A stretch of 58,843 nucleotides of DNA, taken from an uncultured Candidatus Saccharibacteria bacterium. GTDB lineage: Bacteria; Patescibacteriota; Minisyncoccia; Phycocordibacterales; CSBR16-119. Positions 1 to 58,843 of the stretch are shown piece after piece (position 1 is the first letter of the stretch; each line of letters opens with the position of its first letter). A program made the translations under genes and the position numbers. Below the pieces are notes generated by a model. It had not been told where the DNA came from, did not search any database, and saw nothing but the letters and a program-made list of their open reading frames with translations. The stretch is taken from positions 124,482-183,324 of the forward strand of contig CAZLAD010000001.1 of assembly GCA_964557535.1 (NCBI GenBank). Reading direction: 5' to 3'.

Positions 1-231
1 AAGGGAAAATTAAAAGTACCTTTTGATGCTGAAACTTTTGGATGGGAAGTGGTTAACAAATTAAATGGATTGATAAAAGAAATTGGCGATAATCTTCTTG
101 AAGAAGCCTATATTTCAAGGATTAACTCGCAAATAAATAAAATTGAAGATGAGTCTGCGTTCAGTGTTTTGATAAACCAACTTAAAGAAAAACTTAAATC
201 ACTTAAGAAACCCAATGAATCAGGGGAGTAG
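1..231 (+). CDS. hypothetical protein, C-terminal fragment (ORF open to left window edge)
   Basis: Frame 1 has no stop from nt 1 through the listed GTG at 49 to the TAG at 229-231. K/E/L-rich coiled-coil-like tail; no family recognised. Confidence 0.4.
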   Translation, partial: KGKLKVPFDAETFGWEVVNKLNGLIKEIGDNLLEEAYISRINSQINKIEDESAFSVLINQLKEKLKSLKKPNESGE

Positions 232-477
232 AGGAATTCATAAGAGTCACGGGTCGGCTTAAACGCCCGTACGACCTGGATGGGGAGATGGATTGATAGG
301 ATGATCAGCCTGGAATTTTTAATTGATTCATAGGGAAGCCCTCCTTAGAGCCAAGCGTCGTAAAAGATATATTGTGCGACGTGCTTCTATAAGGGAGAAA
401 GCACTTCCCTCGGCAAAATTGATCAAACAATCAAGAAAAATATTTTTAGATATTTCTCTACTTTTCTCCCCCGCGGG

Positions 478-801
478 CTAGCACCCGGACGCCAAAGTTA
501 GTCCCTCCTCTTCTGCTTCATCGACAGTATTAAAATAAACTCGATTTTCGGGTTTTATGCGATTGGCCGATTTACAGCCTATCGGATAGTATTTCGTTCC
601 ACTTTTTGACGCCATGTAACTGAACCTTGATTCATCGACTTTTAGAGCCTCGAGTTTCGGTACGATGATCTCCACATCATCTTTGGCGCGAACTTGTTCG
701 ATAACTGATAGTCTACCTAGCCCAAAAGACGCCGAAGAGGTCAAAATTATGATGGCAATAAGAGCAAGAGATTTTTTGTCGATGTTTCGAAGTCTATTCA
801 T
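478..801 (-). CDS. membrane-anchored small protein with C-terminal Ada-Zn-like (sunset-type) Cys motif
   Basis: N-terminal TM segment (LALIAIIILTSSASF). The C-terminus KYYPIGCKSANRIKPENRVYFNTVDEAEEEGLTLASGC matches the KYH-x-C-x-A-x-I-x3-N-x3-F-x5-A-x3-G...C pattern. Overlaps the upstream gene by 8 nt. Confidence 0.55.
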   Translation of the reverse strand: MNRLRNIDKKSLALIAIIILTSSASFGLGRLSVIEQVRAKDDVEIIVPKLEALKVDESRFSYMASKSGTKYYPIGCKSANRIKPENRVYFNTVDEAEEEGLTLASGC

Positions 802-1579
802 TTATAAAATCTGAACTTATAACATCTTTTAATTCAGTTTCGAGATCAATAGTTATTTCCGGTGCGCCAGCAACCCACGGCGCGACTTGATACGGTTGAA
901 ATATGATGTGTAGCTTCCCTTCTGTTAGATAAAAAGTTTCAAAATTTTTACTTATCGGAGTTGTCCCGTCGTCAGACCAATTACCCAAATTTTCTTTTAG
1001 GTTGGCCCGAAGTTTCGTTCTAGAGATTTCTGAAAGTTTTGAAAGATAGTTTGAACCTGGTTCGAATAAATCTCCAATAGTTAGATTTTCGGTACTTCGA
1101 TTGAAATTTAGGCTTCTCACTACCAATCCACCATGTGCCCCACCCGTATAAGTTGATATATCAAAAACAACAGAAGCTACATTTTCGGTCTCATAAATTT
1201 TGTAAGTTGTGTTGAATTCGTATTTTGCTCCGCTTTGAAAAATAAAATCTTTATCGCTTTGCGACATTTTATCTATGCCAGAATTTTCTCTGAAATTACT
1301 GATTTCTTCGCGTATAACGCGCACGATGTAGTCGCTTTTACCTTTGTCTTTAAATGCGGGATATCGAGCGTTTATCTTCAAATATTCGGTTTCTTCGGAG
1401 ATGGATTTCTCCTCTTCCCCGTCCAAAATAATGTCTGGTTCGGTTGATATCTGTGGTTCAAATACTGATGGTGTTTGATTTGGTTCGGTTTCTGTCGGAC
1501 GGTCTCGTTTCTCCCACAGAAGAAGGTAGCCGATGACACCCAAAAGCACAATAACCAGTATCCATGGTAATTTCCTCAT
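794..1579 (-). CDS. DUF3298/DUF4163-type (RsiV/PdaC C-terminal-like) membrane-anchored protein
   Basis: N-terminal TM segment and the hallmark STYTGGAHGG motif of DUF3298. Confidence 0.7.
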   Translation of the reverse strand: MRKLPWILVIVLLGVIGYLLLWEKRDRPTETEPNQTPSVFEPQISTEPDIILDGEEEKSISEETEYLKINARYPAFKDKGKSDYIVRVIREEISNFRENSGIDKMSQSDKDFIFQSGAKYEFNTTYKIYETENVASVVFDISTYTGGAHGGLVVRSLNFNRSTENLTIGDLFEPGSNYLSKLSEISRTKLRANLKENLGNWSDDGTTPISKNFETFYLTEGKLHIIFQPYQVAPWVAGAPEITIDLETELKDVISSDFINE

Positions 1580-1618
1580 GCGTCAATTCTAGCATATTGC
1601 AGACGGCCGAGAAGGCTG

Positions 1619-1647
1619 TTGCATTTTCTCCCGGAATATCCTATAAT
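1619..1647 (+). promoter_or_regulatory. sigma70-type promoter of rpmA (TTGCAT-17 nt-TATAAT)
   Basis: TTGCAT at 1619-1624, exact 17-nt spacer, TATAAT at 1642-1647, 34 nt upstream of the rpmA ATG. Confidence 0.6.
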
Positions 1648-1681
1648 CTGGACTCGTTAAAACGTTTAAAAATATACCAAT

Positions 1682-1963
1682 ATGGCACATAGAAAAGCCG
1701 GCGGAACAGCTAGAAATTTAAGAGATTCTAACCCTAAATACCTAGGGGTAAAGATCGCAGATGGCCAGAAAGCCGAAGCGGGGTCTATTATCGTACGACA
1801 GCGAGGAACTGATTTTATGCCTGGCAAAAATACTGATATGGGCAAAGATCACACTATTCACGCCCTCGTTTCTGGTACAGTCAAACTCGGCCGAACACGC
1901 AAAGTCGGATTCGACAATCGAACAGTTTCCAAAAAAATCGTCCACGTAGTGGCATCAAAATAA
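1682..1963 (+). CDS. rpmA: 50S ribosomal protein L27
   Basis: [24 protein letters not shown]... is the canonical L27 N-terminus; 93 aa. Confidence 0.97.
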
Positions 1964-1980
1964 AAACACCCAAAATGCGA

Positions 1981-2002
1981 AGGCCCCGACGAATCGGGGC
2001 CT
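1981..2002. terminator. GC hairpin between convergent rpmA and ORF 2019-2363
   Basis: aggccccg-acgaat-cggggcct, an 8-bp perfect stem. The T-run follows on the minus strand (tcgcattttgggtgttttt). Confidence 0.6.
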
Positions 2003-2018
2003 TTGCCGTGGGGCGTGA

Positions 2019-2363
2019 CTACTTCCTGGTCGGAACGATCACGAGTGTTGAACGCCATATAGAGCCAGTAAAGACGTTACCGACCCATATTCGGTCAATC
2101 CAGATATCGCATTTCCTGGTCTCGAGCATTTTCATGGCGACACCTGACCACAAGGAACCCTTCATCAGATTCTTGCCCACATCTGATTCATCTGAAAGCT
2201 GGATCGTTTTCCAATCCGGATCACAGATCTTTTCCTGTAGCTCTGGAGTGATTCCAGTAATCAGTAGTTGGATAAATGGATGGTATTGTGGGTGCAGGTG
2301 CTCACCCACGTAGCCGATCAAGTAATTGAGACCGGCCACGATCTTTCGTGCTTCTTTGTTCAT
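2019..2363 (-). CDS. hypothetical protein (GC-richer ORFan)
   Basis: 114-aa ORF followed on its own strand by hairpin 1981-2002. The overlapping plus-strand ORF starts inside that hairpin and looks like a shadow ORF. Confidence 0.5.
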   Translation of the reverse strand: MNKEARKIVAGLNYLIGYVGEHLHPQYHPFIQLLITGITPELQEKICDPDWKTIQLSDESDVGKNLMKGSLWSGVAMKMLETRKCDIWIDRIWVGNVFTGSIWRSTLVIVPTRK

Positions 2364-2413
2364 TGGCTAGGTTTTATGTAATTATTAACACAAACCTTCT
2401 AAAGCCGTCAATC

Positions 2414-2848
2414 CTATTCAGCTTCGATATTTACCGTTAGAGTTTTGTCGGTATTTTTAATCGGGATTTCTATCTTCCCTACCACCTTGATCGGACTACG
2501 CAAGTCCAAATCTTTTTCATGTAAATTGAAATTTTGTGCATGTAAGGCGGTGACGATATCTTTGAGTGTGACGGACGAGAAGAGATGTCCTTCGTCGTTG
2601 GCTTTTTTCTTGATAGTCAAAACAAAGCCCTCGAGCTTCCCTACCGCTTCGCGGAATTCAGCACTTCCCTTTTCTATTCCACTAGCTTTTTCGGCAAGCT
2701 TTTTGTTTAGATTTGCCACAGCTGATGGTGTCGCTTCGATTGCAAGTTTTTGTGGAATGAGAAAATTCCTGACGTATCCATCGTTCATCTCTTTGATTTG
2801 GTCTTTTTGACCGACCTTTTTTACATTTTGTAGGAATATGACTTTCAT
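2414..2848 (-). CDS. rplI: 50S ribosomal protein L9
   Basis: [36 protein letters not shown] is the canonical L9 N-domain. Start moved to the ATG at 2848. Confidence 0.95.
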
Positions 2849-2981
2849 CCGGTTAGTGAAAAATGGCATTGCTCTAAAGGAGCTTTATCATCTTTGAATT
2901 AAAATCTATTAAACTCGACATGTTTTGCTTATTGTTACCCCACCAAGAATCCTTTAATGCCATTTTCTACTACCGGATTCA

Positions 2982-4199
2982 TTACATCGATTTTACTGTT
3001 TCGATAGCTTTTTGCAACTGCGTGTCTGTTCGGTCTTTTTTGTATTTTTCTATATCGAGCTCAACTTCAACGTCTGGTTTCAACCCTTGATCAGAGATAG
3101 AAATACCGTTTGGCGTGTACCATTTTGCCACAGTCATTTTAAGTGCGGTGTCGGATTTCATTGGAAGTAGTTCCTGAACAGAACCCTTACCAAAAGTTTC
3201 TGTACCAACGAGTGTTGCCCTTTTGTGTTCCTGCAGAGCACCGGCCATGATTTCTGAAGCCGATGCAGATCCGCCGTTTATCAAAATAACTAAATTATAG
3301 TCTCCATGCATATAGTTTTTTGAACTAACGTAAGTTCTGTTGTAGTTCTCGTCACGGGATTTTTCACTGACAATTGTCGTATCTTCTGGCAAAAACCAAC
3401 TAGTTATATCTATAGCCGAAGCCAAATATCCCCCAGGGTTGTTACGCAAGTCTATGATTAGATTTTTTGTCCCTGAGTTTTTGAATTCTGTTAGGGCTGT
3501 TTCAAATTCGCGACTAGAATTTTTACCAAACTGGAAAAAACGAATCAAGAAGACATCTTCTTTGGTCAAAAACTCTGTTTCTATAACCGGAATTTTTATA
3601 ACATCGCGAGTAATTTCTATGTCTTTACTTTCTTCCAAATCTTTTCTAATAATCGTGATTATTACTTTTGTGCCGGCCTTACCACGTATTTTTTCGACAA
3701 CTTGATCTACGTCGAGACCGGTTACCAACATATCGTCTACTTTTAAAATTACGTCCCCTGATAGAACGCCGGCTTTTTCAGCGGGTGAATCTTTGAGCGG
3801 TGCAATGACAGTTATATTTCCGTCTTTTATACCGACCTCCATGCCTACTCCAGAAAAATGCCCAGACAAATCGATGTTTAGGTTTTCGGTTTCTTTTGGT
3901 GGAAGAAAAGTGGTGTATGGATCACCTAATGATTCTGCAAGGCCCTGAATCGCTCCCCACATCTTTGTCTCTGAGTCTACATTTTCTCCGTCAGGATGTT
4001 TGGCTTTAAGCGTGCGCCAAACTTCCCAAAATTGTTCCATGTCGATGTTTTCTGAGACCAGATCTGCTGGTACATAGGAAGTAGCATTTGCGCCCAGAGT
4101 GTTACCCGAGACGACACCGCTATTTACTCCAGCTAAAAATCCAACCCCGAGCGTTACAACCAAAGCTAAAATTAAAAGGAATGTTTTTCTATTCTTCAT
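2982..4199 (-). CDS. ctpA: S41 family carboxyl-terminal processing peptidase
   Basis: Signal anchor, a PDZ-like segment (GVLSGDVILKVDD), the catalytic region INGGSASASEI and a downstream K. Confidence 0.9.
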   Translation of the reverse strand: MKNRKTFLLILALVVTLGVGFLAGVNSGVVSGNTLGANATSYVPADLVSENIDMEQFWEVWRTLKAKHPDGENVDSETKMWGAIQGLAESLGDPYTTFLPPKETENLNIDLSGHFSGVGMEVGIKDGNITVIAPLKDSPAEKAGVLSGDVILKVDDMLVTGLDVDQVVEKIRGKAGTKVIITIIRKDLEESKDIEITRDVIKIPVIETEFLTKEDVFLIRFFQFGKNSSREFETALTEFKNSGTKNLIIDLRNNPGGYLASAIDITSWFLPEDTTIVSEKSRDENYNRTYVSSKNYMHGDYNLVILINGGSASASEIMAGALQEHKRATLVGTETFGKGSVQELLPMKSDTALKMTVAKWYTPNGISISDQGLKPDVEVELDIEKYKKDRTDTQLQKAIETVKSM

Positions 4200-4215
4200 G
4201 CAAAGATTTTAACAT

Positions 4216-5385
4216 TTATTGTTCATCTGACAAAAAAGCATTTTTGGAATATATATTTCTCGGATCCCAAATAAGCCAGGAGGTCAAGCCGGCGTCATAT
4301 GTCGCCTGTATTTGCGCGCGGACCATGTCGGCGGTGTATGTGGCGCCCAGGTTGAAGTCTTGGAGCCAAGGACGGATTTTGTCTGGATTCTCCCCTATCG
4401 CAACCATTTTGGCTACCGCAGAATCCATGGTTTTCTTTATGACTTCATATGGTTTGTCGGCTGGGTTTGCGTAGCCGTTCCAGCCATCTGGAAAATGAGA
4501 CGGGTAGACCATCGGATAGATGAAATCAACATACGGTGCGGCGCGTTCGAGCACTTGACCGATACCCAAGTCGTCGGAGTTCGTCGTAACCATACCAAAC
4601 AAATCCGCAGAAATAGGAATTGGATTTTCAGATTTACGAAATTCTTGATCGATGTGCTTGAAAAAAGACTCTAGCACCTCGGCCTTGTTTTTGTCCTCGC
4701 TGTACGGAAAATAAATGTCTTTCATGTTACCGTCTGACGGGAAACGGATGTAGTCAAAGTTTATTTCGTCAAAGCCGACATTGTAGGATTCGCGAGCTAA
4801 CGCCACGACATAATTCCAAACTTTTTCTGAACCGGCATCAAACCAACCAATGCCCTTGCGGTCTCGCCACAAAACATTTTTGTCTGTTTCGGTTTTTACC
4901 GCTTCTTCTGGCCATTTCTTGATCAAGTACGGATCTTGGAAAGTTGAAATCCTGCCAATCACATAAACATTTTTTTCGTGTAATTTGGCGATTAGTTCTT
5001 TGATTTCAGGAATTCTGTTTTCTGATGACCCCAAGGACGCGAAGGGCTCGTTTTCAATCAAAAAAGAGATCTTCCCCGTGTCGTCCTTGATGTCAATTAC
5101 AACCGCATTGATTTCGGTTTCATCTATTATCTTGAGAACTCGGTCACGTATAGACGATGTTCCCGCAACCCAGGATGTCATATATACGGCTTTGAGTGCT
5201 TCCGGAGTTTCTACATGCTTCACACGTATTTCGTCATTTTCGGATAATTTTATAACAGCACCATCGACAAAAGAATCTTCGGCTCGAACGTTTTCTATTT
5301 CTACTTCGTGCGGGGCATAAAAATAAATTCCAACAATTACAAAAACAGGAACGAAGATAAACGTAAGATGTTTTTTGTTTGGCAT
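4216..5385 (-). CDS. putative glycoside hydrolase (COG1306/DUF4015-like TIM barrel), membrane anchored
   Basis: LKAVYMTSWVAGT...INAVVIDIKDDTGKISF...GFDEINFDYIRFPSDG pattern typical of that family. Confidence 0.7.
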   Translation of the reverse strand: MPNKKHLTFIFVPVFVIVGIYFYAPHEVEIENVRAEDSFVDGAVIKLSENDEIRVKHVETPEALKAVYMTSWVAGTSSIRDRVLKIIDETEINAVVIDIKDDTGKISFLIENEPFASLGSSENRIPEIKELIAKLHEKNVYVIGRISTFQDPYLIKKWPEEAVKTETDKNVLWRDRKGIGWFDAGSEKVWNYVVALARESYNVGFDEINFDYIRFPSDGNMKDIYFPYSEDKNKAEVLESFFKHIDQEFRKSENPIPISADLFGMVTTNSDDLGIGQVLERAAPYVDFIYPMVYPSHFPDGWNGYANPADKPYEVIKKTMDSAVAKMVAIGENPDKIRPWLQDFNLGATYTADMVRAQIQATYDAGLTSWLIWDPRNIYSKNAFLSDEQ

Positions 5386-5386
5386 T

Positions 5387-5689
5387 TTAAATAGTGAAAT
5401 TATCTTCTGGTGATTCTATTTTTTTACTTACGACATTAAAACCTGTATCAGGAGTAGCGACAGGCTCTCTCTTTGGAGCAGAAGTCGGATGTTCGATGTT
5501 TGGAAGTTTTCTTTTGGCACGAGCTTTTGTCGTCGCTCCCCGTTTTTCAAAATATATTCCGTATGCAAAAATCAAAACAATTAATCCCAAGACAAAGAGT
5601 GCGATTTGTTCCATCAAGTTTGTCACCCCCAGATGAGGGATGATCATAATTAGTATTGCAACAATAAAGAGTGTTTTTTCTCGGCTCAT
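5387..5689 (-). CDS. small membrane protein (2 TM) with basic tail
   Basis: Two hydrophobic helices followed by a K/R-rich segment. Abuts the upstream gene with a 1-nt gap. Confidence 0.6.
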   Translation of the reverse strand: MSREKTLFIVAILIMIIPHLGVTNLMEQIALFVLGLIVLIFAYGIYFEKRGATTKARAKRKLPNIEHPTSAPKREPVATPDTGFNVVSKKIESPEDNFTI

Positions 5690-5811
5690 TTCAGAAGAAT
5701 CGTTATTTTCTAATGTATTTAGTATAACCCCGAAATGAGAAAAACGTGAACCTGTGGAATACTTTACCTTTTCAATAATTTCTGTAATATGATCTTAAAC
5801 ACAATACTGCC

Positions 5812-6090
5812 ATGAACGCACCAGCAGGAATGCGGCCTATGGAGTCTCTCCAGGCCGACATAGACAAGCACCTAGCCAGTACGGCTGAACCAAAGTCGGA
5901 AGAGCGTGAATACAAGTGTAAGAAGTGTGGTGCCGACATACTCTTCACAACTTGTTACGTATCCATCCATATCAAGGGGTTCAGTTGTGCTGGGATGGGC
6001 GAGGTTCAACGTCTGAGCTTGCCGTTTTGCCCAACGTGTGAAGGGCCACCGACCAAAACCAGCACCTGTGCCCATGTGGCCAACTTTTAG
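5812..6090 (+). CDS. hypothetical zinc-ribbon protein (GC-richer ORFan)
   Basis: CKKC...CPTC Cys pairs. Its own intrinsic terminator follows at 6105-6133 on the same strand. Confidence 0.5.
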   Translation: MNAPAGMRPMESLQADIDKHLASTAEPKSEEREYKCKKCGADILFTTCYVSIHIKGFSCAGMGEVQRLSLPFCPTCEGPPTKTSTCAHVANF

Positions 6091-6104
6091 CCCTCTACGT
6101 ATAA

Positions 6105-6133
6105 GTCCCCACAAATGTGGGGCTTCGTTTTTT
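6105..6133 (+). terminator. intrinsic terminator of ORF 5812-6090
   Basis: gtccccac-aaa-tgtggggc stem followed by ttcgtttttt. Confidence 0.6.
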
Positions 6134-6830
6134 AACTGACAATGACGACAAACTCGCCCCGAACCTTATCGGGATTTATTTTGAAATAGTTTAGAACTTC
6201 TGTTGCCGAGCCCGAGATTGTTTCTTCGAAGACTTTCGTCAGTTCGCGAGCGATGACGACCTTTCTGTCTTCTGGCAAATATTTCACGAGCGACTCCAGC
6301 GTCTTCATAATTCTGTGCGGAGATTCGTAAAAAACCGCAGTCTTAAGTATCGAGGTTGAACCTTGATACTTAGCGATTTCTTTGAATAACGTTTCCCTAC
6401 CCTTTTTGTGCGGGAGGAATCCATAGAACGTAAATTGCGGGCTTGGAATTCCGCTGATCGAAAGTGCGGCGGTTAGGGCTGAAGCTCCGGGGACAGCCAC
6501 GATTTTGACTTCGGGAAGCTCACGCTTGATCATCTCGATAAGCATGACACCAGGGTCTGAGATAGTCGGTGTGCCAGCGTCCGATACGATGGCGAGGGAT
6601 TTGCCTTCGCGGAGGAGGTCGAGAATCTTCTCGTGTTTGGAGAGCTTGGACTGGGCATGATAGCTCATGGTGGGCGTCCCTATGTCGTAATGGGCAAAAA
6701 GCTTACCCGTGACCCTAGTATCCTCGCAGAGCACCATATCGACGCTTTTAAGCGTCTCCAGAGCCCGAAAAGTCAGGTCTCCAAGGTTTCCTATAGGTGT
6801 GGCTATAACGTATAAAATGCCGTTTTGCAT
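6132..6830 (-). CDS. rsmI: 16S rRNA (cytidine1402-2'-O)-methyltransferase
   Basis: ILYVIATPIGNLGDLTFRALETLKSVDMVLCEDTR is the canonical RsmI N-terminus. Confidence 0.93.
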   Translation of the reverse strand: MQNGILYVIATPIGNLGDLTFRALETLKSVDMVLCEDTRVTGKLFAHYDIGTPTMSYHAQSKLSKHEKILDLLREGKSLAIVSDAGTPTISDPGVMLIEMIKRELPEVKIVAVPGASALTAALSISGIPSPQFTFYGFLPHKKGRETLFKEIAKYQGSTSILKTAVFYESPHRIMKTLESLVKYLPEDRKVVIARELTKVFEETISGSATEVLNYFKINPDKVRGEFVVIVS

Positions 6831-6844
6831 GGAGATTATAATAC

Positions 6845-6873
6845 TTGACTAAGAGTTAAAAGTCTAGTATAAA
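6845..6873 (+). promoter_or_regulatory. sigma70-type promoter (TTGACT-17 nt-TATAAA)
   Basis: TTGACT 6845-6850, 17-nt spacer, TATAAA 6868-6873, 20 nt upstream of the small ORF at 6894. Confidence 0.55.
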
Positions 6874-6893
6874 ATAAAAAACCCCCAACGATC

Positions 6894-7058
6894 ATGAAAA
6901 CCCAACGTCGCTGGATCTTGTCTATACTTATAGGCGTAATAATAAGGGAATTCTTTATACCGTTAGATCTATCGCTTTTTGGTCACGCATGTGCAGTATT
7001 GCTGACGGTGGCAGTAGTGCTTGGGTCATACTTTGTACTACCCACCAGACGAGGTTGA
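6894..7058 (+). CDS. 54-aa membrane protein (absent from the ORF track, <60 aa)
   Basis: MKTQRRWILSILIGVIIREFFIPLDLSLFGHACAVLLTVAVVLGSYFVLPTRRG. Bracketed by promoter 6845-6873 and terminator 7081-7108. Confidence 0.5.
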   Translation: MKTQRRWILSILIGVIIREFFIPLDLSLFGHACAVLLTVAVVLGSYFVLPTRRG

Positions 7059-7080
7059 GAATAATTACGCCCGTGGAAGG

Positions 7081-7108
7081 GACACCTTCGCGGGTGTTTC
7101 TTTTTTCT
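7081..7108 (+). terminator. intrinsic terminator
   Basis: gacacc-ttcgcg-ggtgtt stem followed by tcttttttctt. Confidence 0.55.
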
Positions 7109-7139
7109 TAAATCCTAAATCTTACTTCTTAAATCTTTC

Positions 7140-7562
7140 TTATCTCCTCCACTTCTTCCCCACGTTGATTCGATTTAATTCTTTTTCCATGAGTGCTTGG
7201 AACTTGGCGCTATCGATATCCGCCATATCATGTTCAGCTTTCGCAATATCGGCTGCGCGTTTGTAGGCTTCTTCAGCTCTCGCAACATCGATTTCATCTG
7301 CCAGCTCTCCCCTTTCTACCAACATGACAATTTCGCTACCCTCTCGAACTTCGAGTACACCACCAGAAACCGCTACACCAAAAAAAGTATTGTCTTTGCG
7401 GAAAGTTACCTCGCCGGTTTTTAGTGGCACAACAATCGGAATGTGTTCTGGAAGTATCGTAAGCTCGCCGTCGATTGTTGGCACGGAAACAGAAGATATT
7501 CCGGAAGAATCCAAAACTATTTTTTCTGGACTTATAATTTTTACATCCAAAACCTTTTCCAT
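7140..7562 (-). CDS. atpC: F-type ATP synthase subunit epsilon
   Basis: 140 aa immediately after atpD. Beta-sandwich plus C-terminal helical-hairpin pattern (ISPEKIVLD...GGVLEV...). Confidence 0.9.
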   Translation of the reverse strand: MEKVLDVKIISPEKIVLDSSGISSVSVPTIDGELTILPEHIPIVVPLKTGEVTFRKDNTFFGVAVSGGVLEVREGSEIVMLVERGELADEIDVARAEEAYKRAADIAKAEHDMADIDSAKFQALMEKELNRINVGKKWRR

Positions 7563-7565
7563 AAA

Positions 7566-8966
<1,401 letters not shown>

Positions 8967-8982
8967 TTAATAATTTTTTGTT

Positions 8983-9879
8983 TTAAACTGTTGCGGCGCC
9001 TCCGACGATTTCTGAAATTTCCTGGGTGATGGCGGCTTGTCGGGCTTGATTATAATAAAGTGTCAGATCGTCGAGAATTGTTTTGGCGTTGTCGCCGGCA
9101 CTTTTCATGGCGAGCATTCTGGCCGAATGTTCCGAGCCGACCGACTCAAGAAATGCGTGATAAATCGCCGCGCCGAGAATCTGAGGGATAATTTCGCGCA
9201 GAACTGTTTCTTTGCTCGGCTCTATCTTGTAAGTTCTGACAAAAGTTCCGCCATTTTCAAATTCAAACGATTCACTGACTAATTCATTTTTATAAATATT
9301 CGGAATGATCGGCAAAAGTTGCATAATGAACGGACGAAAGACCATCGACGATTGTAATTCTGTAAACAAGATTGAAATTTTCCGATAATTTTTGTCTAGA
9401 TACATTTTTGAAATCATGTCTCGCACAACAAGCAGTTCCTCGCTTCGAGTTTTTTCATTGAACTTAATAAAACTCGCAACGACATTTAGCTGGTTTTGTC
9501 GAGAGGCTTTTTCTGCAAATCTGCCTATAGTTATTGTCTCGATTTCTGCTTTAGTTGTTTTTTTATACTGAGCTAGGGCTCTGCCGATGTTTGAATTATA
9601 TGCTCCGGCCAAACCTTTATTCGAAGAGATAACTACGATTAGTTCTTTGCTTGATGTTGTTTCTATTTCTCCGGCAAGCATTGGGTGTCTAACGCCTGGG
9701 ATTTTGGCTAGATTACTGATGAGTTCTAGAGCGTATTTGGCATAAACACGACCACGATAAACATTTTCTGTGGCTTTTTTCATTTTCGAAGCCGAAACCA
9801 TCTCCATGGTTTTGGTGATTTTCTTGATGTTACCAACAGACTTTATTTTTTGTTTTATCGTTTTACTTGAAACCGCCAT
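8983..9879 (-). CDS. atpG: F-type ATP synthase subunit gamma
   Basis: KIKSVGNIKKITKTMEMVSASKMKKA N-terminus and ITQEISEIVGGA C-terminus. Confidence 0.95.
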   Translation of the reverse strand: MAVSSKTIKQKIKSVGNIKKITKTMEMVSASKMKKATENVYRGRVYAKYALELISNLAKIPGVRHPMLAGEIETTSSKELIVVISSNKGLAGAYNSNIGRALAQYKKTTKAEIETITIGRFAEKASRQNQLNVVASFIKFNEKTRSEELLVVRDMISKMYLDKNYRKISILFTELQSSMVFRPFIMQLLPIIPNIYKNELVSESFEFENGGTFVRTYKIEPSKETVLREIIPQILGAAIYHAFLESVGSEHSARMLAMKSAGDNAKTILDDLTLYYNQARQAAITQEISEIVGGAATV

Positions 9880-9882
9880 AAA

Positions 9883-11382
9883 TTATTTCTTGTACGTCAT
9901 TTTGAATTCCTTCAAGGCTTCTTGAAGACCCTCTTTTGTCTTATCTGTCCAATCTTTGGAAATTTCTTTTAGCAAGCCGTCTTTGGTTGTCTTGAAATAC
10001 TGATGAAGTTCTTTTTCGACTGCGCCGATTTCAGACACGCCGTATTCGTCGAAGAAACCGCTATTGATGGCGAAAATAGACACGACTTGGAGTGGAAGTG
10101 GAATCGGCGAATATTGTCCTTGCTTTAGAAGTTCGGTTACGCGTTTACCACGTTCGATAATACGTTTTGTTTCTGGGTCGAGGTCCGAATCAAATTGAGC
10201 AAAGCTTTCAAGTTCACGATACTGGGCCATGGCCAGCTTCAAAGTTCCGGCATTTTTCTTCATTGATTTTGTTTGTGCTGATCCACCGACACGCGAGACG
10301 GAAAGTCCTGGGTTAATCGCTGGACGAACGCCCTTGAAGAATAGGTTAGTTTCCAAGAAAATTTGTCCGTCGGTGATCGAGATAACGTTTGTCGGAATGT
10401 AGGCCGAAATATCGCCAGCTAAAGTCTCGATGATAGGAAGCGCGGTGATTGATCCGCCACCGGATTTTTCGTTACGTCGGCAGGCGCGTTCGAGAAGTCG
10501 TGAGTGCAAATAGAAAACGTCTCCGGGATAGGCTTCACGGCCCGGTGGACGTCGAAGTAGAAGCGAAATTTCTCGGTAAGCGACCGCATGTTTGGAAAGA
10601 TCATCGTAGATAATGAGAACGTCTTTGCCTTGATCCATAAAATATTCTGCAATCGTCACGCCCGTATATGGTGCGAGGTAAAGCATCGCCGGAGAATCAG
10701 ACGCCGCCGCTGAAACTACGGTAGTATATTCCATTGCTCCCGCCTCTTGTAGTTTGGAAACGATGCGTGCGATTTTGGATTGCTTCTGACCAATCGCTAC
10801 GTAAATACATAAAATATTTTCATCTTTTTGATTGAGAATTGTGTCGATTGCGATAGCCGTCTTGCCTGTTTGGCGGTCGCCGATGATAAGCTCACGCTGA
10901 CCACGCCCGATCGGAATCATGGCATCGATGGCCTTTATACCTGTCTGAAGTGGTTGGTTTACTGGTTCGCGTGTCATAACACCTGGCGCGATTTTCTCAA
11001 CCAACATCTTCTTGCTCGATTTTATATCGCCTTTTCCGTCAATCGCTTCGCCCAAAGCATTTACCACTCGCCCGATTATCTGGTCTGCAACAGGGACAGA
11101 CATGATTTCTTTGGTGCGAGTTACGTTTTCACCTTCTTTGATGTTTTTAAATTCTCCCAAGACGATGGCGCCGATAAAATCTTCTTCGAGATTCAACGCC
11201 AGCGCAGTTGCACCAGATTCAAATTTTAAAATCTCACCAGCTTCGCATTTTGAAAGACCAGAAATTTTAGCAATACCATCCCCTACAGAAACAACTATTC
11301 CAGATTCTTGGATAGATACTCCGGCTTCAAACCCGGCGATTTTTGTTTTTAGATTTTCTACAATATTTTTAATTTCTTTCAT
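9883..11382 (-). CDS. atpA: F-type ATP synthase subunit alpha
   Basis: Walker A GDRQTGKT; 499 aa; operon position. Confidence 0.98.
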
Positions 11383-11383
11383 A

Positions 11384-11770
11384 TTAGTTGTTTAGTATTG
11401 CCTCTAATTGTTTTAGGTGATTTTTTACCGACCCGTCATATATGAATCCTTTGTATCGAGCCACAAATCCTCCAATTAATTCCTCGTCTTCTTTGATCAG
11501 AGTTTTGTCTCTCGAGATCTTTTTTACAAAATTTTCAATCGTTGAAATTGTTTCTTTACTGGTTTTGTGTGAAGTGGTGATGTGCAGAGAATCCTTTTCG
11601 TCTATCCTTTTCAGTTCGTCTTCGAGCGACTTGACGATGTTTGGTAATAGTTTCTGAAGATGGTTTTTTTCTAAAAATTTTTCAAATTTATCCAAGATAA
11701 TTTCGGCCGTTTCTGGGTTGCTCGAAACAGATTCAATCAAAGCGTGACTCAATTGTCTCGAAGTTATCAT
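11384..11770 (-). CDS. atpH: F-type ATP synthase subunit delta (short, OSCP-like)
   Basis: Lies between atpF and atpA. The C-terminal [23 protein letters not shown] resembles the OSCP C-terminus. Shorter than usual at 128 aa. Confidence 0.8.
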
Positions 11771-11772
11771 GG

Positions 11773-12258
11773 CTATTGAACTAAATTTTTAATCAACTTT
11801 TCTGATCTTTTTGCGTCAATTTCTTCTTTCAACATCTTTTCCATACCAGAAATAATAAGCTCAACGGACTTTTTCTTGATTTCTTGGGTTTGTTTTTCTG
11901 CTAGTGCCTCCATCTCACGGACAGACTCTTGCTTTACTTTTTCGGCCTCAATGCGAGCCTCGTTTTTGGCAGAATTTACAATTGAACGTTTTTTTGTTTC
12001 TGCGTCTTCGAGAAGACTTCGAACTTCTTTGTGTCCGTCACTCAAAATCTTTTCTTTTGTTTTGTCGGCATCAATAAGCGCGATTTTTGCTTTTTCGGCA
12101 TCTTCGAGACCGGCTTGAATTTTCTCTCGGCGCTCTTTGATTGCATTTCCGATTTTTTTGAAAACGACGTTTCGAAGAAGATAATAAATGATTAGGAAGT
12201 TAACCAAGTTCGCTAAAGCGACTTTCCAGTCAAAACCAAGTTTTGCTAAAACTTCCAT
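11773..12258 (-). CDS. atpF: F-type ATP synthase subunit b
   Basis: Single N-terminal TM segment then a long charged helix; operon position. Confidence 0.88.
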   Translation of the reverse strand: MEVLAKLGFDWKVALANLVNFLIIYYLLRNVVFKKIGNAIKERREKIQAGLEDAEKAKIALIDADKTKEKILSDGHKEVRSLLEDAETKKRSIVNSAKNEARIEAEKVKQESVREMEALAEKQTQEIKKKSVELIISGMEKMLKEEIDAKRSEKLIKNLVQ

Positions 12259-12269
12259 AAATGTATTTA

Positions 12270-12485
12270 TTAGATAATGAAGAATGCGACCAGGGCGTAG
12301 ATGGCGGTTGATTCACAGATCGCCATACCGACGATCATTTTTGAGAACACCGAGTCAGTTACGTTTGGATTTCTCCCGATGGCTTCCAATGCCTTTCCTG
12401 CTACGATTCCTTCACCAATCGCTGTCCCAAGCATCGAAAGAATGATAATACCTTTTGCTATATATTTTGCTGCTTCTGCTTCCAT
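12270..12485 (-). CDS. atpE: F-type ATP synthase subunit c
   Basis: 71-aa helical hairpin with a GRNP loop and the carboxylate in AICESTAIYALV. Confidence 0.95.
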   Translation of the reverse strand: MEAEAAKYIAKGIIILSMLGTAIGEGIVAGKALEAIGRNPNVTDSVFSKMIVGMAICESTAIYALVAFFII

Positions 12486-12515
12486 AATATTTTTTGTTAA
12501 CTAATAATTAATAAA

Positions 12516-13319
12516 CTAAACTTGTTTTTTGCCGGGTTCTGGGCCGGCAGCCTGCATATAAAATACGGTAATCAAAGAACCAAAAACGATTGTTTGAATA
12601 AGAGCGCCAAGCATACCAAACGCAATCCAAAATGACGGTAAAACGAAGGCAAAAATACCCAACAAGACAGTCGTCATAACATCTCCGGCGTATAGATTAC
12701 CAAAGAGACGCAATGAAACCGATATCACTTTAGCAAACTCACCAACAATATCAAGGCAAGCAATCATCAAGGTGACAAATACGTATATTGGACTCATCGC
12801 CCCCATGCGTATGTCTTTTTTAAGTTGCGCTATTGGAATGTATTTTCCCAAATAACCCAAAATCCCAAAATCATTTATCGAGATAATATGGATCACAATA
12901 AGTGAACCAAGGGCCAAGCCAAACGTCATATTAAAATCGGCTGTTGCTGTGCGGAAAAGCGTTTTTCCATCAAAAGTAATACTGGAGAGACCCGGAATAA
13001 GTCCCATGTAATTTGAAACTCCGACGAATATAAAAATTGAAGCAATAATCGCAAAAACTCGTCCAGTGTGGTATTCGCTACCGGTGATTGTTTTGATCTG
13101 ATTATGTACCGCCTCAAATACAAGCTCGAAAAATGCTTGAGCCCGGCCCGGCACGAGACTTTTCTTTCTAAAAGCAAAGATACTAAAAACGATAACAATA
13201 AAAGTTATCAAAAATATAAAAATAGTTGAGTTGGCTATTGGGAAATTGCCGATATTGAAAATCGTTTCTGGTCCAATGCTTGAAATATCTCTTTTGAAAT
13301 TTATAATTTCTGAATTCAT
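12516..13319 (-). CDS. atpB: F-type ATP synthase subunit a
   Basis: Polytopic protein with the essential Arg motif SLRLFGNLYAG. Confidence 0.95.
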   Translation of the reverse strand: MNSEIINFKRDISSIGPETIFNIGNFPIANSTIFIFLITFIVIVFSIFAFRKKSLVPGRAQAFFELVFEAVHNQIKTITGSEYHTGRVFAIIASIFIFVGVSNYMGLIPGLSSITFDGKTLFRTATADFNMTFGLALGSLIVIHIISINDFGILGYLGKYIPIAQLKKDIRMGAMSPIYVFVTLMIACLDIVGEFAKVISVSLRLFGNLYAGDVMTTVLLGIFAFVLPSFWIAFGMLGALIQTIVFGSLITVFYMQAAGPEPGKKQV

Positions 13320-13615
13320 ATACTGTCTATTTCGGCTTCTCTTTTACTGACGTATTCTTTTATTTCCTTAGAGATTTTTTTGTTATTTCTAAGGACAATA
13401 ACCCAAGAAGAAATAAAAGCGATGAGCAGAAGTCCGAGCGTTATGTATTTACCGGTTTCGAACTTGTTGTCTAGAAATTTACCTAGAAAAAGTGCCGCAA
13501 AAGCCGGCACGGCAAAAATGGGAATATTCATGAGCGACGCATAAAAAAATTTATTCGTCATTTTGTTGTATTCTGACTCAGCTCCAATTTTTCTAAAATT
13601 TTGTCGATTTTTCAT
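13316..13615 (-). CDS. AtpZ/AtpI family small membrane protein
   Basis: First gene of the atp operon, with a 4-nt overlap onto atpB. FAVPAFAALFLGKFLDNKFETGKYITLGLLLIAFISSW matches the AtpZ/AtpI two-helix pattern. Start uncertain (13615, or 13561 at MTNKFF). Confidence 0.65.
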   Translation of the reverse strand: MKNRQNFRKIGAESEYNKMTNKFFYASLMNIPIFAVPAFAALFLGKFLDNKFETGKYITLGLLLIAFISSWVIVLRNNKKISKEIKEYVSKREAEIDSI

Positions 13616-13620
13616 AAAAT

Positions 13621-13643
13621 GCAAAAAGGCCCCGAAGAGCTTG
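13621..13643 (-). terminator. short UUCG-loop hairpin plus T-run downstream of the tRNA locus
   Basis: The minus strand reads aagctc-ttcg-gggcct followed by ttttgcatttt. The stem is weak (4-6 bp). Confidence 0.35.
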
Positions 13644-13684
13644 TATATTATACACCTAAACTTTCTGTATAGTCCAAACCCCTG

Positions 13685-13723
13685 TGCGCGTGGTAGGAAT
13701 CGAACCTACGACCTCTGTCTTAT
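13685..13723 (-). pseudogene. orphan 3' half of tRNA-Ile(GAU): anticodon-loop ATAA through discriminator
   Basis: 39 nt identical to the 3' half of the intact copy (ATAA GACAG AGGTC GTAGG TTCGATT CCTAC CACGCGC A). No 5' half is adjacent. Confidence 0.8.
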
Positions 13724-13781
13724 AAATCCGAACGAGAACCAGAGAAAATTTCATTTTATCTTGGTTCGAGCGATGGATTCA
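13724..13781 (-). repeat. 58-nt imperfect hairpin between the orphan 3' half and the tRNA cassette
   Basis: Outer arms aaatcc/ggattc(a) and inner arms gaaccaga/tcttggttc, with an A/T loop. Confidence 0.45.
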
Positions 13782-13783
13782 TA

Positions 13784-13928
13784 CAATTTTGAAAATGGAA
13801 AAGCTACAACCCATTGTGCGCGTGGTAGGAATCGAACCTACGACCTCTGTCTTATCAGGACAGCGTTCTACCACTGAACTACACGCGCACGATGGGCTCT
13901 AACCATCTTTTCCCATTTTCAAAGATTG
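13784..13928 (-). mobile_element. 145-bp cassette bounded by 20/22-nt inverted repeats and TA dinucleotides, carrying an intact tRNA-Ile (MITE-like; no transposase)
   Basis: caattttgaaaatggaaaag (13784-13803) is the reverse complement of cttttcccattttcaaagattg (13907-13928), apart from two 1-nt indels. TA lies immediately outside both ends (13782-83, 13929-30). Confidence 0.45.
13817..13888 (-). tRNA. tRNA-Ile (anticodon GAU), intact
   Basis: GCGCGTG TA GTTC AGTGGTA GAAC G CTGTC CTGATAA GACAG AGGTC GTAGG TTCGATT CCTAC CACGCGC A. All four stems are perfect; A14, G18G19, U33 and TTCGA are present; no encoded CCA. Confidence 0.9.
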
Positions 13929-13964
13929 TATCAGGACAGCGTTCTACCACGAAACTACACGCGC
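13929..13964 (-). pseudogene. orphan 5' half of tRNA-Ile(GAU): acceptor through anticodon-loop CTGATA
   Basis: GCGCGTG TA GTTT CGTGGTA GAAC G CTGTC CTGATA. Two substitutions relative to the intact copy, including C at the invariant A14 position. Followed by the cassette arm rather than a 3' half. Confidence 0.8.
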
Positions 13965-13974
13965 GATGGCAAGT

Positions 13975-14003
13975 ACTATAACAAAACTTTGCCGTAAATT
14001 CAA
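13975..14003 (-). promoter_or_regulatory. promoter reading into the tRNA locus (TTGAAT-17 nt-TATAGT)
   Basis: On the minus strand, TTGAAT (14003-13998), 17-nt spacer, TATAGT (13980-13975). The -10 ends 10 nt upstream of the orphan 5' half's first nucleotide. Overlaps the divergent prmC promoter. Confidence 0.5.
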
Positions 14004-14017
14004 TAGAATGCTAAATT
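13989..14017 (+). promoter_or_regulatory. prmC promoter (TTGCCG-17 nt-TAAATT), leaderless geometry
   Basis: The -10 ends 7 nt before the ATG at 14025. Confidence 0.45.
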
Positions 14018-14024
14018 CAGTTTC

Positions 14025-14774
14025 ATGGACAAAGAATTTGCGTGGTTACTCCAAGATAAATATGCTGGAATAAAAACTCCTGAATTTAAAAAGGATGCTC
14101 AAAAGCTAAAAGCCGGAATACCCTTAGCTTACGTCATTGGTTGGGTACCTTTTTTAAAGACCAAAATCTGGCTTGATTCTCGTCCTCTTATCCCCCGCCC
14201 CGAGACAGAATATTGGGTAGAAAAAGCCATTTCCGAAATTAAGACTCGAGGTTCGACCTCCAGTCTTGGGATTTTGGATTTGTGTGCCGGGTCGGGGTGT
14301 GTAGGTGTCGCGGTTTTAAAAGCAATTCCAAATGCAAAAGTGGCTTTTGTAGAAATTGACAAATCACACCATGAAACGATCAAGAAAAATATTTTGGAAA
14401 ATGGAGTTGGTTTGTCACGTGCAAAAATTATTGGTGGAAATCTTTTTGAAAACGTCACCGAAAAATATGATTTTATTTTGACAAATCCGCCATATATCGA
14501 TCCAAGACTAGCCGAAAGAGTCACCGAAAGCGTCACAGCTCACGAACCCGAACAAGCCCTGTGGGGTGGCGAGGGCGGTATGGAAATTATTGAAGTGATA
14601 ATCAAAGAAGCACCGAAATTCCTAAATCCGGGCGGAGTTTTGTATATCGAACACGAACCAGAACAGGTAGAAGCTATAAAATCCCTAGCGCCCAAAGCGG
14701 AGATTTTCGAAGATCAATTTGGAGTTGCTAGGTTTTCAAAAATTTCTTTTTTGAGCAATTTATTCATCGTCTGA
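14025..14774 (+). CDS. prmC: peptide chain release factor N(5)-glutamine methyltransferase
   Basis: SAM motif [11 protein letters not shown] and catalytic NPPY (LTNPPYI). Convergent with, and overlapping, prfA. Confidence 0.9.
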
Positions 14775-15749
14775 TGTAGACTCTCCCGTCACACCATTTT
14801 CCATCTTCTCGGCAACTGTATTCAAAATGTTTTCTATTTGCCCATTTAAAATAAGCGGTATGTTAGACCACGACTCCTTGATGCGATGATCCGTGACACG
14901 ATCTTGGGGGAAATTATATGTGCGAATTTTTTCACTACGATCACCAGTGCCGATTTGCGCTGATCTGTCACTTGCGTATTTTCGTGCTTCTTCCTCATCT
15001 TTAATTTGTTGAAGCCGGGACTTTAGAAGTGTCAATGCACGTTCACGGTTGGCGAGCTGGCTACGTTCGACGGTCGAACGCACATCTATGCCGGTTGGTT
15101 TGTGAATAATACGAACAGCAGACTCAACCTTATTGACGTTTTGTCCGCCAGCGCCTCCAGCACGAGATGTTTCGTATTCTAGATCTGAATCTGGAATGAC
15201 GATGGTTGTTTTTTTGAAAAGCGGAAGGATGGCGACAGAAGCCGTCGAGGTATGAATTCTCCCCTGTTTTTCGGTTGCTGGAATTCGCTGAACACGATGA
15301 ACACCCGTCTCAAACCGGAGACGCTTATAAACATCTTTGCCGTGAATTTCAAAAGAGGCTTCTTTGTATCCGCCGATGTCGTTCATCGATTCATAGTCTT
15401 TCTTCCATGTCCAACCAATTTTGTCACAATATCTCTGATACATCTCGGCTAGTTCTCTAGCGAAAAGCGCGGCTTCATCGCCTCCGGCGCCGGCACGAAC
15501 TTCGAGCACTACTTCATTTGGAAATCTTTCTTCTTCTTTTTCGGCCTTGAGAATAATTTCAACCTGAGCTTCTAAAACTTCTCGTTCCGATGCAATACGC
15601 GCGATTTCATCCTCAGCCATTTCTTTCATGCTTGGGTCGTTTAGAAGCAATTCTTTTGCTTCTCTTTCGGCACGCAAAAGAGCCTCAAGCTGAGCACCGA
15701 GATATGCCGTCTTGTGATTTTCTTTTATTTCTTGCAGTTCGTATTTCAC
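14760..15749 (-). CDS. prfA: peptide chain release factor 1
   Basis: The PAT tripeptide ([14 protein letters not shown]) is diagnostic for RF1; GGQ motif ([17 protein letters not shown]); GTG start. Confidence 0.95.
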
Positions 15750-15784
15750 GGTATCTTAAATCTTACATCCTAAATCTTAAATCC

Positions 15785-15824
15785 CAAAGTAAAAGACGCC
15801 CCGAAGAGAGCGTCTTTTACTTTG
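15785..15824 (-). terminator. 15-bp perfect hairpin after rpmE (conserved-arm family, copy 1)
   Basis: caaagtaaaagacgc-cccgaagaga-gcgtcttttactttg, starting 3 nt after the rpmE stop. Confidence 0.6.
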
Positions 15825-15827
15825 AAG

Positions 15828-16088
15828 CTATTTAGCTTTCTTGGCTCCAGCAGCTCGCTTCTTGAACTTATCAACACGTCCGGCGGTATCAAGGACGGTT
15901 TCCTTGCCCGTATAGAACGGATGAGAAGCCGAAGAAATTTCGACTTTGTAGAGGTCATATTCCTTGCCGTCTTCCCACTTACCCTTCTCGGAGGTAGCAA
16001 TAACAGAGCCAATCAAAAACTGGGTTCCGTTTGAAACGTCCTGGAAAATCACGTTTCTGTAGTTTTTTGGATGAATGTCTTTTTTCAT
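15828..16088 (-). CDS. rpmE: 50S ribosomal protein L31 (type B, no Cys)
   Basis: [10 protein letters not shown]...HPFYTG motifs. Start moved to the ATG at 16088. Confidence 0.93.
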
Positions 16089-16133
16089 GTCCCAGTAATT
16101 TAGCACACGGCTTATTAAAATTCAAGGGGTAAT

Positions 16134-17516
16134 TTAAATACTCTCAAGAACGTCAATATTTGCTTGGATTACCTTGGCGTGCTCCATGACAGCATTGCCA
16201 TAGAAAGCATTTGGCACCGGAGCGTCACAGTCTCGGCCAGAATAATATTTGCAAGCCGCGTGTCTTTCTGCGGTATATGTTTGAGCCGCCGCGCCGTTAT
16301 ATTTGAGAAGTAAAGCTGAGGCCATAATCGCGTCTGACGGGTTCCATGGATCAGGTGTACTCTTGCCGACAAGTCCGGCAAGCTGGGCTTTCATTCCATT
16401 CCAAGTCGAAGGGATAAATTGCGCCGGCCCCATAGCTCCGCCATAACCTATGGAGAAAGGACACGATACACGCGTAACCAGAGGGTCACGACCGAGTTCC
16501 TTCAAAATGGTCTGAAGAACAGGTAAATCACGCGTTGGATGAATACCGTTTGAATACACCGTACCGCTATTTACATTCTTCGTCTGACCAGTCGACAGGT
16601 CAGTAATAACACACGTTCCGACGTTTGATCCCAAATTTGATTCTTGTTTCAAGACCGCCAAAATAAGTGCTGCACGAACACCGGTTTTGGCACTCGCAAT
16701 TTTTGCATAGTCGTATGCTTCGCCGAATGGAATAGCTCCTTGTCCACGAAGCCTAAACAAGGCTGATCTGATACTGGCGGCTTTGGCCTTTCTGTCGGCC
16801 AAGACTTTCTGATATTCGGCTTCTTTGTTCTTACTAATACCCAAAAGGACTTTTTGATCTTTCTGGTTTTTTTCTACCAATTGTTTCTGACGTTCGATTT
16901 CTTCTTTGGCGTCGATTTGCTCGTTTTGTTTTACTTCGAGTTCTTGTTTGACATTTTCGGTTCGAATTTTGTCTTCTTTTATAACTCCAACAGATTCATG
17001 AACTGATTTTTTAACAGAAGAATACGTGTCAATATCAGAATAAAAATCAGAAATTGTTTTAGCCGACAGAAGCGCACTCGCAAAGCTCGTGTTGTCTATC
17101 TCGTGTGTTTTTCGGATAAGTTGTGCGAGGGATTCTTTGCCTTTTTCGATATTTTCGTTTAGTTCTCCGATTGTTTCGGCTTTTTTCTTTATGTCCGTAC
17201 CAAGTGTTTTAATAACAACATTTTTTTGATTAATTTTTTTCTTGGCGGCTTCGATATTGGCTTGAAGTGTAGTTATTTCGTTTTGGAGTGTTTTTGACTT
17301 AGTTTTCTGACCGTCGAGAATTACCTGTTGAGCAGCAATTTCCCTTTCGCATTCCGCCAAAATAACATTTAGTTCGGCATCAGATTTACCAGCAATATTG
17401 CCGTCGCAGGCCGCTGCCTCGGCCCTGGTGACCCCAAAAACGAGCAAAAGCATTACCCCGACGAGAATAATGCTCTTGTTTATGAAGCTTTTTTTATTTT
17501 TTAAAACAAGGTTCAT
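16134..17516 (-). CDS. coiled-coil protein with C-terminal lytic transglycosylase (MltB/SLT_2-like) domain
   Basis: Signal/TM segment and about 230 aa of coiled coil. Then AALILAVLKQESNLGSNVGTC ... GGAMGPAQFIPSTW, typical of lytic murein transglycosylases. Confidence 0.7.
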   Translation of the reverse strand: MNLVLKNKKSFINKSIILVGVMLLLVFGVTRAEAAACDGNIAGKSDAELNVILAECEREIAAQQVILDGQKTKSKTLQNEITTLQANIEAAKKKINQKNVVIKTLGTDIKKKAETIGELNENIEKGKESLAQLIRKTHEIDNTSFASALLSAKTISDFYSDIDTYSSVKKSVHESVGVIKEDKIRTENVKQELEVKQNEQIDAKEEIERQKQLVEKNQKDQKVLLGISKNKEAEYQKVLADRKAKAASIRSALFRLRGQGAIPFGEAYDYAKIASAKTGVRAALILAVLKQESNLGSNVGTCVITDLSTGQTKNVNSGTVYSNGIHPTRDLPVLQTILKELGRDPLVTRVSCPFSIGYGGAMGPAQFIPSTWNGMKAQLAGLVGKSTPDPWNPSDAIMASALLLKYNGAAAQTYTAERHAACKYYSGRDCDAPVPNAFYGNAVMEHAKVIQANIDVLESI

Positions 17517-17604
17517 ATATTTTCTTTGTCTAACCAAAGCTCCGACACGTTCTTTGTTTTCTGACCGTCCGTTTAAGTGGGCTGGAGGGGGGAAAATAAA
17601 TAAC

Positions 17605-17628
17605 GTAAAAGAGCGTCGTATCTTTTAC
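17605..17628 (-). terminator. 8-bp hairpin overlapping the rplY stop (conserved-arm family, copy 2)
   Basis: gtaaaaga-gcgtcgta-tcttttac. On the minus strand it is followed by gttatttatttt. Confidence 0.5.
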
Positions 17629-18269
17629 TTTGCTTCCTCAGCTGGCGTAGCACCCTCCTCTTCTTTCTTGCCCTTAGCCTCTACTTCGATAGTTGAGAGA
17701 TCAACTGGAGCAGACTCAACAGGTTCATCTTTGGCCACAGCAACAGACGCGACTACATTTTCTGCGTCTTCGAGCAAAGTTACGCCTTCTGGTAGTTTCA
17801 AATCTTTGAGATGAATTACAGATTCGACAGTTTCTAGCTTGGAAATATCGACATTAATTGCGTGCGGGACCTTGCTTGGAAGAGCTGAAATTTTAACTTC
17901 GTGCATAACTTTGACCAAGATGCCACCGCCTTTGACTGCAGGAGCTTCGCCAACGAACTCAAACGGCACATCAACTTCGATTTCTTTGGTCATATCAACA
18001 GATAGAAAATCCACATGGATTGGCTGATTGGTTATTGGATCGTACTGGACTTCGTGAATTAAAGCGTCAAATGAACCCGACGGAGTTTCGAGTTTCAGAG
18101 TATTTGTTTCGCCAACTTCCTTGAAAACCTTTGTAAAATCAACCTTCTTAACGGTCAAAGATGTTACATCTTTTTTGAAACCATAAAAAACAGCTGGGAT
18201 ATCCCCTCCGGACCTCAAAACATCATTTTTTATCTTGTTGTCACGCAATATAGCATTTAATGTTGTCAT
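17625..18269 (-). CDS. rplY: 50S ribosomal protein L25/general stress protein Ctc
   Basis: LNAILRDNK...GDIPAVFYG N-domain, Ctc-type C-domain and an acidic tail. Start at the ATG at 18269, 7 nt after a TATAAT. Confidence 0.9.
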   Translation of the reverse strand: MTTLNAILRDNKIKNDVLRSGGDIPAVFYGFKKDVTSLTVKKVDFTKVFKEVGETNTLKLETPSGSFDALIHEVQYDPITNQPIHVDFLSVDMTKEIEVDVPFEFVGEAPAVKGGGILVKVMHEVKISALPSKVPHAINVDISKLETVESVIHLKDLKLPEGVTLLEDAENVVASVAVAKDEPVESAPVDLSTIEVEAKGKKEEEGATPAEEAK

Positions 18270-18276
18270 GGGAGAG

Positions 18277-18305
18277 ATTATAGAGAAAAGACGACCAAAA
18301 CGCAA
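18277..18305 (-). promoter_or_regulatory. rplY promoter (TTGCGT-17 nt-TATAAT), leaderless geometry
   Basis: On the minus strand, TTGCGT 18305-18300 and TATAAT 18282-18277; the ATG at 18269 lies 7 nt downstream. Confidence 0.55.
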
Positions 18306-18435
18306 GACAGGGTGACCAAAAGCACCGTTGACATGATATTTTGAGCTCTATGAAGTTTTGCATTTTCTTCGTGGTTCATGAAATTTTCTCGCTACATGAA
18401 TTGAGACGGCTGAGAGAAAATTTTCTTACAAAATT

Positions 18436-20139
18436 TTACTTTTTTGGACGAATAATGTGGATTTTGAAATCTTCAAGCGTTGCGCCGACTTTTTTCTTTG
18501 GATTAAACATTTTGTGTGGATCGGCAATTTCCTTGAATTCTCGGAAAACGCCGGCAATTTTCGCGCCGAACATTGTCTCGACAAAAGGCGTACGCACGAG
18601 ACCGTCATTGTGTTCAGCTGTCATCGAACCGCCGTACTTACGAACGATTGGATAAATTTTTCCAGAGATTTCGACGATTAGCTCGCGCGTTTTCGGATTG
18701 TTGAAATCCATAAGCGGGATGACGTGCAAATTTCCATTACCCAAATGCCCAGCAATCGTGTAGAGGATGCCGTGTTCGTCGAGGACGGCCGTGAGTTCCG
18801 GCCAATAATCCGGTAATTTTTCAATCGGTATAACAATGTCGTCGATGAATGGCGCTGTTCGAAGTCCGCGAGAATGATCGGAGAGAAGTTTAAAACTATC
18901 TCGACGAATGGCGAAATATTTGTCGCGCTCTTCAGGCGTTTTGGTGATACGAGTTTTCAAATGGAATCTGGCAATTTTGTCCTGTGCAACCCTAGCCTCG
19001 CGAGCGATTCCTGAGGCGTCGTTTGAAACAAATTCGGCGAGGATGATGATTTTCGGCATGCCACCAGTAAGCACCATCAGAAATTCTGGTAAAAATTGCC
19101 ATGCGTATCGGATCGAACCCCAAATTCCTTTTTCTTTCAAGAAACTTCCGAAAAATTTCACCGCAAATTTCAGCGTGTGGTCGTCATAAATTTCCAAAGT
19201 CTCGACGTCGTTTTCGAGAAGCGCTTTGGTTAGACTTGGAATCGTCTTGAGATCTTTTAGAAATACCACGAGAAGCGTCGAATCTGTTTCTTTCTCAACA
19301 AGTTTGTACGTTATTTCGGTGATAATGCCCGTCGTTCCCTGGGCGCCAACAAAAAGTGGAATCGGATTGAAAATTTCATTGCCGACATCCCATACATCCC
19401 AGAGCATGTAGCCAGAGGAATTTTTGGTCGTCTTTGGTTTGGCCGTACGAAGTTCGTCTTGGTTTCGCTTAATAAGCTCCCAGGTTTTTTGATAAATCTT
19501 TGCCAAACGATTAGTTTCCAAAATCTTCGCTTCGAGTTCGGCACGATTTATTGGCTTTATTTCATATTCTTCGCCGTCGTCCAAAACAACTTTGAGAAAT
19601 TTCACAAAATCTTTGTTCTGGCCGTATTTGAGCGTTTTCTCCCCCGCGCCGTTGTTCGCGACCATGCCACCAATAGTCGCCCATTCGCGCGATGCCGGAT
19701 AACAAGGCATGATCAGATTTTGCTTCAGAGTTTCTTTCTCAAAATCTCGATAAAATGTCCCCGGCAAAGCTGTCGCCGTGCCAGCAATTTCAAAATCATG
19801 TCCGGTCGGAGACTTTTGTTTACCCATTTTCTCACGTCTCACTTCCAACGTCCCATTCATGTAGCGCGACATATCCATAATGATCGAATCATTCAAAGGT
19901 CCGCCGGTCATGTCGGTTCCTGCGCCACGAGCCGTAATGGAAAGATAGATGAAGCCCTCTTGTTCGCGTTTTTTGTTTACAAATTTGATTAGATTTTTTA
20001 CATCCTCGACATTTTTTGGGAAAACAACGAGTTCGGGCTTCACAGAAAAAATACTATAGTCGGTACTATATTTTTTCAAAGTTTCCGAGGAATCTTCGAC
20101 ATCGCCACGGAAAAAAGTTTTGATTTCTTGTTTAAGCAT
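18436..20139 (-). CDS. FAD-binding oxidoreductase (GlcD/D-lactate dehydrogenase-like)
   Basis: FAD_binding_4-type N-domain (ITARGAGTDMTGG) and FAD-oxidase C-domain (GGSMTAEHNDGLVR). An alternative GTG start lies at 20145. Confidence 0.85.
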   Translation of the reverse strand: MLKQEIKTFFRGDVEDSSETLKKYSTDYSIFSVKPELVVFPKNVEDVKNLIKFVNKKREQEGFIYLSITARGAGTDMTGGPLNDSIIMDMSRYMNGTLEVRREKMGKQKSPTGHDFEIAGTATALPGTFYRDFEKETLKQNLIMPCYPASREWATIGGMVANNGAGEKTLKYGQNKDFVKFLKVVLDDGEEYEIKPINRAELEAKILETNRLAKIYQKTWELIKRNQDELRTAKPKTTKNSSGYMLWDVWDVGNEIFNPIPLFVGAQGTTGIITEITYKLVEKETDSTLLVVFLKDLKTIPSLTKALLENDVETLEIYDDHTLKFAVKFFGSFLKEKGIWGSIRYAWQFLPEFLMVLTGGMPKIIILAEFVSNDASGIAREARVAQDKIARFHLKTRITKTPEERDKYFAIRRDSFKLLSDHSRGLRTAPFIDDIVIPIEKLPDYWPELTAVLDEHGILYTIAGHLGNGNLHVIPLMDFNNPKTRELIVEISGKIYPIVRKYGGSMTAEHNDGLVRTPFVETMFGAKIAGVFREFKEIADPHKMFNPKKKVGATLEDFKIHIIRPKK

Positions 20140-20395
20140 TATCACTTAAAACTAAATTTCTGACTTCTTCTTGTATTCTTTTCCTATCTTCTTTTGCGGC
20201 AAGAGACCATTCTTGTCGCAATCTTTCCAATATCGTATTTTTAGTTAACTCACTAATAGGAAAAGAAATTTCTCCAGACAAAAGACTATCGACAATACTA
20301 TTTGGAACTTCTTTAGAATTATTTTTTAAATCTTTTTTATCAGTAAAATGTTCGATCCTCAAACTTGATTTTTTGTTTGGTCCTTTTTCTTCCAT
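20132..20395 (-). CDS. hypothetical protein
   Basis: 87-aa ORF from the ATG at 20395, overlapping the FAD oxidase start. No family recognised. Confidence 0.45.
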   Translation of the reverse strand: MEEKGPNKKSSLRIEHFTDKKDLKNNSKEVPNSIVDSLLSGEISFPISELTKNTILERLRQEWSLAAKEDRKRIQEEVRNLVLSDNA

Positions 20396-20426
20396 GACTC
20401 TAGTATAGCAAATATCAAAAAGCAAA

Positions 20427-20449
20427 AGGGCCAGCGCGTGGCTGGCCCT
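20427..20449 (-). terminator. intrinsic terminator of the DksA-like gene
   Basis: agggccagc-gcgtg-gctggccct, a 9-bp stem. The minus strand continues tttgctttttga. Confidence 0.65.
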
Positions 20450-20471
20450 TCGAGCGCGTGAGTTGGAAAAC

Positions 20472-21098
20472 CTAAGCCCCCTGTTCTACCTTGGCCTCCA
20501 CGGACAAGGTAGCATGTGGCACGAGCCGCAAACGTTCCTTGCTGATGAGACGGCCTGTGACACGGCAAATGCCGTAGGTCTTGTTGCGAATGCGTAACAA
20601 CGCGTCTTCCAGATGTTTGATGAACTTCTCCTGGCGACTCGCTAATTGGGAGTTCTCTTCGCGACTCAAGGTTTCTTGCCCATCCTCCACGGTCAGAAAT
20701 CCTCTGTGCGGGTCTCTTTCGCCTTCGGCGAGGGCTCGAAGCAACAACTGGTGGTCTTCGCGGGCTTCATCCAGTTTCTTGTTGATGATCCCCCTGAACT
20801 CCTCGAGCTCCTCATCTGTATACCGGAGCTTGTCAGCGGATTCCAAAGTGCTCACCTTCTTTGCGACGGGTAGTAATAACGCCCTTGGATGCCTTGGCTC
20901 CCTGCCGACGTATGTAACACCCGACAATGGTGAGGCCAGGATAACCACCTCCTTTCCTTTTGTTTTCGATCCTTTGTTGGGTTTACCGCCCAAAAGAGGT
21001 CCGTGACCAGTCGGATCTACAGGTAGTCCTATCTGTGCTTCTCCGAGCATTCCGCTGAAATTCGTAGTTCCTTTCCTCAAGGTTGCTTTCTTGCCCAT
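20472..21098 (-). CDS. TraR/DksA-family protein (single-Cys variant) with ~90-aa N-terminal extension
   Basis: Coiled-coil region plus the C-terminus RNKTYGICRVTGRLISKERLRLVPHATLSVEAK. As I recall, this is the one-Cys DksA/TraR C-terminus common in Bacteroidota. Composition is GC-richer than the neighbouring genes. Confidence 0.65.
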   Translation of the reverse strand: MGKKATLRKGTTNFSGMLGEAQIGLPVDPTGHGPLLGGKPNKGSKTKGKEVVILASPLSGVTYVGREPRHPRALLLPVAKKVSTLESADKLRYTDEELEEFRGIINKKLDEAREDHQLLLRALAEGERDPHRGFLTVEDGQETLSREENSQLASRQEKFIKHLEDALLRIRNKTYGICRVTGRLISKERLRLVPHATLSVEAKVEQGA

Positions 21099-21279
21099 GG
21101 TGGTGGGGTTTTTTGGTTTGGTTTTTCAACTTCTGTGTAAAGAACGAATTTTTAGTTTACGCCAATATTTTATCGATGTCAATGTTTTCCCTTACAAGCC
21201 AAGACTTGTCGTGCGAGCCCCGCGTATTCTCGCTCATCCGTATATTTCCGTCGCTCGAAAACGATGCAAAGTTATTGCC

Positions 21280-21308
21280 TTGCACACATCCTCACTAGGA
21301 AATATAAT
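21280..21308 (+). promoter_or_regulatory. pfkB-kinase promoter (TTGCAC-17 nt-TATAAT), leaderless geometry
   Basis: TTGCAC 21280-21285, 17-nt spacer, TATAAT 21303-21308; the ATG at 21315 lies 6 nt downstream. Confidence 0.6.
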
Positions 21309-21314
21309 TAAACC

Positions 21315-22334
21315 ATGAAAAAACTAGACTTTTTGGCTATTGGCGATATTACAATTGATGCTTTTATCGAGCTTCAAGACGCGAAAGTTCATTGCGATAT
21401 TGATACTTCGAATTGCACCATTAGTATGAAATTTGCCGACAAGATTCCCTACAAAGACGTCACGGTCGTAAACGCTGTCGGTAATAGTCCGAATGCCGCG
21501 ACTTCTGCGGCGCGACTTGGGCTTTCTTCTGGACTCGTGGCGAGTGTTGGAAACGACCAAAACGGCCAAGATTGTCTCGAGACTTTGAAATCAAACAACG
21601 TCGATACTTCCCTTGTTCAAGTAGAAGACGGCGTAAAGACAAATTATCATTACGTTTTAAAATACGGCGCCGATCGAACCATCCTCATCAAACACGAACC
21701 TTTTACTTATAATTTTGAAAAAGCGGTAAAAGATTCTAACGTACCGGCTTGGATCTACTTGTCGTCGGTGTCAGAACAAACCGAAAAATATCACGAGCAA
21801 ATCGCCGATTATCTCGAGGCCAATCCCGAAATCAAAGTAACTTTCCAACCAGGAACTTTTCAAATGAAGATGGGCACGGAAAAATTGGCGAGACTTTATA
21901 AGCGAACGGAGATTTTCGTCTGCAACGTTGAGGAGGCCGAGCGCATCTTGGGGGTCCAACCCCCAAGTGAAGACATGACCTCTAAAATCAAAAATTTAAT
22001 GTCTGAAATTCACAAGCTCGGTCCAAAAATCGTTTGTATAACCGATGGGCCAAAAGGAGCTTACGCATCAAACGGCGAGAAAAATTATTTCATGCCGATT
22101 TACCCAGATCCGAAAGAACCGATTTCTCGAACCGGCGCTGGCGATGCTTTTGCTTCGACATTTACAAGTGCGATGGCGCTTGGAAAGTCTGTAGAAGAAG
22201 CGCTGACTTGGGCGCCAATAAATTCCATGAGCGTAGTACAATACGTAGGAGCACAGACAGGACTTTTGACCCGCGAGAAATTGGAGGAGTATTTAAAAAA
22301 CGCGCCGGAAGATTATAAGCCTAATAAAATTTAA
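21315..22334 (+). CDS. PfkB-family carbohydrate kinase
   Basis: Ribokinase-fold signatures, including the C-terminal TGAGDAFASTF anion hole. Confidence 0.85.
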   Translation: MKKLDFLAIGDITIDAFIELQDAKVHCDIDTSNCTISMKFADKIPYKDVTVVNAVGNSPNAATSAARLGLSSGLVASVGNDQNGQDCLETLKSNNVDTSLVQVEDGVKTNYHYVLKYGADRTILIKHEPFTYNFEKAVKDSNVPAWIYLSSVSEQTEKYHEQIADYLEANPEIKVTFQPGTFQMKMGTEKLARLYKRTEIFVCNVEEAERILGVQPPSEDMTSKIKNLMSEIHKLGPKIVCITDGPKGAYASNGEKNYFMPIYPDPKEPISRTGAGDAFASTFTSAMALGKSVEEALTWAPINSMSVVQYVGAQTGLLTREKLEEYLKNAPEDYKPNKI

Positions 22335-22335
22335 T

Positions 22336-22569
22336 ATGAATCCAGAAATAGTACCAAACACAGAAAAGCAAATTCGTGAAAGCTCGACTGAGAGTGATCT
22401 GACAACAAAAATTGCAGACATAAAGCTTATGTATCAGCAAATAGAAGCTTATAGAAAAGCGATAGAGAATCGCTCCAATGTCGTATCTGAGGCCAATGAC
22501 CTAAAAAATGAAACCGATTTGAAAATGATATCAGATTTAGAGCGACAAATAGCAGAATTACAAAATTAA
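22336..22569 (+). CDS. hypothetical small coiled-coil protein
   Basis: 77 aa, starting 1 nt after the kinase stop. No family recognised. Confidence 0.45.
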   Translation: MNPEIVPNTEKQIRESSTESDLTTKIADIKLMYQQIEAYRKAIENRSNVVSEANDLKNETDLKMISDLERQIAELQN

Positions 22570-22580
22570 GAACTTAATTT

Positions 22581-22844
22581 ATGGAAAAAGGGGAATACAT
22601 AAAAAGAATTGAAGGTAAAAAAGAACACGCAACAGTATTTCAGGAATTTACAAAAGAACAACTTTACTCGGAAATCGAAAAGACAAAAAGAGTTCTTTCC
22701 GAATTGCTAAATCCCGATAATAAATCTGAGATGAATTTTAAACATGACACACTCGATACTGAATCCGGTGTAAATACTGAAGTGTATATGAAAAAACTCA
22801 AAGAACTAGAACAAGAACGTGACCGAAGAACACTCCTTAACTAA
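22581..22844 (+). CDS. hypothetical small coiled-coil protein
   Basis: 87 aa, K/E-rich. No family recognised. Confidence 0.45.
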   Translation: MEKGEYIKRIEGKKEHATVFQEFTKEQLYSEIEKTKRVLSELLNPDNKSEMNFKHDTLDTESGVNTEVYMKKLKELEQERDRRTLLN

Positions 22845-23839
22845 CGCCTCTTTATCACCTTTTTCACCGCGAGTTTGATATGACTAACGTCCATTCCGTA
22901 ATGGGCCAATAGTTCGTTTGGTTCGCCTGATTGACCGAACTCATCATGGACGCCGATAAATTCCTGAAAACATGGTTTGGTCTGTGACAGAGCTTCCGCG
23001 ACCGCGCTTCCCATTCCCCCAGCGATCTGGTGCTCCTCCACAGTCACGACTCGGCCGATAGAGGCGATGTATTCGATCATTTTCATATCGAGCGGTTTGA
23101 TCGTGGCCAAGTTTACGACGACTGTCTGAATTCCTTCATCTGCCAATTCTTTGGCGGCCACAAGCGCGTTGTGAGTGAGCGCGCCGGTTGAAACGATAGC
23201 GACGACTGGATCTTTAGACTTCCACATGATTTCAGCCTTTCCTATCTCAAAAGGTGTGTTTTTGGTCGTAATGACGGGAGTTTTCTCGCGGCCAAGGCGA
23301 ATATAGACCGGGCCACCCAGTTTGGCGGCGGCTAGAGTTGCCTTGCGAGCTTCTTCACTATCACAAGGATTGATCACCGTCATGTTTGGAAGCATGCGCA
23401 TGAGGCCAATGTCCTCGAGGGCTTGGTGTGTCGCACCGTCTGGGCCGACCGAGACGCCGGCATGACAACCGACGATTTTTACTGGCATATTGTTTATGCA
23501 GATCGTCGTGCGGATCTGTTCGTTATTTCGTCCAGGAGAAAATGAGGCGTAAGACATGATAAACGGAATCTTGCCGTAGTTTGCCATACCACTCGCAACT
23601 GTGGCGAGGTTTTGCTCAGCCACGCCAACCTCCACATATCTTTTCGGAAACTTTTCTTGGAACCAATGCGCGCGAGTAGACTCGGCGAGATCTGCACACA
23701 CTGCCACAACTCGCTCGTCTCCGTCAGCCGACGGATCACCAGCCTCCACCAAACCATGACCAAAACCATCCCTTGTCGGAATTTTCTCAACGTCCTTTGA
23801 AAATAGTTTATCGTTTAGTTTTTGGTTGGCGTTTAACAT
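22841..23839 (-). CDS. transketolase, C-terminal (pyrimidine-binding) subunit
   Basis: FGHGLVEAG...VGVAEQNLATVASGMA...GATHQALEDIGLMR: split-transketolase B-subunit motifs. Confidence 0.93.
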   Translation of the reverse strand: MLNANQKLNDKLFSKDVEKIPTRDGFGHGLVEAGDPSADGDERVVAVCADLAESTRAHWFQEKFPKRYVEVGVAEQNLATVASGMANYGKIPFIMSYASFSPGRNNEQIRTTICINNMPVKIVGCHAGVSVGPDGATHQALEDIGLMRMLPNMTVINPCDSEEARKATLAAAKLGGPVYIRLGREKTPVITTKNTPFEIGKAEIMWKSKDPVVAIVSTGALTHNALVAAKELADEGIQTVVVNLATIKPLDMKMIEYIASIGRVVTVEEHQIAGGMGSAVAEALSQTKPCFQEFIGVHDEFGQSGEPNELLAHYGMDVSHIKLAVKKVIKRR

Positions 23840-23840
23840 A

Positions 23841-24137
23841 CTATTCTAGATTTAGGATTACAATAATTGCTACAGCAATAATTATAAAAAGGAGTTTTGA
23901 TTTCCATCTTTGCCATAACTTACTGTGAATTTCCTGGTCCTTTAATCCTTTTCCTCCCAAAATGGCAAGAAACAATCCAAAAGGACCACCAGTAAACAAC
24001 ATAATGAATGGAAAATCTGATGTGGTGTTAAATATCTCGGAACCAGAAACCAGTGCCCAAAAAAGCCTAATTCCATTTGCAATAAGTGCAATTCCGGCGA
24101 GTAGTATCAGAATGTAGATTGATTTATTAGTTTTCAT
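23841..24137 (-). CDS. small membrane protein (3 TM) between the two transketolase subunits
   Basis: The ATG at 24137 lies 1 nt after the tkt-N stop (TAATATG). Its own stop lies 1 nt before the tkt-C ATG (TAGTATG). Hydrophobic. Confidence 0.6.
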   Translation of the reverse strand: MKTNKSIYILILLAGIALIANGIRLFWALVSGSEIFNTTSDFPFIMLFTGGPFGLFLAILGGKGLKDQEIHSKLWQRWKSKLLFIIIAVAIIVILNLE

Positions 24138-24138
24138 A

Positions 24139-25002
24139 TTATTCACTATGTCCTCCCTCAATCTTCCCCTTCATCGTCCGCAATTCTTTCAGCCATTTTT
24201 GTTCCTGCTCCTTGTTTGGCGGAGTGCCATGCCATTTGTAATCGTATTCTATCTCTTTGATACCTTTGCCAGCAATCGTGTGGGCGATGATGACGGTCGG
24301 TTTCTCAACAATCGCTTTCGCTTGCTCCACCGCATCAACAATTTGCTCCATATTGTGTCCGTCAATTTCCAAAACGTGCCAATTAAAAGCCCGCCATTTA
24401 TCAGCCAAAGGCTCAAGCGGCATGACGCTTTCGGTGTTGCCGTTTATTTGGATATTGTTTCTGTCTATCACAACCGTCAGATTCGAGAGCTTGTTCGCGC
24501 CGGCAAACATGATTCCTTCCCAACTATTACCTGCATCTAGTTCACCGTCAGAGATGAAGCAATACGTGCGGAATTTCTTGCCATCCATTCGCGCCGCATA
24601 TGCATAGCCGGCAGATTGCGAGATACCAGACCCAAGCGGTCCGGAAGTATTTTCAAGCCCCGGCAATTTCTCGCGTTCCGGATGACCCTGAAGCCTAGAG
24701 CCAAATTTGCGAAGCGTCGAAAGTTCTTTGAGCGGGAAATATCCTGCATGAGCCATGGTGGCGTATCTGACAGGCACGATGTGACCGTTAGAAAGAAAGA
24801 GTCTGTCGCGCTCGGCCCAATCAGGCTTCTTCGGGTCGTGGTTCAAAATATGAAAATAAAACGCCGTGAAAACGTCCGTCATATCAAGCGGGCCCGCCGT
24901 GTGTCCCGATCCAGCGTCCTCAAGCATGTCGATGATACTTTGGCGAATTTCATTGGCCTTGATCAACAACTTTTTTTCTTTTAAAGGGTTTAGGTTAGAC
25001 AT
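24139..25002 (-). CDS. transketolase, N-terminal (TPP-binding) subunit
   Basis: GSGHTAGPLDM...SNGH...CFISDGELDAGNSWEG motifs. Confidence 0.93.
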   Translation of the reverse strand: MSNLNPLKEKKLLIKANEIRQSIIDMLEDAGSGHTAGPLDMTDVFTAFYFHILNHDPKKPDWAERDRLFLSNGHIVPVRYATMAHAGYFPLKELSTLRKFGSRLQGHPEREKLPGLENTSGPLGSGISQSAGYAYAARMDGKKFRTYCFISDGELDAGNSWEGIMFAGANKLSNLTVVIDRNNIQINGNTESVMPLEPLADKWRAFNWHVLEIDGHNMEQIVDAVEQAKAIVEKPTVIIAHTIAGKGIKEIEYDYKWHGTPPNKEQEQKWLKELRTMKGKIEGGHSE

Positions 25003-25003
25003 A

Positions 25004-25219
25004 TTATTTCTTTTTTCTACTCAAAACATAAACTAGACAAAGAATTAAAGCGGCCCCGACAAACAATAATGTATACCCCAGTACCGCGGATTCACAAAAT
25101 GAATTAGTGTCACAGTTCTTAATGTTTCGATTGAAATAAATATATCCGGTGATGCCAAAGAACAAAGCGATGACCAGTAAGACGAAATTAGGTATTTTTA
25201 TTTTTCTTAATTTATCCAT
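25004..25219 (-). CDS. small membrane protein (2 TM)
   Basis: 71 aa. Overlaps the rpe stop by 8 nt and ends 1 nt before the tkt-N ATG (TAATATG). Confidence 0.55.
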   Translation of the reverse strand: MDKLRKIKIPNFVLLVIALFFGITGYIYFNRNIKNCDTNSFCESAVLGYTLLFVGAALILCLVYVLSRKKK

Positions 25220-25889
25220 CTGAAATTCTTTTTAAGTCCTGTATCGCGACTTCTGGAGCGTTGGCGCCGAAGATTGTCGAGCCAGAGACGAGGCGTGTTG
25301 CACCAGCGTCCGTAAGTTCGCGTACGGTTTCGAGATTTACTCCCCCATCAACACTAATTATAGCATCGGGTTTCATTTCACGAACGTGTCGCGCCTGATC
25401 GAGAACGCGTGGATCAAAAGGCTGTCCCTGGAAACCAATATTTTCAATTCCCATGAGCTGGACGAAACTGGCTTTGGCAATTATATCCGCCCAATCGACC
25501 AGATTATCTGTCGTTAGAAATGCAATTCCCCACTCGACTCCCAATCTTTCAATTTCCTCCAAGAAGATTTCTTTATTATCAATTGAGTTCGCATGAATGA
25601 TGATCCGACTCGCGCCAAGCTTCACGTATTTTTTCAAATCCATCTCCGGCGCGCGAACCATGAGATCAAATTCGTATTTTACCTTTTCGGAAAATGGCAA
25701 TCGGATTTCCATTTCCATAAGTTCACGAACACTTTGCTTGTCCTTATCAAAAAACGGCCATGTTTTGGCTTCAACAAATTCTCCATCCATGAGATCAAGT
25801 TGTACACAATCAACAAAATCTTTCACACGCTCTACGTGTTCAGTAATATCTGCAAAACTCTTCGGCATAATTGCCGGGATGATTTCCAT
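25212..25889 (-). CDS. rpe: ribulose-phosphate 3-epimerase-like protein
   Basis: IIPAIMPKSF...VQLDLMDGEFV...IISVDGGVN...LVSGSTIF follows the RPE TIM-barrel pattern, though it is divergent. Confidence 0.75.
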   Translation of the reverse strand: MEIIPAIMPKSFADITEHVERVKDFVDCVQLDLMDGEFVEAKTWPFFDKDKQSVRELMEMEIRLPFSEKVKYEFDLMVRAPEMDLKKYVKLGASRIIIHANSIDNKEIFLEEIERLGVEWGIAFLTTDNLVDWADIIAKASFVQLMGIENIGFQGQPFDPRVLDQARHVREMKPDAIISVDGGVNLETVRELTDAGATRLVSGSTIFGANAPEVAIQDLKRISDG

Positions 25890-25910
25890 GGATCCATTTT
25901 AGCATGGATC

Positions 25911-25939
25911 AGTACGTAGTACGTAGGAAGTAGTACGTA
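25911..25939. repeat. 29-nt GTA-word motif, copy 1 (left arm of an inverted pair)
   Basis: agtacgtagtacgtaggaagtagtacgta. Its 17 nt at 25923-25939 pair perfectly with 25964-25980. Confidence 0.7.
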
Positions 25940-25956
25940 ATGGTTTAGTCGTTTCC

Positions 25957-25985
25957 TACGCACTACGTACTACTTCCTACTTACT
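25957..25985. repeat. 29-nt GTA-word motif, inverted copy
   Basis: tacgcactacgtactacttcctacttact. Contains the exact reverse complement of gtaggaagtagtacgta. Confidence 0.7.
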
Positions 25986-25987
25986 CA

Positions 25988-26980
25988 TCACCGTCCTTGA
26001 TCAGCCAAACTATTGGACTCTAAACGATCCAAGAAAACGAGCTGGGCTTCTTTGAAATGTTCTGGATTGCCTCGCCAGGCCACCAATGCATCATTTTGGA
26101 GCGCTCTTGAATATGAAAAAGCGACTTGCCAAGGTAATGGCTCAAGCTTGGCAATTTCTCGCAAGTTATTCGTCGCCTCGTCCGGAGTTTGTCCACCAGA
26201 GAGGAATACTACGCCGGCTACATCTCGTGGTACGCAAGTTTTCAAAACCTCGGTCGTAAATTTGGCCACCGTTTTAGCATCGGCTCGTATCGGTGCTTTG
26301 TTGCCCGAGATAACCATGCTCGTTTTTAAAATCAAGCCTTTTTGATTGACGAAGTGTTTCGACAATTCTTCAAACAACACTTTTAAAACTTTTTCAGTTA
26401 CGGCTTTTGATTTTTCGATCGTGTGCTCGCCGTCAAGCAAAACTTCTGGTTCTACCATAGGTACGATTCCTTCGTCCTGGCAAATTTTTGCATAACGAGC
26501 CAAGATTTCGCAATTTTGTCTGATCGCAATATCTGTCGGAATTCCGGAACCGATTTTAAAAGCCGCGCGCCATTTAGCAAAAGAGGCGCCCATGTCTTTA
26601 TACTCCTGGAGTCGGCCAGGCAAGCCATCGAGACCCTGAGTTACCGTTTCTTCGGACGAACCGGGTAGTTCTACGAGTCCTTGATCGACCTTGATCCCAA
26701 CCAAAATCCCCTTTTTCTCCAAATATTTTGTAAACGGAATTCCTTTTTTGGTGGACTGGCGAATTGTCTCGTCAAAAAGAATTACGCCGGTAATAAAATG
26801 CTCCAGATCGGGTGTCGTCAAAAGCAATTCACGCCACGTTCGGCGCGCTTCTTCGGTCTCTGGAATTCCAAGCGCAGAAAATCTGGCGTTGCATGTATGC
26901 GTAGACTCATCCGCGGCGAGAATTCCCTTTTTCGGTTCGACAAGTCTGTTTGCGATTGTGTGAAGACGTTGAATATCCAT
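25988..26980 (-). CDS. fba: class I fructose-bisphosphate aldolase
   Basis: GILAADESTHTCNARF..., the Schiff-base Lys region and LSGGQ motifs of class I (eukaryote-type) FBA. Confidence 0.9.
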   Translation of the reverse strand: MDIQRLHTIANRLVEPKKGILAADESTHTCNARFSALGIPETEEARRTWRELLLTTPDLEHFITGVILFDETIRQSTKKGIPFTKYLEKKGILVGIKVDQGLVELPGSSEETVTQGLDGLPGRLQEYKDMGASFAKWRAAFKIGSGIPTDIAIRQNCEILARYAKICQDEGIVPMVEPEVLLDGEHTIEKSKAVTEKVLKVLFEELSKHFVNQKGLILKTSMVISGNKAPIRADAKTVAKFTTEVLKTCVPRDVAGVVFLSGGQTPDEATNNLREIAKLEPLPWQVAFSYSRALQNDALVAWRGNPEHFKEAQLVFLDRLESNSLADQGR

Positions 26981-27016
26981 AAAATTAGTTGTTAGTTATT
27001 AGTTTTTAGTTGTTAG

Positions 27017-27457
27017 CTAATTATCGAGCTTTAAAATTCGTCTCTTGTGGCGTTCGTCACCGGAAAATTTTGTCTCGAGGAACAAATCAACGGCATGTTT
27101 AGCCTCGGCTTCGGAAATAAATCGAGCGCCGAGCGAAAGAATATTTGCATCGTTGTGTTCGCGCGCGAGTTTGATGATTTCTTCTGGTCCGCCATAGTAC
27201 ACCGCGGCACGAACGCCAAAAAGTCTATTGGCTTCGATTGCTTCGCCCGTACCCGTTCCACCAAGCACGATTCCAAAATCAGCGTCGCCGTCAGTAATAG
27301 CTTCAGCCACCAAAGAAACAAAATCTGGATAATCGTCCGTGGCATCAAAATGATCTGGGCCTTTGTCGGTAACGACGTGCCCCATCAATTCCAAATGACT
27401 AACCAAGACTTTCTTTAGCTCGAAACCCGCATGATCTGATGCGATATAAATCTTCAT
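27017..27457 (-). CDS. rpiB: ribose-5-phosphate isomerase B
   Basis: MKIYIASDHAGFELKKVL...GTGTGEAIEANR motifs. Confidence 0.93.
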   Translation of the reverse strand: MKIYIASDHAGFELKKVLVSHLELMGHVVTDKGPDHFDATDDYPDFVSLVAEAITDGDADFGIVLGGTGTGEAIEANRLFGVRAAVYYGGPEEIIKLAREHNDANILSLGARFISEAEAKHAVDLFLETKFSGDERHKRRILKLDN

Positions 27458-27484
27458 GATGTAATTTTAACACATTTATCATAA

Positions 27485-27493
27485 TGGTATAAT
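27485..27493 (+). promoter_or_regulatory. extended -10 promoter (TGgTATAAT), leaderless geometry
   Basis: The ATG at 27501 lies 7 nt after the -10. Confidence 0.5.
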
Positions 27494-27500
27494 TATTAAT

Positions 27501-27761
27501 ATGGAAAAACCTAAAAAACCCGGGCAAAATATAGAGCATAATAAAGAACAAATCCGAAGGTTGATTGAAATACTTGCAGACAAAGAAGAAATGAGTCCCG
27601 ACCATATCGAGTCTGATATCATGACCTTTGCTGTAGTCGAAGGAAATGAAGACTTTGCAAATCCTGAATACTTCGAAGAGTTGGCCGAAAGATTAAAAAT
27701 TTCCCTAAAAGAAATATTGAACTATGCAGAACAAAGCTGGAAAGAAAACAATCAAGATTAG
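27501..27761 (+). CDS. hypothetical acidic protein
   Basis: 86-aa ORF with an extended -10 placed 7 nt upstream. No family recognised. Confidence 0.5.
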   Translation: MEKPKKPGQNIEHNKEQIRRLIEILADKEEMSPDHIESDIMTFAVVEGNEDFANPEYFEELAERLKISLKEILNYAEQSWKENNQD

Positions 27762-27762
27762 A

Positions 27763-27876
27763 TTATTTTCTTCTTCTTAGAATCAATCTGTCCAAAACAA
27801 GCGTAAGTAAAATCCACCACCAACTAAAACCAATAAAGCCGAGAAGTTTTAAAATTATAAATAATACTGTAAACAT
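27763..27876 (-). CDS. 37-aa hydrophobic peptide coupled to gap (absent from the ORF track)
   Basis: MFTVLFIILKLLGFIGFSWWWILLTLVLDRLILRRRK. The ATG lies 1 nt after the gap stop (TAATATG). Confidence 0.4.
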   Translation of the reverse strand: MFTVLFIILKLLGFIGFSWWWILLTLVLDRLILRRRK

Positions 27877-27877
27877 A

Positions 27878-28915
27878 TTATTTTTGTGAGACTTTTAATA
27901 CGTGCTCCACAAGCGTCGCCGTGTATCCCATTTCATTATCGTACCAAGCCATGACTTTAACAAGATTGCCGTCAACGACGCGCGTCATCTCTAGGTCGAC
28001 AATCGACGGAATTGTCACGCCAATGATATCCGAAGAAACAATCGGTTCATCCGTCGCCGTCAGAAGTCCGCGCCATCTATCGCTATTTGCCGCATCAATC
28101 AAAATTTTATTTACTTCTTCAACCGTTGTCGACTTTTTGGAAATAAAAGTTATATCGACTAGCGACCCGACCGGCACTGGCACGCGAATCGAGATGCCGT
28201 CAAATTTACCCGTAAGCGCGGGGAAAGCTTTGGTCACAGCGATAGCAGCGCCGGTTGAACTTGGGACAATGTTTTCGGCAGCAGCACGGCCTTCTCGTAA
28301 ATCCTTTTTCGACGGTCCATCGACAAGTGATTGCGAAGCAGTGTAGCCATGCACGGTGTTTAGAATAGCTTTTTCAATTCCCAAAGATTCGTGAAGAACA
28401 GCGATAAGAGGCGACGAGGCGTTGGTCGTACAGGACGCGTTTGAAGTGATGTCGCAGGTTCCAAACTTATCTTCGTTTACGCCGAGCAAGATTGTCGACG
28501 TTACAGTTGCACCAGCTTCATCCTTGGCTGGCGCAGAGATAACGACATGTTTGGCGCCCTGATCTAAATGAAATTTCGCTTTTTCGTATGAAGTAAAAAG
28601 TCCGGTTGATTCGACAACGACATCTATTTGCAAATCTTTCCACGGAAGTCCTGACGGATCTTTGGAAGAAACAAACTTTGTTTCAAGTTTTTTCGCTCCA
28701 TTTGTGACAACCAAATTGCCATTCGTAAAATCAACGGTGAATGGCGCGCGACCATAAACCGTGTCGTATTTGAGAAGATACGCCAAGGATTCAATCGTAC
28801 CAAGATCGTTAATAGCGACGACCTCAATATCATCTCGCTCCCAGGCGAGTTTATAAAACGCACGACCAATGCGTCCAAAACCGTTTATTGCGACTCTAAC
28901 TTTAGAATTAGACAT
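27878..28915 (-). CDS. gap: type I glyceraldehyde-3-phosphate dehydrogenase
   Basis: INGFGRIGR NAD motif and the SNASCTTN active site. Confidence 0.97.
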   Translation of the reverse strand: MSNSKVRVAINGFGRIGRAFYKLAWERDDIEVVAINDLGTIESLAYLLKYDTVYGRAPFTVDFTNGNLVVTNGAKKLETKFVSSKDPSGLPWKDLQIDVVVESTGLFTSYEKAKFHLDQGAKHVVISAPAKDEAGATVTSTILLGVNEDKFGTCDITSNASCTTNASSPLIAVLHESLGIEKAILNTVHGYTASQSLVDGPSKKDLREGRAAAENIVPSSTGAAIAVTKAFPALTGKFDGISIRVPVPVGSLVDITFISKKSTTVEEVNKILIDAANSDRWRGLLTATDEPIVSSDIIGVTIPSIVDLEMTRVVDGNLVKVMAWYDNEMGYTATLVEHVLKVSQK

Positions 28916-28921
28916 GCCTCC

Positions 28922-28930
28922 ATTTTACCA
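28922..28930 (-). promoter_or_regulatory. extended -10 promoter of gap (TGgTAAAAT), leaderless geometry
   Basis: The minus strand reads TGGTAAAAT followed by ggaggc and then the ATG (6-nt gap). Confidence 0.45.
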
Positions 28931-28975
28931 AATTCAGAGAAATTTTTATTATAAATAATAACGTTTTCCCCATGT

Positions 28976-28998
28976 TCGAGGTTCAACCTCGATACTTA
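28976..28998 (+). repeat. REP-like hairpin, left copy
   Basis: tcgaggt-tca-acctcga followed by tactta; identical 23 nt recur at 29603-29625. Confidence 0.75.
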
Positions 28999-29015
28999 AG
29001 GGTTAAAATAGATGC

Positions 29016-29627
29016 ATGTTACGAAAAGATCCGTTCCTAACTGGTTACGTCTATCACGTATACAATCGCGGTGTGAATAAGATGGATATTTTCAAAAACC
29101 CATCTGATTATTCCCGATTCATGTTTACGTTGGATAAATTTAATTCAAAAGATATCAAAAGAAACACGCGGAGAAATTTTGAGAACCATTCAAAAAACAA
29201 TATTCGCGCTTCGAAAGAAGAAAAGGAACCTTTAGTTAAAATTATTGATCACTGCTTGATGCCAAATCATTACCATCTTTTGATCGAGCAACTCGTCGAC
29301 GGCGGGATTTCAAAATTCCTACAAAAAACAATTACAGGATACACGATGTATTTTAATCTTAGGCACCAAAGGTCGGGCGTGTTGTTTCAAGGGCGCACAA
29401 AATCAAAACTAGTCGACACTGATGAATACCGAATGTGGCTCAAAGATTATTTCGCGCTCAATCCACTCGATCTGTGCGAACCAAATTGGAAAGAGCGTGG
29501 AGTTAAAGACAAAAAGAAGGCGATTAAATTCCTACAAAATTATAAATGGCGAAGTGAATATGATTATTCGACAAAAGATATAAGTGATTTAATCGACCAA
29601 GTATCGAGGTTCAACCTCGATACTTAG
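29016..29627 (+). CDS. REP-associated tyrosine transposase (RAYT) / IS200-like Y1 transposase
   Basis: HUH motif in CLMPNHYHLLIEQ, a downstream Tyr region (ITGYTMYFNLRH) and the N-terminal YHVYNRG pattern of PF01797-type proteins. Confidence 0.8.
   Translation: MLRKDPFLTGYVYHVYNRGVNKMDIFKNPSDYSRFMFTLDKFNSKDIKRNTRRNFENHSKNNIRASKEEKEPLVKIIDHCLMPNHYHLLIEQLVDGGISKFLQKTITGYTMYFNLRHQRSGVLFQGRTKSKLVDTDEYRMWLKDYFALNPLDLCEPNWKERGVKDKKKAIKFLQNYKWRSEYDYSTKDISDLIDQVSRFNLDT
29599..29625 (+). repeat. REP-like hairpin, right copy (12-bp perfect stem) inside the RAYT 3' end
   Basis: aagtatcgaggt-tca-acctcgatactt. Confidence 0.75.
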
Positions 29628-29666
29628 AGTTTTTGGTCGTCATGAAAAACAACTGTGGAAAAGCAA

Positions 29667-29690
29667 AGCGCCCCGGTGGTCCGGGGCGCT
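29667..29690 (-). terminator. intrinsic terminator of ORF 29716-29928
   Basis: agcgccccgg-tggt-ccggggcgct, a 10-bp stem. The minus strand continues ttgcttttcc. Confidence 0.6.
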
Positions 29691-29715
29691 GGCTTCAAGT
29701 GGTCTTGCTTCACTT

Positions 29716-29928
29716 TCAATGGGATCGTCGACCGATGGTCAGCCTGGTAGAACTTCGATCGATTAGTTCGTCTTTCCCGTCATGCGTAACGACGAGTGCA
29801 TCACCCGAGTACGTAATGATGATAGAAGTCCCGTGACGACCTTTCTTTTTTATCGTCAAGAAGGTCTCCGATCGAGTTACTCGGAAGTCCTTGTCGTCAA
29901 GGACAACTCCCGTAGCATCTGTTGCCAT
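29716..29928 (-). CDS. hypothetical protein (GC-richer ORFan)
   Basis: 70-aa ORF with its own terminator. No family recognised. Confidence 0.4.
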   Translation of the reverse strand: MATDATGVVLDDKDFRVTRSETFLTIKKKGRHGTSIIITYSGDALVVTHDGKDELIDRSSTRLTIGRRSH

Positions 29929-29983
29929 GAATTTTGATTTTGGTGACTTGTGCTTTTGTCGAATCTTTTATAGCATTTTGTTG

Positions 29984-31390
29984 CTATCTTGTCAATAGTT
30001 CAGTAAGTATCTTTAAAGCTAGTTGCGGATTCGCGCTTCCCTTTGATTCCTTCATGAACTGCCCCACGAGGAACTGGATGGATTTTTCTTTGCCGGCTTT
30101 GTATTCGGCGACGACGGTTGGATTGGCGGAAATGACGGCTTCGGCAATGGTTTTGAGTTTGCTTTCATCAAATTCCTGGATAAGACCGTGTTCTTTGGCA
30201 AAGTTTTCTGGATCAATATCCGCTTTCACAATTTCCAGAATTAAATCTTTGGCCGCGCGAGAGTTAATCTTGTTTTCTTCAAGCATCTTCATAATCTTGC
30301 CGAAACTTTTTGGATTTGGAAACTTGAAATTCATATCAGCTGACCGTAAACCTACCAAGTCTGAAAGAATGTAATTTGTGGTCTTTACGATTAGAGGTCC
30401 GACCTCTAATCGAGTTACGTCCTCAAAGAATTTTAGAAGCTCGAAATCCCCGACAAGTATTTCAACATCTTCAGTTTTGATACCAAGCGATTTTAGACGC
30501 TCGCGCTTCTGCCATGGAAGTTCTGGAAGCTCGGATTTCATCTTTTCCAAATCAAAAACTTCGTGTACATGCATTTTCGGCAAATCCGGTTCTGGGAAAT
30601 AGCGATAGTCTTCGGAGTTTTCTTTTGAACGCTGAGAGAATGTTATTTGTTTGTTTTCATCCCAGCCACGAGTTTCCTGAACAATTTCACTCCCCTTGCC
30701 CGCTTCAAGCAATGCAATATGTCGATCGATTTCAAATTTAGCTGCTTTCTCGACAGCTTTAAACGAGTTTATATTTTTCACCTCCACCTTTGTACCGAAT
30801 TTGTCGGTGTCGGAAACAGAAAGGTTTAGCTCCACGCGCATTTCGCCTTTTTCCATGTTGGCGTCAGATACTCCAAGCGTCCGAAGAAGTAGTTGTAATT
30901 CACGTCCAAAATTTCCAGCCTGTTCGGCGCTGTGAATGACTGGTTCGGTCACGAGTTCCATCAAGGGCACTCCGGCGCGATTGAAATCTATGAGCGAAGT
31001 ATTGTCGCCATGTTTGTTGTTCGCGGTGTCTTCTTCGAGATGGATTCTGGTAATTTTGACGCCATTTAATTCCCCGCCCGAAACAATCGGATATTTGTAT
31101 TGAGAAATTTGATAGCCTTTTGGAATGTCGGGATAGAAATAATTTTTCCTGTCCCATTCGGTGAAGTTCGCGATGTTGCCGTTTATAGCCAGGCCAACAT
31201 TGATCACATTCTCAATCGCTTGATTGTTCAAGACAGGCAAAGTTCCCGGATGTGCCATGCACACTGGGCAAATGTTGGTATTTGGCTTTTCCTCATCAGG
31301 ATCGTTCTTGCACCCGCAAAACATCTTGGAAGCGGTTTTCAGCTCTGCGTGCACTTCGAGACCGATGGTAACTCTATACTTGGATTCCAT
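29984..31390 (-). CDS. gatB: Asp-tRNA(Asn)/Glu-tRNA(Gln) amidotransferase subunit B
   Basis: IGLEVHAEL...KMFCGC...NICPVCMAHPGTLP N-terminus and a GatB/YqeY tail. Confidence 0.96.
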   Translation of the reverse strand: MESKYRVTIGLEVHAELKTASKMFCGCKNDPDEEKPNTNICPVCMAHPGTLPVLNNQAIENVINVGLAINGNIANFTEWDRKNYFYPDIPKGYQISQYKYPIVSGGELNGVKITRIHLEEDTANNKHGDNTSLIDFNRAGVPLMELVTEPVIHSAEQAGNFGRELQLLLRTLGVSDANMEKGEMRVELNLSVSDTDKFGTKVEVKNINSFKAVEKAAKFEIDRHIALLEAGKGSEIVQETRGWDENKQITFSQRSKENSEDYRYFPEPDLPKMHVHEVFDLEKMKSELPELPWQKRERLKSLGIKTEDVEILVGDFELLKFFEDVTRLEVGPLIVKTTNYILSDLVGLRSADMNFKFPNPKSFGKIMKMLEENKINSRAAKDLILEIVKADIDPENFAKEHGLIQEFDESKLKTIAEAVISANPTVVAEYKAGKEKSIQFLVGQFMKESKGSANPQLALKILTELLTR

Positions 31391-31397
31391 AGCAGAA

Positions 31398-31406
31398 AGT
31401 ATACCA
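31398..31406 (-). promoter_or_regulatory. extended -10 promoter of gatB (TGgTATACT), leaderless geometry
   Basis: The ATG at 31390 lies 7 nt after the -10. Confidence 0.45.
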
Positions 31407-31474
31407 AAATAAGGAAATTTCTAAGTTATTGACAAATAATAAATTTAGGATACTATCAGAAAAAACAAACGAAC

Positions 31475-31726
31475 ATGCCTCTAAAGAGAAACAGGAGCCG
31501 AGAAATTGGCTATGCCGTACTGAAGGAACTACTCCTCGCAGGTGTAATAAAAAAGGCCCATGTTTTAGACGCACTAGAAAATCTCAAGAAACTAGGCATC
31601 CTGAAAGGATTAGGCGAGGACATGATGTTTATGAACAGGCTCGAGCACACATCATCTCCGAGATGGCAAAGACATAGAAGCGAAACCCTGAACAAGCATA
31701 CGAATAATGGCCCAAAACGAAAGTGA
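31475..31726 (+). CDS. hypothetical basic protein
   Basis: 83-aa ORF. Upstream is TTGACA (31428-31433), then 16 nt, then TACTAT. Hairpin aatggccc/gggccatt plus a T-run lies at 31706-31745. Confidence 0.4.
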   Translation: MPLKRNRSREIGYAVLKELLLAGVIKKAHVLDALENLKKLGILKGLGEDMMFMNRLEHTSSPRWQRHRSETLNKHTNNGPKRK

Positions 31727-31739
31727 GGGCCATTTTCTT

Positions 31740-32708
31740 TTATTTTCTTAAAATCTTCACCAATTCATCCCCCACTTTTTTTACTGACTCGTCGTCAAAT
31801 GCTGACATGGTAAGTACTGTTTTGTTTAGTCCCTCGAATTCTTTTTTTGTTTTCGCCACAGTTTCGGTGTCTACGACATCAGTTTTGGTGAGAATTATGA
31901 CTTCGTCTTTCTTCGCGAGATCCGCGTCGTAATTTTCGAGTTCTTTGCGAATATTTTTGTACGCTTTCATCAAGTCTTCCTGCTCAAAAGATACGAGATG
32001 TGCCAACATTTTCGTGCGCTTGATGTGCTTAAGGAATTTTACACCCAAGCCCTTGCCTTCACTTGCGCCCTCGATAATTCCTGGGATATCGGCAATGACA
32101 AATTCTTGGAGAGTTCCAAGATGCGGATCAAGCGTGGTGAAAGCATACGCGCCAATTTTTGATTTAGAATTTGTGACCGCGTTTATGAGCGTTGATTTAC
32201 CAGCGTTTGGATAACCGACAAGCCCAAGGTCGGCAAAGAGTCGGAGCTCGACGAGCAAATTTGCCGTCTCGCCCGGCTTGCCTGGAGTCGATTCATATGG
32301 GGTTGTGTTTACTGATGATTTGAAATGCTCGTTTCCAAGTCCGCCCTTGCCGCCCTTCAAAATTTGAATTTTCTGACCTTCTTCGAGAAGTTCATAAACC
32401 TCGCCGTTGTCGAGATTGGTCACAACCGATCCAACCGGAAGTTTGATAAACATGTCTTCGCCATCTTCGCCTTTCATTTTTTTCTTGGCACCGTGTTCAC
32501 CGTTTGGAGCGATGAATCGCGTATCGTGTGTGTAACTTGCCAAAAGTCCAGAGTCTTTGACTCCTTCTATATAGACATCGGCCCCGCGACCACCGTCACC
32601 GCCGGCTGGTCCACCACGATCTTCAAATTTATCCTGACGCCAACGAACAACCCCGTCTCCACCAGTTCCAGCGCGCGCGTAAATTTTTAGTTCGTCGACA
32701 AATGCCAT
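31740..32708 (-). CDS. obg: GTPase Obg/CgtA
   Basis: [19 protein letters not shown] Obg fold; G1 GYPNAGKST; G3 DIPG; NK.D-like TKTD. Confidence 0.96.
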
Positions 32709-32715
32709 TTTGATT

Positions 32716-32744
32716 AGTGCGTAGTACGTAGAAAGTAGTAAGTA
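32716..32744. repeat. 29-nt GTA-word motif, copy 3
   Basis: agtgcgtagtacgtagaaagtagtaagta is 26/29 identical and colinear with 25911-25939. Lies 8 nt upstream of the obg ATG. Confidence 0.65.
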
Positions 32745-32767
32745 GAAACGGACGGCACAAAGAAAGA

Positions 32768-33691
32768 TTAGCTGTTTAGGGCTTTTTTAGCAAGTTTGAT
32801 CGCGCCTTCGCGAGTTTTGGCTCCAGCTAGAAATCTCTTTGGATGTGCGAACAAAGCGTCGGCGACGCCGGTTATTTGAGCGAATTTTTCGTCTCTTTCT
32901 CCAGCCCAAGATTCCGGTAGAGGTTTACGCGGTTTGAACATTTCTTCTTCGATCGCTTGAACATGCCAATTACCTATGTGGCTCGGATAAACAACATAGA
33001 CAGTATCAAGTTTGTCTTTCAAAACTTTCTGCCAAGACCAATGCCCCTCGAGAACGATGACGCCTTTGTCGCGAGCTTTTTCATATGCTTCTTCGACGTA
33101 GACTTGGCCCTCGAGTTTGTCGGTGATTCTCTCTATCAATCGAAGAAGAATTATTTTTGCCGCCCCCACCATTTTCAAAAAGTTCTTGTCGTTGGCCGTA
33201 GCATCTTCTTTCCAAGTTGTATTGAAGAAAGAAACGACATTTGAAATTTCAACCGGCAAAATATCAAGATCGAGTTCACGATAAATTCGGTGACCATTGT
33301 CGTGCGCATCGATTGACGTCACGAATTTCTCATCAATTTCGGCCCAAATCGAATCAGACAAAACAATTTCTCGGCCGAAATGTTTCCAGACAAGACCAAA
33401 CGCGGCATACGGCACGCCGTTTTCACGATTTCCCGCGCCACCACGCTGATGATGATCAAAAATATTTTTCTCTGGGCTGTATTCCCCGCCGACGTCAAAG
33501 ACGAAGTCTCCGCGAGCAAAATCAGCTTCGTTTCTCGAACGAATTACTTTGTATCCTATATTTTTCTTTTCCAAAAATATTTCCAAAGTCGCGCAAGCGA
33601 AAACATCGTCGGCGTGAAATGCTCCGTTGTGAGTTACTAAAATTTTACGTCGCTTGAAAATATTAATCACGTTTTTTGAATACTCGGTCAA
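32768..33691 (-). CDS. MYG1 family (UPF0160) metal-dependent hydrolase
   Basis: [15 protein letters not shown]...FDHHQ motifs. Confidence 0.88.
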
Positions 33692-34007
33692 ACAACCAGT
33701 TAAGTACAGAAACTACTAATGATCCGAGAAGTGCCGCAGTAAATGTGTCGACAGCCATGCCCGGTACGAGTCCAGAAACGAACCAGAAGAACAGCGCGTT
33801 TAAGATGAGAAGGAATAGTCCAAGTGTGATGATGGTAATCGGGAGCGTCAAAATCTTCACGATCGGTTTGATGATGACCTGAATGATCGTAAGCGCCACA
33901 CCAGCAATGAGAGCTGTGGTAATGGCGTCAACATGAATTCCGGCAATCAAATAATCCGCGGCCAAGACCGCGAGCACCATAAATATAAATCTAAAAAATA
34001 GTCTCAT
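33663..34007 (-). CDS. phage holin family 4-like (PF04020/YvlD-type) membrane protein
   Basis: 114 aa with four TM helices and the typical LAADYLIAGIHVD...IKPIVKILTLPITIITLGLF pattern. Confidence 0.7.
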   Translation of the reverse strand: MRLFFRFIFMVLAVLAADYLIAGIHVDAITTALIAGVALTIIQVIIKPIVKILTLPITIITLGLFLLILNALFFWFVSGLVPGMAVDTFTAALLGSLVVSVLNWLFDRVFKKRD

Positions 34008-34033
34008 GTTGTTTAAGTATAAAGTATTAAGTA

Positions 34034-34489
34034 TTAAGCAAACAGTGCGTCGACTACATTTTTAACATCTCCACCATCAGCTTTGCCTTTCAAGTCTTTC
34101 ATGAGCGCACCAACTAGCATACCTTTCTTTGAAGCATCGGTTACGCCCATTTCTTCCTTCTTGGCAACAGCTAATTTTTGAATTTCTTCGACTGACATCA
34201 TAACAGGCAGAAATTCTTGGAGGATTGCAAGTTCTTTTTCTTCGTTTTCGGCCAAATCATCTCGACCACCGGCGCGAAATTGATTGATCGATTCTTTGCG
34301 CTGTTTGGCGAGTCTTGTTATGACCGTAATCGCATCTTCGTCCGGAAGAGGTTCTTGGGGCGTACGTTTGGTCGCCACGAGCTCGTTCGTAAATGCGCTC
34401 GAAAGTCCGCGCATGACGAGAAGCCTGATTTCATCTTTGGCTTTCATGGCCGTCTTTATTTCTTCTTTGATTTTTTCTTGGATTGTCAT
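34034..34489 (-). CDS. GatB/YqeY domain-containing protein
   Basis: IKEEIKTAMKAKDEIRL...LSSAF...RKESI..F..GGR..LA..E pattern. Confidence 0.9.
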   Translation of the reverse strand: MTIQEKIKEEIKTAMKAKDEIRLLVMRGLSSAFTNELVATKRTPQEPLPDEDAITVITRLAKQRKESINQFRAGGRDDLAENEEKELAILQEFLPVMMSVEEIQKLAVAKKEEMGVTDASKKGMLVGALMKDLKGKADGGDVKNVVDALFA

Positions 34490-34490
34490 T

Positions 34491-34868
34491 TTATTTTGAA
34501 GATTTTGATTTCTTATTTTCTAAATTCCAAACTCTGGCTGATAAATTATCGAATTCGAATCTCGTGGGAAATTTTTCATTCAAATTTAAAATATCATTAC
34601 TAATCTTTTTCTGACCATTTTCAATATTATTCAATCGTCCTTCGACTTTATCAATCCGTTTTTCCACGCTCGAAAAACTATTCTGCGTCATAATTGCAAG
34701 TCTTTCAATCTCTTCTTCAATTTTGTTATTTAAACTTTTGCCTAAAACATTAATCTTTTTTGTCTGACCAGAAAAACCCGCTTTCATCTCCTGAGATAAA
34801 GTGCTAATCGACGAAGCTAAATCCTCAATGGTCATTTTCTTTTTGGATTTTTTGACAGGCTTTTTCAT
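34491..34868 (-). CDS. hypothetical coiled-coil protein
   Basis: 125 aa, K-rich N- and C-termini. No family recognised. Confidence 0.5.
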   Translation of the reverse strand: MKKPVKKSKKKMTIEDLASSISTLSQEMKAGFSGQTKKINVLGKSLNNKIEEEIERLAIMTQNSFSSVEKRIDKVEGRLNNIENGQKKISNDILNLNEKFPTRFEFDNLSARVWNLENKKSKSSK

Positions 34869-34887
34869 GACGAAATTTTATCATATC

Positions 34888-34896
34888 TGCTATACT
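34888..34896 (+). promoter_or_regulatory. extended -10 promoter (TGcTATACT), leaderless geometry
   Basis: The ATG at 34903 lies 6 nt after the -10. Confidence 0.45.
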
Positions 34897-34902
34897 TTCA
34901 CC

Positions 34903-35619
34903 ATGTCCAAAAAGTTAATTTTTCTCGATACCGAAACGACCGGCAACATGCCGTCTGACCGGCTTTGCCAAATTGCTTACAAAACTGACGACGAAACTGT
35001 CTCGGAGATGTATAAACCGCCCGTGCCGATTACTATCGAATCCATGGCCGTGCATCACATCACTGAGAAAATGGTTGCCGACAAGCCGGCCTTCGTTGAT
35101 AGTCCTGAATTTGCCAAACTCAAAGAACTCTTTGAAACCGACATCATCTTCGTCGCCCACAACGCCAAGTTCGACGTCTTGATGCTCGAAAAAGAAGGTT
35201 TGAAACCAAAATTCGTCATCGACACTTATCGCGTCGCGAGACACTTGGATCCGGATGGCAAAATCCCGTCATACCGCCTGCAATATTTGCGCTATCTTTT
35301 GGGAATTGAAATCGAAGCAACGGCTCATGACGCGCTTGGCGATGTGCTCGTCCTAGAAAAACTTTTTGAAAGACTTCTGAAGAAAATAATGGAGGCCGAA
35401 AATCTATCTCGTGACACGGCAATTGACCAGATGATTGATATCTCGAGTCATCCGGTGCTTTTTAAATTCATGAACTTTGGGAAATACAAAAATTCGAGTC
35501 TCGAAGAAATCGCCAAAAAAGATCCAGCCTATCTACGTTGGCTACTCGAACAAAAACGTCAAAATCCCGAAGAAGAGGAAGACTGGATTTATACCCTTGA
35601 ACATTTCCTGAATTTGTAG
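34903..35619 (+). CDS. DEDDh 3'-5' exonuclease (DnaQ-like) with C-terminal DUF3820-like tail
   Basis: Exo I FLDTETTG, Exo II VAHNAKFD, Exo III HDALGDV. The tail is FGKYKNSSLEEIAKKDPAYLRWLL. Start moved to the ATG at 34903. Confidence 0.85.
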   Translation: MSKKLIFLDTETTGNMPSDRLCQIAYKTDDETVSEMYKPPVPITIESMAVHHITEKMVADKPAFVDSPEFAKLKELFETDIIFVAHNAKFDVLMLEKEGLKPKFVIDTYRVARHLDPDGKIPSYRLQYLRYLLGIEIEATAHDALGDVLVLEKLFERLLKKIMEAENLSRDTAIDQMIDISSHPVLFKFMNFGKYKNSSLEEIAKKDPAYLRWLLEQKRQNPEEEEDWIYTLEHFLNL

Positions 35620-35644
35620 TATAGTTTTTCACAAACTCACCACC

Positions 35645-35914
35645 ATGGCACAAAAAACCTGGACTCAGACGTTCTATTGGTTCGTTCGCCTCTACCTGTC
35701 TGTTCTGGCCCCAGTGCACATCGGCATTGCGGTGCCGAAGGATATCGCGGCCTCTAACGGTTTCCACTGGTCGCTTGTCCCACTGGGTGTCGCCCTTTGG
35801 CTGTTGTCTGGGTGGCTCTTGCTCCCCAGGCACACCAAATTCGTTGGGCAATTGCTCTATGAGTTCTGGCTGTTGGCCATATGTGCAACCGAACAAGAAC
35901 CCACTGAAACATGA
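35645..35914 (+). CDS. hypothetical membrane protein (GC-rich islet, gene 1)
   Basis: 89 aa with 2-3 TM helices. The stop overlaps the next ATG (ATGA). Confidence 0.5.
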   Translation: MAQKTWTQTFYWFVRLYLSVLAPVHIGIAVPKDIAASNGFHWSLVPLGVALWLLSGWLLLPRHTKFVGQLLYEFWLLAICATEQEPTET

Positions 35915-36048
35915 GGAGAATACTGGGCAACATCAGTGATTACACGTTCTTTCTTTTGATCCTTGTTGTGGCATTTGTCATCACCTGGCTGGTCCAGTTT
36001 ACGGACTTCGTCAGGGGTGAAAAAACGCCTCCCCAAGGATACCTCTGA
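35911..36048 (+). CDS. 45-aa membrane peptide (GC-rich islet, gene 2; absent from the ORF track)
   Basis: MRRILGNISDYTFFLLILVVAFVITWLVQFTDFVRGEKTPPQGYL. ATGA overlap with gene 1; followed by the terminator at 36071. Confidence 0.4.
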   Translation: MRRILGNISDYTFFLLILVVAFVITWLVQFTDFVRGEKTPPQGYL

Positions 36049-36070
36049 AGGACTTCGGTCCAGAAGACTG

Positions 36071-36098
36071 GCCCCCGCAATGGGGGCTTTGTCGTTTG
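36071..36098 (+). terminator. intrinsic terminator of the two-gene islet
   Basis: gccccc-gcaat-gggggc followed by tttgtcgtttg. Confidence 0.6.
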
Positions 36099-36107
36099 TG
36101 GTAAAAT
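36099..36107 (+). promoter_or_regulatory. extended -10 promoter of rmuC (TGgTAAAAT), leaderless geometry
   Basis: The ATG at 36115 lies 7 nt after the -10. Confidence 0.5.
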
Positions 36108-36114
36108 TATATCC

Positions 36115-37155
36115 ATGAATCAATGGATATTTCTCATAATTGGACTTTTGGGCGGAATTGTCATCTTTTCTTTTTTGCGTAGAAAAAACTCTTCGGTAGA
36201 TAATTCTATGCCCATGTTTAAAATGCTCGCCGACGAGATGAAGGACATGCGTCGTACGCTCGACGAACGTATGCATCAATCAAACGAGAATTTAAAATAT
36301 CAATCGAGCGAATCACAAAAACTCATCCGCGAAATTACCCGCGAGATTACCGAAGTCAAAGAAACCGGTAAACAGGTCATGGGCTTCACCGAGCAACTCG
36401 AAGAACTTCAAAATATTTTGAAAAATCCCAAAAGTCGCGGTGTGCTTGGCGAGTATTATCTCGAAACCCTCTTGAAAAACACCTTGCCTCCAGGAAGTTA
36501 CCAGATGCAATATCCTTTTGCTAACGGAGAAATTGTCGACGCGACCGTGTTTATCAAAGACAAAATAATCCCGATTGACTCCAAATTCTCTCTGGAAAAT
36601 TACAATAAACTTGCCGAGGCAGAAAACCCAAGCGAAAAAGATCGCCTAGAAAAACTTTTCATAAACGATCTGAAAAATAGAATTCTCGAGACGAGTAAAT
36701 ACATCAGACCCGAGGAAGGAACGATGGACTTCGCTTTTATGTTTATCCCTCACGAGGCGATTTATTATGATCTTCTAGTAAATAAAATCGGTGCTGTAAC
36801 CGAAGACACCGAAAACTTGATCCAGCGCGCGGCAAGTAAATACAAAGTCATCATCGTATCGCCGACATCTTTCCTAGCCTATCTCCAAACTGTTTTGCAG
36901 GGACTAAAAGCAATGCAAATCGAAGAGAGAGCAAGCGAAATCCAAAAACGTGTTGGCGAACTTGGTAAACATCTTGAAACTTTTTACGAATATCACGACA
37001 AGCTCGGTAAAAATTTGGGAACGGTGGTCAACCAATACAATCTCTCGAACAAAGAATTCAAGAAAATTGACAAGGACGTGATGCGAATTTCTGGTGAGTC
37101 AATGAAAATTGAAATGCTCGAGATCGAAAAACCCGCTGAGACGGAGCAAGCCTAG
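36115..37155 (+). CDS. rmuC: DNA recombination protein RmuC
   Basis: N-terminal TM segment, coiled coil, and the RmuC nuclease-like core (VDATVFIKDKIIPIDSKFSLENY...FMFIPHEAIY...VIIVSPTSFLAYL). Confidence 0.9.
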   Translation: MNQWIFLIIGLLGGIVIFSFLRRKNSSVDNSMPMFKMLADEMKDMRRTLDERMHQSNENLKYQSSESQKLIREITREITEVKETGKQVMGFTEQLEELQNILKNPKSRGVLGEYYLETLLKNTLPPGSYQMQYPFANGEIVDATVFIKDKIIPIDSKFSLENYNKLAEAENPSEKDRLEKLFINDLKNRILETSKYIRPEEGTMDFAFMFIPHEAIYYDLLVNKIGAVTEDTENLIQRAASKYKVIIVSPTSFLAYLQTVLQGLKAMQIEERASEIQKRVGELGKHLETFYEYHDKLGKNLGTVVNQYNLSNKEFKKIDKDVMRISGESMKIEMLEIEKPAETEQA

Positions 37156-37227
37156 CCCGCCGGGGCTTTTGAGAATCCGAGGACATAGCGAAGCGATCCC
37201 GCAGGATTTGAAAAAGCCCCGGCGGGC
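37155..37227. terminator. long inverted repeat (24-nt arms, 25-nt loop) between convergent rmuC and ORF 37260-37808
   Basis: gcccgccggggcttttgagaatcc ... ggatttgaaaaagccccggcgggc, followed by gagcttttt. Confidence 0.6.
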
Positions 37228-37259
37228 GGAGCTTTTTCAAGCGATTATTTTACGAAGCG

Positions 37260-37808
37260 CTACCTTACTACACTCGTCACATCGAGCTTGTACCATTCTT
37301 TCCAGCCCGTTTCTTCTGCGCCCTTCTTTTCGTTCATCTTTACGATAATTGTTTCATTTTCTTGGAGAACGACAAAATCTCTTTTTACTTCCCCACCATC
37401 ACACACGGCGTATGCAATAGGAATTCCAGCCTCGACAGAAGTGTCGATGAAATTTGATTCAACACAAGTTCCTGGGTGAATTCCAAGTTTATATGGCGAA
37501 CCAAAAGCAATAGCATTTCCATTTCGAGTAAAATCAGCAAATTCCATCTTCAACCATGTTTGATTTGTACCAGCGACTTCTGGACTAGTCGTGTCGAAAG
37601 TCCATTTTATGCCAGTGAATTCATATTTGTAATCACCTGACACGACCGGCTCTACCACGCGAAGCGCTCCGTTGTTTGTCTCCAATGTTTCGTCAGGATT
37701 TTGATCTTTTGTGTTTTCTTTTTTACCACCAACAAAAATTACCAAAAGCACAACGAGAAGCACAACCACTGCTCCAATCACCTTGTTAGTAAAATTTCCC
37801 ATCTTCAT
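37260..37808 (-). CDS. membrane-anchored hypothetical protein
   Basis: N-terminal TM segment plus a ~150-aa beta-rich ectodomain. No family recognised. Confidence 0.6.
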   Translation of the reverse strand: MKMGNFTNKVIGAVVVLLVVLLVIFVGGKKENTKDQNPDETLETNNGALRVVEPVVSGDYKYEFTGIKWTFDTTSPEVAGTNQTWLKMEFADFTRNGNAIAFGSPYKLGIHPGTCVESNFIDTSVEAGIPIAYAVCDGGEVKRDFVVLQENETIIVKMNEKKGAEETGWKEWYKLDVTSVVR

Positions 37809-37898
37809 AATTTCTTTATTAACATCAATAATACCCTCAGTCTACCACGGTGGGAAATTCTCACAAAATCTTGCAATATTACATAATTTATGTCGTTG

Positions 37899-37970
37899 TG
37901 ACTCCACGGGGAATCGAACCCCGATTAGCGGATTGAGAACCCGCTGTCCTAACCGTTAGACGATGGAGCC
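37899..37970 (-). tRNA. tRNA-Glu (anticodon CUC)
   Basis: GGCTCCA TC GTCT AACGGTTA GGAC A GCGGG TTCTCAA TCCGC TAAT CGGGG TTCGATT CCCCG TGGAGTC A. The cloverleaf folds with one G-U pair in the acceptor stem. Confidence 0.88.
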
Positions 37971-38044
37971 AGAAACTTCGTCATTCTACTACGGTATTTA
38001 GAATTAGGCAAAATTTAATTTTTAAATAAAGCCGGGAATATTTT

Positions 38045-38087
38045 AAACGTTCGAAGCCCCGCGTCAAACGCGGGGCTTCGAACGTTT
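38045..38087. terminator. 19-bp perfect hairpin
   Basis: aaacgttcgaagccccgcg-tcaaa-cgcggggcttcgaacgttt. Lies between gene 38325-39335 and tRNA-Glu; T/A tracts flank it on both sides. Confidence 0.55.
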
Positions 38088-38324
38088 TAATACGAAAATT
38101 TCCTTTTGACAAAAAGATTACCCGCCTTGCGGCGGGCGATCCCTCTTTTCGTACTTTTGTCCTCCTCTACCGGAAATACCGGTGACTGCGTGGACTATTC
38201 GCACAATTTCCTTTAGGGCCGCTTGTTTGGCCTCTTTGCGTGAACGCTTGATGGCTTTATGCACAGCTTCCGTGTTTTGGATGATTCTAGCACCAAACCC
38301 CCAACAAAACCAGTTTAGACAAAA

Positions 38325-39335
38325 CTACAGTCCCTTTGCCTCCTTTGGATATGGTGGGTACATATCTTTGTCGATAGTTCGGCTGAAGCATGTTTTACCA
38401 ATCTCATGATCCCAAGATTCATTCATTCCTCCACCTGGATACGGATAAGACGACACAGCAACGTCCTCACGATACATTGGCATCACTCCCCCGCCGTTTG
38501 AGTATTCTTGCCAACCTTTTGGCATAGTTGCTGTAAATGTGGCGCAGAGTTCAAATGTCATATCGGCTGTCTTTTTGTATTCGTAGACAAAACCTTTTTC
38601 AAATTCTGGATCAACCGGCATCATAAATCCCGAAAGCGGATTTGAAAGTTCTTTTAATTCTGTCGGTAATTTTTCTTTCTGTTGCCAGAAGTTTATGACT
38701 TGCCATTGGATTGATTGCAAATCCTGCACACGACGTTCATCGAGTCGCCACGCGCGCTGTTCGTTTGGCGTGCCAATAACCGTGAAGCTCCAGACGATAA
38801 GCGCGAGCACGAGAATAGAAGATTTGATTGCCGCCCAAAGCCCCATTTGAAATCCCCAAATTTTCGTCCAGCCTCGAAGTTCCCAAATATAGTAAAGCCC
38901 GACGTACGCCGCGACCACAAGCGTAATAGCGACTTTCAAAATAAATCGAGTCGTAATTTCACCGGCGACAAAATATCGAACCAAAGTAACCAAATCGACG
39001 ACAACTACAATCCCTGACAAAAACGTGATGAGATAAAGCATCCATTTTTTGATTGCGCCGTCAGTTGCACCAAGCTCGCTACGTGTCGCCTTCTTCCAGA
39101 AATAAGAAATAACTAGGAAGGCTGGGAAAATGATAATGAGTGTAGCCAGCGCCGAACGAGCTGCTTCGAAACTATAGGTATCGTACCCGTATTGATAGAC
39201 GGAATTGAGTGCGTCTGGGAATTGTTTGTTCAAAGTTTCAAAGACAAGGTTTAAGAAAGCGGTGACGCTTGCGATAAGCGCGACGACAACTCCGAGTGAC
39301 AGAAAGAAAAACTTCGGTGTTAGTTTGTGATTCAT
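38325..39335 (-). CDS. DUF5671-like polytopic membrane protein with C-terminal soluble domain
   Basis: The N-terminal PKFFFLSLGVVVALIASVTAFLNLVFETLNKQFPD pattern and 6 TM helices are typical of DUF5671 proteins. Confidence 0.65.
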   Translation of the reverse strand: MNHKLTPKFFFLSLGVVVALIASVTAFLNLVFETLNKQFPDALNSVYQYGYDTYSFEAARSALATLIIIFPAFLVISYFWKKATRSELGATDGAIKKWMLYLITFLSGIVVVVDLVTLVRYFVAGEITTRFILKVAITLVVAAYVGLYYIWELRGWTKIWGFQMGLWAAIKSSILVLALIVWSFTVIGTPNEQRAWRLDERRVQDLQSIQWQVINFWQQKEKLPTELKELSNPLSGFMMPVDPEFEKGFVYEYKKTADMTFELCATFTATMPKGWQEYSNGGGVMPMYREDVAVSSYPYPGGGMNESWDHEIGKTCFSRTIDKDMYPPYPKEAKGL

Positions 39336-39356
39336 AAATTTTACTTTTAATAATAA

Positions 39357-39677
39357 TTATAAACTAAACATTTTTTCTATTCTTTCAGCTACTTTATTTT
39401 TGCCCGCAGCCTTTAACTGTTCAACCAAAACACTCTTATTCGGAATTTTCGTATCGAATTCCTTTCGAAGGTCAGCAAATTTATTCTGTAATTCATCGTG
39501 AATTTTTCTGTTATCGCTGACATGCTGTCCCATTTCAGCAAATGAATCAAATCCTCCAAAAGAATCCGTGAATTCATTTCTTGCATCTACAGCTTCAAAC
39601 AAGGCCGTCGCTAAAGCAAGTTGATCTTCGAACGACATTTCTGCCCCTCCTTTATTTTCCATTAGATTTTCTTTCAT
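39357..39677 (-). CDS. hypothetical acidic helical protein
   Basis: 106-aa ORF downstream of ftsI. No family recognised. Confidence 0.5.
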   Translation of the reverse strand: MKENLMENKGGAEMSFEDQLALATALFEAVDARNEFTDSFGGFDSFAEMGQHVSDNRKIHDELQNKFADLRKEFDTKIPNKSVLVEQLKAAGKNKVAERIEKMFSL

Positions 39678-39765
39678 ACAGACTTAATTATACCGCAAAA
39701 ACCCAAAATAAGAATACGGAATTTGTCGGTCAAATAATAGTGGTATAGGTTCGACCTCCGGTCAT

Positions 39766-41490
39766 TTATCTATCCGGTGGTACTTCGTAGTAGTTAATGA
39801 GGAACTTGGTTATGTCAAAAAATGGCTCCAGAAGCGTCTCTCCGGCATAGCGCACACCCTGGGGCGCGGTAATAGACAGAAATACAAGAAATTGCGGATT
39901 GTAGGCCGGGAAATAACCGACAAATGAGTGAAGATTTCTGTCTTCGAAGTATCCGCCGTTTCGAGGATCCGGAATCTGGGCCGTACCAGTCTTGCCCGCG
40001 ATTGAATAATGATCCATCTTATATTTTCCGTTTCCATAAACCTGATCTACACTATGAACCAGCATTTTGGAAATTGCCCTACTGGTCTCGTCTTTTAGGA
40101 CTTTTGGTTGATCAAGTTTGTTGTATGAGATAATTTTGTCTTCACCAGTAGAATAATCTATTTTTTTCACGACATGGGGCGATACGAGATATCCATTGTT
40201 ACCAAGCGACGACCAAGCACGCACGAGTGTCATCGGCGAAAACGATATTCCCTGTCCGAACGAAATGTTGGCGTTTTCGACATCTCTTCCAGAAATCAAA
40301 TTACCGACCAGACCTTTGGCTTCGTTTGGTAAATCAATTCCTGTTTTTTCTCCAAGACCATAATCGAGCATGTATTTTTTGAAATTTGCTTTGCCAATTT
40401 TTTGCTCGACAAACACCATTCCCGTGTTTAAGGAATCCGACAAAACTCTCTGCAAATCTATTTGACCACGAGCCTTTTTATCAAAGTTATAAATAGTTCT
40501 GTCACCCACCACCACCGAACCCTTGTCATTGAAAGGAGTACTTTCACTAATAACGCCGGTATCTATACCGACTGCCATCACGAGTGGCTTCACCACCGAA
40601 CCGAACTCATAAATATTTTCAACAAGAGAATTTTTATACACTGTTGAATCCGAAACATTTGCGAAGTCGTTCAAATCAAAATTCGGGATATTTGCCATCG
40701 CATATATCGCACCGGTCTGTGGGTCGAGGATTATGCCACCCGCGTACGTAGGACGATATTTTTCTTTGATTCCCTTGAGGGAATTTTCAAGATAGTTTTG
40801 GACGGTTGGCTCAATTGTTGTAACGATGTCTCCACTTCTGTCTTCGTTTTTTGCCGAAAGTGCGACTTTTATATCTGAGAATATTTCTGCAAAAATATTT
40901 ACGTATAGATTTTCTTCTTTTTTTGTGAGTGTCGAATTGTAAAATTTTTCCAAACCGTACTGTCCGGACAAAGTATCCCCCGAACCAAAACCAAGGAATC
41001 CAATGGTTTGCGCAGCCATACTTGTGCCAGGATAAAAACGCCATTTTTGTTTGTACAGATAAACTCCCGACAATTTTAGGGCAACTATTTTATCCGCGGT
41101 TTCTTTGTTTATTTTGTGGGCAATTTCCTCGTATGGATCGTTTTGCTTTTGGGCCTTATTTAGAAAAGATTTTTGATCAAGATCAAGATAAGAAGATAAT
41201 TTTTCGTATGTTTCTTCGGCATTTTTTATTTGGGTCGGATTTACCGCCAAAAAATACCCGGTGTTTATCGTTCCGGCAGATATTTTTGTACCGTCACGTT
41301 TTTCAAACATGATATTTCCCCGATCGAAGACGTCGGCGGATTTCTTGTAAGAATTGTCAGCCAATTCCAAATATTCCTCTGATTTAAATACCTGCAATGA
41401 AAAAAGTCGATATATGACAAGTATACCGATCAAAATCGTAAAAAAAGATATTATTCGTATTCTAAATAAAAATGTCTTTTTCGAATCCAT
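39766..41490 (-). CDS. ftsI: peptidoglycan D,D-transpeptidase FtsI / penicillin-binding protein 2
   Basis: TM anchor and dimerisation domain. SxxK (GSVVKP), SxN (SDSLN) and KTG (GKTGTA) motifs; dcw position. Confidence 0.92.
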   Translation of the reverse strand: MDSKKTFLFRIRIISFFTILIGILVIYRLFSLQVFKSEEYLELADNSYKKSADVFDRGNIMFEKRDGTKISAGTINTGYFLAVNPTQIKNAEETYEKLSSYLDLDQKSFLNKAQKQNDPYEEIAHKINKETADKIVALKLSGVYLYKQKWRFYPGTSMAAQTIGFLGFGSGDTLSGQYGLEKFYNSTLTKKEENLYVNIFAEIFSDIKVALSAKNEDRSGDIVTTIEPTVQNYLENSLKGIKEKYRPTYAGGIILDPQTGAIYAMANIPNFDLNDFANVSDSTVYKNSLVENIYEFGSVVKPLVMAVGIDTGVISESTPFNDKGSVVVGDRTIYNFDKKARGQIDLQRVLSDSLNTGMVFVEQKIGKANFKKYMLDYGLGEKTGIDLPNEAKGLVGNLISGRDVENANISFGQGISFSPMTLVRAWSSLGNNGYLVSPHVVKKIDYSTGEDKIISYNKLDQPKVLKDETSRAISKMLVHSVDQVYGNGKYKMDHYSIAGKTGTAQIPDPRNGGYFEDRNLHSFVGYFPAYNPQFLVFLSITAPQGVRYAGETLLEPFFDITKFLINYYEVPPDR

Positions 41491-41499
41491 TAGCGCAGA

Positions 41500-41811
41500 T
41501 TAGCGTAGAGTAAGCTCACCACTTCCGGCAATGTACTGAGTTTTTACGGCGTCCACAAACCCGAGCTCGTAAGCTTTTTCGATGGAGATTGTATCATTTA
41601 GAGAGAGTGTTTCCAATTCGAGTTGCGAAATTTCCGCAGACAACTGTCTAATCTGCGTACCGATGTTTTTCTCCGCCACCAATTTAAAAACGGTCTGGCC
41701 GATAAAGAACAAATAGAATAAAAGAGCGGTTCCAGCAAAAAACGCCAAAATATAAAACGTCCTGTTTGAACTAATCTGTGCTGTATTTACTTTTGAATAT
41801 TCTTTGTTCAT
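41500..41811 (-). CDS. ftsL: cell division protein FtsL-like
   Basis: 103 aa, bitopic with a coiled coil, between rsmH and ftsI. Confidence 0.65.
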   Translation of the reverse strand: MNKEYSKVNTAQISSNRTFYILAFFAGTALLFYLFFIGQTVFKLVAEKNIGTQIRQLSAEISQLELETLSLNDTISIEKAYELGFVDAVKTQYIAGSGELTLR

Positions 41812-42689
41812 ATTTTTTTTATTACTCTTAACTTTGCGCTTCTCGACCGGGGGTTTTCTCTGATTTCTTCTGAGGTTGGGGTTATGGGTTTTTTGTTTAT
41901 TAATTCTCCGATTCCCTCTTTATCCCTATCTCGAAAAAAATTTTTGACGATTCGATCTTCGAGACTATGGAACGAAATCACTGCCATCCGACCGTCACTC
42001 GCCAAAACATCGAAACCTTTTTCTAGAACTGTTTTCAAATTTCCAAGTTCGTCGTTTACCGCTATTCGCAACGCTTGGAAAGTTTTTGTCGCAGGATGAA
42101 TCTTTCCATTTTTATAAAAAGCCGGAACAGCGTTTGAAATTATATTTACCAAGTCTGTCGTGGTCTTGATCGGTGATTTCTCTCGAGCTAGGACAATGTC
42201 GCGCGCAATTCTACGAGCAAAACGCTCTTCGCCATACGCATAGATAACGTTTGCAATGTCTTCTTCGTCCCAGGAATTAACAATGTCCGAAGCATCAAAT
42301 TCCGTGGGCGAGATGTCTTTTTTTAGGGTCATCTTCAGAGGTTCGTCACGCAAAAAACTAATTCCCCTGTTAGAAAATTCAAGCTGGTCAGAACTATAAC
42401 CAAGATCTAGTAATATTCCATCGACTTTCTTGTCTGCCAGAACACGATCAAGGTTTTTGAAATTTTCTTGGAAAAAAGAAATATTGTTCTCAAAATTTTT
42501 AAATCTTTCTTTGCCTCTTTCAATTGCGTCGGAATCCAAATCAAAAGCGATGACGGAAATATTTTTTCCAAACCGATCAAAGACTTCCGCGGTGTGTCCT
42601 CCACCGCCAAAAGTTCCATCGACAAACAAACCACCGGGTTTTAGGTTTAGTGCGTCGATTGATTCTTTTAAAAGTACTGTTTTGTGCAT
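41808..42689 (-). CDS. rsmH: 16S rRNA (cytosine1402-N4)-methyltransferase
   Basis: HKTVLLKESIDAL...DGTFGGGGHT...SFHSLEDRIVK motifs. Confidence 0.96.
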   Translation of the reverse strand: MHKTVLLKESIDALNLKPGGLFVDGTFGGGGHTAEVFDRFGKNISVIAFDLDSDAIERGKERFKNFENNISFFQENFKNLDRVLADKKVDGILLDLGYSSDQLEFSNRGISFLRDEPLKMTLKKDISPTEFDASDIVNSWDEEDIANVIYAYGEERFARRIARDIVLAREKSPIKTTTDLVNIISNAVPAFYKNGKIHPATKTFQALRIAVNDELGNLKTVLEKGFDVLASDGRMAVISFHSLEDRIVKNFFRDRDKEGIGELINKKPITPTSEEIRENPRSRSAKLRVIKKI

Positions 42690-42697
42690 ATCGGTCT

Positions 42698-43132
42698 TTA
42701 AATTACGCCGGCTCCGCCTAATTTTTCGGCGAGCTGGTCGGCCTGCTCAGCAACGCGTTTTTTGTAATCAGTCCAAGCCTTGTCGTTCCAAATTTCTAAA
42801 CGATTCTGGACACCGACAAGTGCGGCTTTGGTCTTGAGGTTTGCACGGTCTTTTAGAAAATCCGGTAGAAGTATGCGTCCGATTGAGTCGACAGAAACTT
42901 CGGTCGCGCCACCAAACATAAAACGATTAAAACTTCGGTTGTCGGCTGAAAGCATGGAAAAGTTGCCGAGCTTTTCAGAAATTTTCGTCCATTCTTTTTT
43001 GGTAAAGACGAAAAGACAGTTGTCGAGTCCTGGCGTAATAACAAGAGCGTTACCCATCTCTTTACGAAATTTCGCCGGAAGAGAGATGCGATTTTTCTCA
43101 TCAATTGTGTGTGTAAATTCGCCGATTAACAT
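42698..43132 (-). CDS. mraZ: transcriptional regulator MraZ
   Basis: MLIGEFTHTIDEKNRISLPAKFR and a second SpoVT/AbrB-like repeat (DSIGRILLP). Start moved to the ATG at 43132. Confidence 0.93.
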   Translation of the reverse strand: MLIGEFTHTIDEKNRISLPAKFRKEMGNALVITPGLDNCLFVFTKKEWTKISEKLGNFSMLSADNRSFNRFMFGGATEVSVDSIGRILLPDFLKDRANLKTKAALVGVQNRLEIWNDKAWTDYKKRVAEQADQLAEKLGGAGVI

Positions 43133-43224
43133 AAAAAGTTCTGGTGAGAAATCTATACCCATGCACCAAGTTTTAATAATCTTTTTTGATTAGTTTTTTT
43201 AATCAAAAACTCGGTGCGTGGGCA

Positions 43225-43291
43225 TACCACTTTTTCCCACCTAGACTAAATTATACACCACTTCATCCCACTCTAAAAACCTGATTCCCAC
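43225..43291 (-). promoter_or_regulatory. dcw promoter with five phased GTGG(G/T) direct repeats (MraZ-box-like operator)
   Basis: On the minus strand: GTGGGA (43291), GTGGGA (43271), GTGGTG (43261), GTGGGA (43240) and GTGGTA (43230), with spacings of 20, 10, 21 and 10 nt. TATAAT lies at 43255-43250 and TTTAGA 16 nt upstream. Confidence 0.6.
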
Positions 43292-43365
43292 TCTGTTTTG
43301 GGGATAACTCCGAGAGCGTTTGACATAATTTTTAGGAATTGTATTATGTAGAAAACCGCACCGCC

Positions 43366-43602
43366 ATGACTAAAAAGCTTCTTTTTCCTTACGTCATCGG
43401 GATGGAAGGAGGAAACATCGTTCTGGGCCAAATTGGCCCACCGAAACCACCGTCTGACCCGTTGCCAACAAGCAACGCATCTTTGACAGAACCATCGAAA
43501 CCGAAACCAGACCCCGCGGAGAACATTCCAGCCTGGTTTTGTTCGTCTGAACACCTGCCGGGTCTCCACGACCAGGTATTCGGCGAATACGCTATTTGGT
43601 AG
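43366..43602 (+). CDS. hypothetical Pro-rich protein (GC-richer ORFan)
   Basis: ORF from the ATG at 43366 (the track's TTG start is at 43339), followed by hairpin 43626-43645 on the same strand. Confidence 0.4.
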   Translation: MTKKLLFPYVIGMEGGNIVLGQIGPPKPPSDPLPTSNASLTEPSKPKPDPAENIPAWFCSSEHLPGLHDQVFGEYAIW

Positions 43603-43625
43603 CAACGCCGTCCTTTCAACGAAGA

Positions 43626-43645
43626 AGCCCCGGAAATCCGGGGCT
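43626..43645. terminator. GC hairpin between convergent ORF 43366-43602 and lysS
   Basis: agccccgg-aaat-ccggggct, followed by cgttcgtttc. Confidence 0.6.
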
Positions 43646-43665
43646 CGTTCGTTTCTACTTATTTT

Positions 43666-45117
43666 TTAATGTTTAGGTTTAACCAATGGGAAAAGTTGGG
43701 TTTCGCGTAGAGGTTTGTCGACCAAGAATGCAAATAATCGATCCCCGTAAGCAAATCCAAAGGCTGGCGGCATGCCGTGTTCTAGCATTTCCACAAATTC
43801 CATGTCCGGCATCATAGCTTCTTCGTCCCCGCCCTCAATAAGCCCCTTTTGAACATCAAATCGCTCCTTCTGATCAATTGGGTCGTTTAATTCTGAAAAG
43901 CCATTGCTACATTCCGCGCCAGCAAGGATGAGCTGAACTCGTTCGGTCAACAACGGATTATCCGCTTTGGCCTTGGACAACGGCGAGACAAGTTTTGGCA
44001 CGTCCACGAGCCAAATTGGTCCAGCAATTTGCTTACGGCAATATTTCCACAATGTATCCATCAAGCGTTCACGATTGTCACCTTCGTATTTCACGCCCAG
44101 TTCATCAAGTTTTGCCTTCATGTCTTTTTCCGAAGCATTCAAAACATCGATGCCGATCATTTCTTTGACCGTATCGACATAAGAAATCCTTTTCCATTTA
44201 CCGGACAAATCAAACTTGTGTCCACGTGTTTCAAATTCAGTTTTGCCAAAAGTTTCTTTGACGACGTATTTGATCATCTCTTCGGTTAGATCAATCCCTT
44301 CGTTGTAATCCATGTACGCCGCATAAAATTCGACGTTAGTGAATTCTTGAGTATGTTCCGGGCTTGATCCTTCGTTTCGATACACGCGTCCGATTTCAAA
44401 AGTCCTCGGAAATCCGGCCGCCATCAGACGTTTCTGCCAAAGTTCGCCAACCGAAATGCGCAAAAACAAATCGAGATCAAAATCATTGTGATGTGTTTTG
44501 AAAGGCCGTGCTTCTGCCCCACCGGTTGTGACTTCGAGTGTTGGAGTTTCGACTTCGAGAAATCCTCGATCAATTAGAAACTTCCTAGTCGCCTGCCAAA
44601 ATTTTGCTTTCTTGTAGAAAATTTCTCGCGCTTCATTGTCGAGAAGCAAATCCAAATATCTTTTGCGAAGTCTGGTTTCGTCGTCTTGAAGTCCAGCCCA
44701 CTTTTCTGGCATTGGAAGCAGGGTCTTGGTCAAAACTTTCCAGTCTTTGACCAACAAACTTTTCTCGCCTTTTTGAGTTAGAAACAAATTTCCGGAAACT
44801 TGGATAAAGTCACCGACATCAATCGCGTCGACGAATAGTTTAAAAAGTTTTTCTTCGAGCTCATCTTTCTTGAACACCGCCTGAAAACTGTCGGTGCCGT
44901 CGTTTATAACAACAAAAAGAATTGCGCCCTGTCCGCGGATGGCCATAATGCGTCCGACGAGGCTTAGGGTTTTCTCACCGCCCAATTCATCGAACTGCAC
45001 CTTTACTTCAGACAACCAGAAATCCTTTTTTGTGGTTGCTGGATAAGCCTCCATGCCCGCATCACGAATCTTTGTAAGCTTTTCTAAACGGACTTCTTTT
45101 AAATCCAGCTCTCCCAT
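43666..45117 (-). CDS. lysS: lysine--tRNA ligase (class II)
   Basis: OB-fold N-domain plus class II motifs (FLEVETP; YRNEG; GFAYGDRL). Confidence 0.96.
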   Translation of the reverse strand: MGELDLKEVRLEKLTKIRDAGMEAYPATTKKDFWLSEVKVQFDELGGEKTLSLVGRIMAIRGQGAILFVVINDGTDSFQAVFKKDELEEKLFKLFVDAIDVGDFIQVSGNLFLTQKGEKSLLVKDWKVLTKTLLPMPEKWAGLQDDETRLRKRYLDLLLDNEAREIFYKKAKFWQATRKFLIDRGFLEVETPTLEVTTGGAEARPFKTHHNDFDLDLFLRISVGELWQKRLMAAGFPRTFEIGRVYRNEGSSPEHTQEFTNVEFYAAYMDYNEGIDLTEEMIKYVVKETFGKTEFETRGHKFDLSGKWKRISYVDTVKEMIGIDVLNASEKDMKAKLDELGVKYEGDNRERLMDTLWKYCRKQIAGPIWLVDVPKLVSPLSKAKADNPLLTERVQLILAGAECSNGFSELNDPIDQKERFDVQKGLIEGGDEEAMMPDMEFVEMLEHGMPPAFGFAYGDRLFAFLVDKPLRETQLFPLVKPKH

Positions 45118-45119
45118 AT

Positions 45120-45587
45120 TTATTCTATGTTTAATATCGAGTATTCGATTGCGCCGTTTGGTCCATCGAAAATTATTTTGTCGCCTTTCTTGTGCTCAAA
45201 CAATGCTCCGCCAAGTGGTGATTGGTACGAGATTCGACCGGTTGCCATATCTGCCTCGCCTTCGCCAACAATAGTATAAATCTTTTTTTCTTTGTCTCCC
45301 TTTTTCTGGACAGTTACGTCGGATCCAATTCCAACCACGTCACCCTTGTGTCTAGAAGACACGACTTCCGCTTCTTTTAAAATTCTTTTAATTTCACGGA
45401 CCCTGTCTTCGAGTTGGGCTTGAGCCTCGCGAGCCTGATGATATTCGGCATTTTCAGAAAGATCGCCAAGGCTTTTGGCGAACTCTAGCGCGTCGATTAT
45501 TTCTTTGCGTTCGGTACCCTCCAAATGCTTTAGTTCGGCTTCCAATTCAACCTTGCGCTCTTTGGTTATTAGTTCTTTTTCTATCAT
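45120..45587 (-). CDS. greA: transcription elongation factor GreA
   Basis: Coiled-coil N-domain with DLSENAEYHQAREAQ, and a C-domain with ISYQSPLGGALFEHKKGD. An alternative TTG start lies at 45626. Confidence 0.93.
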   Translation of the reverse strand: MIEKELITKERKVELEAELKHLEGTERKEIIDALEFAKSLGDLSENAEYHQAREAQAQLEDRVREIKRILKEAEVVSSRHKGDVVGIGSDVTVQKKGDKEKKIYTIVGEGEADMATGRISYQSPLGGALFEHKKGDKIIFDGPNGAIEYSILNIE

Positions 45588-45638
45588 AATGGGCCTTATT
45601 TTAGCTTTTTGGGGCTGTTTAGTCAAACATCAAATATT

Positions 45639-47660
45639 TTAAGTAGAGACATCTCTCACTTCATTGATAATCTTTGATTCTATATGCTCCAAATCTTTCA
45701 AGATTCTTGATTCTGTGGCAATTTCTTCGTCTGTAAGCCCTCTGCCTTCTTTTAGTTTTTTGAATATTTCTTTCTCTTTCTCTATATCACTATGAAGCAA
45801 TCTAAATCCATTTCGGATTGCTTCTTCTGCTTCGCGTACTTCTTTTATAAAATCTTGCTCTTTTTTCTTTGTTTCTCTATGGAAGTGAAGGATGTATGCC
45901 AAGAGACCAACGGTCACGACAACAAAGAATATAAACAAGATGAGATAAATCGTTCGAAAACTGAGTCTCGATCCGCCAATTTGAAGCGCTGTCTCTTCCA
46001 CGATAACACGCTCTTGGGCAGATGGAGGACTAACGAACTCGGCAAATGACGCTTGTGACCAAATAAGGTATTCCCCACCATTAAGGAAACCATCGTGTCG
46101 ATAGAACCACTCGCCCTTGTTGTCTGCTGTAACAACCCGGCTTTGTGTTTCGTTAGTTTTTTCGTTTTGTATATAGATAGTAACCGTTGATTCTCCAATG
46201 TCTACCTCACCACCGACATAAAAAATCTCTTCATTAGAAATATTATTAGATATTGCGGTAATAATAGGCGGAGTGAAGGTAACATCTTCTGCAAAAACAA
46301 TACTCGAAGAAAAAACGAACGAAGAAAACACTAAAAGGAAAAAGAGTGAAATATTTCCATACTTACTTCTGTATTTTTTAAGTTCCTCAAGCTGATCTTT
46401 TAATTTTTCAGAAACATCATATTTCCCCTTTCGATGATGAAGAGTATCGTGTCGTCTTTTAATGTAAACAAAAAGAATCGTAAGTGCAGCAATGACAAAC
46501 GCTATAATACCGATAAAAACTTGCCACGACACAAAGAAAGAATTTCCCAACTTTATCCCTTCAACAGAGGCAAAGCTAAAAACTTTACCGTAGAGAACCA
46601 TTTTTTCTGTAATATCTTTGAAATTTCCAGCCTGATCATAAGCTCGTACAACGACATCATATGAGCCAAGATCTAGGTTTTCCAAAATAAATGGACTTTG
46701 AGCTTCAATAAAGAATGGCTGATTACCCTCTACCAAGGAGGCGTTTTCTGATAACGGGATAATCTTTATTTCGTAATGATCGAGTCCGGAAAGTTGGTCA
46801 CTGGTACCAAATTTTATAATCGGTTTTGTCGAAGAGGTTTTACTAGAAGGTAGGATATCAACCTTAAAATCCGCCGGTGGTGTAGCGTCGATATAGGAAG
46901 CGAAATGTGTTTCCCCGCCCCAGATGCCATCACGCAAAGCTTTTATATGAAAATAGTACTGACCGTCTGATAAATCTTTGTAAGAAATAAATCGCTGAAT
47001 ACCCTCAGAAATATCGTCTATAACACTGACTGGCTCTTTGTTTAAAACATAACTATATCCAGAAACATTTTCTTCGTTTGCCCAACGCAAAACAAGATTA
47101 TTTTTAGAATACCATTTTGATTGTTCTGGATGAGTTTCGGAAACAACAATCGGACCAGCTGGTGGTGGAAGCTTGAGTTCAAATGAGGCGTTTACTTTAT
47201 TGGTCAAAACATCTGTTCCTAAACCATCATTAAGTAAGACCCTTGAAGCATCTTGGAACTTCACAATCGCAGAACCGACTGATTTCACTCGAAATGTGAG
47301 TGTGGCGACCATAGCACCAGAAAGATTTACGCCACCAGGAATTCCACCCTGAAGAGTAATCGTTCCTGTTTGATTATTAAACTTAGGCTGACTAGTCCAG
47401 ACCGAGATAATCGACTGGGATGTTTTTGGAGAGACGAGTTGCAATTTTTCCGGCGGAAATTTCAGCTCGACATCGATTGCATTAATTGATTCTCCTTCGG
47501 TATCAAGCATTATTGAAATATCAAATGTCGAATCTACATCAAAAGATGCTGTACTTGGTGTGATTTTAAGCTTGGCAGCAAACGTGGTGCCGGAAAAACC
47601 GAAAAATAAAAACAGAGTCAAAAAAACAAAAAATATATATTTATTAGAAATACCACCCAT
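45639..47660 (-). CDS. cohesin-like domain membrane protein (673 aa, 3 TM, Ig/FN3-like ectodomains)
   Basis: Signal peptide, then ITPSTASFDVDSTFDISIMLDTEGESINAIDVELKFPPEKLQLV...GTITLQGGIPGG...ATLTFRVKSVGSA...LLNDGLGTD (cohesin-type pattern). Internal TM helices and a cytoplasmic coiled tail follow. Confidence 0.7.
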   Translation of the reverse strand: MGGISNKYIFFVFLTLFLFFGFSGTTFAAKLKITPSTASFDVDSTFDISIMLDTEGESINAIDVELKFPPEKLQLVSPKTSQSIISVWTSQPKFNNQTGTITLQGGIPGGVNLSGAMVATLTFRVKSVGSAIVKFQDASRVLLNDGLGTDVLTNKVNASFELKLPPPAGPIVVSETHPEQSKWYSKNNLVLRWANEENVSGYSYVLNKEPVSVIDDISEGIQRFISYKDLSDGQYYFHIKALRDGIWGGETHFASYIDATPPADFKVDILPSSKTSSTKPIIKFGTSDQLSGLDHYEIKIIPLSENASLVEGNQPFFIEAQSPFILENLDLGSYDVVVRAYDQAGNFKDITEKMVLYGKVFSFASVEGIKLGNSFFVSWQVFIGIIAFVIAALTILFVYIKRRHDTLHHRKGKYDVSEKLKDQLEELKKYRSKYGNISLFFLLVFSSFVFSSSIVFAEDVTFTPPIITAISNNISNEEIFYVGGEVDIGESTVTIYIQNEKTNETQSRVVTADNKGEWFYRHDGFLNGGEYLIWSQASFAEFVSPPSAQERVIVEETALQIGGSRLSFRTIYLILFIFFVVVTVGLLAYILHFHRETKKKEQDFIKEVREAEEAIRNGFRLLHSDIEKEKEIFKKLKEGRGLTDEEIATESRILKDLEHIESKIINEVRDVST

Positions 47661-47662
47661 AA

Positions 47663-48580
47663 TTATTTTTTCTTGTGAAGATATTCAATGAGTTTTGATA
47701 AGCCGAATACCAAAACCACTAAACCTATAATTATTATAGCAATTTTGTAAGCTTTATTGATGAAACTATCCCCAGAAGCGTCAAGAGTCGGAATAATTTC
47801 AATAATGTTTTCGTTACCCGCAAAATCAACAGACTTCACGTAAATAAAACTCTTCAACTTTTGATCTTTCAAGATGGCAGGATTTTCTATCTCTCGCCAT
47901 TTTATTTCTTCGTTACCATAGAGTGTATCGAGTGGTAGTTGAATTTTCGATTCGAGCATATAAAATGATTCAACCCCTGAATCTGAATCTTCTGCACTAA
48001 ATGCTAAGAAATATTTACTATCAAAAGCCTTGTCGGTCTTTATAATACTTGCAACAAAGTTTTCTGGTGAAGACGCGTCACTAAGAATATCTTTAATTCT
48101 CCAAATTTTAGTATTATTCTTCTTCGGTAAAATATTAACGGAAGTATTGGTCATTGTAACCACATCACTCGTACCAGAACCATCGTTTAACAAGACCTTT
48201 ATATTGGTTAGACCGATAGATGCCCGACCTTCTCTGAGTGTTTTAAAGAAAAGTGTCACAACTTTACCGTTTGTGCCACGAAAACCTCCGGGGATAAGCC
48301 CTGAGAATTCAACCCTTCCAGAAGATGATTTGGGCTTAATACCCTTCAACCAATATTTCACAATGGAATCGCCCGTCTTGGGAGCTTCAAGAGAAACAAA
48401 TGTTGGATCAAATGTAATAGTACCGGAAATAGCATTTATTGGCTTGTCGGCTGTTATGAGAATAGTTGTTTGAATATACTCTCCCAAAGCAACATCTTTT
48501 GCTGGACTAAAAAAGACATCCGACGCCAAAGCGGTGTTAGCGACCAGAAATATTGTAAGGATTAAAAATAGGTGCTTCAT
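47663..48580 (-). CDS. cohesin-like domain protein with C-terminal TM anchor (305 aa)
   Basis: FFSPAKDVALGEYIQTTILITADKPINAISGTITFDPTFVSLE...GRVEFSGLIPGG...VTLFFKTLREGRA...LLNDGSGTSD parallels the N-domain of the previous gene. C-terminal TM segment. Confidence 0.7.
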   Translation of the reverse strand: MKHLFLILTIFLVANTALASDVFFSPAKDVALGEYIQTTILITADKPINAISGTITFDPTFVSLEAPKTGDSIVKYWLKGIKPKSSSGRVEFSGLIPGGFRGTNGKVVTLFFKTLREGRASIGLTNIKVLLNDGSGTSDVVTMTNTSVNILPKKNNTKIWRIKDILSDASSPENFVASIIKTDKAFDSKYFLAFSAEDSDSGVESFYMLESKIQLPLDTLYGNEEIKWREIENPAILKDQKLKSFIYVKSVDFAGNENIIEIIPTLDASGDSFINKAYKIAIIIIGLVVLVFGLSKLIEYLHKKK

Positions 48581-48583
48581 AGA

Positions 48584-49378
48584 CTAAATATCTGTCCAAT
48601 ACGACATCATAATACTAAAATCAACTATATCGATTATACCATCCTTGTTGAGATCAAATTCTTCTGGGAATCCATCTCTTTCAAACCAATAAATAAGCAC
48701 GGAAAAATCAATCAAATCAACACGTGTATCTTGATTGAGATCTACTTTTATCCCATCTCCACTAATTGGTGTAAACTCAAAATGGACAGGAACAGTCTGA
48801 TAAGATCCGCTACCACCACTACCGCTCGAACTTCCGCCACCGCCAGGACCCGAAGGTGTGACCGAGACTTCGTTTGAAGTTGCAGTCGGATCTCCTAGAG
48901 CATCGAGTGCGCGAACTACGAAGTAATACGTGGTGCCATTTGTAAGCCCGGTTACTGTATCGAGCAAAACATTCCCCACATTGGTATACGTATATCCTGA
49001 ACCAGAGGTTGTTGACTGACCGATTTCATACCCAGAAATATTTAAACCAAGCGAACCAACAGATGCCGTCCATGAGAGATCAGCTTCGGTGTCACCAGAA
49101 ACCCCGCTCAAAACTGGATTAGAAACGGTCGCAAAATATAAAAATCCCGCCAAATCAGTGAAATTTGTACTGGAACTCTCTCCAATCACTGTCTGGGCAA
49201 TACTAGAAAAATATTTAAAACTCGAAGAAGAAGAAAATCCTCCAGCCGGTGCAATTACCGGATCACGCAAGATAAAACTTGAACTCGTGTAATCTTCGGC
49301 AAGAGTAACTAACGGTGAAAAGACGACAGAAAAAATCGTCAGGAATAACCCCAAAAAGAAAGAAGAAGGAATCTTCAT
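48584..49378 (-). CDS. secreted FN3-domain protein with C-terminal type I dockerin-like duplicated Ca-binding repeats
   Basis: Signal peptide and an FN3-like segment (ADLSWTASVG...GYEIGQSTT...GTTYYFVVRALD). The C-terminus has DLNQDTRVDLIDFSVLIYWF and DLNKDGIIDIVDFSIMMSYW (two DxNxDGxIDxxDF segments). Confidence 0.75.
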   Translation of the reverse strand: MKIPSSFFLGLFLTIFSVVFSPLVTLAEDYTSSSFILRDPVIAPAGGFSSSSSFKYFSSIAQTVIGESSSTNFTDLAGFLYFATVSNPVLSGVSGDTEADLSWTASVGSLGLNISGYEIGQSTTSGSGYTYTNVGNVLLDTVTGLTNGTTYYFVVRALDALGDPTATSNEVSVTPSGPGGGGSSSGSGGSGSYQTVPVHFEFTPISGDGIKVDLNQDTRVDLIDFSVLIYWFERDGFPEEFDLNKDGIIDIVDFSIMMSYWTDI

Positions 49379-49455
49379 AGGGCTATTTTAACACAAAAAT
49401 AAAATACCGACTTAAAATAATTAACACAAATACGTGCTGGATTGAGTCTTGATAT

Positions 49456-49499
49456 AGCCAAAGTAAAATCCCTCATTTTTGAGGGATTTTACTTTGGCT
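49456..49499 (-). terminator. 19-bp perfect hairpin (conserved-arm family, copy 3)
   Basis: agccaaagtaaaatccctc-attttt-gagggattttactttggct, 6 nt downstream of ORF 49505-49993. Confidence 0.5.
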
Positions 49500-49504
49500 C
49501 TAGG

Positions 49505-49993
49505 TTAGTTTCCTGTTGAAGTATCTGTTGTAGTAGATTCTGTTGCCTGAACTTGTACTGGGGCTGGTTTTGGAGCTGTTTGTTTTGTTTTTGTTGAATC
49601 GCCAATGTTGATTGGGGCAACTTCAATAATTTTATTTGCGACTGGATCAAAAAGGATGGCTTTCTTTGCTCCAGTATAAATCAAAACCTTGTTACCATTT
49701 TGAGCTTTGGCGAAAAATGGTTGATCTTTCAATTTTTCAATATCAGAAACAGTGGCAACCGTTGGTTGTTCATCTGTTGGCAACACGATGAGTTTTGAAA
49801 CTTGAGATACCAATCTATCAACTTCGGCTTGTGCTTCTTTGGTCGGATCAGCCTTGAGGGCTGAATATTGAGTATAAAGATAACCAACGGCTGCAACAAG
49901 AACAATTATAAGACCGATAAGCAATCTGTTTGCGCCTGAAATTTTTTTCATCATTGGACGAGTCGCTGAATTTGTTGTATTTTCACCTGCCAT
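49505..49993 (-). CDS. membrane-anchored hypothetical protein
   Basis: TM anchor (LLIGLIIVLVAAVGYLY), a small ectodomain and a T/P/Q-rich tail. Confidence 0.6.
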   Translation of the reverse strand: MAGENTTNSATRPMMKKISGANRLLIGLIIVLVAAVGYLYTQYSALKADPTKEAQAEVDRLVSQVSKLIVLPTDEQPTVATVSDIEKLKDQPFFAKAQNGNKVLIYTGAKKAILFDPVANKIIEVAPINIGDSTKTKQTAPKPAPVQVQATESTTTDTSTGN

Positions 49994-50085
49994 ATGTAAA
50001 TTTTGTTATTACTAATTCTTATAATCTAATGGGTACATTATAGACCTTGGTAAATCTATTGCAAGTTAAAAGAAAACCACCGTCA

Positions 50086-51081
50086 TTATTTACTAATTTG
50101 ATCGTACACGAACTTTGACAATTCCCGAATAGAGTTCTCCTGGGCCAAAAAATCAGTTCCTCTTGTCATAATGCAAAGAATATATGGTTTTTCTGGATAG
50201 TAAATAATTCCACAATCATGAAGTTGTGTTTGTTTTTCATCTCCGTTTTCGACAAACGAACGCTCACCAAACTTATGAGCAACAACGATATTGCTTGGAA
50301 CCCCTGCAACAATGCCATTTTTATATTCGGACACAGAGAGAATTTCAAGAGCAAGTTCAGACATTTCACGATTAAGATATGAGGCATTATAGAGAATACG
50401 GAAAAATCCAGCATAATCTTTGACTCGTACAATCGGCTCTGTTTTTGTATCAATAAATGGAACACCGATTGCCGAGAAAATATTTTTTATCTGTTTTGGA
50501 TCTGTGTGGTTCAAGATCGTCTGAGCAGCTATGTTGTCTGATCTCGTAATCATCGAATCTAAAATTTCTAAATATGAATATTCCTCTCCCACGACAACGG
50601 TACCCGAAGATGGTATATTTTGTTGAACCTTTATATCATCTTTTATACTGATGGTTTCTTTTTGATTCAATACTTCTACTTCTGATTCAATGCTTTTCAA
50701 AAAGGCCATCATGGTTGGGACCTTCAGTAAACTTGCTGGGTAAAACTCCTCTTTCTCTTCAATACCAATCCACTGCCCGTTGTTTAAGTCTCGGTAGTAG
50801 AGCGATATGTGATTTACACCATCCTCCCTTAATTCATCAACTTTTTTATTAATAAGACCGATTGGAATAGCTGTTTCACTCCCCGATACCAAATTTTCAT
50901 AATCAAGTATTGGGTTTGTTAATTTGTAAGTATTGTTAACATCTCGAGCGATAGATCCGGCGCTCACACTTTGTTCCCTTTTCCCAGAAAAAAGAAGCAC
51001 TCCAATAATACAAATAAGAACAATATTTATAATAAATAATATTTTTTTATCAGGAATTTTGATTTGCATTCGAATTTTCAT
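50086..51081 (-). CDS. beta-lactamase-fold (class A-like) serine hydrolase, membrane anchored
   Basis: SxxK (ASLLKV), SDN (RSDNIAA) and a KTG-like HKFGE motif. The ATG overlaps the giant gene's stop (TAATG). Confidence 0.65.
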   Translation of the reverse strand: MKIRMQIKIPDKKILFIINIVLICIIGVLLFSGKREQSVSAGSIARDVNNTYKLTNPILDYENLVSGSETAIPIGLINKKVDELREDGVNHISLYYRDLNNGQWIGIEEKEEFYPASLLKVPTMMAFLKSIESEVEVLNQKETISIKDDIKVQQNIPSSGTVVVGEEYSYLEILDSMITRSDNIAAQTILNHTDPKQIKNIFSAIGVPFIDTKTEPIVRVKDYAGFFRILYNASYLNREMSELALEILSVSEYKNGIVAGVPSNIVVAHKFGERSFVENGDEKQTQLHDCGIIYYPEKPYILCIMTRGTDFLAQENSIRELSKFVYDQISK

Positions 51082-54000
51082 TATAGTTCAGTCCCATCTG
51101 TCGAGCCAGAGCCCTCGTCACCACCATCGCTTGTTTGGTCACCGCCCGATGGTTCGCCATCCGAAATATCCTCTCCTCCACCATTTCCTTCGGTAGTAAC
51201 GTCAGAACCCGTATCTCCTCCACTATCCCCCTCTCCTTCTACCACCACTTCTTCCCCGCTTCCATCTTCAACAACCCCATCTTCCATTCCACCCTGATCA
51301 TCAACATCTGGTTCTGGCTCTGGTTGTGGTTCAGGCTCGGGCTCTGGTTCTGGAGCAGGTTCAGGTTCTGGAGCGGGGTCTGGCAAAGGCTCTGGTTCTG
51401 GAACAGGATCTGGAACTATTTCATCACCCGTCGGCACACCTTCGGTTGTTATAGCCCCGTTCACCGCAAGCGCAATCCATGAGAATTTAATATCCTCTGT
51501 AGCAGGCTGATTGAGAAGGATGGTAAATCCATTGACACTTTTTCTGGTGACTAGATAATTAATTCCTGAACTAAAGAATGCATCTTCGATGGTTGTATCT
51601 CCCAACACTTCACCTTCAACTGATTCCAAAGATATGTCGGCGCTGATGACTGGCTGTGTCAGATACGGTGTTGTGAAGACAATATCAACTTTCTTGGCTC
51701 CTTGTTTGATGACGGCAAATCCTGCGGTGTCGGAGTTAAAGTATGGTCGTCCGAAAAATACAACATCGTTCATCATATTGATCGCGGTGCCAAATGAGCT
51801 GATTGAATCGACAGTCAAACCTTCTGTATAAACTGACGGTGCAATAATCTCGACAGCGGCGGCAACTTTGTCCGTAAAGATACTTTGAAGTTCTGTGTCT
51901 TCATCGTATGTTGCTTTTGTGGCCTTGAGGAACGCCATGATTTCTTTTTCTGTCTTGATTGGATCATCGGCCAAGATTTCAGTTTCGAGTCCGCCAATAT
52001 CTAGATTTTCAAACTCACCATCAACATATTTTTGTGCGAGTTTATCTATATTTTCACCAAGCGAATCTGACAGTCCAACAAACACCATCGCATACCCGCA
52101 CAATTCTTCATCGCTATCTTCGTCAATATCAGATCCTTGAGAATCATTCACACTATCTTCTTCAAGATCACCCTCTCCAGCATCACTAGACACAACTCCT
52201 GGGCCATCACCTATTGCTTCGTCCAAATTTTCTGGAAGTGGAGCATCACACGAGTTCATAATTTCTGGCTCATTCAGCACTGTTCCAATAACAGCACCAG
52301 CTTTTGTGGCTTTCATCGCATAACCAAACTTACTCGATGATGTAAGTTTATCTCCAACATGAATCATGCCATTTTGGTTCGTAACTTTTACAGGAATTCG
52401 TCCAGCGAGGGCAACAGCATAAGCATTTGGAGCTGAAGCACCGATGGTTAGGGCAGGCTGTGTAGATACTACGCCGAGTAAATTCGTTTGATATGGAAGC
52501 ACTGACTGACTAATACCAGCTGGCTGGTCTGGCTGAATCGCCACGACATCTCCTGGCTCAAGTACACTATTTGAATAATAGTATTCGGCAAGGTCAGCAG
52601 ATCCGACGGCCCCAAATTCTAGACCTGAAGCCTGCATACCGTCGGCAATAAGCTCAGCACGGATGAGATTGATATTTCCGGCCAAGAAATCAAGCTCCTG
52701 TTGAACGTCTTTGTCTGGCATTTCTATCCACGTAGCAGCAGCAGAGCCCGTCGCGAGAATTCCTGATCTGACATCAATTGCTTGCATATCGTCATAATCA
52801 GTTCCTGTCCACTCTGAACCAGAATTGTCTGTTTTTTCACTATCTCCATGATAGACATCGCTTACAAAACTGTTTCCGAATCCTCCGAACACTGTCATAC
52901 CTCCGCCATCAGATCCTTGATCCGTACCAACATACAAACTCTGAGTTCTGCCCATAAATGGTTCTGTTGTTGCACCAACAGAAGAAACAATATTTGATGA
53001 ACCATAGAGAAATTCTGGCTTGATGGCAAAATCAGAGTCAGTTGATGGTGTGCTACTCCACGCAGGGCTGACCGTAAGAGTTGTTGCGGTATTTGAAGAA
53101 ACCCTGCGAGTTTGCCCCGCACCCGTACCGCTTGTAATCTCAACAATTTGACCGACGAATTCATTTGGAATCCAAGATTCTCCAGAATCAACAATCGTTG
53201 TTGAGGTTGCAGAGGTTGCATCACTAACCGCGATTGTTTTATGCTTCATTGCTTCAAGACCAGCAAGATATATCTTTCTTACTTGTGCTTGGTTTAATGT
53301 ATCAGTTGTTGTGGCACCTCCCATCGCAAAAACTAATTCATCCATGTCTCCATTGAAGAATTCCGCGGCTGTGGCACAGTTGGCAGAATTACACTTAGCA
53401 CCAACAGCAAGCATACTTTCAGCTGTTTCAAGAGTGGCTGTAGAAGATACACCTGTATCGGAAGCGACGAGCTTACCATCAACATAGAGGAAGAGACCAA
53501 CCGCCGCGTTTGCTCGCTGGAAGAACACATGGTGCCATTGGCTATCATCATAATCGTCTGTTGAACTTCCTGTATCTTCCGGGAATGTCGAGGTGTCATC
53601 GTCGACGCCAAACGCAACCTGGCCTGTGGTTGTAAGCCAAATTCTCCATCCAGAACCAGCTGTTCCAGCAGCAATCATCGTCTTGTCTACAAGTGTTTGA
53701 AGCGCGGAAACAGTTCCATTCGTCTTGAACCAAAATGATACGTGAAATGCCGTTGTTGTGCTTCTGAAATCTGTTTCAACGTCACAGGTACCATCATTGT
53801 TAACATCAGAACAAAGATAATCTGCAGACCCGTCAAATCGAAGACCATACCCACGAACACCATTCACGCCATATGTCGGTGCATTTTCTGGCTCCAAGAC
53901 ATTGTTTGTAAGCGCTGCATCAGTAAGATCTCCCGATGTATCTTCAAATTCATACATTCCTTTGTTCGTCGCTGCCATGTAATCTGTCTGCATTGCATTC

Positions 54001-57000
54001 GTATAAAACTTTGACCACGGCTGAACGGTTGCGGCAGAAACTCCATTCGTGTCGTGAATCTCTGTAAGACCGAGAGAGTGTCCAATATACAAAACATCTC
54101 CACGTCCCGTCGCCACCGTATCGACTTCGGCATAGGAACACTGTTCGCATACTTCAAGAGCATCCGGGGCGTTTGTGGCAATCGTCGGCGCTGATTTCCA
54201 AAGTGATGCTGGTCGTGTTGCTCCGTCAAAGAATTTTGATGCGGTGGTGACATCGGCCACCGACGTATCGACTGTGTTATTACCCGTGGTAATAAGACCA
54301 AAGCGATCTACCGATGAGTCTGTGGAATTAAGTCCGAAAAGTCGTCCACGTCTAGTCAAATAAACGGATTGATAGTTATCAGTTATAGCGCCACGACCGA
54401 AATCGTATGTGACTTGTTGAGCTGTATTTACCACCGATATACCGTCGTCTGTTGCAGCCACAGCAAATGTCACACCGTTTAATGGTCCTCCGTTTGTAAG
54501 CACGTTTGATCCTCCTTGAATAGTTGCAGCATGAACATCGTTCACCAAGTTACTATTCAAAGCCATGTTGGTCTTGGAATTTACGTTATAGGTAACCGTA
54601 GAATTTCTACCTGATATCGCTACATCTGCTTGACTGGCATTCGTGGTATTGTATCTAATCATCTTGTCCCCCGGGAAATCAAAGGCATACATTCCTGTTC
54701 CTGAAGATCCGTTGGTACCAACATAAATGATACCGTTTTGTGCAAATACCGATGACGGATTATTGTTTGAATCTGCACCCAAAGCACCCGTCGAAGCTTG
54801 TGTAAATTTCATCCATAGGTTATTTGAGTTAGCGTCAAAAATATAGAGTGCGTCGTTTGTCGCAGTAAGAATTGCTTTCTTAGGAAACGCTGATGTTCCG
54901 CAACGATCATCCGATGAAATATTACAAGCATCTCCCGCACCATCGTCTTTTGACTCTGTATACCAAGACACGACTTGTGATTTTGATGAATTTGTCCACG
55001 CACCACCATCAGTATCTCGTGCAGTGTCGTAAACAAAGACATCGTTTACATTTGAAATTGCGGTCTGGTCTATATAACCCTTTCTTACGATACTTCCATA
55101 AACATCCAGGTCGCCTCTACTTGCAGTACTTCCAACCGCAAGAAGTGTGCCCACCCCTGATGTGCCGTCAACGATAGAGAGTGTTCCTCTGTCAGTGAGT
55201 TGGAAGGTCACACTTGCATCTGCAAATTCGATGTCGCTATCAAAACCGGTTCCAATATAAAGTCCTGTCTCTGTTGCCGCTGTCGGCGTAATATTGTTGA
55301 GCGTAAGTCCTCGTAAAACATCGCCCGCAGCAGTACCACCGTTGGTGAGGGTGATATCGAGAGCACTGTTGGTATTGTCTGACCCATCTCCTGTGACAAA
55401 GTTTATCGCAAGCCCATCAACACCCGCTGTCGTCGTACCAAATCCCGCATTTGTGAGAGCTATTTGATCAACTGTTGGTGCAGCCGTTGCTGTAGCTTGG
55501 AAGTTTGTTCCTGCCGCCATATTAAGGATAAAATCTGATCCAGCGGTTGGTGCAAACGTGATAACTCCCGCATCGCTAAATGTCGCAATGTCTGTTGATC
55601 CGTCACGGATAGCAAAATCTCCAGAAGAATCCATGTCGATCGTAAATGCATTTGTGCCAAGGTTTATGTCGGTAGCTTCGTCGATATCTAAACTATTTTC
55701 AAGATCGATAAAATCAAGAGAGTCTGCGCTAATAGATCCTCCTCCACAAGAACCCCATTTGAAATCTCCTCCGCCAGAAGTTTCGTATTGTAGACATTCT
55801 CCATCTGCAGCCGCGCCATCTTCGGTGGCATAATCAAGATCAGCGGCAGCAATCGTACCGTCAAGAATTTCTGTGGTAGTCACCGCACCGGAGTCTATAT
55901 TCCACGTTGTACCAGAACCAGACACGGTTATATCTCCATAGTCAGCATCAGCTAAAGAGCCTGTACTGTCTGTCGAACAATCCCATGTATCAGTATCTTC
56001 TTCCCATTTCAAAATTCCTGCATCAGAACAACCCTGAAGAAGTGTGAGTCCATCTCCCTCTGTTTCAAGACCTGTTGCAGATGTTGTAATACCAACACCA
56101 TTACCTCCACCAAACAACGTTATCGAATCTGCATCAATAAATCCTGTTCCAAGAGTAAGTGCCACATCACTTGAACCAACGGTGATCGTTCCACCAACAT
56201 CAATATTTCCTGATGAACCAACAACGTCAAAGTTTGTGTAGTTTATATCGCCAGTTGAACCAGAAAGTGTTTGAGTTCCCATGGCAATAGTTCCACCAGC
56301 AGTGAAGGCGCCCAGTGTATCAGTTGAGTTATCAAAAGTAATTCCGCCATTGGCAGCAACAGCCGCTGTAAATGTCGCGCCGGCACCAGTAAATGCAGTC
56401 GTGGCAACTGTACCAATTGTTCCAGAAGTGGTGATTGCGTCCGCCCCAACATCAATCGCACCAAAGCCTGAAGTAATTGATCCAGCGTTAAGTGCCCCAA
56501 CAGTTGTCACATTTGAAAGAGTATCAAGCGCAGTTTCGATGTTTGATTCTGTCGTCGCATCAACAGTAAGACCTCCAGAAGTTGCAAGTACCCCAGTGAC
56601 AGTCACATCATTTGAGAATGTTACAATTCCATTTCCAAACGTTATCGTCGTATCTGTGCCAGAAACGTCAAATGTCCAAACGTTTGAGGCATTGGCACCA
56701 TCAGACCAAGTAGTGCTGTCGACTGTTGTAGAGTCAAAGCCCCCTCCTCCTGTGACATCCGCTTCACAATTCCAGTCATCGTCTGTCTCATCCCATTTCA
56801 ATATTTCATTGTCAGCACAACCCTGAAGAAGGGTCAACTGACCAGATTCAAATTCAAGTCCAGATGCTGATGAAGCAGTACCAACGCCATTTTCTGTAGA
56901 AGTTTTTAAATCAACCGCCACATCGTCACCAGTAAGCACCGTTCCGTCTCCGGCTGTTAAGTTAATATCATCAGAGACATCGAGTCCTGCGACATTACTC

Positions 57001-58843
57001 GTCCCAATATTTCCTGAAAGAGTTGAAGCTCCAAAGTTAAGAGTAAATCCGGCTCCTGTTGCACCACCAGTGAGTGTTCCAACAGTCGTGACATTTGAAA
57101 GAGTATCAAGTGCTGATTCAATTGTTGATTCAGTTGTTCCGTCAATTGCATCAAGGCCATTGAGTGTTCCTGTTCCTGTAAGGGTAAGTGTGTCAGCAGA
57201 TAGAGCCGTCGCTCCAAGCGCCCCCGTCGTTGCATCATACGTCAGTGCCCCATCCGTCTTTGGCGCAAGAGAACCAGTCGCCGAGTCATATATTCCAATG
57301 AATGATGTAGCGTCAGAGCCATCAACGACGGTGACGGTACCGGCAAGGGTAGCTGCGTCAACGGTAATGGTGTTTGGAATATCTGCATCAGTGAGTGAAG
57401 CACAGGTGAGGTTTCCATTGGCGGCAATGGTGGTCGCAAACGTGTTAGCACCACAATCTGTTGGGTTGGAAGCTAATGCAGTTGCCGTGTCGGCGTTCCC
57501 GGTGACATTTCCGGTTAGTCCTCCAACAAAGGTGGTGGCGGTAAGTGCATCAGTTGTAGCGTTGTAGGTGAGTCCGGCATCAGTTGCAGGAGCAAGAGAT
57601 CCAGTAGCAGCGGTGCCGAGAGCAACGAAGGTCGTGGTGTCTCCCCCAGCATCAGCGAAGGTGACGGTGCCCGATGTTGTTGCAGAATCAATTGTGATGT
57701 TGTTTGGAACTTGTCCATCGGTGACAGCGCCTTGAAGATCAGCCAGGTCGATGACGGATTCGAGTTCAGCTTCAACCGCCGCTTCGTCGATGTCGACGGC
57801 GGTAAGACCAGTACCATCAATGTCGCCGGCGATGTCGACGGCTGACTCAATGTTGCTTTCGGTCGTAGCGTCAACGGTAAGACCGCCGGAAGTTACAAGA
57901 GTGCCGGTAATATTGACGTCATCGGAAACATCGAATTCATTGTTTGTCGTGTCATATGCAAAAGTTTGGTCACCATCAGCATCATCAAATGTAAGGATCG
58001 TGCCAGCTGAACCATTGAAGGCAGCACCAGAAGCCACGTTACCAACAGCGGTGACGTCACCGGCTGCTGCCGCTGCCCATGATGGGTTCGCACCCACACC
58101 ACCGGTTTGCAAAACTTCTCCGGCGTTACCAGCCGCAAGTCGTACCCAGTTCGTACCATCGTAGTACATGAGGTCACCTTGAGCATCAGAACCAAGAGCA
58201 ATATCAGTTCCATCCACAGCATTGTCAGCGATGACAACGGCGGTAAGTCCAGTACCAGTGACATCACCACCAATATCAAGTGCAGATTCGAGCGTGGCTT
58301 CACCAGTGGCGTCGATGGCATCAAGACCGTTCAGTGTTCCCGTGTTGGTTAAGGTGAGTGTATCAGTTGAAACAATTCCAGTAGTAGTGAAGTTGTCAGC
58401 ACCGAGATTGATCGCACCAAAGCCTGAAGTAATTGATCCAGCATCAAGTGCCCCGACGGTTGTGAGTGATGATGTGAGGACGCTTGAGTTAAGTGTGGTG
58501 CCAGTAAGTGTGCCAGCAGCAGCGGTGACGGTAATAGCTGATGTTCCATCAAAGTTCACGCCGTTGATAGCTCGAGCGGTTGCGAGAGCAGTTGCAGTTG
58601 AGGCGTTACCGGTGAGTGCTCCGACAAATGATGTCGCCGACACCGCCCCCGTCGTTGCATCATACGTCAGTGCTCCATCAGTCTTTGGCGCAAGAGAACC
58701 GGTGGCTGAGTCATAGATGCCAATGAATGATGTGGCATCAGAGCCATCAACGACGGTGACGGTGCCGGCAAGGGTCGCTGCGTCAACAGTAATGGTGTTT
58801 GGAATATCTGCATCAGTGAGTGAAGCACAGGTGAGGTTTCCAT
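51081..58843 (-). CDS. giant repeat-rich surface fibre/adhesin-like protein, 5'-truncated by the window (>2586 aa)
   Basis: The reading frame stays open from the TAA at 51081-51083 to the window edge; the frame before the listed GTG at 58643 encodes a second copy of an internal 66-aa module. Contains tail-fibre-like T/G/A/S/D repeats, a LamG-like segment (~53320-53870), an ADLAEYY...GDVV segment (~52255-52625), an H-type-lectin-like segment (~51465-51740), a PEPE linker and an acidic tail. Confidence 0.9.
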   Translation of the reverse strand, partial: GNLTCASLTDADIPNTITVDAATLAGTVTVVDGSDATSFIGIYDSATGSLAPKTDGALTYDATTGAVSATSFVGALTGNASTATALATARAINGVNFDGTSAITVTAAAGTLTGTTLNSSVLTSSLTTVGALDAGSITSGFGAINLGADNFTTTGIVSTDTLTLTNTGTLNGLDAIDATGEATLESALDIGGDVTGTGLTAVVIADNAVDGTDIALGSDAQGDLMYYDGTNWVRLAAGNAGEVLQTGGVGANPSWAAAAAGDVTAVGNVASGAAFNGSAGTILTFDDADGDQTFAYDTTNNEFDVSDDVNITGTLVTSGGLTVDATTESNIESAVDIAGDIDGTGLTAVDIDEAAVEAELESVIDLADLQGAVTDGQVPNNITIDSATTSGTVTFADAGGDTTTFVALGTAATGSLAPATDAGLTYNATTDALTATTFVGGLTGNVTGNADTATALASNPTDCGANTFATTIAANGNLTCASLTDADIPNTITVDAATLAGTVTVVDGSDATSFIGIYDSATGSLAPKTDGALTYDATTGALGATALSADTLTLTGTGTLNGLDAIDGTTESTIESALDTLSNVTTVGTLTGGATGAGFTLNFGASTLSGNIGTSNVAGLDVSDDINLTAGDGTVLTGDDVAVDLKTSTENGVGTASSASGLEFESGQLTLLQGCADNEILKWDETDDDWNCEADVTGGGGFDSTTVDSTTWSDGANASNVWTFDVSGTDTTITFGNGIVTFSNDVTVTGVLATSGGLTVDATTESNIETALDTLSNVTTVGALNAGSITSGFGAIDVGADAITTSGTIGTVATTAFTGAGATFTAAVAANGGITFDNSTDTLGAFTAGGTIAMGTQTLSGSTGDINYTNFDVVGSSGNIDVGGTITVGSSDVALTLGTGFIDADSITLFGGGNGVGITTSATGLETEGDGLTLLQGCSDAGILKWEEDTDTWDCSTDSTGSLADADYGDITVSGSGTTWNIDSGAVTTTEILDGTIAAADLDYATEDGAAADGECLQYETSGGGDFKWGSCGGGSISADSLDFIDLENSLDIDEATDINLGTNAFTIDMDSSGDFAIRDGSTDIATFSDAGVITFAPTAGSDFILNMAAGTNFQATATAAPTVDQIALTNAGFGTTTAGVDGLAINFVTGDGSDNTNSALDITLTNGGTAAGDVLRGLTLNNITPTAATETGLYIGTGFDSDIEFADASVTFQLTDRGTLSIVDGTSGVGTLLAVGSTASRGDLDVYGSIVRKGYIDQTAISNVNDVFVYDTARDTDGGAWTNSSKSQVVSWYTESKDDGAGDACNISSDDRCGTSAFPKKAILTATNDALYIFDANSNNLWMKFTQASTGALGADSNNNPSSVFAQNGIIYVGTNGSSGTGMYAFDFPGDKMIRYNTTNASQADVAISGRNSTVTYNVNSKTNMALNSNLVNDVHAATIQGGSNVLTNGGPLNGVTFAVAATDDGISVVNTAQQVTYDFGRGAITDNYQSVYLTRRGRLFGLNSTDSSVDRFGLITTGNNTVDTSVADVTTASKFFDGATRPASLWKSAPTIATNAPDALEVCEQCSYAEVDTVATGRGDVLYIGHSLGLTEIHDTNGVSAATVQPWSKFYTNAMQTDYMAATNKGMYEFEDTSGDLTDAALTNNVLEPENAPTYGVNGVRGYGLRFDGSADYLCSDVNNDGTCDVETDFRSTTTAFHVSFWFKTNGTVSALQTLVDKTMIAAGTAGSGWRIWLTTTGQVAFGVDDDTSTFPEDTGSSTDDYDDSQWHHVFFQRANAAVGLFLYVDGKLVASDTGVSSTATLETAESMLAVGAKCNSANCATAAEFFNGDMDELVFAMGGATTTDTLNQAQVRKIYLAGLEAMKHKTIAVSDATSATSTTIVDSGESWIPNEFVGQIVEITSGTGAGQTRRVSSNTATTLTVSPAWSSTPSTDSDFAIKPEFLYGSSNIVSSVGATTEPFMGRTQSLYVGTDQGSDGGGMTVFGGFGNSFVSDVYHGDSEKTDNSGSEWTGTDYDDMQAIDVRSGILATGSAAATWIEMPDKDVQQELDFLAGNINLIRAELIADGMQASGLEFGAVGSADLAEYYYSNSVLEPGDVVAIQPDQPAGISQSVLPYQTNLLGVVSTQPALTIGASAPNAYAVALAGRIPVKVTNQNGMIHVGDKLTSSSKFGYAMKATKAGAVIGTVLNEPEIMNSCDAPLPENLDEAIGDGPGVVSSDAGEGDLEEDSVNDSQGSDIDEDSDEELCGYAMVFVGLSDSLGENIDKLAQKYVDGEFENLDIGGLETEILADDPIKTEKEIMAFLKATKATYDEDTELQSIFTDKVAAAVEIIAPSVYTEGLTVDSISSFGTAINMMNDVVFFGRPYFNSDTAGFAVIKQGAKKVDIVFTTPYLTQPVISADISLESVEGEVLGDTTIEDAFFSSGINYLVTRKSVNGFTILLNQPATEDIKFSWIALAVNGAITTEGVPTGDEIVPDPVPEPEPLPDPAPEPEPAPEPEPEPEPQPEPEPDVDDQGGMEDGVVEDGSGEEVVVEGEGDSGGDTGSDVTTEGNGGGEDISDGEPSGGDQTSDGGDEGSGSTDGTEL

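Follow-up and report, generated by a model that had tools for sequence, protein, structure and literature searches.

tRNA genes are classic landing sites of mobile DNA, with the anticodon loop serving as a classic crossover site for integrases, and the rule so far is that an arriving element restores the tRNA upon insertion or, in the case of tRNA-dependent lysogeny, brings a replacement within a large genome. Small palindromic elements, such as Correia/NEMIS in Neisseria, the Rickettsia palindromic elements and IS630-derived MITEs, measure 100-150 nt, exhibit inverted ends of 20-26 nt and TA flanks, and insert inside genes, where the long hairpins of their transcripts could be cleaved by RNase III; these families are multi-copy, possess conserved termini and carry no tRNA. 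Intervening sequences in tRNAs include the Azoarcus tRNA-Ile group I intron, which measures ~205 nt and lies in the anticodon loop, and the split tRNAs of Nanoarchaeum, in which complementary arms join two halves. Quasi-palindrome template switching and microhomology-mediated templated insertions (Ripley; Lovett) lead mostly to point or short-patch mutations. For mycobacteriophages, integration has been shown to disrupt a tRNA gene whose loss is made good by a tRNA of that isotype borne on the element; what integrates is an entire prophage, equipped with a tyrosine integrase, arm-type sites and a core of ~10 bp, and the phage tRNA is located elsewhere in the genome (Guerrero-Bustamante & Hatfull 2024, PMC10865867). 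Integrating elements are also the usual source of tRNA gene fragments, and in the known cases a single fragment marks the distal end of an island of kb scale that carries an integrase, the complete gene being a host/element hybrid (van der Gulik et al. 2023, PMC9897764).

Here we describe a tRNA-Ile(GAU) locus of a Patescibacteria (CPR) bacterium, contained in a 58.8-kb stretch of DNA (the window) that was compared with related loci (L-numbers), in which an intact tRNA gene lies between the two halves of another copy. The intervening sequence of about 205-208 nt contains no ORF, and the locus is situated between prmC and the atp operon (Table 1). The window holds 62 ORFs of at least 80 aa, and the 30 larger ones, scanned against Pfam, were housekeeping genes or had no Pfam match. 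When the DNA was first read from its sequence alone, this reading knew of no described bacterial tRNA-in-tRNA arrangement of this type, and our literature searches likewise found no description. We give about even credence to a gene-in-gene replacement, in which a second tRNA-Ile gene unit recombined into the resident anticodon loop in direct orientation.

Table 1. Features of the nested tRNA-Ile(GAU) locus and its neighbours (window coordinates).
Feature	Position	Strand	Remarks
prmC (release-factor methyltransferase)	14025..14774	+	divergent neighbour, synteny anchor; Pfam MTS
Outer (resident) promoter TTGAAT-17-TATAGT, TG-extended -10	13975..14003	-	homologous promoters in relatives
Outer 5' half of resident tRNA-Ile, positions 1-37, ends CTGATA	13929..13964	-	
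Arm 1 CAATCTTTGAAAATGGGAAAAG	13907..13928	-	22 nt, 5' strand of stalk; TTGAAA -35-like box
Inner leader ATGGTTAGAGCCCATCGT	13889..13906	-	GCCCAT pairs with trailer
Inner tRNA-Ile(GAU)	13817..13888	-	intact, 72 nt, no encoded CCA
Inner trailer CAATGGGTTGTAG	13804..13816	-	pairs with leader
Arm 2 CTTTTCCATTTTCAAAATTG	13784..13803	-	20 nt, followed by TA (13783-13782)
Imperfect hairpin, 58 nt	13724..13781	-	3' strand motif TGGTTCTCGTTCGG, which also occurs in L027 and L107 spacers
Outer 3' half, ATAAGACAG to discriminator A + CA	13684..13723	-	native trailer follows
atp operon promoter-like site TGGACT-18-TATAAT	13647..13676	-	kept in relatives; outside the insertion
atpI-like ORF and atpB	12516..13624	-	downstream neighbours, synteny anchors

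Read along the minus strand, the locus comprises in turn promoter, 5' half, arm 1, intact tRNA-Ile(GAU), arm 2, hairpin and 3' half, and each coordinate that the sequence-only reading had assigned to these elements was correct. The same is true of its claims that the inner tRNA is intact and folds properly, that the two arms are the reverse complement of each other barring two 1-nt indels, that C has replaced the invariant A14 in the outer 5' half, and that the outer gene is the sole one with a recognisable promoter, there being no other good one upstream of the inner tRNA. ARAGORN called the inner tRNA as tRNA-Ile(gat) and the Rfam model RF00005 matched it with 78.1 bits (E=1.7e-15; gathering threshold 29 bits); it is identical to the single tRNA-Ile in L011, L109 and L114 and is presumed to be the functional gene. 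The outer 5' half shows 34/36 identity to the inner copy, the changes being C13>U and A14>C: both are seen in the cloverleaf of the conceptual spliced product, and L108 exhibits the canonical TTCAG where the outer 5' half of the window is mutated. For the outer 3' half an identity of 39/39 to the inner copy (13723-13685) had been stated, and this identity reaches 13684, making it 40/40. The inverted repeat of the arms contains ungapped cores of 15-17 nt with 76-93% complementarity. The 145-nt arm-to-arm unit has TA on both sides (13930-13929, 13783-13782), and the hairpin, if the A of 13723 is counted in, becomes a palindrome of 59 nt between TA flanks. The intact gene has a fragment to either side, at distances of 40-93 nt.

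The 291-nt stretch is predicted to fold with -111 kcal/mol (z = -7.15), and 0/200 shuffles fold as well. In the MFE structure the outer acceptor stem closes around a long stalk bearing the inner tRNA, and in the centroid fold the outer anticodon stem also closes around this stalk. The inverted repeat exceeds the arms, running from ATACAAT... via GCCCAT/ATGGGT to the inner acceptor stem with one internal bubble, and U-1/G-2 of the inner leader lengthen that stem. The leader/trailer duplex has a predicted energy of -37.4 kcal/mol (z = -7.8); among 84 loci, strong leader/trailer stalks are limited to the window, L031, L107, L078 and L049, and the sequences of these five are unrelated. Promoters homologous to the outer one precede the single tRNA-Ile in L011, L109, L116 and L108. 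Arm 1 and the inner leader resemble the outer promoter region of the same locus (p = 0.006, 46-column gapped alignment), and thus the insert looks like a second tRNA-Ile gene unit, not like an unrelated element. A comparable leader duplication was found in L027 (p < 0.001, insert against tRNA-Ile gene unit); in L031, L107 and L037 the sequence upstream of the inner tRNA showed no significant similarity to the local promoter, and the L037 insert carries TTGAAT-17-TATTAT.

The nearest relatives possess one uninterrupted tRNA-Ile at the prmC/atp locus (L011, L109, L116/L118), and beyond the outer 3' half the downstream flank of the window can be aligned to that of L011, L012 and L109. These orthologous empty sites support the proposal that an ancestral uninterrupted gene received an insertion; the further description as a self-complementing insertion also holds, given the empty sites, the intact inner tRNA, the decayed outer half and the recurrence across lineages. 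In L012, which belongs to another species, a homologous right arm occurs at the matching position (23/30, p < 0.001); the L012 contig begins at tRNA position 1 and the comparison hence covers the right arm. The trailer that follows the intact tRNA in L012 is homologous to the inner trailer of the window, and L012 is without the 58-nt hairpin. The outer 3' half is identical in the two loci while the spacers are only ~77% identical: such a perfect half is not expected of a long-neutral relic and needs recent events, gene conversion or function.

Extra tRNA halves occur at ~11/96 related tRNA-Ile(GAU) loci, compared to ~1/59 for other tRNAs in the same DNA, and the loci concerned appear from their sequences to represent about eight lineages. 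In all cases the halves have the same direct orientation as the intact gene. Breakpoints lie mostly in the 7-nt anticodon loop, with others at positions ~4, 12, 23, ~48 and ~60, and the junction overlaps amount to 0-3 nt (0 nt in L107). Decay of the outer halves varies from none (identical sequence) to heavy (L082, L037, L022, L031); they are truncated or heavily mutated in L031, L037, L022 and L023, and in L107 and L012 the inner tRNA and the outer pieces differ. A trailer motif is common to the inner units of L037, L082, L027, L023 and L022 and absent in the empty-site locus L104; the unit with this shared trailer ('type-i') is patchy on the AtpI tree. A motif TGGTTC(n)TCGTTC is enriched in the spacers of the window, L027 and L107, which align poorly, and could represent either the remnant of a T-loop (GGTTCGA) or a site with a function. 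Two further loci deserve mention: in L049 a 312-nt element with inverted terminal repeats splits a tRNA-Ile relic, and in L115 a truncated tRNA-Ile adjoins high-GC foreign DNA.

Several other explanations of the locus have to be weighed. That conserved tRNA repeats were chained wrongly in a metagenomic assembly is barely credible, even though the two 3' halves form an exact 40-nt repeat, Logan contigs built with k=31 break at this repeat (those from the atpB side end there) and several related contigs begin or stop inside the tRNA. All junction k-mers have to be present in reads, and junction 13928/13929, the one of three (the others being 13723/13724 and 13783/13784) that is covered by independent contig support, was confirmed by 4 Logan contigs from 4 sequencing runs: these contain the mutated outer 5' half and lead from prmC through this half and arm 1 to the inner tRNA, with an identical path from 5' half over arm 1 and leader to inner tRNA in all 4 independent runs. 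The unique segment of trailer, arm 2 and hairpin fits only between two 3' halves, and like architecture with other sequences is present in JGI, ENA and NCBI assemblies. A look-up of the spurious ORF 13563-13877, which crosses the right-hand junctions, found no record. Very unlikely, too, is a functional long-intron or split tRNA, in which the arms would join the outer halves and RNase P/Z would free the inner tRNA, the outer halves being ligated or acting as a nicked tRNA so that one transcript gives two tRNA-Ile. The outer acceptor stem (MFE) and anticodon stem (centroid) do pair around the insert, the conceptual spliced product still scored as tRNA-Ile(GAU), and the outer 3' half is perfectly kept and the same in the window and L012 despite differing spacers. 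Against this stand the loss of the invariant A14 from the outer 5' half, the truncated or heavily mutated outer halves of L031, L037, L022 and L023, and the single uninterrupted gene that suffices in relatives; ARAGORN did not call the outer gene with introns allowed. A group I intron, as suggested by the ~205-nt size and the anticodon-loop position, was rejected: Intron_gpI (RF00028) had no match at E <= 10 in 13400-14300 or in ten related loci, and none of the possible 3' boundaries of the insert (…GGATTT/A/T/A) ends in G. An archaeal intron was rejected as well, since the 4-bp helix between 3-nt bulges of a bulge-helix-bulge (BHB) cannot be drawn from the sequence; the predicted fold has a three-way junction there, in which the 58-nt hairpin separates arm 2 from the 3' exon. 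Protein-dependent tRNA splicing is not known in bacteria; neither EndA nor RtcB was found among the Pfam-scanned window ORFs, and no known RNA family (Rfam) was found in the spacers.

A mobile, non-autonomous palindromic tRNA-Ile cassette, homing into the anticodon loop and mobilised in trans in a MITE-like, TA-duplicating manner, is unlikely on the present evidence, and the Tc1/IS630/MITE-like mechanism put forward in the sequence-only reading was not supported: the window and ~750 kb of related loci contain no second copy, the arms of different lineages are unrelated, TA is not general and the scanned window ORFs include no transposase. The cassette reading does account for the order CTGA-TA-[145 nt, 22-nt inverted ends]-TA-[59-nt palindrome]-TA-AGACAG as two successive TA-duplicating insertions, the 59-nt hairpin being a second small palindromic element of similar type, and the TA flanks of both units count to this extent against the replacement view. 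Terminal inverted repeats, as found in MITEs, are present (the 22/20-nt arms), the insert occurs in some relatives and is absent in others, the compact arm-tRNA-arm architecture is seen again in unrelated lineages, L107 and L012 have inner tRNAs distinct from their outer pieces, the 'type-i' unit is patchy compared to the host tree, and the L049 element implies that small elements of such type exist in these bacteria. The TA of the window belongs to the palindrome itself (TACAAT.../...ATTGTA) and is indistinguishable from a junction microhomology of 2-3 nt, and TA duplication is absent in L107 and L031. No other copy of arms or hairpin, which the sequence-only reading had proposed to look for, was found in the window, and ~750 kb of related loci gave matches at noise level only, with no dispersed copies sharing conserved termini in either; no arm sequence common to different lineages was found and the termini differ between them. 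Target-side breakpoints range from position 4 to about 60, the insert resembles a tRNA-Ile gene plus its own upstream region, no transposase, integrase or other recombinase occurs among the 30 Pfam-scanned window ORFs, and two scans of viral contigs, one with the 3'-half and one with the split-5'-half pattern, gave 0 matches. In broader terms, an as yet undescribed class of minimal 'self-replacing' cassette, consisting of tRNA-Ile(GAU) on a palindromic stalk, that spread horizontally in Patescibacteria, homes into the resident anticodon loop and both kills and substitutes the resident gene may be entertained tentatively. Such a cassette would be a selfish element with nothing but a copy of its essential target as cargo; it could be moved by a trans-acting enzyme or by homologous recombination via the ultra-conserved tRNA halves. 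Distinctly improbable is the scar or miniature of an integrase-type element that targeted the anticodon loop and brought its own complementing tRNA, the arms then being two inverted attP half-sites now at attL and attR. Joined as arm 2-TA-arm 1 they would give a ~46-bp palindrome, which we take to be about the size of a serine-integrase attP. The position in a classic integrase crossover site and the direct orientation in all cases are consistent with this origin, as are the truncated tRNA-Ile beside high-GC foreign DNA in L115 and the inner tRNA-Ile(GAU), by which the insert carries a tRNA of the disrupted isotype; there is a mycobacteriophage precedent for such complementation (PMC10865867), and integrating elements usually leave tRNA fragments (PMC9897764). 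The shared core is just 2-3 nt (ATA/TA at both junctions), which is below the at least 7-10 bp expected for a tyrosine integrase, and a 2-bp core would fit a serine integrase. Neither the insert and its surroundings nor the scanned window ORFs contain an integrase, the tRNA is absent from the scanned viral contigs, and the fragments flank the intact gene instead of marking opposite ends of an island. The insert measures 208 nt, and its tight arm-tRNA spacing, on both sides and in three lineages, would not result from repeated random internal deletion of a kb-scale element.

In the gene-in-gene replacement that we favour, the inserted unit would comprise the tRNA, preceded by a short and decayed stretch of promoter and leader and followed by a short trailer, the whole folded as a near-palindrome. 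Transcription would start at the resident promoter and run through the dead 5' half into a stalk of roughly 40 bp that presents the inner tRNA, which would be freed by RNase P, a 3' nuclease and the CCA-adding enzyme, perhaps once RNase III has cleaved the stalk; the outer halves would be relics that are never rejoined. As to its origin, we infer that the ultra-conserved tRNA sequence steered recombination or repair: where a break or a stalled end arose in the anticodon loop, it may have been bridged by copying a homologous tRNA-Ile unit, with a sister copy or DNA taken up from a related species as the template. The arms may have been made or extended by fold-back (quasi-palindrome) template switching with the acceptor stem as seed, and the 59-nt hairpin was probably a later, separate addition. 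Both break-bridging and fold-back switching are deduced here from the arrangement of the sequence, and a site-specific enzyme would also be compatible with the neat palindromic ends and with breakpoints that cluster in the loop. Assuming that tRNA-Ile(GAU) is single-copy, the survivors would be those products that keep one intact copy, and every case would carry its own replacement because only such products survive. A triple tandem duplication followed by two deletions was rejected: it predicts direct-repeat spacers, and the observed ones are inverted.

The replacement logic known from large elements is seen here in ~200 nt, with no enzyme gene and repeated at one tRNA across a large uncultivated group; the recurrence at tRNA-Ile in many uncultivated Patescibacteria points to an undescribed turnover route of an essential tRNA gene. 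Should the unit be mobile, a smaller selfish element would be hard to conceive, and it would be 'addictive' by replacing what it destroys. If it is a repair or recombination scar, tRNA-Ile(GAU) would be a fragile or recombination-prone site in reduced genomes, and the scar would show a route for swapping an essential single-copy RNA gene between species. In practical terms, nested loci break short-read assemblies, and annotation pipelines may miscount the half-tRNA pseudogenes.

Comparison with the known systems reveals partial likeness to each of them. As in the tRNA-dependent lysogeny of actinobacteriophages (PMC10865867), insertion at the anticodon-loop region destroys the resident tRNA gene and the joint shows a short shared core, although the insert is here 208 nt without an ORF, has a 2-3 nt overlap and contains little beyond the stalked tRNA. 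The tRNA fragments of integrating elements (Williams 2002; Reiter 1989; van der Gulik et al. 2023, PMC9897764) share the combination of a complete and a partial 3' copy, the direct orientation and a repeat that begins in the anticodon loop; here, however, the intact gene is bracketed by fragments and inverted arms, and an element body is missing. With the small palindromic elements (Correia/NEMIS, MITEs) the cassette shares size, inverted ends and TA flanks, whereas it was seen in one copy, its arms are lineage-specific, not all lineages show TA and what it carries is its own target gene. Group I introns resemble the locus in placing ~200 nt of intervening sequence in a tRNA-Ile anticodon loop, and the arm pairing of the Nanoarchaeum halves resembles that of the arms described here; unlike either, the 'intron' holds a complete tRNA, the exons decay in other lineages, and there is no Intron_gpI signal, terminal G, BHB or known bacterial endonuclease/ligase pathway. 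In case of quasi-palindrome switching (Ripley; Lovett), a native hairpin, here presumably the acceptor stem, is likewise lengthened outward into a long palindrome, and nearby or homologous DNA is copied with joints of 0-3 nt and no target duplication rule; in contrast to these mutations, the present event is a 150-200-nt insertion that duplicates a whole gene within itself and recurs at one gene phylum-wide.

Reading of the minus strand bore out the layout and coordinates proposed in the sequence-only reading (see table): an intact tRNA-Ile(GAU), called at the same position by both ARAGORN and Rfam, lies within the anticodon loop of a disrupted resident tRNA-Ile, the outer 3' half matches that of the inner copy throughout, and the only good promoter is indeed that of the resident (outer) gene. 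The outer 5' half differs from the inner copy by two changes: C13>U, which keeps the pairing with G22, and A14>C, the loss of an invariant base that had already been pointed out. CCA is not encoded in the inner tRNA.

Features of the nested tRNA-Ile locus, with sites of a motif shared with related loci (L027, L107)
Feature	Position	Strand	Basis or match
Promoter-like site TTGAAT-17-TATAGT, TG-extended -10	14003-13975	minus	sequence
Outer 5' half, 36 nt, ends CTGATA, matches tRNA-Ile positions 1-37	13964-13929	minus	34/36 identical to inner copy
Arm 1, CAATCTTTGAAAATGGGAAAAG	13928-13907	minus	sequence
Leader of inner tRNA, 18 nt, between arm 1 and inner tRNA		minus	sequence
Inner tRNA-Ile(GAU), complete, 72 nt	13888-13817	minus	ARAGORN; Rfam RF00005, 78.1 bits
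Trailer of inner tRNA, 13 nt, before arm 2		minus	sequence
Arm 2, CTTTTCCATTTTCAAAATTG, then TA	13803-13784	minus	sequence
Imperfect hairpin, 58 nt	13781-13724	minus	sequence
Outer 3' half, ATAAGACAG onward	13723-13684	minus	40/40 identical to inner copy
TGGTTC(0-2 nt)TCGTTC sites	window 13727-13740; L027 1105; L107 877 (minus)		pattern search

The 291-nt stretch folds at -111 kcal/mol (z = -7.15), far better than shuffled sequence. In the predicted MFE fold a long stalk, enclosed by the outer acceptor stem, carries the inner cloverleaf at its tip; in the centroid fold the outer anticodon stem is paired as well. Complementarity goes beyond the arms: it takes in GCCCAT/ATGGGT of leader and trailer, then the pairs U-1:A73 and G-2:C74, and reaches the inner acceptor stem. 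Only five of 84 loci have strong leader/trailer stalks (the window, L031, L107, L078 and L049), and the sequences of these stalks are mutually unrelated.

Four Logan contigs from four sequencing runs agree exactly along the path that leads from prmC across promoter, mutated 5' half, arm 1 and leader to the inner tRNA; all four contain the 5' half/arm 1 junction at which an artefact had been considered. Logan contigs from the atpB side end within the exact 40-nt repeat, because k=31 graphs must stop there; the trailer-arm 2-hairpin segment is unique, its only possible position being between the two 3' halves. The same architecture with other sequences occurs in JGI, ENA and NCBI assemblies. As far as can be checked, the nested structure is not an assembly artefact, with independent support covering the left-hand path from promoter to inner tRNA, and we regard an artefact as extremely improbable.

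The locus is flanked by prmC (divergent), prfA and rpmE on one side and by an atpI-like/atpBEFHA operon on the other; a 22-nt tRNA pattern matched nine Patescibacteria/CPR MAG contigs in a search of 185,579 species genomes. Relatives with an uninterrupted gene, as envisaged in the earlier reading, do exist: at the same prmC-promoter-tRNA-atp locus L011, whose AtpB is closest to the window's among the contigs compared (78% identical), carries a single uninterrupted tRNA-Ile of identical 72-nt sequence, and L109, L116 and L118 also have a single uninterrupted gene. L110-L114 and L119-L126 also have one promoter-tRNA module, but in inverted orientation, reading towards prmC. From these single genes, the uninterrupted state is the ancestral and usual one. 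The contig of L012, a different species (AtpB 71% identical), starts exactly at tRNA position 1 and runs from an intact tRNA through 34 nt and ATAAGACAG... into the native downstream flank; this 34-nt stretch is a homologue of the trailer and arm 2 in the window (23/30, p < 0.001), and one base differs between its inner tRNA and outer 3' half. As L012 has this homologue and lacks the 58-nt hairpin, the latter was added separately and at a later time. L109 shares 84.5% DNA identity with L012 and has an uninterrupted gene.

The inversion of the module within the atp operon/prmC interval sets L110-L114 and L119-L126 apart from the window, L011 and L116. An ORF of ~200-230 aa with no Pfam match stands beside the module in most inverted loci, and also in L116 and L118, which share the window's orientation; translated by hand, that of L110 has the look of a secreted protein. 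The tRNA 5' half, promoter and prmC start of L108 are 93-96% identical to window positions 13925-14045, against a prmC average of ~75% DNA identity; local recombination could be the cause, or the divergent promoter region could be under strong constraint.

With a 26-nt pattern from the 3' half, a metagenome scan returned 91 stretches. Of 96 tRNA-Ile(GAU) loci, 11 have half copies adjoining the intact gene; other tRNAs of this DNA gave ~1 in 59. Full nested versions were found in two further lineages: L031, where the outer 5' half is decayed, the arms are 25 nt long, the 3' half is perfect and a terminator-like hairpin of its own is present, and L107, with two 5' halves (acceptor GGGCGAC) around an inner tRNA (acceptor GGGTATG, different at 4/7 positions) and a joint, CCTGA/.../TAAGACAG, with zero duplicated bases. 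Partial versions occur at L027, L037, L082, L022, L093 and L049, and by our reading about eight lineages carry extra halves, in constant orientation. Breakpoints fall mostly within the 7-nt anticodon loop, others at about positions 4, 12, 23, 48 and 60, and the state of the outer pieces varies between identical and hardly recognisable, as would be expected for relics of different ages.

The insert itself looks like a tRNA-Ile gene unit, sometimes apparently foreign. Arm 1 and leader align with the resident promoter region (CAATCT-TTGAAAAT-GGGAAAAG versus CATTCTATTGAATTTACGGCAAAG, then ...CCATC; p = 0.006), 29 nt of the leader of L027 are repeated in the copy upstream of its intact gene (p < 0.001), and the L037 insert contains TTGAAT-17-TATTAT. 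L104, an empty-site relative of L037 and L082, has promoter, trailer hairpin and atpI in common with them; the trailer motif C(A/G)CAGGGYGGTAA, common to the inner units of L037, L082, L027, L023 and L022, is missing in L104. Since the hosts of this motif form two groups on AtpI similarity, each including members without it, the unit has either passed from one lineage to another or undergone repeated loss.

Several of these loci have further peculiarities. On the minus strand of L049 (~6660-6975, oriented sequence) a decayed tRNA-Ile is broken at the variable loop/T stem by an element of 312 nt whose inverted terminal repeats are ~19 nt long (GACCCCTATCTCAATATTA / TAATATTGGGATAGGGGTC), and just downstream an intact tRNA-Ile stands between perfect 18-nt inverted repeats. 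L114 and L115, from two JGI samples, share the same PrmC protein; in L115 high-GC DNA, whose ORFs have no Pfam match, takes the place of the first ~18 nt of tRNA-Ile, and no intact tRNA-Ile is present in the fetched 3.7-kb locus (5-kb contig). Either the contig is chimeric or an element has truly integrated at the D-loop. The minus strand of L107 has, upstream of its 5' halves, tandem ~66-nt repeats, each with a hairpin GTGCCCCGCAGAATGCGGGGC, and a further tRNA. The tRNA-Ile of L071 (positions 51-116) is cut off after position ~66, with TCGTTGTAAAC... in place of the 3' acceptor strand; its upstream flank is the same as that of L094, where the gene is intact. Position 55 of tRNA is almost universally U (pseudouridine); many Patescibacteria tRNA-Ile(GAU) in the scan (L012, L019-L107) have GGTCCGATTCC instead of GGTTCGATTCC in the T-loop, placing C there.

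Elsewhere in the window, an Rfam match to Rickettsia sRNA47 (Rp_sR47; 3134-3328, plus strand; 65.4 bits, gathering score 60) is antisense within an S41 peptidase gene (2982-4199, minus strand) and is probably conserved coding sequence rather than an sRNA. A 2520-aa ORF (51081-58643, minus strand) has no Pfam match at E <= 1e-5, nor do neighbouring ORFs of 673 aa (45639-47660) and 305 aa (47663-48580); with a dockerin/fn3 protein (48584-49378) they look like a block of large surface-type proteins without assigned function.

In the explanation that we favour, and which taken as a whole we regard as evenly balanced, the inner tRNA would be the working gene. Its transcription would start at the outer promoter and include a 76-nt leader; RNase P and 3' processing would free it, and CCA would be added, since the gene encodes none. 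RNase III may cut the stalk, which may also shield the inner tRNA against mispairing with the outer halves; these halves would be relics. A break in the anticodon loop would have been bridged through homology-guided recombination or repair by a tRNA-Ile unit copied from a sister molecule or a related species, and for the arms the best account is fold-back template switching, with the acceptor stem as its seed. Such recombination or repair would explain why the orientation is constant and the insert gene-like, why the joints are 0-3 nt long, why target breakpoints vary and arms are lineage-specific, and why there is no enzyme gene; that each case brings its own replacement would be explained by survivorship, provided that the tRNA-Ile gene is single-copy.

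The sequence-only reading had favoured a MITE-like, TA-duplicating insertion, and CTGA-TA-(145-nt unit)-TA-(59-nt palindrome)-TA-AGACAG, in which the palindrome comprises the 58-nt hairpin and the A of 13723, is the exact product expected from two such insertions. The further copies of arms and hairpin that this reading proposed to look for are absent from the window and ~750 kb of related DNA, termini differ between lineages, L107 and L031 show no TA duplication, the TA belongs to the palindrome itself and target-side breakpoints vary, so that a truly mobile cassette seems rather unlikely. An integrase-type mini-element we consider decidedly improbable: no integrase, transposase or homing endonuclease was found among the 30 ORFs scanned with Pfam (of the window's 62 of at least 80 aa), which were housekeeping genes or had no Pfam match, and the tRNA pattern was not found in IMG/VR viral contigs. 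As to an intron, the window region showed no group I match in Rfam at E <= 10, every possible intron end lacks a terminal G, and attempts to draw a bulge-helix-bulge (BHB) motif at the junction did not succeed; group I and BHB identity were rejected on these grounds, and a functional intron is very improbable. The spacers of ten such loci matched no Rfam family except tRNA at E <= 0.05. All three alternatives are kept alive by what the favoured explanation leaves over: the clustering of breaks in the anticodon loop, the perfect outer 3' half, the TA flanks and the TGGTTC(n)TCGTTC motif. The window and L012 both have a perfectly conserved outer 3' half, possibly through recent events, gene conversion or function; the motif, with a 0-2-nt gap, occurs five times in ~1.5 Mb (both strands), three of them in short spacers adjoining tRNA-Ile halves, and may represent either a T-loop in decay or a site with a function.

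Our literature searches found no account of one tRNA nested inside another in bacteria, and the interest of the locus lies mainly in its recurrence across Patescibacteria and in a possible minimal self-replacing element. Its shape resembles that of Correia/RPE-type palindromic elements. The nested locus shares the logic of tRNA-dependent lysogeny (PMC10865867), and its tRNA fragments are similar to att-site remnants (PMC9897764). It fails the defining tests of all three.

Follow-up and report, generated by a model that had tools for sequence, protein, structure and literature searches.

Organisation of the locus

The window, that is, the whole 58.8-kb stretch of DNA that was analysed, contains three consecutive genes on the minus strand, here called A, B and C:

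48584–49378, minus strand: gene A, predicted secreted adaptor of 264 aa (open reading frame; Pfam Dockerin_1 and fn3 above cut-off; AF2 model)
47663–48580, minus strand: gene B, membrane-anchored cohesin protein of 305 aa (open reading frame, model, fold search)
45639–47660, minus strand: gene C, second membrane-anchored cohesin protein of 673 aa (open reading frame)

The A/B junction reads TAG-tct-ATG and the B/C junction TAA-tt-ATG, so that the gaps are 3 and 2 nt, as an earlier reading of the sequence alone (the sequence-only reading) had them. Across the entire window there is one dockerin, and there are two cohesin-like domains. The neighbourhood is flanked by greA, lysS, mraZ, rsmH (mraW) and a gene for a PBP, and contains no glycoside hydrolase, CBM or multi-cohesin scaffoldin.

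The dockerin protein

Gene A, for which 515 homologs were found, is composed of a signal peptide, a region designated docN, an FN3 domain, a Gly/Ser linker and a C-terminal dockerin, and has no TM segment or other anchor past the signal peptide. One source labels a relative of gene A a 'cell wall-binding protein'.

49298–49378, minus strand: signal peptide, aa 1–27, ending ...VTLA and followed by EDY (sequence reading; model helix 5–19)
49124–49297, minus strand: docN region, aa 28–85 (family HMM, conserved residues)
48851–49123, minus strand: FN3 domain, aa 86–176 (Pfam fn3, model, Foldseek)
48593–48748, minus strand: dockerin, aa 211–262, at the extreme C-terminus (two Ca-loop plus helix repeats)

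The docN region is a conserved Ser/Thr-rich stretch with three SxxF-type motifs, GFLYF at its end and invariant residues P40, S51 and G78; it is recognised by a family HMM in 23 of 74 dockerin proteins (the window counted) and has a pLDDT below 50 when modelled alone. The following domain scores 26.8 bits against Pfam fn3 (cut-off 25, aa 86–172), is modelled at pLDDT 94–98 and has only FN3 domains as its top Foldseek matches, in line with the earlier description of the product as a secreted FN3-type protein.

The C-terminus scores 28.6 bits against Pfam Dockerin_1 (cut-off 22.9, aa 213–260), and both of its repeats fit the Ca loop D1-x-N3-x-D5-x-x-x-D9-x-x-D12 followed by a helix; the two tandem Ca-binding dockerin segments seen by the sequence-only reading are thus real. 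The model is a confident two-helix structure (helices 222–230 and 251–259, pLDDT 84–93). Searched against the PDB, the dockerin family profile matches both repeats in 2y3n_B (E=3e-8), DocCel5 (E=2e-6) and CelS (E=1e-5), while matches to EF-hand proteins cover a single repeat, at E>=0.004. Generic EF-hand or thrombospondin-type repeats had been named as the readings that might fit better, yet EF-hand_1 reaches 14.3 bits, under both its own cut-off (25.4) and the Dockerin_1 score, and the Pfam search gave no thrombospondin match. Across the 74 dockerins the Ca-ligand positions and two Trp residues are near-invariant and the location is always C-terminal; at the first-ligand position of the second Ca loop, 24 of the 74 have Arg or Lys. 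Judged from sequence, the tail is a dockerin rather than a generic EF-hand.

The two cohesin anchors

48116–48520, minus strand: gene B cohesin-like domain, aa 21–155 (Foldseek; family profile)
47810–48079, minus strand: gene B Ig-like stalk domain, aa 168–257 (paralogy to gene C, model strands, family HMM 'ig305')
47690–47752, minus strand: gene B C-terminal TM anchor, about aa 277–297 (hydropathy; model helix 272–304)
47166–47576, minus strand: gene C cohesin-like domain, aa 29–165 (paralogy to B, family cohN HMM)
46581–47165, minus strand: gene C Ig-like modules, aa 166–360 (Pfam Big_13, Y_Y_Y and DUF7743, all sub-threshold; paralogy to the Ig domain of B)
46287–46550, minus strand: gene C TM hairpin with short cytoplasmic loop, aa 371–458 (hydropathy; TM starts at 371 and 436)
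45972–46286, minus strand: gene C membrane-proximal Ig-like domain, aa 459–563 ('c673_tail' HMM)
45642–45971, minus strand: gene C last TM and conserved charged cytoplasmic tail, aa 564–673 (hydropathy; 68-locus comparison)

Gene B encodes a signal peptide, a cohesin-like domain, an Ig-like domain, a TM segment and a tail of about 9 aa, and its family comprises 7170 clusters at 50% identity. Against Pfam Cohesin it reaches 16.9 bits (E=0.008), under the cut-off of 24.1, and only five of 54 family members match that model at E<=0.01. The model is of moderate confidence (pLDDT 67); among the 50 Foldseek matches listed for it nearly all are cohesins at probability 1.0, with a target-normalised TM-score of up to 0.68, and there are no PapD/FimC chaperones. 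The best fold match is 2w1n, a cohesin plus FN3 structure (E=1e-6), and the family profile matches the R. flavefaciens cohesin 5aoz (E=0.002).

Relatives of gene C form at least 120 clusters, at 45–52% identity over 95–100% of the query, with one near-identical at 98%; among the matches listed, some bear the name 'cohesin domain-containing protein' and 14 of 120 carry PF00963. The N-terminal domains of C and B are paralogous (35% identity over 115 aa, E=3e-14), as are C residues 258–346 and the Ig-like stalk of B (E=1e-5), and the family cohN HMM matches C at E=2e-36. The window's own gene C is under the Pfam Cohesin cut-off; its homolog at locus L001 (35% over 363 aa) exceeds it with 41.6 bits. 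A profile search for cohesin and dockerin, suggested earlier, succeeds for the dockerin of A and falls short for B and C, and it is the paralogy, the fold matches, the family-profile match and the L001 homolog that uphold the proposed pair of cohesin-like domains. On the model and these comparisons, the N-domains of B and C share the cohesin fold.

Hydropathy gives gene C a signal peptide and three TM segments, which begin around aa 371, 436 and 564, and hydropathy and the model agree on the C-terminal segment of B, so that the anchors proposed for both proteins are retained. The second TM of C resembles an internal signal peptide, and the hairpin arrangement recurs in loci L014 and L081 and in most close homologs among the matches listed. 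Residues 459–563 are homologous to the Ig (Big_6-type) module of most dockerin proteins, with the 'c673_tail' HMM matching gene C as well as gene A products from other loci; Big_6 was found in the dockerin proteins of L001 and L002, and the module is absent from the window's gene A. The cytoplasmic tail has a median length of 86 aa in 68 loci and the pattern KE..EAE..LHK.F..LKEDI...KR.LT.EE...KEI.DIEK.

Genes upstream of the trio

49456–49499, minus strand: 20-bp perfect hairpin between the stop of the 162-aa gene and gene A (folding versus shuffles)
49505–49993, minus strand: gene for a membrane protein of 162 aa with an N-terminal anchor; subtype-specific partner gene (homology to L001 gene)
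50086–51081, minus strand: gene for a class-A beta-lactamase-family protein of 331 aa (Pfam Beta-lactamase2, E=6e-37)
51081–58843, minus strand: gene for a giant fibre-like protein of >2586 aa, 5′ end outside the window (open reading frame open to the window end)

The trio had been placed just downstream of the giant gene; they are not direct neighbours, as the beta-lactamase-like gene and the 162-aa gene intervene. The giant reading frame runs past the window end, its upstream translation being a Thr/Ala/Gly-rich repeat with no start, and the protein is therefore longer than 2586 aa and 5′-truncated here. It scores 23.2 bits against Laminin_G_2; no cohesin, dockerin or docN partner motif was recognised in it. 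Ten other loci have homologs of it upstream of their trio, and these are adjoined by beta-lactamase-family homologs in L016, L054, L029 and L076. The 162-aa protein, to which Pfam and NCBIfam searches assigned no family, is 46% identical to the protein encoded immediately upstream of the dockerin gene in L001. The hairpin (dG −33 kcal/mol, z-score −9.2, equalled by 0 of 200 shuffles) is not followed by a T-run and is possibly a terminator, an attenuator or an RNA-stability element; since it separates the trio from the giant and 162-aa genes, co-transcription with this presumed cargo is doubtful.

Conservation and subtypes

The order dockerin gene, cohesin-Ig-TM gene, cohesin-Ig…TM gene is identical in all 74 sources whose upstream sequence was long enough (the window and 73 loci), of which all but a few are titled Patescibacteria; in nine further sources without a dockerin reading frame the anchor gene sits at a contig edge. 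Every locus has exactly one dockerin, and at least 10 clusters are collinear B+C fusion proteins. These regularities considerably strengthen the earlier notion of a membrane-anchored receptor set with one secreted ligand-bearer, and the invariant order together with the 2–3 nt spacing argues that the three genes are functionally linked. The set had also been called minimal, which is fair for the window's gene A, a short form without the Ig module of most relatives; the trio as such is one member of a family that is conserved and very large. We found no paper that describes a dockerin–cohesin trio as an operon.

Dockerins are conserved well above their partners, with about 45–55% identity to the divergent window copy (and more among canonical copies) versus about 30% for B. 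For a co-evolving specific pair this gap is unusual, and from the sequences the dockerin could have another, more constrained partner.

The N-terminal module of A co-varies with two mutually exclusive upstream sets, the giant and 162-aa genes (the window's type) or a WxLIP-like gene with genes for secreted proteins. Giant-gene homologs occur upstream in 11 of 21 docN-type loci versus none of 45 others, and the 162-aa gene in 12 of 21 versus two of 45; the suspected link to giant genes is thus genuine, and restricted to one subtype. The WxLIP-like gene is present in 39 of 45 non-docN loci and never with a docN-type A, the window locus having none; 34 of 41 such reading frames are on the same strand as the dockerin gene and precede it by at most 150 nt. 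The L002 seed protein matches PF06030 at a sub-threshold E=3e-5, and no WxL domain was detected in the secreted proteins associated with these loci.

Proposed function and alternatives

The trio is best read, with a probability of about 0.6, as a conserved membrane-anchored cohesin–dockerin docking module of Patescibacteria (CPR) that displays lineage-specific surface proteins. Proteins B and C would be exported by Sec and kept in the cytoplasmic membrane by their C-terminal TM helices, with the Ig-like stalks holding the N-terminal cohesin clear of the membrane and C adding a TM hairpin and the conserved cytoplasmic tail of about 85 aa. Protein A, secreted without an anchor of its own, would plug its Ca2+-dependent dockerin into the cohesin of B, of C or of both. 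Its N-terminal modules (docN and FN3 in the window) would thereby be displayed on the cell and serve as adaptor to the lineage-specific surface proteins encoded alongside. In the window's subtype the giant protein, a candidate cargo, and the 162-aa membrane protein may be mounted in this way; in the other subtype these may be the WxLIP-like membrane protein and secreted proteins. The parts of the docking reading that we infer are the binding of dockerin to cohesin, the stoichiometry of that binding and which proteins are cargo. As a precedent for expression, proteins with cohesin and dockerin domains have been detected in a CPR bacterium by metaproteomics (Bell et al.).

The three proteins may instead form one envelope structure in which the dockerin does not bind the cohesins, its ligand being a cell-wall or host glycan, another protein or just Ca2+, and the cohesin-like sandwiches being carbohydrate-binding or structural stalk tips. 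The cohesin jelly-roll is similar to CBM folds, the window's domains are sub-threshold for Pfam Cohesin, the stronger conservation of the dockerin is what an invariant non-protein ligand would lead one to expect, and the name 'cell wall-binding protein' given to one A relative points the same way. The strict ratio of one dockerin to two cohesins, the invariant order and the tight spacing nevertheless make this unlikely, as do fold matches that are true dockerin-binding cohesins rather than CBMs, and a protein A with no other means of retention at the cell.

Less probable again is a role of the trio as machinery for assembling fibres or pili, with B and C as membrane-anchored, chaperone-like proteins resembling PamC/PamD and A as a tip or adaptor subunit in which strand exchange completes the unstructured N-region. 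The Pam pilus is a CPR-specific, Sec-dependent surface appendage, and the genomes that encode it carry a 'tail fibre-like' gene (Troman et al. 2026, bioRxiv 10.64898/2026.03.03.709456). In its layout (signal peptide, two beta-sandwich domains, C-terminal TM), B is like PamC/PamD as described, Ig/FN3 modules are shared with that system, the giant fibre-like gene lies upstream, and the N-region of A, conserved yet poorly modelled alone, weakly matches NCBIfam PamT. That match, however, reaches 23 bits where the cut-off is 240 and takes in the signal peptide, the neighbours and the rest of the window have no Pam family match, B resembles cohesins and not PapD-like chaperones, and Pam has no dockerin, so that a near-invariant C-terminal one would be left unexplained. 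Identity of the trio with the Pam pilus was rejected.

A miniature cellulosome or polysaccharide-degrading complex is very improbable, in keeping with the sequence-only reading: although Bell et al. read their expressed proteins as a cellulosome and the nearest sequence and fold matches are cellulosomal modules, the sole dockerin sits on a non-enzymatic FN3/Ig protein in the window and 73 related loci, and the neighbourhood has no glycoside hydrolase, CBM or multi-cohesin scaffoldin.

Comparison with known systems

The docking module uses the same two module families as the cellulosomal pairs and surface anchoring scaffoldins of Clostridia (C. thermocellum OlpA/OlpC/SdbA cohesins; PDB 3ul4, 4dh2, 2bm3), in which a duplicated EF-hand-type C-terminal dockerin and a single cell-bound cohesin likewise hold a secreted protein at the surface. 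Unlike them, it is anchored in the cytoplasmic membrane by a TM helix and not through SLH or sortase, and in place of the scaffoldin, CBM and enzymes of cellulosomes there are an adaptor with one dockerin per locus and two paralogous single-cohesin receptors, very divergent in the window and sub-threshold for PF00963. Use of cohesin and dockerin outside cellulose degradation, as proposed here, is known from the glycoside-hydrolase/toxin complexes of Clostridium perfringens (2w1n, 2jh2, 2vo8), and the cohesin plus FN3 double module of GH84C, the best structural match of B, shares the cohesin-then-Ig/FN3 layout of that protein. The C. perfringens modules are carried by secreted enzymes that assemble mutually, whereas those of the trio, a fixed operon of three genes, are on membrane-anchored stalks and a dedicated adaptor.

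The WxL / Csc clusters of Firmicutes encode WxL proteins, a DUF916/WxLIP membrane protein and a small anchored protein. They too are operon-encoded multi-protein surface complexes with non-covalent assembly, and the frequent WxLIP-like gene of non-docN loci recalls them; the window locus differs in having no such gene, and the associated secreted proteins in the absence of a detected WxL domain. To our knowledge, Firmicute WxL clusters contain no cohesin or dockerin.

The trio is not a one-off: its order is shared across CPR/Patescibacteria, a large and poorly understood group of ultra-small bacteria, on whose cells it probably mounts surface structures.

Three adjacent genes on the minus strand

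The sequence-only reading had reported three consecutive minus-strand genes separated by 2-3 nt, and all three open reading frames (ORFs) are found where it had placed them:

48584-49378, minus strand, gene A, ORF of 264 aa (dockerin protein)
47663-48580, minus strand, gene B, ORF of 305 aa (cohesin-like, membrane-anchored protein)
45639-47660, minus strand, gene C, ORF of 673 aa (second cohesin-like, membrane-anchored protein)

The junctions read TAG-tct-ATG (3 nt) and TAA-tt-ATG (2 nt), a spacing that suggests translational coupling of the trio. Downstream lie greA, lysS, mraZ, rsmH (mraW) and a gene for a penicillin-binding protein (PBP), and the ORFs at about 7-12 kb of the window are assigned to an F-type ATP synthase region from their sizes and order only. 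Elsewhere in the window, transketolase is split into two genes for its N-terminal and C-terminal halves (22841-23839 and 24139-25002, minus strand, about 300 nt apart), and a 467-aa protein (16134-17537, minus strand) with a weak lytic-transglycosylase (MltB-like) match over aa 276-417 (E=2e-5, far under the cut-off) may be a cell-wall enzyme. DNA of the locus is present in wastewater and activated-sludge metagenomes; the runs listed as holding it are DNA metagenomes only, with no RNA runs among them.

Gene A encodes a dockerin

Dockerins were recognised here as two tandem segments of about 22 residues, in each of which an EF-hand-like Ca loop (ligands at positions 1, 3, 5, 9 and 12) is followed by a helix. 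Two such segments had been proposed for the end of the gene A protein, and both DLNQDTRVDLID and DLNKDGIIDIVD fit the D1-N3-D5-D9-D12 loop plus helix. The proposed profile search places aa 213-260 in Pfam Dockerin_1 (PF00404, type I) at 28.6 bits (E=1.7e-6; gathering cut-off 22.9), and the counterparts from two related loci in other genomes, L001 and L002, score 23.4 and 35.7 bits, respectively. The generic models EF-hand_1 (14.3 bits) and EF-hand_5 (9.9 bits) stay far under their cut-offs and the thrombospondin repeat (TSP_3) has no Pfam match in gene A, so that the repeats are not better described as generic EF-hand or thrombospondin-type repeats, the outcome that the sequence-only reading had named as telling against it. 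A profile built from 24 dockerins of the family matches known dockerins in the PDB over both repeats (2y3n_B, E=3e-8; A. cellulolyticus DocCel5, E=2e-6; CelS, E=1e-5), whereas ordinary EF-hand proteins are matched at E>=0.004 and over one repeat only.

The AlphaFold2 model of gene A, built on 36 homologs, contains a fibronectin type III (FN3) domain of pLDDT 94-98, which is also recognised by Pfam fn3 (26.8 bits, cut-off 25) and borne out by Foldseek, and a two-helix dockerin (helices 222-230 and 251-259, pLDDT 84-93). The N-terminal region at aa 26-76, here called docN, is conserved, yet its pLDDT on its own is below 50. No transmembrane (TM) segment or other anchor was found in the protein after the signal peptide.

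Genes B and C encode divergent cohesin-like anchors

The N-terminal domains of B and C are paralogs of each other (35% identical over 115 aa, E=3e-14), and so are the Ig-like modules that follow them (E=1e-5). The search with Pfam Cohesin (PF00963) that had been suggested for both proteins gave a mixed answer: gene B matches at E=0.008 but its 16.9 bits lie under the gathering cut-off of 24.1, and gene C has no match at E<=1, while the homolog of C in L001 (35% identity over 363 aa) passes at 41.6 bits. Only 5 of 54 members of the B family match PF00963 at E<=0.01, and a single-sequence search of the PDB with B returns chance-level matches only; the 54-member family profile matches R. flavefaciens cohesins at E=0.002-0.06.

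The model of B has a pLDDT of 67 overall and of 58-83, mostly above 70, in the N-domain, which matches the nine-stranded beta-sandwich (jelly-roll) fold by which cohesins are recognised. All seven Foldseek matches at E<=1e-3 are cohesin-containing entries, and about 45 of the 50 matches listed are cohesins, nearly all with a probability of 0.96-1.0. The best is the cohesin+FN3 double module of C. perfringens GH84C (2w1n, E=1e-6, probability 1.0), in which the two-domain layout is alike, and the target-normalised TM-score against single cohesins reaches 0.68 (2jh2). For C, the cohesin fold is predicted from its homology to B at E=3e-14. PF00963 is carried by 14 of the 120 relatives of C listed, several of which are named 'cohesin domain-containing protein' by NCBI and UniRef; together with the L001 homolog these place the domains in the superfamily by transitive homology. 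From the model of B and these sequence relationships we conclude that the N-domains of B and C are divergent members of the cohesin superfamily.

The predicted layout of B is a signal peptide, the cohesin, an Ig-like domain, a TM segment and a tail of about 9 aa. That of C is a signal peptide, the cohesin, Ig modules, a TM hairpin, another Ig domain and a last TM segment; the charged tail behind it, cytoplasmic and conserved, has a median length of 86 aa over 68 loci and suggests a connection with the cell interior. The count of three TM helices reported for C was thus right, with the signal peptide in addition. The TM-loop-TM hairpin of C (46287-46550, minus strand) sits between Ig modules and its second TM resembles an internal signal peptide; it is also found in loci L014 and L081 and in C homologs, but in most of the 80 loci from the Genome Taxonomy Database (GTDB) the C protein has a single late TM. 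The three-TM form is a large, well-conserved clade of at least 120 clusters at 45-52% identity.

A conserved operon across the Candidate Phyla Radiation

An exhaustive HMMER search with the B family returned 7170 clusters at 50% identity, a count that takes in C-type paralogs, of which 2053 were found at E<=1e-30; the matches are mostly full-length, at about 300 aa. [quoted passage not shown] The bacterium that carries the window is therefore placed in the CPR. Metagenome-assembled genomes bearing the names 'uncultured Gammaproteobacteria', 'Deferribacteres' or 'Candidatus Methylomirabilis' are the source of some trio loci (L006, L009, L015, L017, L019, L025, L027 and others), and 'Bathyarchaeia' that of one relative (protein P0246). 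Such labels are probably due to mis-binned or mislabelled contigs rather than to true occurrences outside the CPR.

Iterated HMMs from the window's own domains were mapped on all 83 sources. A dockerin ORF was present in 74 of these (73 related loci and the window), exactly one in each, and in all 74 the dockerin gene lies directly upstream of a B-type gene on the same strand, with a C-type gene following. In the nine loci that lack a dockerin ORF, no more than about 650 nt separate the anchor gene from the end of the contig. Additional cohesin-TM paralogs occur in some loci (for example L016, L030, L020 and L059); in the window, a single dockerin and just two cohesin-like domains were detected. 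Fusion of B and C into one collinear protein occurs in at least 10 representative clusters, and in these proteins the TM segment of B and the signal-peptide-like TM of C are kept as a hairpin. As Rosetta-stone evidence, these fusions indicate joint action of B and C; because B and C often overlap, some of them could be frameshift or gene-calling artefacts.

Upstream genes distinguish two subtypes

The genes and elements preceding the trio in the window include the following:

51081-58843, minus strand, giant fibre-like ORF, open to the window end with neither a stop nor a plausible start (protein truncated here, of more than 2586 aa)
50086-51081, minus strand, beta-lactamase-family gene (class A, N-terminal TM segment), between the giant gene and a 162-aa membrane-protein gene
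49456-49499, minus strand, perfect 20-bp hairpin (dG -33 kcal/mol, z = -9.2), directly after the stop of the 162-aa gene

The trio had been described as lying just downstream of the giant fibre gene; it does lie downstream, but the beta-lactamase-family gene and the 162-aa gene intervene. The sole Pfam match of the giant protein is a marginal Laminin_G_2, and the family HMMs detect neither cohesin nor dockerin in it. Its residues ~1995-2112 share 39% identity with a segment of the fibre-like protein of L001, and 10 other loci have giant-gene homologs upstream of their trio. In L001 the order is giant fibre-like protein, Laminin_G protein, 162-aa homolog (46% identity to that of the window), docN-FN3-Ig-dockerin protein (47-51%) and cohesin-TM genes. 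Close homologs of the beta-lactamase-family gene occupy the corresponding position next to the giant gene in L016, L029, L054 and L076, and its product could have a PBP-like or cell-wall function. The hairpin, about 80 nt upstream of gene A and with no T-run behind it, could be an attenuator, a variant type of terminator or an element that stabilises RNA, setting the trio apart from the giant-gene unit; given its position after the 162-aa gene, transcription of the trio may be separate from that of the presumed cargo genes.

Other loci carry a different upstream set. In L002 the trio is preceded by two secreted proteins (686 and 241 aa) with a common C-terminal domain and by a 321-aa protein with a signal peptide, Ig and TM segments, which matches the WxL-interacting protein family PF06030 (WxLIP, formerly DUF916) below threshold (E=3e-5, 24.4 bits vs a cut-off of 27.3). 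In this sister subtype (L002 5054-8930; also L020, L045, L069, L081, L062 and L035) the secreted proteins of ~241 and 686 aa end in SSPITFTATT. They are followed by a WxLIP-like TM protein (PF06030, sub-threshold), whose gene immediately precedes that of the dockerin protein. The arrangement resembles the WxL/Csc surface-complex clusters of Firmicutes, but a WxL domain was not detected in the sister-subtype operon.

Where 1.2 kb or more of upstream sequence is available, the 21 loci whose A protein has docN carry the 162-aa gene in 12 cases, giant-gene homologs in 11 and a WxLIP-like gene in none, whereas the 45 whose A protein lacks docN carry a WxLIP-like gene in 39 cases and the giant gene in none. 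Of the 41 WxLIP-like ORFs, 34 are on the strand of the dockerin gene and no more than 150 nt upstream of it, and no PF06030 gene is found in the window or in any of the 21 docN-type loci. As to whether the trio is conserved beside giant genes in relatives, the order of the trio is kept in all sources with a dockerin, while the giant neighbour is limited to about half of the docN-type loci. The N-terminal module of A thus matches the genes found upstream, as would be the case if A were an adaptor linking variable cargo to a constant anchor.

A predicted docking mechanism and its rivals

In the reading favoured here, B and C would be Sec-exported, membrane-anchored stalks that present cohesins, and secreted A would be held on them by Ca2+-dependent binding between dockerin and cohesin, displaying docN and FN3, which in the window's subtype probably engage the giant fibre-like protein and/or the 162-aa protein. 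A probability of about 0.6 is assigned to this reading as a whole, the dockerin-cohesin binding within it being predicted only.

The main rival, which we regard as unlikely, accepts that the proteins belong to one structure and gives the dockerin a different, more constrained ligand. It would account for the far higher conservation of the dockerin than of the cohesins.

The dockerin is the most conserved part of the trio, B proteins sharing about 30% identity and the closest C relatives listed about 45-52%. It stands at the extreme C-terminus in all 74 loci, over which the consensus is K[GA]DLNxDxRVNLVDFSIAAYWYKRP......DLNGDGKVDLxDFSIMAYYWTG; Asp19, Ser21, Asp48, Ser50, Trp26 and Trp56 (alignment positions) are invariant, and the Ca-ligand positions are kept in 65-74 of the 74, except for position 1 of repeat 2 (Asp in 37). 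There, Arg or Lys is found in 24 of the 74 (motif E[RK]LNGDG; Asp in the window); one third of the family may have a degenerate second Ca site. The A protein of the window belongs to a short form of about 250-275 aa, also found in, for example, Niyogibacteria, which lacks the Big_6-type Ig module of most relatives; in the dockerin subtype that this form carries, helix 1 reads DFSIMYYWF(D/E)K, not DFSIAAYWYKR, and additional residues follow the last Trp. The trio has one dockerin, with two near-symmetric repeats, and two different cohesins.

Pilus-assembly machinery modelled on the Pam system, the CPR pilus operon, is improbable. It would draw on the architecture and on a match of gene A to PamT (NCBIfam NF058579) at 23.2 bits, where the equivalog cut-off is 240, and is contradicted by the absence of any NCBIfam Pam match on the neighbours in L001 and L002 or on 10 other window proteins, as well as by the fold search with B, in which cohesins dominate and no PapD/FimC-like chaperone fold is among the 50 matches listed; nor did the published description of the Pam pilus lend support to identifying the trio with it. 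A cellulosome, which the sequence-only reading had already discounted, is very improbable indeed, since the sole dockerin of the window is on an FN3 protein and those of the 73 related loci on FN3/Ig proteins, each cohesin protein has one cohesin-like domain (two in B+C fusions), and enzymes, carbohydrate-binding modules (CBMs) and scaffoldins are absent.

Relation to described systems

Cohesin-dockerin pairs are widespread outside cellulosomes, and the interaction, its non-cellulosomal forms included, is of an already known kind that is represented among PDB entries. Some relatives of the trio proteins are named 'cohesin domain-containing protein' or 'dockerin type I repeat-containing protein' in databases and most 'hypothetical', and an exact look-up of eight L001 and L002 proteins gave no public names. 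In Southlakia, the essential protein SEML1_0315, labelled 'dockerin', consists of 927 aa with Ig repeats, has unrelated neighbours and belongs to another locus type; the supplements on Southlakia hold no cohesin or dockerin terms. The 'dockerin-type giant proteins' of Omnitrophota and the camel-rumen cohesins are likewise unrelated to the trio. Cohesin- and dockerin-domain proteins of a CPR bacterium were detected by metaproteomics and read as a cellulosome by Bell et al. The three-gene operon, its membrane-anchored receptors, the B+C fusions and the cargo-linked subtypes were not found described in a full-text literature search, which left most subscription journals outside its scope, so that an earlier description is possible. 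The trio of the window is an ordinary member of a family that is very widespread in the CPR and itself seems uncharacterised.

Implications for CPR cell surfaces

Apart from type IV pili and the recently described Pam pilus, little is known of how CPR bacteria build their surfaces and hold host cells, and their envelope proteins are mostly annotated 'hypothetical'. The present three-gene module, found in thousands of sequence clusters from many CPR lineages, has a modular logic of constant anchor and swappable cargo genes, and leads to a cheap and clear testable prediction, namely that a dockerin of about 55 aa binds two membrane-anchored cohesins in a Ca2+-dependent manner. If confirmed, this would correct the habit of reading CPR cohesin and dockerin genes as 'cellulosomes', help to find the proteins that each lineage displays on its surface, and supply protein engineering with a natural cohesin-dockerin pair of very small size. 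A tentative extension, which we consider rather unlikely, is that the dockerin gene and its two cohesin-TM genes form a general socket for interchangeable, lineage-specific attachment organelles on the outer-membrane-less cells of Patescibacteria. The near-invariant dockerin would then be a universal plug, by which giant fibres would be mounted in the window's subtype and WxL-type complexes in the other, and the cytoplasmic tail of C would couple surface events (host contact, load) to the cell interior. If true, the socket would be a core, CPR-wide device for host interaction, comparable in importance to type IV pili.
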